Source: Macrostomum lignano
Lineage: Eukaryota
Length of the DNA stretch: 64,000 bases
Direction of reading: 5' to 3'
Assembly (NCBI GenBank): GCA_002269645.1
Contig: NIVC01000025.1
Coordinates: forward strand, 186,001-250,000
Under the pieces are notes generated by a model that worked only from the letters and a program-made list of their open reading frames with translations, made no database searches and was not told where the DNA came from. Position numbers and translations under genes: made by a program. Below, piece by piece: positions 1 to 64,000 of the stretch (position 1 is the stretch's first letter; each line of letters opens with the position of its first letter).

Positions 1-22
1 GGCTTGGCAACAAGCAATTTAG

Positions 23-900
23 TGTAGAAGGGCTTATGTTTATTCCTAGAAAATTAGTTTGTTTCCACGAAATTAAATTCCCGCCAAAATAATAAGTACC
101 GTATGATTTGTTTTAATTCGTAAATTTGTTTTACTGAATAATATTTTGTTTTAATGATGCGAATAATTTGTTTTAGCTATTCATTTGTTTTAATGTTAGA
201 TACGTAAGCCAATGAAACAAGACTCTAACTAGTATAAATACAAGGCCAAAATAAAACGAAACCTCAACCTTTTGGGTTCCTAATCAGTTAACAGGAAATT
301 AAGATTTCTTGGTTCTTCTGAATTAGTCCTTTGAAGCAGTATTGCAAACTAAGTTACCGTGTTGGATAGCAGAAAGTGTTTTGCCAGTACAGTGACAAGC
401 AGGGATTGCTGATCAAAGAGGGTGGAATACCCAGTAAAGAGGGTGGAATACCCAGTGTAAAGAGGGTGGAATACCCAGTACAAGGGTGGAATACCCAGTG
501 TAGAAAGGTTGGATTACCCAGGAAGGGAGAATTTTCAGGTTGCTCAGATAAGCGTGATGCAGTTCTAAGTCGTAAGAGACAGTACTAAAAGAAGCCGGAA
601 ACCCCTCGGTCTGTGGTAAACGCCGTGTTTGGACTGGATAATTTTAGGAATTTAGCAGTAGTCAGCAGTGTCTTGCCGCTCGGGCACTGAAGCTACCAAG
701 GGTAATTCGTAGCGACGATAGCCTATAACGTAAAAGTACATGTAAGTATAGAAATAGGATTCTTAGAAATAGCAAACTTAGCAGATTTAGTACAGTTCAG
801 TGATTAAACTTTAGAATTAAAATAGAGAGAGCCAGAAGGCCTGCAACAACTTGGTGACAAGTCGGTGGGATATTATAAACTAGCGAAGGGGCCTACAACA
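23..900 (+). repeat. 5' LTR (878 bp)
   Basis: TGTAGAAG...CTACAACA. Matches 11912-12789 except two substitutions seen by eye (67, 69). CCAAT 209-213, TATAAATA 233-240, four GAGGGTGGAATACCCAGT-type repeats about 418-500. Confidence 0.97.
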
Positions 901-903
901 ACT

Positions 904-914
904 TGGTGGCAGCG
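904..914 (+). promoter_or_regulatory. Primer-binding site complementary to tRNA-Leu 3' end
   Basis: TGGTGGCAGCG lies 3 nt after the LTR end and is the complement of the ...CGCUGCCACCA 3' end of eukaryotic tRNA-Leu(AAG/UAG). Confidence 0.85.
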
Positions 915-995
915 TAAAGGATCGAGGAACCGGCGAGAATCTAGTATAGTGTTTTAAGTAGTTAAAAGTACATTTCAAAAGTACATTCGGATAGG

Positions 996-1949
996 ATGGC
1001 TGCAGGAATTAATGATGCAATTGCACTTTTAGCTGAGGAGATTAGGAACAGATTAGAATTAGGACCATTAAGGCATGTGAAGATACAGAAGTTTACGCCT
1101 AGTCAGGATATTAGGATTTGGCTCACTGCTTTCGACCAGAGGTGCGAAGCAGAAGGAATAGAAGTAGAGCATAGGAAGACTGAGCTACTAGCTAACTTAG
1201 ATCTAGCGACAGCATTTGCTGCAGTGCAAAGGTTAAATTTGCCTGATGAACTAACTTACGAGGAGTTTAAGGAGCGCTTAGTAGAGAGGTTTGGTAGGAT
1301 AGGTAGTGCATCAGAATTTCGGGAGGAATTCCGTGGAAGAATGCAGGGTAGGAACGAGACTGCGGAAGCTTATGCCGACGCATTGATTGAGCTGTCCGCA
1401 AGAGCTTTCCCGAATATGAACGCTGAACAGCGTGAGGAAGAAGTTGTTGAACAGTTTATCAAGGGGGTGAGAATCCCAACAGACACTAGGGAGAAGCTAA
1501 TTTTCGCGCAGCCAGCTAATCTGCAGGAGGCTAGGAGAATGTTGCGTAGGATTGAAGCAGCGTGGCATATGTCACACAAAGGAGGTGTGAGAACTGTGAG
1601 GGAAGGAGAGGATGAGCAGCAGAAGTTGCAGGAGCTGGTGAGACAGCAGAAGGATGAGCTGGAACAGCAGCGGAAGAGAATTGAAGAGCTCATGGCGTAT
1701 AAGCCGCTGTACAAACCAGGGCCTCAGCCATGCCCAGCTCAGATGCCGCGTCAAGCATCTCAGCAGCAGTCGGCGTTTCAGCCACGACTTTCAAATATGT
1801 ATCGGCCCAGGCCAAGGAGTGAGTTTGTAGGCAAATCATTCGTGCCACAGCCAGGAAAGTGTGCAGTCTGCCAGAATCCGGGACCGATAAGGCCTGGTTT
1901 GGATCACCAGTGCCGCTTGTTCCGTAATCGAGGTAATCAGGGAAACTAG
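996..1949 (+). CDS. gag: Gag (retrotransposon capsid), 317 aa
   Basis: ATG ORF right after the PBS. Ty3/Gypsy capsid-like motifs (TYEEFKERLVERFG, RMQGRNETAEAYADALIEL, EQFIKG), a coiled-coil, and a degenerate Cys/His knuckle at the C-terminus. Confidence 0.92.
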   Translation: MAAGINDAIALLAEEIRNRLELGPLRHVKIQKFTPSQDIRIWLTAFDQRCEAEGIEVEHRKTELLANLDLATAFAAVQRLNLPDELTYEEFKERLVERFGRIGSASEFREEFRGRMQGRNETAEAYADALIELSARAFPNMNAEQREEEVVEQFIKGVRIPTDTREKLIFAQPANLQEARRMLRRIEAAWHMSHKGGVRTVREGEDEQQKLQELVRQQKDELEQQRKRIEELMAYKPLYKPGPQPCPAQMPRQASQQQSAFQPRLSNMYRPRPRSEFVGKSFVPQPGKCAVCQNPGPIRPGLDHQCRLFRNRGNQGN

Positions 1950-1985
1950 AGTTCGAGGGCCGAGAGACGAGGCCACGTCCCTCCA
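1940..1985 (+). promoter_or_regulatory. -1 programmed ribosomal frameshift signal (G GGA AAC plus downstream stem)
   Basis: Slippery heptamer 1940-1946 is in gag phase just before the gag TAG. The -1 frame is open from 1937 and continuous with pol. GAGGG...CCCTC stem begins about 8 nt downstream. Confidence 0.8.
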
Positions 1986-3896
1986 GAAAATTTAATTGCA
2001 AAGTGAAGGCCTCTAAGTGCGATTCTGAAGGTTGGCAAACTGTCCCCATTCGAAAGAGACATATGCGTGATGCAACTGTATATAATGCGTTTAATGCACC
2101 TGCGTCTGCACCATCTGTATTTTCTGCGTCTGCACCATCTGCGTCTGCACCATCTGCATCCGCCGCATCGCGATATGTCGTCCCTGCATCTGCTGTTGAC
2201 GAGTCAGCATCAGCCGATGAGCCCCGAGAAGAAGAAGAAGAATCTGCACCCGAAGCAAGCCAACCAAAGCCGAAAAAGGTAAGCAAGCGCAAAGTTTTTG
2301 TCAAATCTAAGGTAGAATTAGTGAATCATAAAAGTTATGAGGCAATAGTAGTAGGCGATATAGAAAAGCAGGAGGTAGACTTTTTACTAGACACGGGTGC
2401 TAGAAACAATTTCTTAAGCCGATCAGTGTGGTCAAAACTATTCGAACAAGATCAAATTAGGGAGACGAATAAGAGAGTTTCCACATTCGATGGAACGAGA
2501 GTTCAGTTAGATGGCGAAGTGCGTGCTGCAGTGAAATTCGGAGACTTTGAGATCGAAATTGATTTCCTACTATGTAGCCACGAGTGTGATAACATACTCG
2601 GAATGGAGTTTTTCCTAGAGCAGTGTGAGAGCATTCATCTAACAAAAGGCATGCTCATCTTGAAAGAAGGAACGTGTATTCCTATGCAATACACCCACCT
2701 TCCGGTAAAGGTTTGCCGAGTATATACGCAGGAGAAGGCAGTCATTCCGCCGAATAGTGCACTGCGAATCCCTGTGCGCCTAGCGAAAAATTCTGAAGCT
2801 AATTATGGAGCTCCGATGACAATTGAGACAATTGGAAATGGCGTGAGAGCAAGAGAAGAGACTCTGGAGATGAATCCAACTCTAGTGACTATGCGTGAAG
2901 GAGTAGCTATAGTGGAAGTCGTGAACTCGAGTCCAGTAGAAGTTAAATTGCCAAAATCATCGCTAGTAGGTTTAGCCAAGCCAATGAGAGCTAGAGAACT
3001 TACCTATCTGACTAGTGAGAAAAATCAATCAGAGCCAGTTACTGGACGAGTTAATCAGGCGCAATCTAATGACGAGTCTTGGATTAGCGAAATTAATATT
3101 AGCGAAAACTTAACTAAAGAGCAAAAGGAGAAAGTGATTCAGCTCGTGAGAGAGCACGGTGAAGCGTTTTCGCAGAATGAATTGGATATGGGTCTAACTC
3201 AGCTAGTGACGCATGAAATTTCATTAAAAGATGAGACACCTGTGAGGATCCCGACTAGAAGGATTCCCCCTCATCTTCAGAAGCAGGTAGATGCTCAGTT
3301 AGATGACATGCTAGCTAAGAACTTAATTAGACCATGTTACTCTACGTACTCAACACCCTTAGTGATTGTACCCAAGAAGGATGGTACTATTCGCATTGTG
3401 AGTGATTTCAGAGTACTAAATTCGAGAGTAAATTATTTCCCATATCCGTTGCCTAATATTCAGGAAACTTTCTCGCATTTGACGGGCAGTCAGTACTTTA
3501 GTAGACTTGACCTAAATTCTGGTTATTGGCAGGTTCCAATTAAGGAAGAGCATAAACACATGACTGCGTTTTCAACTTTAACTAGAGGGCAATTTGAGTA
3601 TCAGGTGATGGCGCAAGGTCTATCTAATGCGCCAGGCACTTTTCAAAGGCTCATGAATCTTGTATTGGCGGGCATTCAGCATAAATATGCCATGTCGTAC
3701 ATAGATGACATCGTGACCTATTCGAAGCAATTTGAGGAGCATTTAGAGCATTTGAAGGAAGTTTTTCAAAGACTTATTAATGCAGGACTAAAGTTGAGAG
3801 CTAAGAAATGTAATTTATTCCATAGTGAGCTAAAATACTTAGGCCATGTGATCGGGAGAGAAGGAATTAGGACCGACGAGACGAAAATAGAAGCTA
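1940..3896 (+). CDS. pol: Pol, 5' part: aspartic protease and reverse transcriptase (interrupted)
   Basis: Protease LLDTGA. RT motifs PLPNI, LDLNSGYWQV, GLSNAPGTFQRLM, YIDDI, YLGHVI. Interrupted after ...TKIEA by the Helitron. Confidence 0.95.
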
Positions 3897-5451
3897 CAAG
3901 CTGTTGAAACCCGCGGATTTTGAACCCGGGGAACTCCATTCCCCGGAATTATTTTTGCATGTATTCTGAAATCTGAGGTCAAACTCAAACAAAAACTTGT
4001 TAATAGTTAGGATGGAGTTAAACACAAAATAGAGTGCACATTCGTGTAAAATTAGCATTTAAAGCAAGCATTGATATTGTTGGCTGGGGTACTGCACAGA
4101 ATGTCAGGCAAACTCTGGCCTCTGCCTCCGCCTCTACCTATGTCCCTTGCATCCTTTGAAACTTCCATCTTCTTTTCTGTTTCCTATCTTCTCTCTCGGC
4201 TCTTCTCTCTCTCTCCTCTTATCTCTTCTTTCTTCTCTCCTCTGTCCTCTCTCCTCTCTCCCCTCTTCTCTCTATTCTTTTTTTCTCCTCTCCTCTCTTC
4301 TCTCTGGTCTCTCATATCTTCTTTCTCCTCTTTTATCTCTTCTCATTTCTCTCTGCTCTCTACTCTCTCTTCCCTCTCCCCTCTTCTCACTCCTTACTCT
4401 ACCCTCTCTCAACACTTCCCTCGTCTCTACTCTCTCCTTTTCCTCTCTTCTCTCAACTCTCATTTTTCCTCTCTTCTCTCAACTCTCTCCTCTCCTCTGT
4501 CCGCTCTCTGCTCTCATCTCTTCTATCGTCTCTTCCCTCACCTCCCTTCTCTCTCGTCTTTGCTCTCTTATCTCTCATATCTCTTCTTTTATCTTCTCTC
4601 TCTCTCTTATCTTTTCTCATTTCTATCTTCTCTCTCTCCCCCTCTCTCTCTCCTCTCATCTCTCTGCTCTCTCCTGTCCTATCTCTCTTCTCTCTAATCT
4701 CTTCCCTCTTTCCTCTCCTCTCTCGTCCCTTTCACCAGTTTCACTGTCCTCTAGATTCTCTCCATTCCCCTCCTCTCTCTTCACTCACTTCTCATATCTC
4801 CCCTGTCTCCACCTCTCATCTATTATTTCATATCTCTCCTCTTTTCTTTCTACTCTCCCATCTCTCGTCTGTTCACTCTCGTTTCTGCTCTCTCATCTCC
4901 CCTCTCTCATCTCTCATCTTTACTCTCATATGTTCCCTCACCTCTCTCTTGTACTCATCTCTTTCCCCTTTTTTGACTCAGGACTCTCTTTCCTTTCTTA
5001 TTTCTTCTCGTCTCTTCTCTTCTCTCTTCTATACTCTCCCTCTCTTGTCTTCTCTCTTCTGTCTCCACTCTCCTCTCTTCTCTCTTATATCGTCTGTTCA
5101 CTCTCATCTTTGCTCCCTCATTCCCCTCTCTCTTCTGTCATCTCTACTCTCCTCTCTACTGTGTACTCTTCTCTTCCCCTCTTCTGACTCCTCTCTTTCC
5201 TTACTCCTCTCTTCTCTTCCATCTTCTATACTCTCTCCCCTCTATTTTCTTCTCTCGTCTCTCTGCACTCTGCTCTCTCTTTCTTCATCTCTCATCTCTA
5301 CTCTCTCGATCATCTTTTCTTTCATCTCTCTCATCTCTACAATCTCATCTCTTTCCTCTCTCTTCCTCTTCCCTTTACTCTATCATCTCTCCTTTCTCCT
5401 CTCTTCTTTCTCAAATCTCTCTCTCTCTCTTATCTCTTATCTCATCTTCTC

Positions 5452-5540
<89 letters not shown>

Positions 5541-7022
5541 CTCTTATCTCATCTTCTCACTCCTCTCTCTCTCTCTCTCTCTCTCTCTCATCTACCTCTC
5601 TGTTCTCTCATCTCTTCTCACTCTTCTCTACTCTCCTCTCTCATCGATCATCTGTCTCATCTCTCGACTCTTCTCTCTCCATCTTCTCACCTCTACTATT
5701 TCCTCTCCCCTCTTCTCTCCTCTCGCTTCTTCGTCCCATATTCTCTGCTCTCTCCTCAACCCCCTCGTCTCTCCTGATATCTATCTTTTCTCTTATGCCC
5801 CTCTCGCCCCTCCTCCCTTTCTAATAGTCTATTCTTTTTCCTTTTCACTTTCATATGGCCCGCAGCCATGAGCTTGATTCTATATCTGGCCTTTGACGTA
5901 AAAAATCCGCCGATCCCTGCTTCGAAATCCAGTTTGTGGGATGTAGTACTATCATGGTTGTTATCATTTCTCACGCTTTAATCACGTCATCTTTCTGGCC
6001 AATTAGCAGCTCTGAGAGGAATTTGTGTATCTCCAGTTCCACCACCACAGTCTGCAGCAGTCTAACAACCAAGGAAATCCGCATTTTTAGGAGGCCATTT
6101 AAATTTTAAAGTACCTTATGCGAATCTTAATGTTAAAATTTTCATGGTGTAACTAATTTAGTAGGATTGCATTGTAATCAGTTAATTTTTCGCTATTTTT
6201 AAAAATGATCCCACATCGCCTTGATTTGCCATCCTTGTTTAACTGCTGCAGACTTGTCTATACAGAGGAGTGAGGACAGTGGTTGAATCTCTCGCTAAAG
6301 CTCCTCTGCACGCCTCTCTACTCGCGGGGGTACAGAGAAGGCTATTAAAAGTTATTCCAAAACACTGTACATTTGCTATGTACATTCAGCCCTATCGCCT
6401 GATCCTTCGGCTGGGCTGGGGGAATGAGTGAGTGAGTGGCACAAACACAGAAAAAGCAGACAAACTTCACACGCTTACAGTTTCTTTTCTGAATGAGTTA
6501 CAGAGTTGAAACTTTACATTTAGATAGAGAATGAGTCAATGAATAATTGTGTCAAGTTTAAAGTCAATCGCTTCACGTGGAGCAAACTTATGGCAGCTGA
6601 AAGTTAGTCGATTTTGAAACCCATTTTACACATCTGGGCCCAGATCGGAATCGGGAAAGAGAGGCAGGCGGGCGGAGGTTGGGGTGGTTGCTACGCTGAA
6701 AAAAAGCAGCCTAACTTTAAAAGTGCACAGCACCGCTCAGGATTAACTTTGAGACTCGAAATTTTACACGATTGTGCTAAAATAGTTTAAGATTGTCTGT
6801 GTCAAATTTGAAGAGAATCGGTAAAAGTGGAGCGGCGCTATGGAGGATTTAGTGAAAAAATCGCGCGTTTTAAGCAGTTTTTTGCACTTTTAGGTAGGAA
6901 GACTTGAGTCTAGGAAATTTAAAGGTAGCCTAAGACATTCTCCGTAGTAAGTTTAGGGTGGGTGTAAAGTTTGGTGTAATTTGGTTGAGCGGTTTGGGAG
7001 TCCATAGCGAAGTAATTTGTCC

Positions 7023-7055
<33 letters not shown>

Positions 7056-7078
7056 GTTTTGATTTTTATAGGTAGAGA
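3897..7078 (-). mobile_element. Non-autonomous Helitron (DINE/Lep1-like) inserted in RT, 3182 bp
   Basis: On the minus strand it starts TC(TCTACCTATAAA) then (TCTG)n, and ends with a GC hairpin about 12 nt before CTTG. Inserted between A and T with no TSD. Removal gives GCT ATT AAG AGT TGG (AIKSW) in frame. No RepHel ORF. Confidence 0.85.
4140..5825. repeat. 1.7-kb polypyrimidine (CT-rich) low-complexity tract inside the Helitron
   Basis: Almost purine-free + strand, with a near-perfect (CT)n core about 5455-5536. Confidence 0.95.
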
Positions 7079-10000
7079 TTAAGAGTTGGCCGAAGCCAAA
7101 GGAGGTGAAGGAATTACGAAGCTTTCTAGGATTATGTAACTATTATAGTCGCTTTGTCAAAAATTATGCCGAAGCCGCGCATCCCCTGTTTCAATTGACT
7201 CGGAAGGGAGTGCAAAATTTTCAAGCAAAATGGACTAAGGCTCACGATCAGGCATTTATGGAATTAAAAAATAGAATGATGTCAACAGAAGTTCTAGCCT
7301 ATCCAGAATTCGTAGACGATGAAAATGTTAAAATGGTTTTGGACACTGATGCTAGTGATGGACGCATAGGAGCCTGTTTAGGTCAAATCCAGTCAGATGG
7401 CATCGAGAGGCCTATAGCATATTTCAGTCGTACTATGAAGGAATCGGAGAAACGGTATCCTATTACTAGAAAAGAACTATTAGCTTTAGTAGATGCGATG
7501 AAGCATTTTAGATTTTATTTAATAGGGAAGCGATTTCTAGCGCGCACCGATCATAAAGCAATTCTGTGGTTATTAAGGCAGACAGAAGCTCAAGGAATTT
7601 TAGGTAGATGGATAGAACGGTTGAACGAATTCCAGTTTGATATAGAGCATAGGAGTGGGGCAAAACATTCTAACGCAGATAGTTTGTCCAGAAGGCCGGC
7701 AGAAACAGCCGGAGCAGTCAGTGAATCTGTGAACGAAGAAGGCGTGAGTGCCAGTAGAGAAGGCGTGAAAGCCAGTGAACCTGTGAACGAAGAAGGCGTG
7801 AGTGCCAGTAGAGAAGGCGTGAAAGCCAGTGAACCTGTGAACGAAGAAGGCGTGAGTGCCAGTAGAGAAGGCGTGAAAGCCAGTGAACCTGTGAATGGAG
7901 ATGGCGTGAGTGTCACGAAAGAAGGCGTGAAAGCCAGTGAATCTGTGAATGGCGTGAGTGCCATGAAAGAAGGCGTGAGAGCTGTGGAAAACCTTATTGA
8001 TGGAGAGATGCAGACTCCGCATCCCACTGATTCAGAATCTAGGATCGAGTCATTAATCTCGGGAGAGAAAGGTGTGAAGGGAACTGATGTGTCAGCACTG
8101 AGTTCTAGCGCTATGCAACTGAACCGAGACACTGATCCTGAACACATGAAGAATGATACGCCTAAAGTTGAAAAACTATTGACTGATTATTTGCCAGTAC
8201 CTTTGAAGAAGGAACAGATTATAAAAGCTCAGAGAGAGGACGCAGCAATTTGCACATTAGTCAAATGGAAGCAAGACAAGCTGTTAGTTCCCCCATCTCA
8301 AGAGAGCGTTTCACCAGAGTTAAAACAGTTGAGCAAGCATTTTGAGAATATGAAGCTAGAAAAAGAAATGCTCATTATTGAAGAAGATGAGAAATGGAAA
8401 GTTGTCTTGCCTAGATCCTTGGATAAGCTAGTTCTTAGCGATCTACATGATAGCCCACTAGCCGGACATTTAGGCAGAGATAAGACAATCCAGCGAGTCA
8501 AGGAGAGATTTTGGAGACCAGGCTTAGTGACTAAGGTAGAGAAATATGTGGCGGAGTGTATTCCGTGCCTAGAGAGCAAGAGAGGTCACAAGATTCAGGC
8601 GCCAGTACAGTCATTTCCAATTAGTGAACCGTTTCATAGATTGCATATAGACGTGATCGGGCCGATCTCAAAAGTAAGCAAGAGAGGGCACCAGTACGTT
8701 TTAACTATAGTGGACAGTAACACGCGATACCCGTTTGCTTTCCCAATGCGTAATCAGAAGGCAGACACGATTATCAAGTTATTACAAGAGAGAGTGTTCA
8801 GTGAGTATGGCCAGTGCCATTGGATCCACACGGACAATGGTAAAGCGTTTACTAGCAAGCAGTTTAATTCGTTCTGCGATTTGTATAATGTTAAGCACAC
8901 ATGCACGACCCCATACCCTGCCCAAAGTAATGGTTTGGTAGAGCGATTTAATAAACAAATTAAGTCAATTATTACTTGCTTAATAGAGAAAGACCATAGC
9001 GATTGGGATCTGCTAATCCCAGCAGCATTAGTAGCAGTCAGAACCAGTGTGAATCAGACCACCGGATATTCACCTCATTTTCTATTATTCGGAAGAGAAG
9101 CAGTTTTACCTATGGATAGTGAGCTTAGAGAGTCGAGTAATTACGCTAATTATCCAACGTATGTTGCCGAACATGCTAAGAGGCTGGAGAGTGCAAGGAA
9201 GCTCGTGAGAGAGAAGTACGAGAAGGTGCATAGCCATAGACAGGAAAGTTCAGAAAATCAGAAAAAGCCCAAAAATATCGCACTAGGAAGTTTAGTATTA
9301 ATCAATAATCCACAATTAGAGAACGAGGAGTCAAATAAGTTTCATAGGAAGAAGAGAGCAGCTTACAGAGTGCTGAAGCAGATTTCGGAAGTTGTCTTTA
9401 AAATTCAGAAGGAAGAAAATGGAGAATTAACAGGCAATAAACTAATAGTGCATAGAGACAACATGACAGTGGTACCGAACTCAGCCAGAGAGCCAATAGA
9501 CAAGGGAGGCCAGCCCAGTATGCCGACTGCAGAGCTTCAAGATAAGGGAAGCCAGGCGGCAGAGGCGAAACGCAAGGGAAGCCAGCCCAAGAAGAAGACA
9601 AAAGCTAGACCAACTAAGAAGCTATGTGAACAAGAAGAAGAGTCATCGTCAGATGAAGAAGACCAAATCAATTGGCAGTGCAAACTCCGTGATGGAAATG
9701 AATCTGTAAGAGGAAGCGATTTGGAGATTGGAGCAGAAGTAGAAGTTAGGGAAGAAGGAAGCGAAGATGAGAATCCACAGCGTGAGAGCTCAGAAGGGGA
9801 GATTGAGGAAGAAATCGAAGCAGAGAGTGAGGAAAGTGAGAAGGGTGAGGAATCAGAGCTTGAGCACGAGGGAGAGAGAGAAAGTGAGGAGAAGGTTGCA
9901 CGCGAGCACAGTGAGTCAAAGGAGGAGATATCGCATACCGAGCAGAGTGAGAGACAGGATGACGCAATACCAGCTAAAAGGTATAACACGCGCAGTCAGA

Positions 10001-10080
10001 CCAAGCCTCCAAACAGATGTCAGTGCTATCTGAAAAGGCTAATCTCTGTGTGGAGCTTATTAGAGGGACTAAAATTCTGA
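7079..10080 (+). CDS. pol: Pol, 3' part: RT thumb, RNase H, integrase with acidic tail
   Basis: ELRSFLGLCNYY. RNase H TDAS, RPIAYFSR, ELLAL, TDH, NADSLSR. Integrase HDSPLAGH...CIPC, HIDVIGP, HTDNG, ERFN, PHFLLFGRE. No chromodomain seen. Confidence 0.95.
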
Positions 10081-10159
10081 GTCAGGGAAGAATTGGTAGC
10101 AAGGGTAAGGCGCAAAGCAAGCAAACAAGTGGGAGTTCATTGGGTAAGGGAAGGAAATC

Positions 10160-10400
10160 AGAGCAGCCAATTAGAAGCCAGCTATTGGGAAGGCCAGGAG
10201 TGGTCAACTGGGAAATCAGGGCGGTCAGCCAATGAAAATTCAGCTTTTGATTAAATGGATTGAGGGGCAAATTAAAACAAACAACGCCTGGGGTGGGGTG
10301 CCACGCCTATATAAACAAACACCCAGAGGCGAGAGGAAGTCAATCATAGTCGTGTTGACAGCTAGTGACCGTTCTGGTAGTAATTAACCGTGTTGGATTG
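10160..10400 (+). promoter_or_regulatory. Putative internal Pol II promoter for ORF3
   Basis: CCAAT 10167 and 10229, inverted CCAAT 10184, GGGCGG 10219, GGGTGGGG 10291, TATATAAA 10308-10315, all about 100-250 nt upstream of ATG 10414. Confidence 0.55.
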
Positions 10401-10413
10401 AGATAACTCCGTA

Positions 10414-11505
10414 ATGGAAGATACGATTGACATAATGGCGGAAGACGATATTTTAGACAAAATTTTAGCTGACATTGAGGTAGGAAGTGTTGAGGAAATT
10501 GAAGGAAGTGCGAGTGCGAAGTCACCAGGAGACAACGCCGTGATGGCAGCGGGACCGGCAAAGACGTCAGGTGACAACGCCGTGATGGCAGCAACAATGA
10601 AGTCGCCAGGAGACGACACCGTGATGGCAGCAGCAGCGACGGTGAGGTCCGACAGCAATGCCGTGATGGTAGAAGATGAAGAGGACCGTCCGAACAAGCG
10701 GCTGAAGTCGGTAGTCATTAAGAGAACATCAACTGAGGCAGAAGGTGCGCAGTCGGCGAAGCGGCCTGCTCTAGGGAACCAGTCATTAGTTCCACATGAT
10801 CCAAGGGTCCGAGCGCAGCTGTTAAGCGACCAAGCTAACAGGCCAGTGCCTGTCATTCCGGCCATTATGAAGCGGCAACCACAGGGCGCCAAGAGCGCTA
10901 TATGTCTCGCCAGTCAGTACCGGCCGATTCAGCCGAAGCCACCGACAGTAGCCGGCGGGCGAGGACGGGCGACAGTAGCAGCATCGGCGACAGCCGGCCG
11001 TCGAGGGCCAGCAGCAGCAGCAATCGGCGGGCAGCCTGCGCCAAGGTTGACGACAGCGCCAGCGCCAGCGCCGACCACGATCCCGAAGCGGTCACAGGAT
11101 GCGGCAGCTTGCGGACCAGCCAGTGCCGCAGACCTCAGTCTAGGATCTGACTTCCCGGCCGTGCTCGACCGAATCCCGAGAGCTCAACATGATCAGTTGA
11201 AACGTTTTATTAAAATGCTTAAGGGACATTTGATGCGCATGGCGTATCTACGCACCGATCGGCCAACTCCATGTCGGTGCACACAGGCCAAACCAGTGTT
11301 GTGCCTGCTGGTGCAGCAGTTCGATCTGGAATCAAGAATCGCAGCCTGGCGCCGAGCCGTGCAATACGCGCTGCACGATCTGACGCAAGCTGGGCAAACA
11401 TTTCATCGACTATTGCTGCAAATCGAGATCCGCTGGATGGCGGACCAGCTCGGCTGGCCGTACCACGACCAACTGCCTGAGGAGTTCGAACTGGAACGCA
11501 ATTAA
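10414..11505 (+). CDS. Accessory ORF3 of the retrotransposon, 363 aa, unknown function (not env-like)
   Basis: Intact ATG-TAA ORF between pol and the 3' LTR. Acidic N-terminus, four 13-aa repeats, basic NLS-like patches, predicted helical C-terminal ~120 aa. No signal peptide or TM segment. Confidence 0.8.
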   Translation: MEDTIDIMAEDDILDKILADIEVGSVEEIEGSASAKSPGDNAVMAAGPAKTSGDNAVMAATMKSPGDDTVMAAAATVRSDSNAVMVEDEEDRPNKRLKSVVIKRTSTEAEGAQSAKRPALGNQSLVPHDPRVRAQLLSDQANRPVPVIPAIMKRQPQGAKSAICLASQYRPIQPKPPTVAGGRGRATVAASATAGRRGPAAAAIGGQPAPRLTTAPAPAPTTIPKRSQDAAACGPASAADLSLGSDFPAVLDRIPRAQHDQLKRFIKMLKGHLMRMAYLRTDRPTPCRCTQAKPVLCLLVQQFDLESRIAAWRRAVQYALHDLTQAGQTFHRLLLQIEIRWMADQLGWPYHDQLPEEFELERN

Positions 11506-11911
11506 GTACATCTTGTCTATTTGAACTAACTTTTGCATTTGAATTACTTTTATTACTAGGACAATACTTTTTCTCTTTTAAACCTTGCTTATTCTGTGTG
11601 AATTCCATGCCATCGCTACTTTGAATTTGCTTATTCTGTGTATAACAATGCTATTTTTCTTTGTGAACTTGCGTGAATTTTCTGTACTCATTCTTTGTGA
11701 AGTAGCTTTTATCTTCTGCATGCACAATTTTTATTTCTGGTGAACAATTTTTTGATGATTTAGTGCTTTTCAAATGTATATATATATCTTTTTGCGCAAT
11801 TACATTTATCAGTTCGTGCCATTACTACATTGCTCAGTTTTTGATGAATATGTATTGTTGTATTATTTTGTTCACTTAAAAATTCGCAAAATAATATTCA
11901 GGGAAGCCAAC

Positions 11912-12789
11912 TGTAGAAGGGCTTATGTTTATTCCTAGAAAATTAGTTTGTTTCCGCAAAATTAAATTCCCGCCAAAATAATAAGTACCGTATGATTTGT
12001 TTTAATTCGTAAATTTGTTTTACTGAATAATATTTTGTTTTAATGATGCGAATAATTTGTTTTAGCTATTCATTTGTTTTAATGTTAGATACGTAAGCCA
12101 ATGAAACAAGACTCTAACTAGTATAAATACAAGGCCAAAATAAAACGAAACCTCAACCTTTTGGGTTCCTAATCAGTTAACAGGAAATTAAGATTTCTTG
12201 GTTCTTCTGAATTAGTCCTTTGAAGCAGTATTGCAAACTAAGTTACCGTGTTGGATAGCAGAAAGTGTTTTGCCAGTACAGTGACAAGCAGGGATTGCTG
12301 ATCAAAGAGGGTGGAATACCCAGTAAAGAGGGTGGAATACCCAGTGTAAAGAGGGTGGAATACCCAGTACAAGGGTGGAATACCCAGTGTAGAAAGGTTG
12401 GATTACCCAGGAAGGGAGAATTTTCAGGTTGCTCAGATAAGCGTGATGCAGTTCTAAGTCGTAAGAGACAGTACTAAAAGAAGCCGGAAACCCCTCGGTC
12501 TGTGGTAAACGCCGTGTTTGGACTGGATAATTTTAGGAATTTAGCAGTAGTCAGCAGTGTCTTGCCGCTCGGGCACTGAAGCTACCAAGGGTAATTCGTA
12601 GCGACGATAGCCTATAACGTAAAAGTACATGTAAGTATAGAAATAGGATTCTTAGAAATAGCAAACTTAGCAGATTTAGTACAGTTCAGTGATTAAACTT
12701 TAGAATTAAAATAGAGAGAGCCAGAAGGCCTGCAACAACTTGGTGACAAGTCGGTGGGATATTATAAACTAGCGAAGGGGCCTACAACA
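11912..12789 (+). repeat. 3' LTR (878 bp)
   Basis: Copy of 23-900, preceded by a short purine-rich GGGAAG (weak PPT) and followed by the TTAG TSD. Confidence 0.97.
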
Positions 12790-15700
12790 TTAGCAATAGT
12801 CAGTTTGGGGTGGTTAAAATAGAACAGTAATTTGTTATCTATTGCATTGAGTTTGCATGTATACTCTAAATTCAAAAAAGCCAAAATGTAGCTCCACATT
12901 TACATAATCTATATACATATGCTTTGCCCAGTGTAAGGCACACCTGCTTATAGTTTACTATAGTCATAGATGTAAAACAAATATTAAACCAAGGTAACAA
13001 AAGTTATAACCTAATTTAGGTTTGAAAGTTGACAATTTAAACAAAATATTTTTTAAATAGGCCTAAGCCAAAGATAAGATAGGCGTAGAAACTAGTAAAT
13101 AAAAACGTTATAGGGCCTACATCTAGGCCTAGGCCTATGGCTAGAGTGTACTGTCACAATTTCAATTCCAACCACTGTCACAGTCACTGCAAGGCTAGGC
13201 CCTAGTCTACAACATACTTAATTAAAGTACTATAAATTTTGAAGTCCTGAGATAATTATTAATACAAAAATAAATAATAAAGCCGGTCAAGTGCGATAAA
13301 AGCAGTTCTTTTTAAAGCGCAATGTGACACGCAAGCTAAGATTTCTTGGCCTACGCTGACAGGTTTTAAATTCAGGCATCTGAAAAATAACAGTATTACA
13401 CTTCATGATACGTTTAAAACAGATTCTTCAACATACAAGCCAGAAATTCAAAAAAGTAAGTTGGCGTATTCGCACATGAAAATAATATTCAAGATATTTT
13501 GTTTTACAGACATACATTGAAGTTGTTATAACAGTCCGGCTATCAGGTCTAGTAAAAATTTTGAAACATTTTAAAGTTTAAATTCGCTGAAATCAACCTA
13601 AAGTAATAAAGAGAAGTAGGACCTTAAGTTGCACAGAATCTTAAATGAATGAATTTACCAGTTACAAATCTTATTTTATTGAAACTTTTACGGGATAGCG
13701 GAACGTTCGTATCATTTACTTTCTAAGAAATAAGTTGTTTTGGATTTGACGACAGACTACATGACATCATCAGGCATTTCATTTCCAAGGACTTAAGTCG
13801 TCCTTGTTCATTTCATGTACGTTCCTTTCCGCCGTTCACAGACCAATAGTCTCTGACATACTGAGACAGCATGTTTGATTAGAGAAATGGCAACTGTGAA
13901 TCACCTTTTTCTGTATCCTTCTTATTACTTATTATCCTAAGAGAGCACGAACTTTAAAAACTAGGTGCCGATCCAGAAAATTTTGAACGAGAGGGGGTGC
14001 AGATTATGAACATGATAATGTGTATTTTCCATATTAAAAAATCGAACTCAATGGAGGGCGCCCTGTGCGCCCCCCCCCCCCTAAATCCGCTACTGTCCAA
14101 AACTCAAGTCTTTTAGGCCTAAGGCCTGTAGTATTATAGTATATTAATAAGCCTACATGCCTACTGTTTCCTGTTCCTAGTAATTGGTAACTGGTCATTT
14201 CACCCCAAAAAACCATTTTGACCATGGTTGTTTGTTTTGCCCTCAGACTGTTTAATCCACTGACCATTTTGCCTCTAGGCTAATTTAGTCATAGACAAGG
14301 CCTAGTTTAGTGACTTAGCCAAGCTAGCCAAGGTTGCAACAATACAAAGCTTTGATTTAATTTTTTGTTACAAATTGTATCCCTTTTTGCTTTTTATTAT
14401 ATTTGGTTTTAACTTGCTTGTTTTACTTTGTAGTTGTAGCTTAGGCCTATTGCTTTTAGCTTTAATGTTACTTATGTGTGATATAGACCTAGGCCAATGT
14501 CAATAATATTCTTTAGGCCTAGGCTATGCCTAGTATATAGCCTAAGTGGCTAGGCCCTATAGCCCATAGGCTAGGCTAGGCATAGGTACAAAGAATACAA
14601 TCCACTTTAGTAATAGCCACTTTGGTAATTGCCATTTCAGTAAGTTAACAAAAAATGACCACTTTGATAACAAAGCAGATTTATGACTATCAATACTAGG
14701 CCTAGGCCCTACAATTGGTTTAATGATTACCATCTCAAATATTGTATTTTCATGTATGATAGTATAGTTTGATTTTCTAGTTAAACTATATTATAATTTC
14801 TTTAAACTTGTGTAATTATTTTATGATAAATTTGTAGGCAGATAAAATTAAGCTTTTCAAAGATATTTAAATTAAGTAATAAAAAAAAGTAGTAGATTTG
14901 ATAATTTTAACTTGATATTTACTAATAGTAGGCCCTAATACCAATATTCTTATGTAAATAATATTTGGTCAATTATATAATGTCTTAGTGCATGCATCTA
15001 ACTCATCTAGAAATTATAATAGATCAGTTAAAATACTTTTTAATAAACAAGTTAAACACATGCACATATGCATACGTTTTTTCATTTTTTTTAAAGTTTA
15101 TTTGCATATTCTTTTGGATTATATCAATTAAAATATATATATTATTCTTACTTGTTACCAAAATGGCTGTTACTAAAGTGGCTATTACCAAAGTAGACTG
15201 TTCCCTCTCTTCCCTAACTTCTCTAACTTCATTTACTTCCCTCTCTTCTCTCCTCTGCCTCTCTCTCATCTCTTCTCCTTTCCCATTTTTCTTTGCTCTT
15301 TTCTCTTTTTTATATTTTCTCTTATCCGATCTAACATAAAATAGAACACAATTGCCATAAGGCTCCATCATGTTAGTATAAAATTTAATATTCTGTTTGT
15401 ACACAAGATTTTAAGTTGCATTATATAAAAAAATTGTTGGCTTTTTGTATTTATTTTTTATTTATTTTATTAAACTATTTTCTTTAAAAAATAAAATGCA
15501 ATTCAGTACCCTAGGTGTGCACATTTAACAAAAATAAAAATAGCTGTATTATTAAATAGATTCTGTTTTTGGTTTGGATGTCTTTGTTGTTTGGCAAATT
15601 AAACCTAAGATCTCTAAAACTAAAATAAGCTTTATTTTACCAAGTAAACGAATTTACTTGTCTGTTCGTTTATATCTATTGCTGCCTTTTCTTCAAGTGC

Positions 15701-16066
15701 ACATACATGACATTCACATAGATAGAACAAATACCTCAAATAAAATAATTGCATTTTGGTCTATCAAAATATTCTGCTAAAATGAGTGCTTGTAGCATTA
15801 AAATATGCGCTGACAAAACGATTATCAAAATAATGGAAAAAGTAGAAATTTAGTCATGTACATGTTGAATTCTTGGCTTTGTCTGCCCCCCACCATTAAA
15901 TCCATGGCAATGCCCCTGCTTGAAATAAAACTTGTTTACTGTCAGTAATTAGTGATAAAATGATAAACATTTTGCAGATTTCATCAACAGTAAGCTCCGA
16001 GGCATTCCAGCGCCAATTCCAGCTGAGTCAATTGGCCAAGGATTTGTTGCTAAGTGCACAATCGGC

Positions 16067-16673
16067 ATGTCGTCAGTATTCCTCGAAAAAATCCCTCTAC
16101 CAGACTTCTCAACTTATGTATTGAGCAGCCTTACACTGTTAGGCGCGGCTGTTTATCACGTGCAGCGGCGCTATTTAGATTTGGCACTGCAGGCCCGCTT
16201 GCTAGTTGGTATGCTGCTACTGCTGGTTAGCGCTGACAGCAGCCAAAGGCTGCGCAGTCAGGTAGTTGAGCACCAACATCGGGAGCTGGTCTGTCCGGCT
16301 GTTGGCGCCAAGTTCGGCGTCTGTCCAGCGGCATCAAACGCCAATCTCACCTATCGCCTGTTGGTTAATGCCACGTCCGAGTCGCTATTTGACGAAGTTG
16401 TCACCGCATTAAATGAAGAGCCTTGGTGCTTTTGGACTGTGATTAATACGATCTACTGTCTGCTAGTGCTGCTGGGCAAGACTATACAAAATACAGTTTT
16501 TGGCGAGCTGCGCGTCATGGAGCAGGACCATATTAGGGACAAATTTTGGAACTTCGTGTTCTACAAGTTTATCTTTATATTCGGCATACTTAATGTGCAA
16601 TCGCTGTACCAGGTAAGCCCTGTTCTGTCTGTCTGGGTCTGTCTGTCTGTCTGGGTCTGTCTGTCTGTCTGAC

Positions 16674-16740
<67 letters not shown>

Positions 16741-16767
16741 CTGTCTGTCTCTCTGTCCATCTGTCTA

Positions 16768-16838
<71 letters not shown>

Positions 16839-16841
16839 GAC

Positions 16842-16904
<63 letters not shown>

Positions 16905-16931
16905 CTGTCTGTCTCTCTGTCCATCTGTCTA

Positions 16932-16976
<45 letters not shown>

Positions 16977-19900
16977 CTGTCTTTCCGTCTGTCTGTCTGT
17001 CTACCTTTCTGTCTGCGCTTGTCTGTCTTTCTGTCTGTCTCTGTACTCATTGGATACATCAGTGCATAATTTTTATAATAAAACCATTAGCAGCTTAAAC
17101 TAAACAGATCTATAGCGGTTAATTTTAGGTATATTAAATGCATATGAAAAGCATAGCATATGCAGCTGTTAATTGCTATATAGATAAACTCCATTCTGCC
17201 ATTATAACTAGTGCAGTGCAGCCCTAGCTAGACTAGTTATGCAAAACTCTTGCATTATTGTATAATCTACGTTAACGTGTTTGAACTTCTCACGGCTTCG
17301 TGATAAGTCAGTCGTGATAAACATTTTAGCTCAATATTATGTTGCTATATTAATATTGCATTATGGCTGGCTTGAAAAGCGATTTAATCTGTCAGCAGGA
17401 GGACCGCTGCAAGGTCATCTTAGTGAAATTTGCTTTGCAAGTCTACAATTTATAGTTATTGGAATAAACAGTGTGCCATACGATGACGTAATGACATGTT
17501 TTTACTTATGGGCTAGATATTTTTGTATAAACAATAGTGCAAAATCAAGGACCAGTGTACTTATTTCTTAGATAGATTACCTGGATAAGTATGAGATGAA
17601 GGGAGTTAGATTCCCTACAAAGTATGAGTTAAAGGTAGGTAGACTCCCTGCAAAAGTATGAGATGAAGGGAGGTAGATTCCCTGCAAAAGTACACAATGA
17701 AGGGAGTAGATTCCCTGCAAAAGTACACAATGAAGGGAGTTAGATTCCCTGAATAAGTATGAGATGAAGGGAGTTAGATTCCCTGAATAAGTATGAGATG
17801 AAGGGAGTTAGATTTCCTACAAAAGTATGAGTTGAAGTTAGGTAGATTCCCTGAAAAAATGAGATGAAGAGAGGTAGACTCTCTGCAAAAGTATGAGATG
17901 AAGGGAGATAGGTTCCTGCAAAAGCATGAGATGAAGGGTTAGATTCCATGAAAGTATGAAATGAAGGGAGGGATATTGTGTGTGAGAAAAGAAGTGTGTT
18001 TGAACAATAAATGTCATATAAATTATAGATGAGTTAGCTCATCAGCCCTAATATATTTCGCTATCTAAACAAACAGGTGCTGCTGTGGTCAGGCTGGTAC
18101 AGCATCCTTGGCTTCTTGCACCTGCTGACCCACCTGACCAAGGACCGGCTGGACTATTTAATGAACGCGGCAGTCAGCAAGCCGCCGTTGAAAATCCGTA
18201 TTAAAATGCTGACTCTGCTAGCCTGCGTGCTATCCGTATGCGCCTGTCTGTCCGGCCTCTCCGTGTACATCGGCCTGCACACGTCCGCTCACTTTATGCT
18301 TTTCATGCTGGCCGAACTGGCTATGCTGGCCGCATCCACCGGCCACGTCTGTGTCCGGTTTCTGCACCACCTGACTAGACAGGACTCGGCCTCTAATGCG
18401 CCTTCTTCATCGCCTCTCCGGTCCAGCTTCTCTTATCACATTGATCTGGGGTTCGATTGTGCCGCTATGCTGTTGGACGGCTGTCACAATTTGCATATGC
18501 TGCTATGGAGCAATTTCACTCTGTCCATTGCTAATCTGGTCATCTTTATGCAGCTCAGGTATCTTTATTATCAGCTGTGCGACCGTTGGTATAGGCATTT
18601 GAGGTGAGGCTTGCTTTTGCGCTTTGTGCGCTTTTCAAGGTTAATGGCTCCTTGTTCAGATCCTCAGTTGCTGGGCCAGCCTCCCAGATCCTCAGTTGCT
18701 CAGCCAGCCTCCCAGATCCTCAGTTGCTGAGCCAGCCTCCCAGATCCTCAGTTGCTGAGCCAGCCTCCCAGATCCTCAGTTGCTGGGTCAGCCTCCCAGA
18801 TCCTCAGTTGCTAGGCCAGCCTCCCAGATCCTCAGTTGCTGAGCCAGCCTCCCAGATCCTCAGTTGCTGGGTCAGCCTCCCAGATCCTCAGTTGCTAGGC
18901 CAGCCTCCCAGATCCTCAGTTGCTGAGCCAGCCTCCCAGATCCTCAGTTGCTGAGCCAGCCTCCCAGATCCTCAGTTGCTGGGCCAGCCTCCCAGATCCT
19001 CAGTTGCTGGGCCATTAGCCTCCCAGATCCTCAGTTGCTGGGTCCGCCTCCTCAGTTCGTCAGTTGCTGGGCCAGCCTCCCAGATCTTCAGTTGCTGGGC
19101 CAGCCTCCCAGATCCTCAGTTGCTGGGTCAGCCTTCTCAGTTCGTCAGTTGCTGGGCCAGCCTCCCAGATCCTCAGTTGCTGGGTCCGCCTCCTCAGTTC
19201 GTCAGTTGCTGGGCCAGCCTCCCAGATCCCCAGTTGCTGGGCCAGCCTCCCAGATCCTAATTTGCTGGGCCAGTCTTCCAGATCCTCAGTTACTGGGCCA
19301 GCCTCTCAGATCCTCAGTTGCTGGGCCAGTCTTCCAGATCCTCAGTTGCTGGGCCAGCCTCCCAGATCCTCAGTTGCTGGGCCAGTCTTCCAGATCCTCA
19401 GTTGCTGGGCCAGCCTCCCAGATCCTCAGTTGCTGGGCTATCCTCCTCAGTTCGTCAGTTGCTGGGCCAATACCATTCCAGATCCCAAATTTATTTTGAA
19501 TCGCTCTGGAAATAAAAGTCCTTTTGATGGGTTATTTTCGTCGGGTTGTCTCTGTCTTCTATTCAGCTCTTTATGTCGGTCTTGATCCTTCGAAGTGGGG
19601 AATTCAGAGTTCTTTTTTATCATGTTTTTATTATATCGAAGTTGCGCAGTCGAACTGCAAAACTGCAAAATATCTTTGACCAATACTAGCGTAAGGACAA
19701 TAAAGGTCAAGGTGAACTCCCTTTTCCCCTTCACTTCCAGGTACCGCCTAGTCCACCGCCTCATTAGCAGCGTGTGCAGCCCCTACACGGTCACTGACAG
19801 CTCGTCACAGCAGGAGCCGGAGCTTTGCCCGATCTGCTGGGACCCCCTGGCCGCTGGCAGCAGCCGCCTGCCCTGCCGGCACGCATTCCACTCCGATTGT

Positions 19901-20545
19901 CTGGGCCTCTGGCTCGAGCAGGAGCTGGCCTGTCCAACCTGTCGACGCCCAGTGTCGACGCCGGAGATGGCTAGCGGCGCCGCCGCCACCGCTGCCTCCG
20001 CAACGAGCTCCGCTGAGACGTCAAACGGAGCCACAGCCGGCAGTAGCATTTCCAACGGCGCAGCGGCTTCATCGGCTTCGACGGCAGCGCAAGCAGCGTC
20101 AGCGGTTGTCGCTTCCAGCTCCTTGTCGACTGCCACAGCGACAGCGGCATCGGCAGCGACAGTCTCATCGGCGTCGATGACGTCATCAAGCTCGGCGACG
20201 TCCCAGCGGCGACATCGCGACAAATCGATGGAGGCCCGACTGCGCGAACAGGCTGACGCTGTCAGGCAGATTTTCCCGCACGTGTCCAGCCTGGCCATTG
20301 TTGAGGATCTGCGCATCAGCGGCAGTCCGGACGCCACCATTGCCAACATTCTGGAGGGCCGAGTTGTCGGCTCGGCCGGGCCGCATGTGCCGCACGGTCC
20401 GCAGGATTTCTTCTCGGACGATTTCGGCAGCAACAGCGGCGACCAGTACGACGGCGGGCTGTCCGGGCTGGAGCAGCGGCGGCGCATGCTGGCCAGAGCG
20501 GCCAGGCGGGAGTACTTTAACTCGGCCGCTTCTTCGGCGAGATGA
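16067..20545 (+). CDS. AMFR: E3 ubiquitin ligase AMFR/gp78 orthologue (multi-TM, RING-H2, CUE, G2BR), 625 aa
   Basis: join(16067..16612,18077..18603,19741..20545), GT-AG introns in phases 0 and 2. N-terminal [35 protein letters not shown]...[33 protein letters not shown]...NILEGRV, G2BR-like LEQRRRML...ARREYFN. Confidence 0.92.
16624..17042. repeat. (TCTG)n microsatellite, AMFR intron 1
   Basis: Direct reading. Confidence 0.95.
17575..17970. repeat. ~30-bp minisatellite (AAGTATGAGATGAAGGGAGTTAGATTCCCTG), AMFR intron 1
   Basis: About 12 degenerate tandem units. Confidence 0.9.
18657..19470. repeat. 28-bp minisatellite (CCTCCCAGATCCTCAGTTGCTGGGCCAG), AMFR intron 2
   Basis: Tandem array. The same unit recurs at 32790-32817 and 61280-62075. 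Confidence 0.95.
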
Positions 20546-20682
20546 ATTTGAGTCGCTATGGACTGTGGTATTCATTATTGCTGTATGTCAAACCATCAGT
20601 ACCTCTGGTTATGAGGAGTCTCAAATCAATATTGTGGGGATATGTACTTTTGTATTCTCCAAATTTACCATGTGGTAATCTG

Positions 20683-20972
20683 TAGTGTGAGATATCCCAG
20701 TTTGGGGATCTGTAGTGTGAGATATCACATTTATTCCCATTTTGGGGATCTGCAATGTAAAATGTCCCAGTTTGGGGATCTTCAGAGTAAAATATTCCAG
20801 TTTGGGGATCTTCAGAGTGAAATATTCCAGTTTGGGGATCTTCAGAGTAAAATATTCCAGTTTGGGGATCTTCAGAGTGAAATATTCCAGTTTGGGGATC
20901 TGTAGTGTGGAATAAGTGTGAAATATCCCAGTTTAGGGATCTGCAGTGTGGAATAAGTGTGAAATATCCCAA
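20683..20972. repeat. ~30-bp minisatellite downstream of the AMFR stop
   Basis: CCAGTTTGGGGATCTTCAGAGTAAAATATT units. Confidence 0.9.
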
Positions 20973-21543
20973 ATCAACAACGTTAGAATCTGCATTACGC
21001 AATCCCCAAGTGCACTTTAACTTATTTTGGCATTAGTACGTGTAATTATTCATTGACCCCATAACACACGATATTGCAAAAAAATTCCTAATCTTGTTCA
21101 ATTCATTCTGTTTTGCTGTGCTGGCAGTAACACAAGAGTAAAAATAATGCTTCAAATGTTTTTTGTTCATTTATTTCTTTATTTATACGTTTACTAAACG
21201 TTGTAACCGTAACTATGCATAGTTTACGTTGCAAGCTTTTAGCAATACATTTTGTATCAAATCTATTTTTTATGCATTGAATATCACCAAAATCTCAGAC
21301 TTTAACTCTAAATAGTAGGTACTTAAATTTTCCGCTGTCTTGCGGGACTTTAGAGTTGCTTTTGTTATTCCAATGATTCTTTATGGATATTTTCAGCCTT
21401 AAAGCTTTGGGCGTTGATGCATTCTGGGGTAAATGATATGCAAAGTTATTTTGTCTTTTGATTTTAGCTTTGTTTTTCGGCGGATTAGTTTGTTTTATTA
21501 AACTCACCCTTTGACGATTGCCGCGATAGAACTCTTAGGTAAT

Positions 21544-21810
21544 GATTATTCTGATTATCGAGCGGCAGCCGCAATAAACTCATTGGCTGTGTGATGATTA
21601 TTCTGATTATCGAGCGGCAGCCGCAATAAACTCATTGGCTGTGTGATGATTATTCTGATTAGCGAGCGGCAGCCGCAATAAACTCATTGGCTGTGTGATG
21701 ATTATTCTGATTAGCGAGCGGCAGCCGCAATAAACTCATTGGCTGTGTGATGATTATTCTGATTAGCGAGCGGCAGCCGCAATAAACTCATTGGCTGTGT
21801 GATGATTATT
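21544..21810. repeat. 52-bp tandem repeat (x5)
   Basis: GATTATTCTGATTAGCGAGCGGCAGCCGCAATAAACTCATTGGCTGTGTGAT. A degenerate continuation resumes at about 29028, after the Helentron dimer. Confidence 0.92.
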
Positions 21811-24438
21811 CTAGTTGTGGGACGATGAGCCAGTAAGTAGTATAGGAAAAAATGCGAGCGAAGCGAGAATTTTTTTCTATGCTGCTTACTTTTGCGAAAT
21901 CGTCCCTGATAAGATGTAGCAACGGTGTCACATAGGAAAATGACGTTTTTCAACTTTTAAACGCTGCCAATAAAAAACGGTACGACCGTTTTACAAACGG
22001 TTTTTGCCAAAATGCGTCAAAGACCTAGGGCTAACAGATCCGCAGTGTTTGGTTGTCATGGCGACGCGTTTTGGTTGCCATGGCAACCAAAAACTGCGTT
22101 TTTTCGACTTTGTCAAAAACTTTGATCTCAAAAAATAAGGATTGAGAATATGGCAGCGCTTAGCGAGTGGGCTCAGTAAACGCGGGCATTCGAACGCTAC
22201 AATGATCAGAAATGGATTTTTTTATTGTACTTTAACGTCTAGGCTAAAAGTACAAAAAACGTGTTTTTTGAGGTCGAAAAATTGGCATTTTTTTCAACTT
22301 TGCCTCACCGCAGCGAAAAGGACGCGCTTTCGCGCGGCCTTTGAGCTGCCTCCTAGCCTTAAAAACACTTAAGGCTGTCTGATGCGCTGTAGTTTTTTTG
22401 GCTAAAATGTACTTTTCACATGGCTGCCTATCTGCACTTTAAAAGTACAAATTTTTAGTGCACTTTTTAGAGGCCTATGGCGTCGAGATGGAAAACTTTA
22501 TTTTTTAATATTTCTACACCAAATTACTCAAATGGATGTCTTCTATTCGGAAACATTGAGATTTGGCCGATTGGGCCATCAATAACCTGCCCAGGTGCCA
22601 AAGAGTGCCTAAAAACGACATTTTCGAAAAATTGGGTCACGTTTTTAAAAAGTAGTCCCAAAAAATAAGAAAGTGTTTTATGCTACGGTGTTGAGACTTT
22701 AACACAACGTGTCAAACATTTGGAAATTTGTTTTCCCAAATTTTCTAAGCATTTGGACCTACCTGTGCTGAGCAGTGACCCGGAAACCAGGGAAAAAAGA
22801 GGCCGGGGGCTCTGCAGAAAATCAAACGTTGTTAAGGAAATTTTTTTAAAATGGGGCGAATTTTTTCGAGTGTAGTGTCAAATTGTAGCCCATCGGATGC
22901 CCTTTTGAATGACATAAGACACTCCTGAAAAAACCCCTGTTAACAGGTACTTTTTACCTGTTAAGTGAAAAACGGCCCATTTGGGGGTACAAACTTTGGA
23001 GTGAAAAAATAAGAAATTTTGCGCACCGATTTTTCTGCATTTTCAATATTGTTTAGTCGAATAGCTAAAGTTTCACCGGTCATACGCCAATATGGCTGGA
23101 AAATTCGTATTTTTGAGCAAACTGCATCTGATTATTAAAAATGCAATTTTTCGGCCAATTTTTTGTACATGTTTTTCAACCTTGCCCGTACTGCAGCGAA
23201 AAGGACGCGCAATAGCGCGGCTTTTGAGCTGCTGCCTAATGTCAACAACACCTGGGGCTTTTAGATGCGCTATAATTTTTTGGGCTAAAATGTACTTTTG
23301 ACATGGCTGCCTATCTGCACTTTAAAAGTACAAACCGTTTGTGCACTTTAAAGAGGCTTATCCTATACAGATGCAAATCTTGATTTTTTCAATTTTTCAA
23401 CCCAAATCACTCAAATGGATGTCTTTTATTCGGAAATGCTGAGATCTGCTTGATTGGGCCATTCATTGCTGCTCTATATGGCTACAAGGGTCAAAAACAG
23501 TGTTTTTGAAAATTTGGGTCACGTTTTCAAAAAGTAGTCTCCAAAAATAAGAAAGTGTTTTAAGCTACGGTGTTGAGACTTTAACACAACGTGTCAAACA
23601 TATGGAAATTCGTTTTCCTAAATTTTCTAAGCATTTGGACCTACCGGTGCGGAGCAGTGACCCGGAAACCGGGGAAAAAAGAGGCCGGGGGACTCGACCA
23701 AAAAAACATATGTTGTTAAAGAAAAATTTTTATTACTGGGCGAATTTTTTCGAGTGTAGTGTCAAATTGTAGCCCATCGGATGCCCGTTCGAATGGCGCA
23801 AGACACTCTGGAAAAAATACCTGTTAACAGGTACTTTTTACCTGTTAAGTGAAAAACGGCCCATTTGGGGTACAAACTTTGAAGTTGAAAAATAAGAAAT
23901 TTTGCGCACCGATTTTTCTGCATTTTCAATATTGTTTAGTCGAATAGCTGAAGTTTCACCGGTCATACGCCAATATGGCTGGAAAATTCGTATTTTTGAG
24001 AAAATTGGCTCCGAATTTTGAGTAGGCCATTTTTGGGCAAATTTTGAGCATACTTTTGCTAATAACTCTGCATTGGCGAGACCTAGAGACTCAAGTTTGG
24101 TGTCTAAAAACAGCATTATGGATGCACTATGCAACTAAATAAGTTTTGAAAACTGATTCTTAGGTTAACAGGTCTTAATACCTGTTTGAATACCTGTCAG
24201 AACAGGTAAAAATTCATAATTTGGCGCCTAGCAGCCGAAAAAATTTGTTGACATAGTTTGAAAATGCATTGGATGAATGCGCCTTGATGTTATCTCTGTA
24301 ACGACATGCGACTCGTATTTTTAGGTTAAGGCGTTGCGATGCAGCGAGCAGAAATGTATGAAAAAGCAGCAAAAATCGTATAAGTGGCTACCATACATAC
24401 GGAATATTCGATATAAAGCGCGTGCACTGTAGAGCTTT

Positions 24439-24528
24439 GCTTAAGTGAGAGATGGATCGTGGCCGAAGGCAGTTGCTTTGTAAACTGCATGTACCCGGGT
24501 TCGAATCCCAAGTGAGCCAGGTTTTTTT
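24439..24528 (+). other. tRNA-derived (A-box/B-box) module in Helentron copy 1
   Basis: TGGCCGAAGG 24460, GGGTTCGAATCCC 24497, GCAGTT/AACTGC stem, T7 run 24522. A diverged counterpart lies at 27620-27710. Confidence 0.5.
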
Positions 24529-24789
24529 ATATTTAATTTTTTTAGCAGGAACGGATTTATTAGTATTTTCAATTCTCTTTCACTTGAATATAATTTAATA
24601 TTAATTGTTTAATTTTCCTTTCCTTGTATACCTTATTAAAGAGTAAGAGTGAAGCTGAAAGTGCGGCACAGATGATTTGTTAGTGCAGAAAGAGTATTAC
24701 GATACATATCGGCAAGTATGTGTTGCGTGGTCGCAAGAAGGCTTACAAGCAGTTTTAGCGTGCTAAAAAGATGTGTTAGAGGTGGGAAA

Positions 24790-25320
24790 ATTTGCGGAGG
24801 GGTTAGGTGGGGGAGCGGGGGTGTGGGGGCGGCAGCCCCCACAATACGCAAACCCCACAACAACAACCACCCTCCCCAACAACAACGCGCGGGAGGGGTG
24901 GGGGAGCGGGGGTGTGGGGGCGGCAGCCCCCACGTTACGCAAACCCCACAACAACAACCACCCTCCCCAACAACAACGCGCGGAGGGGTGGGGGAGCGGG
25001 GGTGTGGGGGCGGCAGCCCCCACGTTACGCAAACCCCACAACAACAACCACCCTCCCCAACAACAACGCGCGGAGGGGTGGGGGAGCGGGGGTGTGGGGG
25101 CGGCAGCCCCCACGTTACGCAAACCCCACAACAACAACCACCCTCCCCAACAACAACGCGCGGGAGGGGTGGGGGAGCGGGGGTGTGGGGGCGGCAGCCC
25201 CCACGTTACGCAAACCCCCAACAACAACCACCCCCCCAACAACAACAACAACAACCCCAACAACAACAAAAACCCCAACAACAACAACCCCTTTTACAAC
25301 CAACAAACAACAACAACCGC
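24790..25320. repeat. 90-bp GC-hairpin minisatellite in Helentron copy 1
   Basis: About 5 units, each with GTGGGGGC-GGCA-GCCCCCAC, ending in (CAA)n. Confidence 0.9.
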
Positions 25321-25882
25321 CTTAACAACCCTTTCTACACAACAGCAGAGTGGATATTCTTGTAATCTAATAAAATATTTTTTATTATTATATTTCCACA
25401 GTTATGTATAAACTTTGTTTAAATCAAATTGAAAATGTAGCCCATTAAGCTATTTAGTTCTTCATACGTCATAGCCGTAAAATATAAAAACACGATATAG
25501 CGTTTTAATTAGTTCTTAATTTGGGTTAAATAAATAGGTCATAGCCATAAACAATAATGGACATAATAAACCATCATAAGTGTTTTTATTAATTTTTTTA
25601 AATAGTTATGCTTAAACTTTGTTTAAATTAAATTATAATCAACTAAGCTTCTTAGTTTTTTTTAAAATTTATATTAAGCCATAAACAATAATGGACATAA
25701 TAAACCATCATAAGTATTTTTATTAATTTTTTAAACAGTTATGCTTAAACTTTGTTTAAATTAAATTATAATCAACTAAGCTTCTTAGTTTTTTTTTAAA
25801 TTTAAAATTAGGCCATAAAAGTTACAAACAATATATAAACCATCGTCCCACCTTTGAAGACGACAGCGTCTTCATTCACTAG

Positions 25883-28800
25883 TTGTGGGACGATGGAGCC
25901 AGTAAGTAGTATAGAAAAAAAGGCGAGCGAAGCGAGAATTTTTTTCTATACTGCTTACTTTTGCGAAATCGTCCCTGATAAGATGTGGGCCATATGTCAT
26001 ACACTAAAATGACATTTTTCAACTTTTAAACGCTGCCAATAAAAAACGGTACGACCAATTTACAAACGGTTTTTGCCAAAATGCGTCAAAGACTTGGGGC
26101 TACCAGAGCCGCAGTGTTTGGTTGCCATAGCGACGCGTTTTGGTTGCCATGGCAACCAAAAACTGCGTTTTTTCAACTTTTTCAAAAACTTTGATCTTAA
26201 TTACAGCGGCAGGAAATTATGGCAGCGCTTAGCGAGTGGGCTCAGTAAGCGCGGGCATTCAAACGCTACAATGATCCGAAATGGATTTTTTGATTGTACT
26301 TTAACGTCTAGGCTAAAAGTACAAAAAACGTGTTTTTTGAGGTCGAAAATTTGGCATTTTTTTCAACTTTGCCTTACCGCAGCGAAAAGGACGCGCGATA
26401 GCGCGGCCTTTGAGCTGCCTCATAGCGTCAATAACACCTGGGGCTGTTTGATGCGCTATAGTTTTTAGGGCTAAAATGTACTTTTCACATGGCTGCCTAT
26501 CTGCTGTTTAAAAGTACAAATTTTTAGTGCACTTTTGTGAGGCCTATGGCGTCGAGATGGAAAACTTTATTTTTGCTGTTTTGCATACCAAATAACTCAA
26601 ATAGATGTCTTTTAATCGGAAACATCGAGATTTGGCCGATTGGGCCATCAATAACCTGCCCAGGTGCCAAAGAGTGCCTAAAAACGACATTTTCGAAAAA
26701 TTGGGTCACGTTTTTTAAAAGTAGTCCCAAAAAATAAGAAAGTGTTTTATGCTACGGTGTTGAGACTTTAACACAACGTGTCAAACATATAAAAATTTGT
26801 TTTCCTGAATTTTCTAAGCATTTGGACCTACCTGTGCGGAGCAGTGACCCAGAAACCGGGGAAAAAAGAGGCCGGGGGCTCTGCAGAAAATCAGACGTTG
26901 TTAAGAAAAATTTTTTAAAATGGGGCGAATTTTTTCGAGTGTAGTGTCAAATTGTTGCCCATCGGATGCCCTTTTGAATGACATAAGACACTCCTGAAAA
27001 AACCCCTGTTAACAGGTACTTTTTACCTGTTAAGTGAAAAACGGCCCATTTGGGGGTACAAACTTTGGAGTGAAAAAATAAGAAATTTTGCGCACCGATT
27101 TTTCTGCATTTTCAATATTGTTTAGTCGAATAGCTAAAGTTTCACCGGTCATACGCCAATATGGCTGGAAAATTCGTATTTTTGAGAAAATTGGCTCCGA
27201 ATTTTGAGTAGGCCATTTTCGGGCAAATTTTGAGCATACTTTTGCTAATAACTCTGCATTGGCGAGACCTAGAGACTCAAGTTTGGTGTCTAAAAACAGC
27301 ACTATGGATGCATTATGCAGCTAAATCAGTTTTGAAAACTGATTCTTAGGTTAACAGGTCTTAATACCTGTTTGATTACCTGTCAGAACAGGTGAAAATT
27401 AATATTTTGGCGCCTAGCAGCCGAAAAATTTGTTGACATAATTTGAAAATGCATTGGATGAATGCGCCTTGATGTTATCTCTGTAACGACATGCGACTCG
27501 TATTTTTAGGTAGAAGCGTTGCGATGCAACGAGCAGAAATGTATGAAAAAGCAGCAAAAATGGTAGAAATGGCTGTTATTAGCGATATTCGATATAAAAT
27601 ACGTGTACTATAGGCCAACTTAGTAAGCAATTTGTGGCTCAGTGGCAGAGTTAGTTTCCATATAATTGAGTCCTGCAGGGTTTGATTCCCAAGAGATCCG
27701 AAAAATTTTTAGTTTAAAGTTCTTTTAGAGCAAACAGATTTTTAGTATTTTTATTTCTCTAACTATTATGTTTTTTATACAATTAAATTACATTTATTTA
27801 AATTTATTTTTCTTTTTATACGTATTTAAAGAGTAACAGAGAATCTTTTAGTGCGGCACATATGATTGTTAGTGCAAAAAGTATATTACGATACATGTCG
27901 GCAAGCAAGTATTTGATGTCTGGTCGTTTGAAGGCTAGAATATAGTTGTAACATATTACAAAGACGTGTTTAGATGTGGGAAAAGTTCTCGAGGGGTGGT
28001 GGAGCGGTGGGGGAGCCAGCCCCCCTTTACCACTAGACTAACTAATGCCAGGGGCGTGGGGGCGGCCAGCCCCCCACTATACCACTTAGACTAACTAATG
28101 CCAGGGGCGTGGGGGCGGCCAGCCCCCCACTATACCACTAGACTAACTAATGCCAGGGGCGTGGGGGGCGGCCAGCCCCCACTATACCACTTAGACTAAC
28201 TAATGCCAGGGGCGTGGGGGCGGCTAGCCCCCACTATACCACTAAACCACTAGACTAACTAATGCCAGGGGCGTGGGGGCGGCCAGCCCCCACTATACCA
28301 CAAGACTAACTAATGCCAGGGGCGTGGGGGGCGGCCAGCCCCCCACTATACCACTAGACTAACTAATGCCAGGGGCGTGGGGGCGGCCAGCCCCCACTAT
28401 ACCACTATACCACTAGACTAACTAATGCCAGGGGCGTGGGGGCGGCTAGCCCCCACTATACCACTAGACTAACTAATGCCAGGGGCGTGGGGGGCGGCCA
28501 GCCCCCCACTATACCACTAGACTAACTAATGCCAGGGGCGTGGGGGCGGCCAGCCCCTCACTATACCACTAGACTAACTAATGCCAGGGGCGTGGGGGGC
28601 GGCCAGCCCCCCACTATACCACTAGACTAACTAATGCCAGGGGCGTGGGGGCGGCTAGCCCCCCACTATACCACTAGACTAACTAATGCCAGGGGCGTGG
28701 GGGGCGGCTAGCCCCCCACTATACCACTAGACTAACTAATGCCAGGGCGTGGGGGCGGCCAGCCCCCACTGTACCACTAGACTAACTAATGCCAGGGGCG

Positions 28801-29027
28801 TGGGGGCGGCCAGCCCCCACTATACCACTAGACTAACTAATGCCAGGGGCGTGGGGGGCGGCCAGCCCCCCACTATACCACTAGACTAACTAATGCCAGG
28901 GGCATTGGGGGGGGCTTTTTCAGCTCCTAATTTTGGTTAAATAAATAGCTGTCATAGCCATAAAAGTTACAAACAATATATAAACCATCGTCCCACCTTT
29001 GAAGACGACAGCGTCTTCATTCACTAG
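25883..29027 (+). mobile_element. Non-autonomous Helentron/HINE-like element, copy 2 (3145 bp), head-to-tail with copy 1
   Basis: Same termini (IR 25885 and 28985, hairpin 29001-29018, CTAG 29024-29027). Body highly similar to copy 1 but without the internal duplication. Confidence 0.75.
28015..28912. repeat. ~52-bp GC-hairpin+CTAG minisatellite in Helentron copy 2
   Basis: About 17 units of GTGGGGGC-GGCCA-GCCCCCAC-TATACCA-CTAG-ACTAACTAATGCCAGGGGC. Confidence 0.92.
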
Positions 29028-30149
29028 TTTGCAAGCGGCAGTCGCCATAAACATTTGACGATTGATTGGTAATTATAAATTCGCGGTTATTCATAAGGGG
29101 GGTTTGAATATTTAAATTAAAAATCATTTATTCGTAGATTGTCCGTGACTTAACTTTAATTAGTCCTTCAGTGCTTGCTGTTACTCGTACTTAATCGTAC
29201 CTTGTTTTTTCTACAGTAGACAGAATCCAATTCCGTGTAAGATACTACTTTAAAAGTAGATATTGCTGTTTTGTTTTGCGTTGTGGTTTTTATCATTTAG
29301 TCGACTCATTCACACTTGGTTCAGGTGTAAAACTATTTTGTCATATTGTCAGAATTATATTTTTTGTCTTAACAAGAACATTGAATAAATTTTACGATTT
29401 TGAAATAAAATGTAAAGGTTTACCTTATGTATGCGAGAAAACATTCATAAAAATAGATAATTTCTATGGTTATTGAAAGAAGTTTCATCACTTTGTTTGC
29501 CGCCCTACTTTAAGTAGCGCTGCGGCGCATGTTTGGCAGCCGCTATTGGTGGAAATCTCGTCAGCGCGTCGTGCACGTCAACCGCCTCTTTAGCCATGTC
29601 GGTCACGGTTTTGTCGTATTGTTGGGCTTTGACCTCCGTCCAGGCGCGGACCTCCTTGTTTTTGCTGAGCACGGCCAGCTCAGACGGGTAGGGTCGCAGC
29701 TGTGTGCGGGGACAATCAAGGTGTTAAGATGTTAGGGGAATTCTTTCCCTTAAACCCTTACATGTAACATGGAAGTCCTTCACGTGTTTGTAAAAATAAG
29801 CACATTTAGCTTCACTCAAAAGCCATTGACTGGCGACCTAATGTAATATTGACTTATTATGTGCGGTGGTGTGGGTGTGGTATCAAGGGTATTATCAGAC
29901 GGACCGTCTCTCAGACCCCGCTTTTCTTTCCCCCTTCCCCTTTCCTTAGGCAGGCACTATTGCTATCGGCTGGTGAGCGGTGATTCCTTACTGACTGTGG
30001 CGTGGGTATATCAGTGTTATCGATTTTCTGATCCGGTTCTCAGACCACCGTTTTTCCTCCCCCTTCCCCTTTATTGCTATTGGCTGGCTATTTTGCTTAC
30101 CAACTTCGTGGCATGGCTGTATGTTATCGTTTATCTGGCCCGGCCGGCC

Positions 30150-30810
30150 GTCAGACTCACTTTTCCTAACCCATTCCTGCCGCTCTTTAATGCTATTGGC
30201 TGGTGATTCTTTATTGACTTAATGGCGTGGGTTATCAGTGTTATCTTAGACCCCCACTTTTCCTACCCCATTCCTGCCGCTCTTTAATGCTGGCGATTGG
30301 CTGGCGATTCTTTATTGACTTTATGGCGTGGGTTATCAGTGGGTTATTAGACCCCACTTTTCCTACCCCATTCCTGCCGCTCTTTAATGCTAACGATTGG
30401 CTGGCGATTCTTTATTGACTTTATGGCGTGGGTTATCAGTGTTATCTTAGACCCCCACTTTTCCTACCCCATTCCTGCCGCTCTTTAATGCTTATTGGCT
30501 GGCGATTCTTTATTTACTTTATGGCGTGGGTTATCAGTGTTATCTTAGACCCCACTTTTCCTACCCCATTCCTGCCGCTCTTTAATGCTATTGGCTGGCG
30601 ATTCTTTACTGACTTTATGGCGTGGGTTATCAGTGTTATCTTAGACCCCACTTTTCCTACCCCATTCCTGCCGCTCTTTAATGCTATTGGCTGGCGATTC
30701 TTTACTGACTTTATGGCGTGGGTTATCAGTGTTATCTTAGACCCCCACTTTTCCTACCCCATTCCTGCCGCTCTTTAATGCTATTGGCTGGCGATTCTTT
30801 ACTGACTGTG
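30150..30810. repeat. ~96-bp tandem repeat (about 6-7 units)
   Basis: ATTGGCTGGCGATTCTTTACTGACTTTATGGCGTGGGTTATCAGTG... units. Confidence 0.9.
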
Positions 30811-32427
30811 GTTTGGGTATACATGTACATGTATCAGTGTTATCGATTTTCTTCTTTACTGACTTTCTTTTCTTTTTGGCTAACTCTGAACCTTAACCCC
30901 CTTTTCCTCCCAAAACAAAAGCCATCGATTACTCACCGTATTACCCACATTGAACAGCGTGATCTCGTTGGCATTGTCAAAGTACAGCTCGCGCCTAATA
31001 CATAACAGTTCGCAGCCTTTGCTAATTAGCTTTAATGCCGGTTGATTCTCGAAAAAGTGATAGGTAAAGCCCTGTTGGAAGAGATATTAACAACTTATTT
31101 AAGTTCGTATCACTCGTACGTCGTACCACTGAGACGGCACTTGTATTAAAAGGAAATAGCGAGAATGAAGAGTTTAGAAAAAAAGAGTCATTACTAAAAA
31201 CCACGACCCAATTAAAGCTTAGATTTCGCGCTTACAAACAGCATTCCTCTCTCGAGCACCTGTACTGGTAGGTATTCGAATAGTGACTCCTCTTCGAATT
31301 CGCCCAATAGTAGCTTCGTTTCTACCTTAAATTTCGAATAGTTCGATACAGATTAGTGATGTAATTGCTCATAATTTCAAGTAAAGCTTTCACACAGTCC
31401 AACACAATGTCAATTCACATGCCTGTTCGTAGAATTCTCTATTCAAATCGGTTGCCAGGGTCCGTCTGCCGAGCACGGCATCCCTGCCGCTGACGTAGGT
31501 GATCTTTTGGTTCTGGCTGGCACCAGCGGCTTTTATTCCTGCATCTGAAATTATAGTTGGTGCACAGACACACGTTGGCCCTAGTGAATACACAATCCGG
31601 GGATTATCGAGATTGGGATATCCTGGACTTTGCCTACTACTTTGCATACAATGTACATGTACTTTTCCCGTTTACCTGCTTGACTCTGCTGCTGATTTTC
31701 CGTTTGGTCTCTCGCCACTACTTCTGCCTGTTCGTCTGTCGGCTGATCGCTAGGTGCCCTCAGGTAGGCTTTCTGCATCAGGATGCATGGGTTGGCTGGT
31801 ATTAGAGCCTTATTCATGCTTGCTTGTTAATGACAGTCAATAGTGGTTATATATAAGTTAAACAATTTAAGTTAAGCAGGCAGGCTGAGTTTCACCGTGT
31901 GGTGTTTTTTAGTTTGAGGCAGGAACACTGAGATCCCTGGCGCATGCACTTTAAGCAACATTGTCGCACAACCGGCGAGAGGCATTGCTGCCCATTCCAC
32001 CGACTTCTCTGAGCAGGCACACAAGCGCGCGGATACGTACGCAGTCATACGCACAGGCACACACTCACACAGGAGTGTACAGCGGCCCTAACTTTATTTA
32101 TGATTAGGCAAGTACACTTCACTGCGCCTTGGGGGTTGGCCTTCAAGGGCGTTAATTGCACGAGCAGAGCCAAGCCGAGATTCCAATTCAGCCCCAAATT
32201 ACTGTGACTGCACTTGGGAATCGAGCCCGGGCCGCTGGCATATTAAAGTGATTGTATTTTGCACTTTTTAAATAAATCTCTATCCATGCACAAATCCTGT
32301 ATATTAAATTTCAGTAGCTAGTGAAGCTTGTGTTTTTATATTAAAAACACAATATTTTACTTGAAATAAAAGGATACATGTTATTATAAAGCATTTACAG
32401 CGAGTTCCAGTTGAGAAAATCAAGTTT

Positions 32428-32428
32428 G

Positions 32429-32488
<60 letters not shown>

Positions 32489-32489
32489 T

Positions 32490-32523
<34 letters not shown>

Positions 32524-32553
32524 GCTAACTAACTAACTAACTAACTAACTAAA

Positions 32554-32584
<31 letters not shown>

Positions 32585-32585
32585 A

Positions 32586-32640
<55 letters not shown>

Positions 32641-32704
32641 ATAACTAACTAACTAACTAACTAAATAACTAACTAACTAACTAACTAACTAAATAACTCA
32701 CTAT

Positions 32705-32738
<34 letters not shown>

Positions 32739-32776
32739 TACTCACTATATAACTAACTAACTAACTAACTAACTAA
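32428..32776. repeat. (CTAA)n microsatellite
   Basis: Direct reading. Confidence 0.95.
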
Positions 32777-33516
32777 ACTGACTGTGTTGCCTTCCCAGAT
32801 CCTCAGTTGCTGGGCCACCCACCACCCTCCCATGCTCATTCTAAGGTTTGTTTTCCGCACTCCCAGAGCACCACTGCATGGCAATATAGGGGAAGCCCAT
32901 GCAGCCACAGCTCTGCACCATACAAGAGCGCTGATGAGGCGCCTCTAGCTTACTGATACACTCACTAGTATAGTAGAGCGTAGAGAAATGAACTGCCATG
33001 AGACAGAAACAATAAATTGGTAGTAATCCCCAATAAGCTGCGCTCATAAAAGATGAAATTTTTCCAATGGGATGTCTGCCCCACAATGGAATAAGCAGCC
33101 TGTCATTGCCACTATTACAATAGAAATTGAACTGCCCGCTAGCCTCAGGAAACCAAAATCATCATTTTCGTTGTGTAGGCAATACGATTGGTAACAATTT
33201 CGTAAGTTCGCCGATATTTTTGTTCGATTTTTATTGTGTATTTTATCTTCTATAGCCAAGGTAGGTAAGCTTTTTTTAACTTAAACGCCAGACGGATAGA
33301 GAAAACGAGGAGAGAGAAGATAGGAGAGGGGAGAGAGAAGATGAGGGAGAAGAGAGCTACATGGGTCAGTATGCCAGGTGTATCAGTGGGACCAATGCTC
33401 ACTTATGATTGTGCGAAATTTTTCCTTACGTTAGAACTTGGATTGTTAAATCGTAGTTTCAAGCTCGGCAGGATGATTCTGCAAGAATTCTACTGCCAAA
33501 TAATTCCCAGATCTTA

Positions 33517-34695
<1,179 letters not shown>

Positions 34696-35446
34696 GATAG
34701 GAGTGAACTTTTGTAAATAAAATTGGTCACTTATCTTAGATAACGACACTACGCACTGAGAAAATGCAGAATGCAATACGTTTCTAGTTTTTTATTATCT
34801 TATATCTGATGTGCTGTTATCTGATTGGCCAGGAAAAAGGGGGGTCGGATTGATGTGCAGACCTCTGATTGGCCAGGAAAAGGGGGGGTCGGATTGCTGT
34901 GCGGTCATCTGATTGACTTTCAGATGAAGGCCGATATTGGCATTGGCATTCTTTTTACTAATTTTATGTCTTGAATAACGACGTAAACTTCAAGTGCGGA
35001 TTAAACGTTTCCTTTTTATACGAAGGCTGCAAAAAATTAAAAGATTTTGTCTGTGGAAATTTTTTGATATCTTTTATTACTAATAGTACTGTTCCACATC
35101 GATAAAAGCGATTCTTTCGAGTTTTTTAATATCCAGCAATCCATTATTCGGCAACATGCAGCCTTTTGTTTTTAACTGCACCTCACGCCGGTAAAGGTAT
35201 TGTTTTTCCTAGCAATTGTCAGGTGGAAATATAAAATACACCAAGCAACCTCTGAGCTGCTTTCTGATACTTTTTCTGACATTCGCTATCTGTTGTTTCT
35301 TTCCGACTGCAACTGTAACCGAGGAAAGTTTATTTTAAAATTCAAAACCGGAGAATTTCGAATAAAATCGCAAATGGAAATCCGCCTATTTTATAAAAGA
35401 AATTTTCCATTTTGTCAAAGTTTATCTAAAAATGCTAAATGCTAAA

Positions 35447-35472
35447 AGACAGACACAGACAGACAGACACTA

Positions 35473-35505
<33 letters not shown>

Positions 35506-35526
35506 GGCAGACACCAAGACAGAAAC

Positions 35527-35613
<87 letters not shown>

Positions 35614-35639
35614 GTCAGACAGACAGACAGACAGACAGG

Positions 35640-35697
<58 letters not shown>

Positions 35698-35699
35698 GG

Positions 35700-35749
<50 letters not shown>

Positions 35750-35773
35750 GGTAGACAGACAGACAGACAGACA
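35447..35773. repeat. (CAGA)n microsatellite
   Basis: Direct reading. Confidence 0.95.
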
Positions 35774-35789
35774 AGAATAAATAATTAAC

Positions 35790-38700
35790 CTACAGTGAGC
35801 GGCGGCAGTCTTGTTGGCTCTCGTCCAACCCGACTCAGCTCGCGTTTGAGACCGTCGTCTTCCGGCGCCGCCAAGCCGAGCTGTCGCAGCTCCAGATTGG
35901 CTTTGAACTCGGGCTGGCGCAGCTGCCGGTCCCGCTGCAGCAGGTGACGTCGCCAGTTTCTTCGGATCAGCGTCCGGTGACCGATATCGCCGCGTCTGTA
36001 GTCATCGAGCAGCTGCTGGCGCTCTCGCTCGTCTCTGTCAACCACTTCCTCCTCTTCGCGTTCTAGAACGCTTCTGTGTACGGCCATCTTCACTGTAGCC
36101 TTGCCCTGGGTGAGGCGGGTGTGCGGGATGGGAGTGAGGTGGGTGTGTAGGATGGGAGTGAGGTGGGTGTGTAGGATGGGAGTGAGGTGGGTGTGCGGGA
36201 TGGGAGTGAGGTGGGTGTGCGGGATGGGAGTGAGGTGGGTGTGCGGGATGGGAGTGAGGTGGGTGTGCGGGATGGGAGTGAGGTGGGTGTGCTTGATGAA
36301 ATTGGTTTGGGTAAGTCCTTTGCAAGATATGAAGAACGCCTAAACTCACCGAAATCACCAGGAAGATCCAGAAAGACAGCCGGCTGTCCTCAACAATGGT
36401 AACTCCCGGAGAGAAATAGTTGAGCTTCACTTGACGCGGATTGGCCTTGAGAACGGACAAATCAAAGCCCTGAAAAAGCATGTGATTTTTCACGAAACTG
36501 TTGTCGAGGAACTTCACCCCGCCTTGCATAAAGATTTCCAAGTAGTCTTTGTCCTCGAGCATCATCAAGCCGCATTTCTCTCTGGCGATGACTGTGGAAG
36601 CCCGTTTCGCTCCGTCAATGATGGCCAGTTCGCCGAAGGAGTCGCCGCGGTTGAGCACCGCGGCCGCTCTAGCGATCATTTTGTCGCGGTCGATGATGGA
36701 CACCAGGGCTGCAAAATTGGTGTTGGTGGCGGTGAAACTTGGTGGTGACGAATCTAGAAGCTAACTATAGATTCTTCACAACTATAGATTCTTCACAACT
36801 ATAGATTCTTCACAAGCTATAGATTATTCACAAACTATAGAATCTCCACAAAATATAGACTATTCACAAACTATAGAATCTTCACAAACTATAGAATATT
36901 CACAAACTATGGAATCCTCACAAACTATAGAATCTCCACAAATATAGACTATTCACAAACTATAGACAATTCACAAACTATAGACTATTCACAAACTATA
37001 GACTATTCACAGACTATTCACAAGCTATAGACTATTCACAGACTATTCACAAACTATAGACTATTCACAGACTATTCACAAACTATAGACTATTCACAGA
37101 CTATTCACAAACCATAGAATCTTCATAAACTATAGAATCTTCACAAACTATAGAATCTTAACAAAAATTATAGAATCTTCACAAACTATAGAATCTCCAC
37201 AAAATATAGACTATTCACAAACTATAGAATCTTCACAAACTATAGAATATTCACAAACTATGGAATCCTCACAAACTATAGAATCTCCACAAATATAGAC
37301 TATTCACAAACTATAGACAATTCACAAACTATAGACTATTCACAAACTATAGACTATTCACAGACTATTCACAAGCTATAGACTATTCACAGACTATTCA
37401 CAAACTATAGACTATTCACAGACTATTCACAAACTATAGACTATTCACAGACTATTCACAAACTATAGACTATTCACAAACCATAGAATCTTCATAAACT
37501 ATAGAATCTTCACAAACTATAGAATCTTCACAAACTATAGAATCTTAACAAAAATTATAGAATCTTCACAAACTATAGAATCTCCACAAAATATAGACTA
37601 TCCACAAACTAAAGACTATTCGCAGACGATTCACAAACTATAGACTATTCACAGACTATTCACAAACTATAGAATCTTTACAAACTAGAGTACAAACAAA
37701 GTGACCTACCGGACCCGTATATAATGAAGTAATAGTACAACGGATAGTCGCCCTCCCGAACAATCACGGAGTGCCGATCGAACTCTTGAAACCAGGCCTT
37801 CTCGGCAATCTTTCTTAGAATGTTGGGCGGGTACTTGCGGAACGCGTCGTAGCCTCTGAGGCCAACTTCGATCTGCCGTTGTTTTTGGGAAATCATTAAC
37901 CATTGTACTTCCTCCCCAGATTCATCAAACTCCTACACCTCCGATTTCTTACCCCCCCCCCAACTCATATAGCCCTCCGATTCCTTACCCTCGAACTCCA
38001 ACCCCTCCGATTCCTTACCCTCGAACTCCAACCCCTCCGATTCCTTACCCTCAAACTCCTACCCCTCCGATTCCTTACCCTCGAACTCCTACCCCTCTGA
38101 TTCCTTACCCCCAACTCCTACCCCTCTGATTCCTTACCCTCAACTCCTACCCCTCTGATTCCTTACCCCCCAACTCCTACCCCTCCGATTCCTTACCCTC
38201 GAACTCCTACCCCTCTGATTCCTTACCCCCCAACTCCTACCCCTCCGATTCCTTACCCTCGAACTCCTACCCCTCTGATTCCTTACCCTCAACTCCTACC
38301 CCTCTGATTCCTTACCCCCCAACTCCTACCCCTCCGATTCCTTACCCTCGAACTCCTACCCCTCTGATTCCTTACCCCCAACTCCTACCCCTCTGATTCC
38401 TTACCCCCAACTCCTACCCCTCTGATTCCTTACCCTCGAACTCCTACCATCCGATTCCTTACCCTCAATTCATGCCCCTCTGATTCCTTACCCCCAACTT
38501 ATACACCTCCGATTCCTTACCCCCCCCCAACTCCTATCCCTTCGATTCCTTACCCCCAACTCCTACCCCTCTGATCATATTGAAAACCAAACAACGCAAT
38601 AAAAGATGCAGACTTACCGGCCGCACATCCCTCTGAGAGCGTTCGTTCGGATTAACTCGCATAATATTCAGCGTGGTGAGGTTCACTCGAGCCTATTGAT

Positions 38701-41700
38701 TTTTCACCAGAAAAGGAAAGAAAATTTTAATAATACTACTAACAGCAGATGATTATGCTTGTTGCTCTAAATGCATGTTATCATACATAACAGAGAATAT
38801 GTCAGAAACATAATTACAAGAATTTCATATAGAGATGATTCTAAGAATTCTATATAAGGAATTTTAAGAAACGTAGAATGGAATGAATGATATAGAAGCA
38901 GATAAGTATACAAAGTATAGGACCTCGGTTTTTTCTCACCCCTCCAAGATCCCCGAAATCGAACCCACCGCACGCTGAGGTCATCGAGCTAAAAGCTTCT
39001 CCCTTAGCAACTAGACTGGGCTTCCGCTAACCGCCTGCTATCAACTCAAACAGAGATTCGAGTTGTTTTACTTTCAAACTCTTAAGCCACCTCGAGCTCC
39101 TGCTCGGCACCTGAGACAGTGCAAAAGGCATCTACGATCTTGTCTTCTGTGAGTTCTCTTTGTCGTTTCTTAGAAAATCGCGAGGACAAGAAAATTCTAC
39201 TCGGAAATAAAAAAATCGCTTGGATCAGTCAGTCAGCCAACAGGGCTTGGGACTTTTATCCTTATCTTCCCGTTTTTTCCCCATTGCTCGCTTTCACGAC
39301 GGCCAGATCTCAATTTACAGGGGGAAAAGAGATTGGAACTGGCTGCATAGGACTCATTTCCCGCGAGTGATTGATCGATTGCTCCACACTGACAGCTTCT
39401 CTGCTTCTTTCAGAGGCTTAAGACAGGCCTCCACAGGTCTATATTGGTGACGAAGGAGCAGGTGAATTTTCTTTAATATTCACAACTGAAGACTGCGAGT
39501 CTGGGCAACTGTTTAAATCGCACTGACTTCATGTTTTATTTTGGTTTAAGCTTAGCAACTTTACTTTGTTTCAAGATCCGTATTTCGTTTGTATAGCGAG
39601 ATAGGAAAGCGCACCCAGTTTTGTCCTTCCGTGGGTATTCACCGCTCCCACTCACCTGTCTATGAGCGGGTATTCACCGCTTCACTCACCTGTCTATGAG
39701 CGGGTATTCACCGTTCTCACTCACCTGTCTATGAGCGGGTATTCACCGCTTCACTCACCTGTCTATGAGCGGGTATTCACCGCTCTCACTCACCTGTCTA
39801 TGAGCGGGTATTCACCGCTTCACTCACCTGTCTATGAGCGGGTATTCACCGTTCTCACTCACCTGTCTATGAGCGGGTATTCACCGTTCTCACTCACCTG
39901 TCTATGAGCAGGTATTCACCGCTCTCACTCACCTGTCTATGAGCGGGTATTCACCGTTCTCACTCACCTGTCTATGAGCGGGTATTCACCGCTCTCACTC
40001 ACCTGCCTATGAGCGGGTATTCACCGCTCTCACTCACCTGCCTATGAGCGGGTATTCACCGCTCTCACTCACCTGCCTATGAGCGGGTATTCACCGCTCT
40101 CACTCACCTGCCTATGAGCGGGTATTCACCGCTCTCACTCACCTGCCTATGAGCGGGTATTCACCGCTATCCTCCGGTGTCCTCAATTTTTGTTAAAAAG
40201 TGATTTCAAAAATCTTTCAAAATCCAACGGCAGTCAGAGCACATTTTCTCCAAGTTCTCACCTGCTTGTTTGGCTTAAAACTGTGCACCGAAAACAGCAG
40301 CTCCTCAAAGTTTGACTCCTCGATGACGTCCATCAGCAGGTCTGAGTCTGAGAAGAAGCGAAGAATCTCGCGAACTCTGCAGAGATGGTCGCAAGGGGTT
40401 GGAAAACCTGAAGCACCAGTCACGGGTCTGGGGTCCAAACACCTCCTCAGGGTTCTCGAACCCCTGATGCACACTAAAGGAGGCAGTCCCACACCCTGAA
40501 GCATCACTGAGTAAGGCAGTCCCACACCCTGAAGCATCACTGAGTAAGGCAGTCCCACACCCTGAAGCATCACTGAGTAAGGCAGTCCCACACCCTGAAG
40601 CATCACTGAGTAAGGCAGTCCCACACCCTGAAGCATCACTGAGTAAGGCAGTCCCACACCCTGAAGCATCACTGAGTAAGGCAGTCCCACACCCTGAAGC
40701 ATCACTGAGTAAGGCAGTCCCACACCCTGAAGCATCACTGAGTAAGGCAGTCCCACACCCTGAAGCATCACTGAGTAAGGCAGTCCCACACCCTGAAGCA
40801 TCACTGAGTAAGGCAGTCCCACACCCTGAAGCAATGCTGGCAACTCACTGAGAAGAGTGAAAATGATAGAGTCGCAACCAGATAATGATTGAATGAGCGA
40901 TTCGCTTCCATTTCTGCATCGCTGGCATCTGCGGATTGGCAGTTCGTGATAAATAATTCAATAGAATACTTAAGAACAGTTTGAGAACAATTTGAGAATA
41001 GTTTGAGAAAATTTTGAGAATAGTTTGAGAATAGTTTTAGAATATTTTGACAACTACTTTGAGAAAACTTTGAGAAAATATTTTGAGAACAGTTCAAGAA
41101 CATTTTCAGAACAGTTTGAGAACAGTTTGGGAATAGTTTGAGAACAGTTTGGGAATAGTTTGAGAATAGTTTTAGAATAGTTTTAAACAGTTTGAGAACA
41201 GATTGAGAACAGTTTGAGAACAGTTTGAGAACAGTTTGAGAACAGTTTGAGAACAGATTGAGACCAGTTTGAGAACAGTTTGAGACCAGTTTGAGAACAG
41301 TTTGAGAACAGATTGAGAACAGTTTGAGAACAGTTTGAGAACAGTTTGAGAACAGATTGAGACCAGATTGAGACCAGTTTGAGAACAGTTTGAGAACAGT
41401 TTGAGAACAGATTGAGAACAGATTGAGAACAGTTTGAGAACAGTTTGAGAACAGTTTGAGAACGGATTGAGAACAGTTTGAGAACAGTTTGAGAACAGTT
41501 TGAGAACAGATTGAGAACAGTTTGAGAACAATTTGAGAACAGTTTGAGAACAGATTGAGACCAGTTTGAGAACAGTTTGAGAACAGTTTGAGAACAAAGA
41601 AGAAAGTGAAACGAGTCAAGTCACCCGATATCGAAATCCTGGCAGGCGTCGATAAACTCGCAGCTGAGGCGGCGTTCTTATTGGTGGAAATTCCTCGTCT

Positions 41701-43485
41701 AACGACTCCCTGTCGGAGTCCTTGTTGTCCAGTCCGCCTTGCTGAGTCTGCGATGCTCTCCCTTCTGCCTCCTCTTCCCGATCTTCATCCGAAATCTGGC
41801 TACTTTCTTCTGAAGCTTTAGTCGATTCTCTTTCAGATTTACTACCGGTGTTTCCTGTGGGATTCTCCGTGGGATTCTCCGTGGGATTCTCCGTGGGATT
41901 CTCCGTGGGATTCTCCGTGGGATTCTCCGTGGTATTCTCCGTGGTATTCTCCGTGGGATTCTCCGTGGGATTCTCCGTGGGATTCTCCGTGGGATTCTCC
42001 GTGGGATTCTCCGTGGTATTCTCCGTGGTATTCTCCGTGGGATTCTCCGTGGGATTCTCCGTGGGATTCTCCGTGGGATTCTCCGTGGGATTCTCCGTGG
42101 GATTCTCCGTGGGATTCTCCGTAGGATTCTCCGTAGGATTCTCCGTGGGATTCTCCGTGGGATTCTCCGTGGGATTTTCCGCCGGATTCTCGGCAGGATT
42201 CTCCGTGGGATTCTCCCCCTCTCGATTATTCTGCATCTGATCTCTTGCAACTTGTTCTGTCGACGCAGTAGGCTGTGCTGGATTGAGCAGTTGAGACTGT
42301 AACAAATTTGATGTACGAATCTATTTCTTATGATAGTAAGTTACCTTACTAGCGAAGTATGGAATTCGACAAATATTCAGTCTCATATGCTTCAGATTCA
42401 TTCAGTTTTTAAGGGTCATTTTGCAACAGATGCTCGCATAGGTTTAAATCACAGTTCTAATTCTACAGAGGGTAGATCTGAGTGCTCATGTAGGGTAGAT
42501 CTGAGTACTCATGGAGGGTAGATCTGAGTGCTCATGGAGGGTAGATCTGAGTACTCATGGAGGGTAGATCTGAGTGCTCATGGTGGGTAGATCTGAGTGC
42601 TCATGCAGGGTAGATCTGAGTGCTCATGGAGGGTAGATCTAAGTACTCATAAAGGATCGATCTGAATGCTCATGAAGGGTAGATATGAGTACTCATGGAG
42701 GGTAGATCTGAGTGCTCATAAAGGATCGATTTGAATGCTCATGAAGGTTAAGGCTGAGTACTCATAAAGGATCGATCTGAGTGCTCATGGAGGGTAGATC
42801 TGAGTACTCATGAAGGGTAGATCTGAGTGCTCATGCAGGGTAGATCTGAGTGCTCATGGAGGGTAGATCTAAGTACTCATAAAGGATCGATCTGAATGCT
42901 CATGAAGGGTAGATATGAGTACTCATGGAGGGTAGATCTGAGTGCTCATAAAGGATCGATTTGAATGCTCATGAAGGTTAAGGCTGAGTACTCATTAAGG
43001 ATCGATCTGAGTGCTCATGGAGGGTAGATCTGAGTACTCATGAAGGGTAGATCTGAATGCTCATGAAGGGTAGATCTGAGTACTCATGGAGGGTAGATCT
43101 GAGTGCTCATAAAGGATCGATCTGAATGCTCATGAAGGGTAGAAATGAGTACTCATGGAGGGTAGATCTGAGTGCTCATAAAGGATCGATTTGAATGCTC
43201 ATGAAGGTTAAGGCTGAGTACTCATAAAGGATCGATCTGAGTGCTCATGGAGGGTAGATCTGAGTACTCATGAAGGGTAGATCTGAATGCTCATGAAGGG
43301 TAGATCTGAGTACTCATGGAGGGTAGATCTGAGTGCTCATAAAGGATCGATCTGAATGCTCATGAAGGGTAGATCTGAGTACTCATGGAGGGTAGATCTG
43401 AGTGCTCATAAAGGATCGAACTGAATGCTCATGAAGGGTAGATATTAATGCCTAAAAAGGTTAGAAATCAACCATCACTTACCAT
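35790..43485 (-). CDS. Cyclic-nucleotide-binding-domain protein (two cNMP domains, CNBD1/2-like), 3' end unresolved
   Basis: complement join(43483..43485,41625..42296,40849..40928,40262..40463,38618..38692,37710..37872,36350..36708,35790..36105), all GT-AG with matching phases. Motifs IVREGDYPLYYYFIIYGS, GDSFGELAII...RASTV, second domain YFSPGVTIVEDS...FLVISGKATV. Confidence 0.8.
36112..36290. repeat. 24-bp intronic minisatellite
   Basis: GGGTGTGCGGGATGGGAGTGAGGT units. Confidence 0.92.
36764..37685. repeat. ~18-bp intronic minisatellite with higher-order repeat
   Basis: ACTATAGATTCTTCACAA variants, with a ~360-bp block duplicated. Confidence 0.92.
37905..38575. repeat. ~30-bp intronic minisatellite
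   Basis: CCTACCCCTCCGATTCCTTACCCTCGAACT units. Confidence 0.92.
38930..39025 (-). other. tRNA-derived SINE-like fragment
   Basis: Minus strand AGTCTAGTTGCTAAGG (A-box-like) and GGGTTCGATTTC (B-box-like) at tRNA spacing. No clean cloverleaf. Confidence 0.4.
39632..40170. repeat. 34/35-bp intronic minisatellite
   Basis: GCGGGTATTCACCGCTCTCACTCACCTGTCTATGA units. Confidence 0.93.
40484..40832. repeat. 33-bp intronic minisatellite (about 10-11 units)
   Basis: AGGCAGTCCCACACCCTGAAGCATCACTGAGTA fills almost the whole intron 40464-40848. Confidence 0.95.
40972..41596. repeat. 11-bp intronic minisatellite
   Basis: TTGAGAACAGT units. Confidence 0.93.
41858..42212 (-). repeat. 12-bp tandem repeat inside a predicted exon, encoding (ENPT)n
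   Basis: GGATTCTCCGTG units, in frame within exon 41625-42296. Confidence 0.85.
42468..43445. repeat. 23-bp intronic minisatellite
   Basis: GAGGGTAGATCTGAGTGCTCATG variants. Confidence 0.93.
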
Positions 43486-44095
43486 GCTTGTCTCAAGTCA
43501 TAAACTGTACTCGTACTCGTATAACACTTTAGCACTTTATTTTTAATCTGCCTGTATAAAACTGATGCTTCAACAGATGTAGATTCAAACGATGAAAATT
43601 TGTTTTGTAAGCAGATTTTTTATATTATTGTAAACAGGGCTCAGACTCATGAGGGAGGGGGTAGACTTGCTCTGAGCACTTCTATAGCCCTACCTAGTCT
43701 ACTGCTTGAGTAAGGTTCGCTAACTCTGATGAAGATGAAGACAGCTTTTCTACTTAGTTACTATCTTCTCTTAGTCTTGAATATGCGACAGCACTACTAC
43801 AGCACTACCGACTGTCTCTTCTTTTGCGTTGGAAGTTGCAGATTAATAGAGGCTCAGGTGCAAGCTCAGGCGGTGGGGGTTCGCCAACTCAAGACTCTGC
43901 CCCCCCCCCCCCCCGGAGCGCACACACTTCCGACTGACTAGGGAGGGGGGATGGAGAGTGAGACAATGGCCCAGTCTCACAAGTTTCCTAGCTGTCACTG
44001 CGAGAGTGAGGGCTGGCAATTTGACGAAAAAAAACTAATTTTGATAAAAAAGCTACCATAGTCCCAGTTTTATGAAGTTTGAGACTTAATTAGCC

Positions 44096-44723
44096 TGTCA
44101 GTCAGTCAGTCAGTCAGTCAGTCAGTCAGTCAGTCAGTCAGTCAGTCAGTCAGTCAGTCAGTCAGTCAGTCAGTCAGTCAGTCAGTCAGTCAGTCAGTCA
44201 GTCAGTCAGTCAGTCAGTCAGTCAGTCAGTCAGTCAGTCAGTCAGTCAGTCAGTCAGTCAGTCAGTCAGTCAGTCAGTCAGTCAGTCAGTCAGTCAGTCA
44301 GTCAGTCAGTCAGTCAGTCAGTCAGTCAGTCAGTCAGTCAGTCAGTCAGTCAGTCAGTCAGTCAGTCAGTCAGTCAGTCAGTCAGTCAGTCAGTCAGTCA
44401 GTCAGTCAGTCAGTCAGTCAGTCAGTCAGTCAGTCAGTCAGTCAGTCAGTCAGTCAGTCAGTCAGTCAGTCAGTCAGTCAGTCAGTCAGTCAGTCAGTCA
44501 GTCAGTCAGTCAGTCAGTCAGTCAGTCAGTCAGTCAGTCAGTCAGTCAGTCAGTCAGTCAGTCAGTCAGTCAGTCAGTCAGTCAGTCAGTCAGTCAGTCA
44601 GTCAGTCAGTCAGTCAGTCAGTCAGTCAGTCAGTCAGTCAGTCAGTCAGTCAGTCAGTCAGTCAGTCAGTCAGTCAGTCAGTCAGTCAGTCAGTCAGTCA
44701 GTCAGTCAGTCAGTCAGTCAGTC
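44096..44723. repeat. (CAGT)n perfect microsatellite, about 630 bp
   Basis: Direct reading. Confidence 0.97.
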
Positions 44724-45234
44724 ACACAGATAAACCCTCAGTGGTATCAGTTAGCCGAACTGCCGAGTATTGGAATGCAAAGAATTCATTACGGCGCTGT
44801 TGCTGGGCGGGCGACGTCCCTCATTCCCCATTGATTGCATCCTGGAGCCGCATTCCCCTATCTGTTAAGGGAGCGGCTCAAACGCGTGGACAGAATTATC
44901 TCCAGTGAGATCTGGCATCGGCAGGAATAACGGGGAGGGGCCGTGGCTCGATCTCCAAGCTTGATTGAGGAAGCGAAACAGACGGTAATTCTTGTTTATC
45001 AGCTCCCCGCGTTGCCGGGAATTGCGTTTTTGGACTCTTTCTCGATGTAAGGATGAAGAAATTCTCCAAAACTGCTGTTTGTTGTCGGTCTGCATGCTTG
45101 CCAACTATTCTGACTCAGTTAATCTTGCATGAATAGTGTGCTCTGGTCCTCGAATGTACTGAAAGAGTGCGATTATGTGTACGCAGTGTCCACCCGTCTG
45201 TGCTCATCTTGTGTTCATAATGGTCATAATGTCC

Positions 45235-45745
45235 ACTGCTACTCGTATTATGTTCATATTGTCCAATTTCACTCATTTTATGTTCATATTGTCCACTTTC
45301 ACTCATTTTATGTTCATATTGTCCAATTTCACTCATTTAATGGTCATATTGTCCAATTTCACTCATTTAATGTTCATATTGTCCACTTTCACTCATTTAA
45401 TGGTCATATTGTTTAATTTCACTCATTTAATGTTCATATTGTCCAATTTCACTCATTTAATGGTCATATTGTCCAATTTCACTCATTTTATGTTCATATT
45501 GTCCAATTTCACTCATTTAATGGTCATATTGTCCAATTTCACTCATTTTATGTTCATATTGTCCAATTTCACTCATTTAATGGTCATAATGTCCAATTTC
45601 ACTCATTTAATGGTCATATTGTCCAATTTCACTCATTTAATGTTCATATTGTCCAATTTCACTCATTTTATGTTCATATTGTCCAATTTCACTCATTTTA
45701 TGTTCATATTGTCCAATTTCACTCATTTTATGTTCATAATGTTTT
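45235..45745. repeat. 30-bp minisatellite
   Basis: TCATATTGTCCAATTTCACTCATTTAATGG units. Confidence 0.92.
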
Positions 45746-46659
45746 CCTCTACCGTTTTTTTGTTTATAATGTCCACTTTCGTTTATTTTTTGTTAAAAAT
45801 GTTCACCTGAACTAGTTTTATGCTTATAGCGAGTTTCACTTTCACTCATTTTAGATTCGTGATTTCTGTCACTACTCATTATTCGAATATTATTGTCTGT
45901 ACTCCTATTGTATCCATAAGTGTCCATCTTTATATTCTATGTCAGCATCTAATAAACTTGTGTCAACAATGTCCTATTCTAATCATTGTGTCCACATCTC
46001 TTTGACTGAGTTATAAATCTCCCAGCTCAATAGCATCTCCATCGCTCCTCTTCATCCATCATCTCCACATTATTAATTATTGAAGCAATTCTGTCTGTCT
46101 TCTAATCTATCAACTAATCAGCCCCATCATCTCCAGAATCTAAGTTCATCATTGTCCTGTAAGATTCTTTAATAAGAAAAATTGCCTCTCTGTCTATCTG
46201 GCCCCATCATTAAACATTGAATATGCCAGAGCTATATGCATGCACTGTCATTAAACAGCATTGCATGAGAGGATATTTAGACAGATCAGGTGCGTCTCTG
46301 AGAGCTCAGGTGTCCAGCATCTCGGAATTCCAGCAATGTTGCGGCCCCATCGGTCGGTCATTTATTATGCGCAATGCAAAGAAGAAGACAAAAAACGACT
46401 GAAGAATATTCAGAATTTCACTTTCATCAAAAAAGACCCGATCGTCTGTTGAGCAGAGGGGTCCTCAGGACTTCTTAATATTGGAATTCTCAGGCTCGCA
46501 TTTTCAGCTAAGGCCAATTATGCTTTGCTAACAATTGGTAAAATCTTAATTATGGTATTATGAAAATGAGCTGGTTAAAATGTCGGTGGAAATATTCGAA
46601 CAGATTTAGGGACTTTTTGCCAATTAGCAAAAAGAGTAGCGGTGTAGTTTTGGTGCTAT

Positions 46660-47668
46660 TGACAGCCTAGATTTGGCGCTTTTGACAGCCTAGATTCGGC
46701 GCTGTTGACAGCCTAGATTTGGCGCTGTTGACAGCCTAGATTTGGTGTTATTGACAGTCTAGATTTGGCGCTATTGACAGCCTAGATTTGGTGTTATTGA
46801 CAGCCTAGATTTGGTGCTCTTCACAGTCTAGATTTGGTGCTATTCACAGCCTAGATTTAGTGCTATTCACAGCCTAGATTTGGTGCTATTCACAGCCTAG
46901 ATTTAGTGCTATTCACAGCCTAGATTTGGTGCTATTCACAGCCTAGATTTGGTGCTATTCACAGCCTAGATTTGGTGCTCTTCACAGCCTAGATTTGGTG
47001 CTCTTCACAGTCTAGATTTGGTGCTCTTCACAGTCTAGATTTGGTGCTATTGACAGTCTAGATTTGGTGCTATTCACAGTCTAGATTTGGTGCTATTCAC
47101 AGTCTAGATTTGGTGCTATTCACAGTCTAGATTTGGTGCTATTCACAGCCTAGATTTGGTGCTATTCACAGCCTAGATTTGGTGCTATTCACAGCCTAGA
47201 TTTGGTGCTATTCACAGCCTAGATTTGGTGTTCTTCACAGCCTAGATTTGGTGCTATTGACAGTCTAGATTTGGTGCTATTCACAGTCTAGATTTGGTGC
47301 TATTCACAGTCTAGATTTGGTGCTATTCACAGTCTAGATTTGGTGCTATTCACAGTCTAGATTTGGTGCTATTCACAGTCTAGATTTGGTGCTATTCACA
47401 GCCTAGATTTGGTGCTATTCACAGCCTAGATTTGGTGCTATTCACAGCCTAGATTTGGTGCTATTCACAGCCTAGATTTGGTGCTATTCACAGCCTAGAT
47501 TTGGTGCTATTCACAGCCTAGATTTGGTGCTATTCACAGCCTAGATTTGGTGCTATTCACAGCCTAGATTTGGTGCTATTCACAGCCTAGATTTGGTGCT
47601 ATTCACAGCCTAGATTTGGTGCTATTCACAGCCTAGATTTGGTGCTCTTCACAGCCTAGATTTGGCGC
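46660..47668. repeat. 23-bp minisatellite
   Basis: CTATTCACAGCCTAGATTTGGTG units. Confidence 0.95.
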
Positions 47669-49075
47669 CATGGACAGCCTACTCAAAGTTTTGACGCAGC
47701 TGAAAATATTCATCACCATCCATGGACGCTGTTTTATGAAACCTGGAATGGAGGTCATCATCAATCCTTGCTCATCTGGCGTCCTGTTGTCCAACTCTTC
47801 GATAATATTTTGGCCAATGATTCGAAACTTAAGAGGAAAATATCCCAACAAGAGTGCGCGCGGACGTAGCTCGCAAAATCCCTATACTAGCTTAGCTGGT
47901 GCGTTACCAACCAACCCACCAATAAAACGATAATAAAATTGAGCGAAACTGGAAGGTGAACTCAACCATAAGTCTATCGGCCGCCAGCTTCCTGTGTTTA
48001 ATTATCCACAACCCCATCGTGGTGGCCCAAGCAAATTTTTGTTAGGCAAAGTGAAGGGGGCCCACAATGAAGGAGACTTCTTCAGAAAATTAATTCAACC
48101 CCATCCGTCAAGTGCGGGCTGGGGGGGGGCAGGACCAGGGAGTTCTAAGCCCCAAGTGTCTGGATTGTAAACTTTTTCTTTGATTAATGGATTTCTAAGC
48201 TAAAACATCTGGACTGAAACTTTCAGATTTTCTTCAATGCACGGGCCTCTAGTAGATATCTGGACTGGAAATGGATTTATCTTTTCATTCATGGATCTTT
48301 AGTAGACACTTGGACTGGAAATTGATTAATTTTATTCTTTTACAGATCCTGTTGACTAGGAATGGATTCTTCTTGTTCATTCATGGATCTCCAGTAGACA
48401 TCTGGACTAGGAATAGATGAATTTTATTCATGGATCCCTAGTAAGCACTTGGAATGGAAAGGGATGCTTCTTATTCATGGATCTCTAGTAGACATGTGCA
48501 ATCAGTTTCCAATCCAACTAAGCCCAGCTTAGTACTCCTTGACTGGCGTGACTCAGCTCAGTCCAGATGCTTCAACTTCGTTCAGGATTTCAGGTACGCT
48601 GGACTTGGCCTCTTGACTGCGATAATATTTGCTCGATTTATCCACGCTTCGGGGCCACCGCGAGTGGCTGAAGCCAAAGCTTCCGAAGCATGCGGGTTCC
48701 GGATCGATTCTTGTGCGCAATAAAAACTGATTAACTCACTCCCGGCTGCATAATTAAAACAAGATTTATAGAAAATTTCTTTCTCTGAGGTTTTCACCTT
48801 AATTGGGTTATGACTCCCAGTCCAGAGGCTAATCGAAGTCCTTGCGCGTATTAAAGTTATTCCCCAAATTAGATAAACTGAGTGCGAATTTTATGGGTGA
48901 ATTTCAATGTATGAGTCTGATCTGATCAATGTATGATCTGAAGTTTCAGAATTGAGTGTCAATATTTCCTAGCTAAAATAATTTACCTCATTTATTGTCT
49001 GCCACTGTTTCCTAATGTCTCAGTGTCTCAGTGTCTTTTGTCTCAGTATCTTAATGGCTTTGTGTCTCTACGATC

Positions 49076-49227
<152 letters not shown>

Positions 49228-49693
49228 CCGGAGCTCGGTCACCCCAGAGCCGCACTCTTCACTCACGCTCCGATGGCAGCGGACCTCTGCCCCCCTCCCC
49301 TGTCCAATCTGTGGTTTATCAGTCACGCCCAGCAATCTGCACTTTCAGAATTGTCACCTCTAGCCCCTACCGAGATTCACTGACTCGAACTTCGAATACG
49401 ATCTAGTCTGCCTGCACTTTTATACGAGAATCCATCTCGAATTGACGATCTTCCTAAGAGCTAATTGTGCTCGACTAGCAACCTTCTATGTTTCTTGTTG
49501 CCCGTCTCTCTCTCGTTGAGTCTCATCTTCGCAAAAAAATCAATCAGAGAAGCGGAGAGGGGGGGGGGGTAAATCAGATTAGCGAGACTCGAAACAAGTT
49601 TCCAATCAGATTTTCAATCCAGTTTAAAAGCCGTAGTGAAGGAAGGGCGGGGCTGCCTGAGTCCATTTTGATTAGAGACAATGAGCTTGCTTG

Positions 49694-50758
49694 GATGAGA
49701 GACTGTCAGATGAGAGACTGTCAGATGAGAGACTGTCAGATGAGAGACTGTCAGATGAGAGACTGTCAGATGAGAGACTGTCAGATGAGAGACTGTCAGA
49801 TGAGAGAGACTGTCAGATGAGAGACTGTCAGATGAGAGAGACTGTCAGATGAGAGACTGTCAGATGAGAGAGACTGTCAGATGAGAGACTGTCAGATGAG
49901 AGACTGTCAGATGAGAGACTGTCAGATGTCAGATGAGAGAGACTGTCAGATGAGAGACTGTCAGATGAGAGACTGTCAGATGAGAGACTGTCAGATGAGA
50001 GACTGTCAGATGAGAGACTGTCAGATGAGAGACTGTCAGATGAGAGACTGTCAGATGAGAGACTGTCAGATGAGAGACTGTCAGATGAGAGACTGTCAGA
50101 TAAGAGACTGTCAGATGAGAGAGACTGTCAGATGAGAGAGACTGTCAGATGAGAGACTGTCAGATGTCAGATGAGAGAGACTGTCAGATGAGAGAGACTG
50201 TCAGATGAGAGAGACTGTCAGATGAGAGACTGTCAGATGTCAGATGAGAGAGACTGTCAGATGAGAGAGACTGTCAGATTAGAGAGACTGTCAGATGAGA
50301 GAGACTGTCAGATGAGAGACTGTCAGATGTCAGATGAGAGAGACTGTCAGATGAGAGAGACTGTCAGATGAGAGAGACTGTCAGATGAGAGAGACTGTCA
50401 GATGAGAGAGACTGTCAGATGAGAGACTGTCAGATGAGAGACTGTCAGATGAGAGACTGTCAGATGAGAGAGACTGTCAGATGAGAGAGACTGTCAGATG
50501 AGAGAGACTGTCAGATGAGAGACTGTCAGATGAGAGACTGTCAGATGAGAGACTGTCAGATGAGAGACTGTCAGATGAGAGACTGTCAGATGTCAGATGA
50601 GAGAGACTGTCAGATGAGAGAGAATGTCAGATGAGATAGAATGTCAGATGAGAGACTGTCAGATGAGAGAGACCGTAAGATGAGAGAGACTGTCAGATGA
50701 GAGAGACTGTCAGATTAGAGAGACTGTCAGATTAGAGAGACTGTCAGATTAGAGAGAC
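49694..50758. repeat. 15/17-bp minisatellite
   Basis: GATGAGAGACTGTCA units. Confidence 0.95.
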
Positions 50759-51009
50759 GGTATCTTTCATGCTTGGCGTTCTGTTTCCAAGCCTTGGAAT
50801 TATAAATCGTAAAATGAGTCAAGCCATCAATTCTTATGGGTGAGGCATTCCAACGATCGCAGAACTTCCTGGGCAAGTATAAAATCGGTTCCATTTAATC
50901 GTTTGTGCAGTTAAATTTTTTCCAATTAAAAATGGCTTCAGCTCGAGATTAATTTCAACGAAATTCGAGTTCAAACTCTGAACGTTTATAAAAATCGGTG
51001 AAACTTTTC

Positions 51010-52657
51010 TGTAACACAGTTCTGTAACACAATTCTGTAACACAATCCTGTAACACAATCCTGTAACACAATCCTGTAAAACAATCCTGTAACACAATCC
51101 TGTAACACAATCCTGTAACACAATCTTGTAACACAATCCTGTAACACAATCCTGTAACACAATCCTGTAACACAATCCTGTAACACAATCCTGTAACACA
51201 ATCCTGTAACACAATCCTGTAACACAATTCTGTAACACAATCCTGTAACACAGTCCTGTAACACAATCCTGTAACACAATCCTGTAACACAATAATGTAA
51301 CACAGTCTTGTAACACAATCCTGTAACACAATTCTGTAACACAGTCCTGTAACACAATCCTGTAACACAATCCTGTAACAGAATCCTGTAACACAATCCT
51401 GTAACACAGTCCTGTGACACAATCCTGTAACACAGTCCTGTAACACAATTCTGTAGCAAAATTCTGTAACACAATCCTGTAACACAATAATGTAACACAG
51501 TCCTGTAACACAATCCTGTAACACAATCCTGTAACACAATAATGTAACACAGTCCTGTAACACAATCCTGTAACACAATTCTGTAACACAGTCCTGTAAC
51601 ACAATCCTGTAACACAATCCTGTAACACAATCCTGTAAGACAATCCTGTAACACAATCCTGTAACACAATAATGTAACACAATCCTGTAAGACAATCCTG
51701 TAACACAATCCTGTAACACAATAATGTAACACAGTCCTGTAAGACAATCCTGTAACACAATCCTGTAACACAATAATGTAACACAGTCCTGTAAGACAAT
51801 CCTGTAACACAATCCTGTAAGACAATCCTGTAACACAATCCTGTAACACAACCCTGTAACACAATAATGTAACACAGTCCTGTAACACAATCCTGTAACA
51901 CAGTCCTGTAACACAATCCTGTAACACAATAATGTAACACAGTCCTGTAACACAATCCTGTAACACAATTCTGTAACACAGTCCTGTAACACAATCCTGT
52001 AACACAATCCTGTAACACAATCCTGTAACACAATCCTGTAACACAATCCTGTAACACAATAATGTAACACAGTCCTGTAAGACAATCCTGTAACACAATC
52101 CTGTAAGACAATTCTGTAACACAATCCTGTAACACAATCCTGTAACACAATAATGTAACACAGTCCTGTAACACAATCCTGTAACACAGTCCTGTAACAC
52201 AATCCTGTAACACAATCCTGTAACACAATTATGTAACACAGTCCTGTAACACAATCCTGTAACACAATTCTGTAACACAGTCCTGTAACACAATCCTGTA
52301 ACACAATCCTGTAACAGAATCCTGTAACACAATCCTGTAACACAGTCCTGTGACACAATCCTGTAACACAGTCCTGTAACACAATTCTGTAGCAAAATTC
52401 TGTAACACAATCCTGTAACACAATCCTGTAACACAATCCTGTAACACAATCCTGTAACACAATCCTGTAACACAATCCTGTAACACAATCCTGTAACACA
52501 ATCCTGTAACACAATCCTGTAACACAGTCCTGTGACACAATCCTGTAACACAACCCTGTAACACAATCCTGTAACACAATCCTGTAACACAATCCTGTAA
52601 CACAATCCTGTAACACAGTCCTGTAACACAATCCTGTAACAATCCTGTAACACAATC
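51010..52657. repeat. 13-bp minisatellite
   Basis: TCCTGTAACACAA units. Confidence 0.95.
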
Positions 52658-53291
52658 CTTAATAACCCATTCATCGCAATGCTAGTAAAAGCACTTTCCT
52701 GTGGAAAAAGATTTGCCTCAAAGAGCTGGCGGTGGCTCTGCAGTGGGGAAATTCTACCTTGAGGTATTTGTGACCCTTCACACCTGCGCGCCTTCATTCG
52801 CGTGTTTGCCAAACAAGCAGACTCTCTATTCCCTCATTTCTCCCACTCCCTTGTCTCTTCAATACAAGCAACCTGCGACCTCAGCTAGTCTCTGAGAATG
52901 TGGAAAAATTAATTTTGCCGCGGAAATGTGTTTCTGAATTATTAATCGGCGTATTACATAGTACTCCCTACTCACCTCTGCACGGCTCTAGGAAACGGGT
53001 GCAGTGAACCGTAGGCTGCAGCGGCAGTGAAGTCAGTGCGGCACCTCCTCACTTCTTCGAAGTCTTAAAAAAGCTTTTTAAGGGAAAAAAACAGAGCGTC
53101 AATTCCCCGAGAACTAATGACGTAATTGCCTTCACTTTTTAGAAGTCTTCAAACTGTAAGGCATGATGCAGTTAATCCTACTTCTTGCGTTAACTCAATC
53201 ATTGTGTGAATCCTTGTGTTTTTGAGCTTTTAGTCAGCGTCCTCATTTTGGATTTTAACACCTTCAGTAATCATAATGCGTTCTGTACCCT

Positions 53292-55782
53292 AAGGATAGA
53301 TCTGTATCCCATGGATAGATGTGTATCCCACGGATAGATGTGTATCCCACGGATAGATGTGTATCCCACGGATAGATGTGTATCCCACGGATAGATGTGT
53401 ATCCCACGGATAGATGTGTATCCCACGGATAGATGTGTATCCCACGGATAGATGTGTATCCCATGGATAGATGTGTATCTCACGGATAGATGTGTATCTC
53501 ACTGATATATATGTATCTCACCGATAGATGTGTATCCCATGGATAGATGTGTATCCCACGGATAGATCTTTATCCCAAGGATAGATCTGTATCCCATCGA
53601 TAGATGTGTATCCCATGGATAGATCTTCATCCCAAGGATAGATCTGTATCCCATGGATAGATGTGTATCTCATGTATTAGATTTGTATCCCATGTATAGA
53701 TGTGTATCCCATGTATAGATGTGTACCCCATGGATAGATCTGTATCCCATGGATAGATGTGTATCCCACGGATAGATGTGTATCCCATGGATAGATGTGT
53801 ATCTCACGGATAGATGTGTATCTCACGGATAGATATGTATCTCACCGATAGATGTGTATCCCAAAGATAGATGTGTATCCCACGGATAGATCTTTATCCC
53901 AAGGATAGATCTGTATCCCATCGATAGATGTGTATCCCATGGATAGATCTTCATCCCAAAGATAGATCTGTATCCCATGGATAGATGTGTATCTCATGTA
54001 TTAGATTTGTATCCCATGTATAGATGTGTATCCCATGTATAGATGTGTACCCCATGGATAGATCTGTATCCCATGGATAGATGTGTATCCCACGGATGGA
54101 TGTGTATCCCATGGATAGATGTGTATCTCACGGATAGATGTGTATCTCACGAATAGATATGTATCTCACCGATAGATGTGTATCCCAAAGATAGATGTGT
54201 ATCCCACGGATAGATCTTTATCCCAAGGATAGATCTGTATCCCAAGGATAGATCTGTATCCCATCGATAGATGTGTATCCCATGGATAGATCTTCATCCC
54301 AAGGATAGATCTGTATCCCATGGATAGATGTGTATCTCATGTATTAGATTTGTATCCCATGTATAGATGTGTATCCCATGTATAGATGTGTGCCCCATGG
54401 ATAGATGTGTATCCCATGGATAGATGTGTATTTCATTTATAGATGTGTATCCCATGTATAGATGTGTACCCCATGGATAGATGTTTATCCCATGTATAGA
54501 TGTGTATCCCACAGATAGATGTGTATCTCACGGATAGATGTGTATCCCATGGATAGATGTGTATCTCACGGATAGATGTGTATCCCATGGATAGATGTGT
54601 ATTTCATGTATAGATGTGTATCCCATGTATAGATGTGTACCCCATGGATAGATCTGTATCCCATGGATAGATGTGTATCCCACGGATGGATGTGTATCCC
54701 ATGGATAGATGTGTATCTCACGGATAGATGTGTATCTCACGGATAGATATGTATCTCACCGATAGATGTGTATCCCAAAGATAGATGTGTATCCCACGGA
54801 TAGATCTTTATCCCAAGGATAGATCTGTATCCCATCGATAGATGTGTATCCCATGGATAGATCTTCATCCCAAGGATAGATCTGTATCCCATGGATAGAT
54901 GTGTATCTCATGTATTAGATTTGTATCCCATGTATAGATGTGTATCCCATGTATAGATGTGTGCCCCATGGATAGATGTGTATCCCAAAGATAGATGTGT
55001 ATCTCACGGATAGATGTGTATCCCATGGATAGATGTGTATTTCATGTATAGATGTGTATCCCATGTATAGATGTGTACCCCATGGATAGATCTGTATCCC
55101 ATGGATAGATGTGTATCCCATGGATAGATGTGTATCTCATGGATAGATGTGTATCTCACGGATAGATATGTATCTCACCGATAGATGTGTATCCCATGGA
55201 TAGATGTGTATCCCACGGATAGATCTTTATCCCAAGGATAGATCTGTATCCCATCGATAGATGTGTATCCCATGGATAGATCTTCATCCCAAGGATAGAT
55301 CTGTATCCCATGGATAGATGTGTATTTCATGTATAGATGTGTATCCCATGTATAGATGTGTATCCCATGTATAGATGTGTACCCCATGGATAGATGTTTA
55401 TCCCATGTATAGATGTGTATCCCACAGATAGATGTGTATCTCACGGATAGATGTGTATCCCATGGATAGATGTGTATTTCATGTATAGATGTGTATCCCA
55501 TGTATAGATGTGTACCCCATGGATAGATGTGTATCCCATGGATAGATGTGTATCCCATGGATAGATGTGTATCCCATGGATAGATGTGTATCCCATGGAT
55601 AGATGTGTATCTCACGGATAGATGTGTATCCCACAGATAGATGTGTATCTCACGGATAGATGTGTATCCCACGGATAGATGTGTATCCCATGCATAGATC
55701 TTTATCCCAAGGATAGATCTGTATCCCATCGATAGATCTGTATCTCATCGATAGATCTGTATCCCACGGATAGATGTGTATC
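53292..55782. repeat. 19-bp minisatellite with higher-order blocks
   Basis: ATAGATGTGTATCCCACGG variants. Confidence 0.95.
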
Positions 55783-56388
55783 CTCAGAATTCAGAACCCT
55801 TTATTTTCCCAAAATTTAAGAAAAAAGCACGCATAAAACAGATCAATAATACAAGGCAAACAGCATTTTTTGCTTTTTCTGCATATTTCTGTTTAAACAA
55901 CAAGAAATTCGGCCTTCCATTGTCACGCCATCGAAAGCTAAAAGAGAAAAAAGTTGACTCTCTCAGGTTTTTTTATCCGATAAGATTGCGTAATCTGCCA
56001 TCAGAAGTTTGCGTGCTGATCTTGCCGCCGTTTTGCACCCAACCCCCTGGCCGCGACCCGCCCCGACCTATACTGAATTCTCCCAGGGCAAGATAAAAAC
56101 TGGAAAAAATAGCCCCGATCAAAAGAATCCGATTTCTTCTCTCTGGAGGTCGATTCTATGCGCCAGGGCTGGTTACGCAACAGCCCCAACCCGCACGAAA
56201 TCTGAGCGTGTCGCGTGCGATTCTATTGCGAGACCCCTGCAGATCAGCTAATAAAGAACACGGCTGGACGGTCAGTTAATGAAACCGTTGTGAGATCACG
56301 GGCAGGATAGAGAGGGCTTCGATGCGTTAAAACGTTTTCTTTTTTAGGTAAGCTTTTAGGGTGCTGAGCAGGTAGCTTTGGAACCACA

Positions 56389-56453
<65 letters not shown>

Positions 56454-56985
56454 GGAAGCTGGCAGACACAGCAAGACAGTCTGACACAATCTGACACATT
56501 CTGATACAGTCTGACGCAACCTGACACAGTCTGATACAATCTGACGCAGCCTGACAGTCTGACGCAGCTTGACACTGCCTGACACTGTCTGACTGTCTGA
56601 CACAGTCTGATACAGTCTGACACAGTCTGACGCAGCCTGACACAGTCTGATACAATCTGACGCAACCTGACGCAGCCTGACACAGTCTGATACAATCTGA
56701 CGCAGCCTTACAGTCTGACGCAGCTTGACACTGCCTGACACTGTCTGACTGTCTGACACAGTCTGATACAGTCTGACACAGTCTGACGCAGCCTGACACA
56801 GTCTGACACAGTCTGAAACAGCCTGACACAGTCTGACACAGTCTGACACAGTCTGATACAGCCTGGCACAGCCTGATACAGTCTGACACAGCCTGACACA
56901 GCCTGACACAGTCTGAAACAGCCTGACACAGCCTGACAAGAGCCGACACAGTCTGACACAGTCTGACACTGTCTGACACAGAAAC
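56389..56985. repeat. (CAGA)n followed by a 10-bp CTGACACAGT minisatellite
   Basis: Direct reading. Confidence 0.92.
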
Positions 56986-57342
56986 CTAGCAGACACAGTA
57001 TGAAATTCAGGTGAGCAGACACAGCAATCAGAGCTATCTATACTCACGGCCCTGCTCCGCGCCATGGCCAGCTGTCTGCAGCAAGAACTCACTTCTCCAT
57101 CACAAAGCCATGATCAAGTTGCCTCCGCTTTGCCATTTAGCTGGGCAAATTCCGATCCTGAGGATCAATCCCATTGCGAGTCTTCTACATTCACTAGCAG
57201 CATTGCCGCCCGTTACACTATGGAGATTTCAGCTTGCTTTTTATTCATTCATACAAAGCATTCATTCCTTTAGACTATTCAGAATCCGAATATTCACTTT
57301 GTCAATATGACATCCGCTAAGGTCAACCCTAAGCTGTTTGAG

Positions 57343-58645
57343 CTGTACTGCAGATCTGCACTGAACAGACACAGATCTACACTGAACAGACAGATCTACA
57401 CTGAACAGACAGATATGCACTGAACAGACACAGATCTACACTGAACAGACAGATCTACACTGAACAGACAGATATGCACTGAACAGACACAGATCTGCAC
57501 TGAACAGACACAGATCTAATGTACACTGAACAGAAAGATCTACACTGAACAGACACAGATCTACACTGAACAGACACAGATCTAGACTGAACAGACACAG
57601 ATCTGCACTGAACAGACACAGATCTACACTGAACAGACACAAATCTACACTGAACAGACACAGATCTGCACTGAACAGACACAGATCTACACTGAACAGA
57701 CACAGATCTACACTGAACAGACACAGATCTACACTGAACAGACACAAATCTACACTGAACAGACACAGATCTGCACTGAACAGACACAGATCTACACTGA
57801 ACAGACACAGATCTGCACTGAACAGACACAGATCTACACTGAACAGACACAGATCTACACTGAACAGACACAGATCTACACTGAACAGACACAGATCTGC
57901 ACTGAACAGACACAGATCTACACTGAACAGACAGATATGCACTGAACAGACACAGATCTACACTGAACAGACACAGATCTACACTGAACAGACATATGCA
58001 CTGAACAGACACAGATCTACACTGAACAGACACAGATCTACACTGAACAGACACAGATCTGCACTGAACAGACAGATCTACACTGAACAGACACAGATCT
58101 ACACTGAACAGACAGATATGCACTGAACAGACACAGATCTACACTGAACAGACACAGATCTACACTGAACAGACAGATATGCACTGAACAGACACAGATC
58201 TACACTGAACAGACACAGATCTACACTGAACAGACACAGATCTACACTGAACAGACACAGATCTACACTGAACAGACACAGATCTGCACTGAACAGACAC
58301 AGATCTACACTGAACAGACACAGATCTACACTGAACAGACAGATATGCACTGAACAGACACAGATCTACACTGAACAGACACAGATCTACACTGAACAGA
58401 CAGATATGCACTGAACAGACACAGATCTACACTGAACAGACACAGATCTACACTGAACAGACACAGATCTACACTGAACAGACACAGATCTACACTGAAC
58501 AGACACAGATCTGCACTGAACAGACACAGATCTACACTGAACAGACACAGATCTACACTGAACAGACACAGATCTGCACTGAACAGACACAGATCTACAC
58601 TGAACAGACACAGATCTACACTGAACAGACACAGATCTACACTGC
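57343..58645. repeat. 21-bp minisatellite
   Basis: GATCTACACTGAACAGACACA units. Confidence 0.95.
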
Positions 58646-59204
58646 ATTGACTGCATACTACGTAGTAGCATCCAGGTAGAATCTCGCGTGCTTACTAATT
58701 TTTAAGTTCCCTAATTAACCTGACAGATTAGTCAGTTGCCAAGCTTCTCTCTCACCTTGTCCGTATCCTAACAGTTGGTTTGACCATCCAGGCACGGAGG
58801 CACGTCACGTGACTTTTTATATAATTGACGTCAACCAGTGACGACTACCGCTCCCCCATTGTGCATCTGAGAGTTTAATTTTATGGAATTATTTTAATTG
58901 GAACTCTTTCGATAAACTTAATCGTATGCAGCAGAAGCAGAGCCTGTCTATCAACATTTCTAATCACTGAACTAACTAGCCAACTTTGCCTCAAGTACTT
59001 CTGCAAGGCAGGGAGCATCGCTTCAAAGGAATTCATTTTATGTTCAACTAAATAATGCACTGCGTGGAAAAGAGCGATGTCGACATCTTTTCTTAAACGA
59101 ATACGATAAGCTTGGAAAGTGTTTTGGAAAAGTGCAAATTTACAGTTCAAGCATTTCGCATTGGCCCCAATGCATAACTGTTTTCATTTGTTTGCCTGAG
59201 TGCC

Positions 59205-59765
<561 letters not shown>

Positions 59766-60458
59766 ATATCCCACCTGTCCCCTATTAGTCTGTGTTGCAG
59801 CCCCAGTGCCTCATAGGCAGCTGTCAATTAAACTCATTTCGCATTGAGCCGGCCCCCTCTTTCCCATCTGGCAGTGCAGGGAGAAGCGGGAGCAGTCACG
59901 TCTATAGGTGGGACGCGAGCTCCCCACAGAATCCAACTGAGCGGGCCAATAGCAGTGCAGCCGGAGGTGAGCAGCCGCAGCTTCTGGTCCGTCACCCCCC
60001 CCCCAAGCCCCAGGACTGGTTTTGAGCCTATAAGTTTTACACTGCGCCAGCATCTCCGCTGACCATCAGCATTCCTTAGTGGGAACAGAGGTCCACATCC
60101 TGCCTGACTCCCAGTGTGGGCGATTCTCTCTACACCGCAAGAGCTTCATCATCGCCCCCTCTAGAGCCCCCGAAAGCCCTGCGCTCTCAATAATTCAACA
60201 GAACTGCAGACAACTTCTCTTGTCCAGGAGTAAACCAGAGAGATAGAGTGAGAACAGACAAGACAGACACAAGAGCCATCAACCCACGCACTCGCGAGTC
60301 CAGCCGCACTTCTCAAGCTGCAAGAGCTGCACAATGCCTCATCATCAGCATCATCATTGGCGGCACCCATCGCTTGGCCATTGTCAGTGAGCATCGCAGA
60401 TCTTTCTCGGCAAAGCAGAAACCTGTGTTCCCCTAGAATTCGAAAAAGCGAGGCCAGC

Positions 60459-60836
60459 ATGTCTGCTTCTTGTTTTTGGCGGCAGCTGCTTCAGTTGTTA
60501 GCTTTGCTATTTCTGCTTTCGGCACTTCTAGCAGCAGCGACACAGCAGCAACAACAACAGCAACAGCAGCAGCAACAGCAGCAGGAGCAGCAATCAGTAA
60601 AGCCGCTGCCAATTCTCACAGCGGCCGAGCAGAAATTCCTGTCTCACGGAATCCACATCGGCCAGAGCAATTTGAGCTCAACTGAAGCTGAGCACACTGT
60701 CACGGTCAGTCAGAGAGTTCTGCTGCGCAATCGGCGTTCGTTCGAGAGTCTGCGCCGCCTGATGAAGCGCGGCCAGCTGCAGACTTATCTGCGGAGTCTG
60801 GCCTCGGTTGGTGACAGGCCAGAGGACCAGCACTGA
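60459..60836 (+). CDS. Putative secreted polyQ protein / neuropeptide-precursor-like, 125 aa
   Basis: ATG 60459 follows an acceptor-like CCCCTAG (60436). Hydrophobic signal LLQLLALLFLLSALLAAA, Q-rich tract, dibasic RR/KR sites (NRRSFESLRRLMKRG). It may splice further downstream. Confidence 0.55.
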   Translation: MSASCFWRQLLQLLALLFLLSALLAAATQQQQQQQQQQQQQQEQQSVKPLPILTAAEQKFLSHGIHIGQSNLSSTEAEHTVTVSQRVLLRNRRSFESLRRLMKRGQLQTYLRSLASVGDRPEDQH

Positions 60837-61279
60837 CCCGATCCCCTCATCTGTCCAAGTCTTCGTTGTCTTCAAAGAACTACATTGCGTGGAATTGCGA
60901 AAAAAAGTATTGTTTCAATGTGTTACTGTGCAACCCTGGCTAAATCCCTTCCCGCTCTCTGACAGTTGGTGAGGATCTTTATTTTAAGTTGCTCCCATGG
61001 GAATTACCTCTATTGCACAGTCTCATTCTCTTAGTCAAGTAATTCTCTGTTCAATAATTTGTTTGGTCTTGAGTTCAAATGTCCTAATGATGATTGGCAT
61101 TTAATTTGGTCAGAGTCAATTGGCAATATGCTTATCAATATTTGATAATCTAGTTAATGACTTGAGAAGTCATCTGAAAATGTAAATTTTGACTTGTTAT
61201 ATTATTAAACCATTTCTGCCCTCATAGACCTCCCTTACTGTTCTAGATTGTCGAAATCCTGTGAAGTTAGATCCATAAT

Positions 61280-62075
61280 TAGCCTCCAAGATCCTCAGTT
61301 GCTTGGTCAACCTCCCAGATCCTCAGTTGCTTGGTCAACCTCCCAGATCCTCAGTTGCTTGGTCAACCTCCCAGATCCTCAGTTGCTTGGTCAACCTCCC
61401 AGATCCTCAGTTGCTTGGTCAACCTCCCAGATCCTCAGTTGCTTGGTCAACCTCCCAGATCCTCAGTTGCTTGGTCAACCTCCCAGATCCTCAGTTGCTT
61501 GGTCAACCTCCCAGATCCTCAGTTGCTTGGTCAACCTCCCAGATCCTCAGTTGCTTGGTCAACCTCCCAGATCCTCAGTTGCTTGGTCAACCTCCCAGAT
61601 CCTCAGTTGTTGGTCAACCTCCCAGATCCTCAGTTGCTTGGTCAACCTCCCAGATCCTCAGTTGCTGGGCCACCAGCCTCCAAGATCCTCAGTTGCTGGG
61701 CCAGCCGCCCAGATCCTCAGTTGCTGGGCCACCAGCCTCCCAGATCCTCAGTTGCTGGGCCAGCCTCCAAGATCCTCAGTTGCTGGGCCAGCCTCCCAGA
61801 TCGTCAGTTGCTGGGGCACCAGCCTCCCAGATCCTCAGTTGCTGGGCCAGCTTTCCAGATTCTCAGTTGCTGGGCCAGCTTCCCAGATACTCAGTTGCTG
61901 GGCCAGCCTCCCAGATCCTCAGTTGCTGGGCCAGCCCGCCAGATCCTCAGTTGCTGGGCCAGCCTCCCAGATCCTCAGTTGCTGGGCCATTAGCCTCCCA
62001 GATCCTTATTTGCTGGGCCAGCCCGCCAGATCCTCAGTTGCTGGGCCAGCCTCCCAGATCCTCAGTTGCTGGGCT
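61280..62075. repeat. 28-bp minisatellite, same family as AMFR intron 2
   Basis: CCTCCCAGATCCTCAGTTGCT(TGGTCAA/GGGCCAG) units. Confidence 0.95.
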
Positions 62076-63059
62076 TCCGCCTTAACCCTCCCGGAGTCTC
62101 GGGTTAAACTGTAAACGATAAAGTTTCAGTAGCAGATTATCCCAAAACGCTGTAACTGCTATACTATCAACTGCTTTAATCTCGATTAGCGATGTTTTAC
62201 GAGTAACAATAAATGACGCCCAATAATGTAATATTTTATTTTTTCAGCCGTACGTTGGCATGCGATGCATACAGTTGAAGCCACTCTGCAATAAAAGTAA
62301 ATATATGACTCTGCAGTTTCTGTAAACTACTCAACGTAAAATCTTGGTGTCTATTCAACCGTGAGCCAGCAAACTACTCGTAAAGCACCTATTATAAGCA
62401 ATCTATTAACTAGATTTACAAGCATCATAGCTACAGTCCAGCTAAACTGCCCCCGGGAAGTCAGAAGAAATTCTCAAAAGAAAATTACATTTGCTGTCCG
62501 GAAAGCGGAAAGCAGAAAAGGAAGAGTGGATGAAGCAGAAGAGAGGAGGCTGCCGAGCCTGAAAGATGAAAGAGAAGAAGAGTGTAACGGTTGCCAACCG
62601 GCCTTTGCCAGAACACTAATCGATATGTGATTAGCGCAGGATTCCCAATGCCCCCCCTTGATCGGAGTTCCGCAACAGCCATCGGGTCCGCCAGGCAACC
62701 TACCTGTCTAGCTAGTGGTCGAGATGAGATATAGAAATAATAACTTGAGCAACCCGGCTGAGTTCCCTGCCCAGGATGTCTAAAAATAGTGGACGAGCCG
62801 GAGCTGCAGCAGGCATTGAATCAGAACTGAGTGGGTGTCTGTTCCATGCCTGAATCTGGATCATTTGAATTATTAATGCACTCACTGACTGCAGAGGCAG
62901 GCTCAGTCAATGGAGCCAAGTCGTGTCCAGGCTAATTTTCTAGTTTCAGTCTAGGCAGAGGTCAGAGGATTCAGATCAAATATAATCTATGGTAGTAAAA
63001 TACACACTCCGTTCCGGTCGGCTATGGTAAGCAGAACTTTTAGAACCAGATCTTCCCAG

Positions 63060-64000
63060 TTTTTTAGTTTAGATCTAGATCTAGATTTTCTGGTTTTCCC
63101 AGCAGGCTGTTAGGGCTGCATGTGGCCGTCCATTCAATCGACGCCGCCCATGCAGCGGTTGTAAGTCAAAGCTGAGCGGCACTTCTGCACTGCAGCCAAG
63201 GACTTCTAGACTAGCTAGTCTAGAAGTCCTTGACTGCAGCCGCTGCTCCATCTCGGGCGATTGGACGGAGTGGAACTTTTGATGCTGCCTTCTTTGTGTC
63301 CAGCAAATACGTTTTTAGACCGCTTTCCTTTCTTTCAACAATCTTTGCAACCAGCACGGCACCCTTGCGCATGAAGCCGACATCATTGGGCGGCACATTT
63401 AACTGCCTGAGCTCGTATGGTGCAAGTCAGATGAGTATCTCGATCCAGAAGGTACTTGGCCAACTGATAGGAACCAAACCACTTGTCGACAAAAATGCCT
63501 TGGTCTAACAGATCTTGGCAAAGCTCGACAACAATTTTTTTCGCTAAATGACAGGTGCTCGCTTTGTGGATCTACATCAAATCTACGATTCTCCTCTGGA
63601 GTAGCATGAACTCGAAAGTTGAACAAGTAGCTTGTTTCAGACTCGCAAGCACAGTACAGCTTGATGCCGTACCTGGCGCGCTTAGTTGGAATGTACTGCT
63701 TGAAGCCTCGTCGTCTTTGTAAAGAACTGACGACTCGTCAATACCTATTTCTTGCTCAGGTCTGTAGATGTTCATGCAAATTTCAAATTGTTAAAAAATG
63801 GACGAATCTTGTACAACGGATCACCAGGTGTGTGATCCTCACGGCAATTATAAAAGCGAAGAAAGCCGAGCAATTGCTTGAAGCGGTCTCTAAAGAGCGC
63901 TTCAGGTGCTTGAAAATATGGCGTCGAGTGGTAGCTGTCAGTACTCCAGTAGTCATTCATTTCAGTCTTCTTGTTGCTGCCCATGTACAGGTACATGCCA
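63060..64000 (-). pseudogene. Decayed piggyBac-family transposase (runs off the window)
   Basis: Minus-strand motifs across frames: DYWSTD, RDRFKQLLGFLRF, DPLYKIRP, YRPEQEIGIDES, RYGIKLY, FVDKWF, YNRCMGGVD, GKTRK. Multiple frameshifts and stops. Confidence 0.88.

What the first reader, a model, noticed from the sequence alone, without database searches (positions are those of the whole stretch)
10414..11505. Intact non-env third ORF in a very young Gypsy element: candidate retrotransposon-encoded nuclear regulator
Seen: a 363-aa sense ORF occupies the env position but has no signal peptide, TM segment or furin/fusion pattern. It has an acidic amphipathic N-terminus (DDILDKILADIE), four 39-bp/13-aa repeats (KSPGDNAVMAA), basic patches (RPNKRLKSVVIKR...AKRP), GGRGR, and a compact helical Cys/His/Trp-containing C-terminal ~120 aa. 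A 400-nt T-rich 3' UTR follows. Established: extra ORFs in non-env Gypsy elements are rare and mostly uncharacterised, and some transposons encode anti-silencing proteins (e.g. VANC of VANDAL). Inference: this could be a transactivator or host-silencing suppressor forming an accessory module of this family.
Basis: partly seen in the sequence, partly recalled or inferred. Interest (0 to 1): 0.75.

Follow-up and report, generated by a model that had tools for sequence, protein, structure and literature searches.

The report
Accessory regulator gene in flatworm retrotransposon
A young jumping gene, likely from the flatworm Macrostomum lignano, carries an extra non-envelope gene of an unnamed protein family behind its own promoter-like sequence, and the protein likely switches on the element's own transcription, a role that is still untested.

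Summary
ORF3 (10414-11505, 363 aa) is real and is not an envelope. It lies in a very young Ty3/gypsy element (LTRs differ at 2 of 878 nt), but this copy's pol is interrupted by a 3.2-kb nested insertion. The host is likely Macrostomum lignano: all three homologues found carry that name.

A variant contig differs at 11 ORF3 sites, 8 synonymous, with no gap (pN/pS about 0.12-0.16). A helical C-terminal domain is shared with two proteins about 30% identical; it matches no Pfam family or fold. Its Cys and His are not conserved, so it is not a zinc finger.

New here: ORF3 sits behind its own promoter-like spacer (five CCAAT boxes, GC box, TATA). A motif, CCGTG(A/T)TGG, recurs in the LTR, the ORF3 leader and as the invariant core of all four coding repeats. 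This layout resembles the foamy-virus internal promoter plus Tas, and VANC target arrays.

Best reading (0.35): a family-specific transactivator acting on both promoters. Expression, localisation and DNA binding are not shown, and the homologues' genomic context could not be checked. New variant of a known kind; interest 0.55.

The parts
23..900 (+). 5' LTR (TG...CA, 878 nt): CCAAT 209, TATA 233, motif ACCGTGTTGGAT 356-367, variant motif 622-631; target duplication TTAG at 19-22 and 12790-12793
904..914 (+). Primer-binding site TGGTGGCAGCG (tRNA-Leu type; assignment recalled, not tested)
996..1949 (+). gag, 317 aa (weak Retrotrans_gag hit, E 0.0012, below the curated cut-off); GGGAAAC heptamer at 1940-1946 with pol in the -1 frame
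1940..3896 (+). pol, 5' part: protease and reverse transcriptase; best solved relatives 4ol8 (RT/RNase H, E 1.8e-41) and Ty3-G Gag-Pol 7q5b (E 1.4e-40)
3897..7078 (-). Nested 3182-nt insertion interrupting pol: starts TC, (CTGT)n near that end, CT-rich core, ends CTTG; Helitron-like by recalled hallmarks
7079..10080 (+). pol, 3' part: RT connection, RNase H, integrase (H2C2, rve), long acidic tail; one motif copy at 9687
10081..10413 (+). Promoter-like spacer: CCAAT at 10167 and 10229, reverse CCAAT at 10092, 10139 and 10184, GC box 10291, TATATAA 10308; shares AGCCAATGAAA and ACCGTGTTGGAT (10387-10398) with the LTR; no ATG between TATA and 10414
10414..11505 (+). ORF3, 363 aa
10444..10482 (+). 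Acidic amphipathic helix aa 11-23; fits an activation-domain pattern and an export-signal pattern (both patterns recalled)
10519..10683 (+). Four imperfect repeats (42/39/42/42 nt), each with invariant CCGTGATGG (10538, 10580, 10619, 10661); each core holds an in-frame ATG
10693..10767 (+). Basic patch aa 94-118, from NKRLK to AKRP; predicted nuclear-import signal
11143..11502 (+). Conserved C-terminal domain aa 244-363, predicted helical bundle; LLxxExRW...GWPY...LP invariant in 3 of 3 aligned sequences
11506..11911 (+). T-rich 3' UTR (406 nt) ending in a short purine tract before the LTR
11912..12789 (+). 3' LTR

Best explanation
ORF3 is a conserved, non-envelope accessory gene of a Ty3/gypsy family that is likely transcribed from its own internal promoter and likely encodes a nuclear transactivator of that family's own promoters. 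Proposed cycle: host factors give the CCAAT/GC/TATA internal promoter basal activity (inferred). The protein enters the nucleus through its basic patch (inferred). Its helical C-terminal domain, directly or through a host partner, recognises CCGTG(A/T)TGG, which lies just downstream of the TATA box in the LTR and in a same-strand cluster around the start of ORF3 (positions shown, binding inferred). The acidic N-terminal helix recruits coactivators (inferred). This gives positive feedback on its own promoter and switches on the LTR in trans, including in broken copies such as this one. On this reading the four coding repeats are mainly an expanded array of DNA sites.
For: SHOWN, coding function:
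- One contig of run X1 spans all of ORF3 (10293-11741) with 11 differences and 0 gaps. 8 of 11 are synonymous against 25-31% expected (binomial p 0.001-0.006); pN/pS 0.12-0.16.
- A second X1 piece (11244-11456) has 34 differences and 0 gaps.
- P0002 (349 aa; E 6e-4 against 1.84 billion proteins; pairwise E 5e-13) and P0003 share the C-terminal domain; 0 of 2000 shuffles reach either score.

SHOWN, promoter signature:
- 5 CCAAT boxes in 333 nt (3 of 2000 simulations reach 5), GC box and TATA.
- Five 10-mers shared with the LTR (10 of 2000 simulations reach 5); longest shared word 12 nt (44 of 2000).

SHOWN, motif:
- 8 of 8 window hits of CCGTGWTGG are in the element on the + strand; 0.46 expected, 0 of 100 shuffles reach 8.
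- With the second LTR left out and the insertion and extra repeat copies masked, the overlapping word CGTGATGGA ranks first of 7859 (9 seen, 0.79 expected, p 1.8e-6, about 0.014 corrected).

SHOWN, layout: acidic helix, basic K-K/R-x-K/R patch, Ala/Pro-rich linker and helical domain come in the same order in ORF3 and P0002.

PRECEDENT: foamy-virus internal promoter drives Tas, which binds LTR and internal promoter and has an acidic activation domain (PMC7390438, passages). VANC21 binds a 9-mer arrayed densely in one orientation (PMC5735166, abstract and one section).
Against: - No known DNA-binding fold. The best model (pLDDT 68.8, pTM 0.58; the other four models 46.9-56.9) has no Foldseek hit at E<=0.001 in PDB or BFVD and a best Z of 7.5 (rmsd 4.1, 106 aligned, a tethering-complex bundle), which is background for helical bundles.
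- The N-terminal similarities to P0002 are weak: acidic helix 171 of 2000 shuffles reach the score, basic patch 453 of 2000, pre-domain linker 41 of 2000, whole N-half 151 of 2000.
- The motif was picked after looking. Its 8 hits reduce to 4 independent sites. CCGTGTTGG alone ranks 9th (p 6e-4, not significant after correction). Four of the nine hits of the top word (553, 2066, 2894, 7354) are not at either TATA-proximal cluster. In the LTR-versus-ORF3-5' test 2 of 73 control segments and 15 of 500 simulated LTRs do as well.
- The motif could be a host-factor site or simply an ATG context.
- Selection rests on one de Bruijn contig that may be a mosaic; I assigned its 11 differences by matching depth in a table showing 40 of 475 rows.
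- The same helix fits an export signal.
- Whether P0002 and P0003 lie inside retrotransposons is untested.
Confidence: 0.35

Rival explanations
1. ORF3 would be a sequence-specific anti-silencing factor (VANC-like): it binds the same motif but removes or blocks repressive chromatin instead of recruiting the transcription machinery.
For: Same-strand, dense, tandem-expanded motif as for VANC targets. The motif holds a CpG. ORF3 keeps CpG o/e 1.04 against 0.65-0.88 in gag and pol. C>T and G>A are the commonest changes among variants. M. lignano has low-level methylation (PMC10658182, passage).
Against: No similarity to any Pfam family. VANC21 motifs are mainly non-coding, here four copies are coding. 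The CpG level may only reflect Ala/Pro/Arg codons. Host methylation is low.
Confidence: 0.15
2. ORF3 would be a Rev/CERV-like adaptor that binds the element's RNA (the motif read as an RNA site in both leaders) and exports or stabilises unspliced genomic RNA.
For: Export-signal-like patterns at aa 14-23 and 330-339 (the latter also in P0002) plus a basic import signal and GGRGR. The motif lies downstream of both TATA boxes and is strand-specific. CERV is a gypsy precedent (PMC10309623, abstract and section 9).
Against: CERV comes from a spliced mRNA sharing gag exons and has a Cys-rich region; here ORF3 is separate and Cys are not conserved. The 330-339 pattern lies in a predicted helix of the folded domain. 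The motif also sits in the ORF3 leader, which would not need special export. The two leader regions give no common hairpin.
Confidence: 0.15
3. ORF3 would be a captured, lineage-specific host gene (with its promoter) carried by the element, P0002 being the host paralogue; it is kept for a role unrelated to the element's transcription, or is only recently acquired.
For: ORF3 is richer in GC (0.57) than gag and pol (0.43-0.49). It has a full gene layout with promoter and UTR. P0002 and P0003 are filed as stand-alone hypothetical genes in an annotation built from transcripts (PMC5730564, passages).
Against: No relative named from another species among 1.84 billion representatives or in the 5.8-billion collection. 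The spacer and leader share words with the LTR. P0001 holds a deleted close copy fused into an unrelated Brix gene model, as scattered mobile copies would. Single-exon layout.
Confidence: 0.15
4. ORF3 would be a cytoplasmic or particle-associated adaptor (trafficking, germline entry, or blocking a host restriction or piRNA factor) through its helical bundle.
For: The top structural rows are helical bundles of tethering proteins (Dsl1 complex, Munc13, Vps54; Z 7.5-7.4, Foldseek E 0.9). The invariant Trp/Tyr/Pro tail looks like a protein-binding surface.
Against: Those scores are background for helical bundles. The basic import-like patch occurs in both full-length homologues. It does not explain the shared motif.
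Confidence: 0.13
5. ORF3 is a degenerate env or small fusogen, or a neutral open frame.
For: It occupies the env position.
Against: No hydrophobic segment, no furin site, acidic start. Excess of synonymous change and no gaps in the ORF3-overlapping pieces shown. Conserved domain at about 30% identity.
Confidence: 0.04

Closest known systems
Foamy-virus internal promoter and Tas/Bel1 (PMC7390438, passages)
   Same: Second promoter in the 3' half driving an accessory gene; acidic activation region; proposed feedback on both promoters.
   Different: Spumaretrovirus with env, promoter inside env. Tas has an N-terminal DNA-binding and C-terminal activation domain, the reverse of ORF3. No sequence or fold link was found. 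Tas activity is proven, ORF3's is not.
VANC proteins of VANDAL transposons (PMC5735166, abstract and one section)
   Same: Element-encoded accessory gene; a 9-nt motif in same-strand, tandem-expanded arrays inside the element.
   Different: DNA transposon of plants; motifs mainly non-coding; acts by loss of DNA methylation; no homology found.
CERV of C. elegans Cer1 (PMC10309623, abstract and section 9)
   Same: Orphan accessory protein of an animal LTR retrotransposon with candidate import and export signals.
   Different: Made from a spliced mRNA sharing gag exons, three folded domains, Cys-rich loop, RNA export. ORF3 is a separate 3' gene with one folded domain.
Grande gene23 and other plant additional ORFs (PMC7264820, parts 1-2 of 3)
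   Same: Extra ORF between pol and 3' LTR, own upstream promoter, nuclear product, function unknown.
   Different: Antisense and in plants; no shared LTR motif is described in the parts read.
Oikopleura Tor3b/4b internal promoter (PMC4402516, passages)
   Same: Animal LTR element whose third gene has an internal promoter, in Tor4b in the space after pol.
   Different: The Tor third gene is a membrane glycoprotein (env).
Bdelloid rotifer non-env ORF3s (PMC5408684, abstract and section 3.3)
   Same: Sense, non-env ORF3 in invertebrate LTR elements.
   Different: Those are GDSL esterases or DEDDy nucleases; ORF3 here has a predicted all-helical domain with no enzyme match.

Membership tests
Ty3/gypsy LTR retrotransposon | Paired TG...CA LTRs, target duplication, PBS, purine tract | tested here: met
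Ty3/gypsy LTR retrotransposon | gag, then PR-RT-RNase H-integrase order; RT closest to Ty3 | tested here: met
Ty3/gypsy LTR retrotransposon | Clade (Mag, CsRN1, Gmr1/Osvaldo, Mdg3) by RT tree | not testable with these tools
   No reference RT set was available; the RT motif GYWQVP recalls Osvaldo-type elements (memory only)
Envelope or small fusogen ORF3 | Signal peptide or transmembrane segment, furin site | tested here: not met
   Best hydropathy window 0.8, no R-x-K/R-R, acidic start
Foamy-virus Tas system | Internal promoter upstream of the regulator gene | tested here: inconclusive
   CCAAT/GC/TATA signature present; activity and start site not shown
Foamy-virus Tas system | Spumaretroviral genome with env | tested here: not met
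   RT scores 145 bits to the top RT/RNase H chain and 142 to Ty3-G against 88 or less for the next retroviral-type chains; no env
Foamy-virus Tas system | Direct binding to LTR and internal promoter; acidic activation domain | not testable with these tools
   Only a candidate motif and an acidic helix
VANC anti-silencing system | Short motif arrayed densely in one orientation within the element | tested here: inconclusive
   Present but statistically modest and partly coding
VANC anti-silencing system | Encoded by a VANDAL DNA transposon | tested here: not met
   The element is an LTR retrotransposon
VANC anti-silencing system | Induces loss of DNA methylation on its own family | not testable with these tools
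   Needs methylome after gain or loss of ORF3
CERV/Rev-type export factor | Import and export signal patterns | tested here: met
   Regular-expression matches only; such patterns are common
CERV/Rev-type export factor | Conserved Cys-rich loop; coding exons shared with gag | tested here: not met
   No invariant Cys; ORF3 is a separate frame after pol
CERV/Rev-type export factor | Oligomerisation and RNA export | not testable with these tools
Zinc-finger protein | Conserved Cys/His ligands | tested here: not met
   No Cys or His among 21 invariant columns; one variant changes codon 297, a Cys
GDSL or DEDDy ORF3 of rotifer elements | Pfam match to the enzyme fold | tested here: not met
   0 Pfam families at E<=1; the model has no strands
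Any solved or viral fold | Stand-out structural match | tested here: inconclusive

The most novel reading that the evidence does not exclude
An envelope-less Ty3/gypsy lineage of flatworms has independently evolved a foamy-virus-like two-promoter switch: an internal promoter makes a transactivator with a new fold that binds a family-specific DNA motif in the LTR and in a tandem array inside its own coding sequence. The in-frame ATG in each repeat could also yield short forms lacking the activation helix that damp the loop.
Probability: 0.25. Interest if true: 0.82.

Novelty: new variant of a known kind. Interest (0 to 1): 0.55.

Why it matters
Self-encoded transcriptional regulators are a hallmark of complex retroviruses and of a few plant DNA transposons. 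My paper searches listed no proven case for a gypsy retrotransposon. If ORF3 activates its own family, retrotransposons can carry their own on-switch and the step from simple to complex retroelement happened more than once.

M. lignano has transgenesis and a published LTR-reporter assay (PMC12801592), so the idea is directly testable, with a named candidate site. Even if the mechanism is another, this is an unnamed, selected protein family with an unmatched helical domain.

Tried and rejected
Sequence searches:
- Full-length word search, 0 hits at E<=1 among 8000 candidates.
- Pfam 0 for ORF3; PHROGs 0 of 3 proteins; PDB sequences best E 0.14.
- ESM Atlas: unnamed fungal clusters at 0.90-0.91 sharing 112-124 of 256 features, within chance range; nothing usable for P0002.
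- No related loci in metagenome contigs or viral contigs.

The absence of a fold match does not show that the fold is new.

Genome: no whole genome is held, so copy number, genome-wide dN/dS and the context of P0002 and P0003 could not be done.

Expression: no RNA holder listed (24 runs, 18 hold part of the stretch, 6 studies, one organism label). In one search the guessed-RNA run X1 has little cover over the integrase core and more from 9476 onward, but contig depth cannot rank genes; not used. Contig ends at 10293 and 10300 lie upstream of the TATA box and mark no start. No joint from LTR to ORF3 among the 6 listed.

Other checks:
- No canonical heat-shock element in the element.
- No Rfam family in 1-13000.
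- No [T/C]TNCAG trans-splice acceptor (motif from PMC8629364, passages) in the spacer, read by eye.
- The 8 pol differences shown were 4 synonymous and 4 not; too few and pre-selected to serve as a control.

Literature: the three Mlig gene ids are in no paper text nor in the supplements searched. 'ORF' has 0 hits in the main text of PMC12801592. Four motifs were not in its file 5, which covers heat-shock-element families only. The 2020 classification of M. lignano LTR elements (its ref. 16) and the large supplement of PMC5730564 were not seen and could mention this ORF.

Rejected readings: env, zinc finger, enzyme ORF3, chance ORF.

Full report
1. Observation. The ORF is there: 10414-11505, 363 aa, on the strand of gag and pol. 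None of 1000 Markov simulations of it gave a frame this long, and the other five frames hold 6 to 24 stops. It has no hydrophobic segment (best 19-residue mean 0.8), no furin-type site and an acidic start. Two details need correcting. The four repeats measure 42, 39, 42 and 42 nt, and what is invariant is the DNA word CCGTGATGG. The C-terminal Cys and His are not conserved.

2. The element. LTRs at 23-900 and 11912-12789 differ at 2 of 878 positions and are flanked by TTAG. Inside are a PBS, gag, a GGGAAAC heptamer with pol in the -1 frame, and protease, RT, RNase H and integrase in gypsy order; the RT's best solved relatives include Ty3. Pol of this copy is interrupted by a 3182-nt insertion with Helitron-like ends (hallmarks recalled), so this copy is young but not autonomous.

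3. Host and homologues. HMMER over 1.84 billion representatives gave 2 hits at E<=0.001; a profile search added a third. All three are named Macrostomum lignano, so the window is likely from that species. P0001 is a close, internally deleted copy inside a Brix gene model. P0002 (349 aa, two loci) and P0003 (90 aa) share the last 120 residues at about 30% identity, with 21 invariant columns ending LLxxExRW...GWPY...LP; 0 of 2000 shuffles match. P0002 also has, in the same order, an acidic helix, a basic patch and an Ala/Pro-rich linker, but these matches are weak on their own (171, 453 and 41 of 2000 shuffles). No genome is held, so I could not see whether P0002 and P0003 lie in retrotransposons. 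This is the largest gap.

4. Selection. Four of 24 listed runs were laid on 8000-12900. One contig of X1 covers the whole ORF with 11 differences and no gap. I assigned the 11 by matching depth in a table that shows 40 of 475 rows. Eight are synonymous against 25-31% expected (p 0.001-0.006), giving pN/pS 0.12-0.16. A more distant piece over the C-terminal domain has 34 differences in 213 nt and no gap. None of the 12 indels shown (of 55) or the 6 joints falls in ORF3. This is one comparison from a possibly mosaic contig, but it agrees with the deep conservation. Nothing here shows expression.

5. Structure. With three sequences AlphaFold2 gives a six-helix domain at pLDDT 68.8, pTM 0.58; the other four models are poorer. 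Foldseek finds nothing at E<=0.001 in PDB or BFVD, and the best Z among 48,161 chains is 7.5 (rmsd 4.1, 106 aligned), background for helical bundles. Residues 244-335 are net basic (15 K/R, 7 D/E). Residues 35-243 are poor in order-promoting residues. The layout is one folded domain on a long flexible arm ending in an acidic helix.

6. The 333 nt between pol and ORF3 hold five CCAAT boxes (3 of 2000 simulations), a GC box and TATATAA, with no ATG before 10414. They share AGCCAATGAAA and ACCGTGTTGGAT with the LTR (five shared 10-mers: 10 of 2000; a 12-mer: 44 of 2000). The core of the second word is one base from the invariant core of the four coding repeats. CCGTGWTGG occurs 8 times in 64 kb, always in the element and on the + strand, 0.46 expected; near-copies lie at 623, 10369 and around the start codon.

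The pattern was chosen after looking and reduces to four independent sites, so I ran less biased tests. With duplicates masked, the overlapping word CGTGATGGA ranks first of 7859 (corrected p about 0.014), while CCGTGTTGG itself ranks 9th and is not significant. In a second test 2 of 73 control segments and 15 of 500 simulated LTRs did as well. The motif is suggestive, not proven.

7. Mechanism. Shown: a selected, non-membrane protein with a conserved helical domain; a promoter signature; a recurring motif at both TATA-proximal regions. Inferred: separate transcription, nuclear import, binding to the motif, activation through the acidic helix, and feedback on both promoters. I put this at 0.35. 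Rivals: anti-silencing 0.15, RNA export 0.15, captured host gene 0.15, cytoplasmic adaptor 0.13, env or neutral 0.04. The three nuclear-regulator readings together come to about 0.65.

8. Comparison. It would work like the foamy-virus internal promoter plus Tas (PMC7390438, passages) and its motif array recalls VANC targets (PMC5735166, abstract and one section), but it belongs to neither family. Internal promoters for a third gene are known in Oikopleura Tor (PMC4402516, passages) and maize Grande (PMC7264820, parts 1-2 of 3). Non-env accessory genes are known in rotifer elements (PMC5408684, abstract and section 3.3) and Cer1 (PMC10309623, abstract and section 9). The recent survey of M. lignano LTR elements (PMC12801592, parts 1-3 of 6, word search, supplement 1 read, supplements searched) does not mention extra ORFs. 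Searches listed no description of this family; an earlier classification paper was not seen. Three unchecked notes from this scan report orphan ORF3s in other genomes, so the category recurs; none resembles this sequence by the look-ups.

9. Verdict. A real, selected accessory gene of an unnamed family: a new variant of a known kind. Interest 0.55. The boldest reading, a gypsy element with a foamy-like two-promoter switch and a binding-site array inside its own coding sequence, has probability about 0.25 and would merit 0.82.

Noticed in passing
window 3897-7078: Nested 3182-nt Helitron-like insertion in pol of an element whose LTRs differ at only 2 sites, so it likely moved very recently. It has no long ORF apart from a low-complexity one, and its terminal 18-mer occurs once in the window.
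   Followed up: partly
window 835-875 (and 3' LTR 12724-12764): The end of the LTR holds an imperfect earlier copy of the LTR end followed by a PBS-like stretch, as if the LTR grew by taking in an older primer-binding site.
   Followed up: no
window 10543, 10585, 10624, 10666: Each ORF3 repeat carries an in-frame ATG with a purine at -3 and G at +4, which could start forms lacking the acidic helix.
   Followed up: partly
window 9682-9697 and 10404-10419: A stretch in the acidic tail of pol nearly duplicates the sequence around the ORF3 start codon (AACTCCGTRATGGAA).
   Followed up: partly
window 7719-7949; 415-522: In-frame 54-nt x4.3 array between RNase H and integrase; 21-23-nt minisatellite in the LTR, where most listed indels among variants fall.
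   Followed up: no
window 9480-10080: About 200-aa basic then very acidic tail after the integrase; run X15 shows several internal deletions in this part of pol.
   Followed up: no
window 15959-20545: Gene with hydrophobic exons, RING and CUE domains (AMFR/gp78-like; name recalled) begins about 3.2 kb after the 3' LTR on the same strand.
   Followed up: no
P0001 aa 280-392: A Brix-domain gene model has absorbed a close, internally deleted ORF3 copy; likely an annotation chimera.
   Followed up: partly
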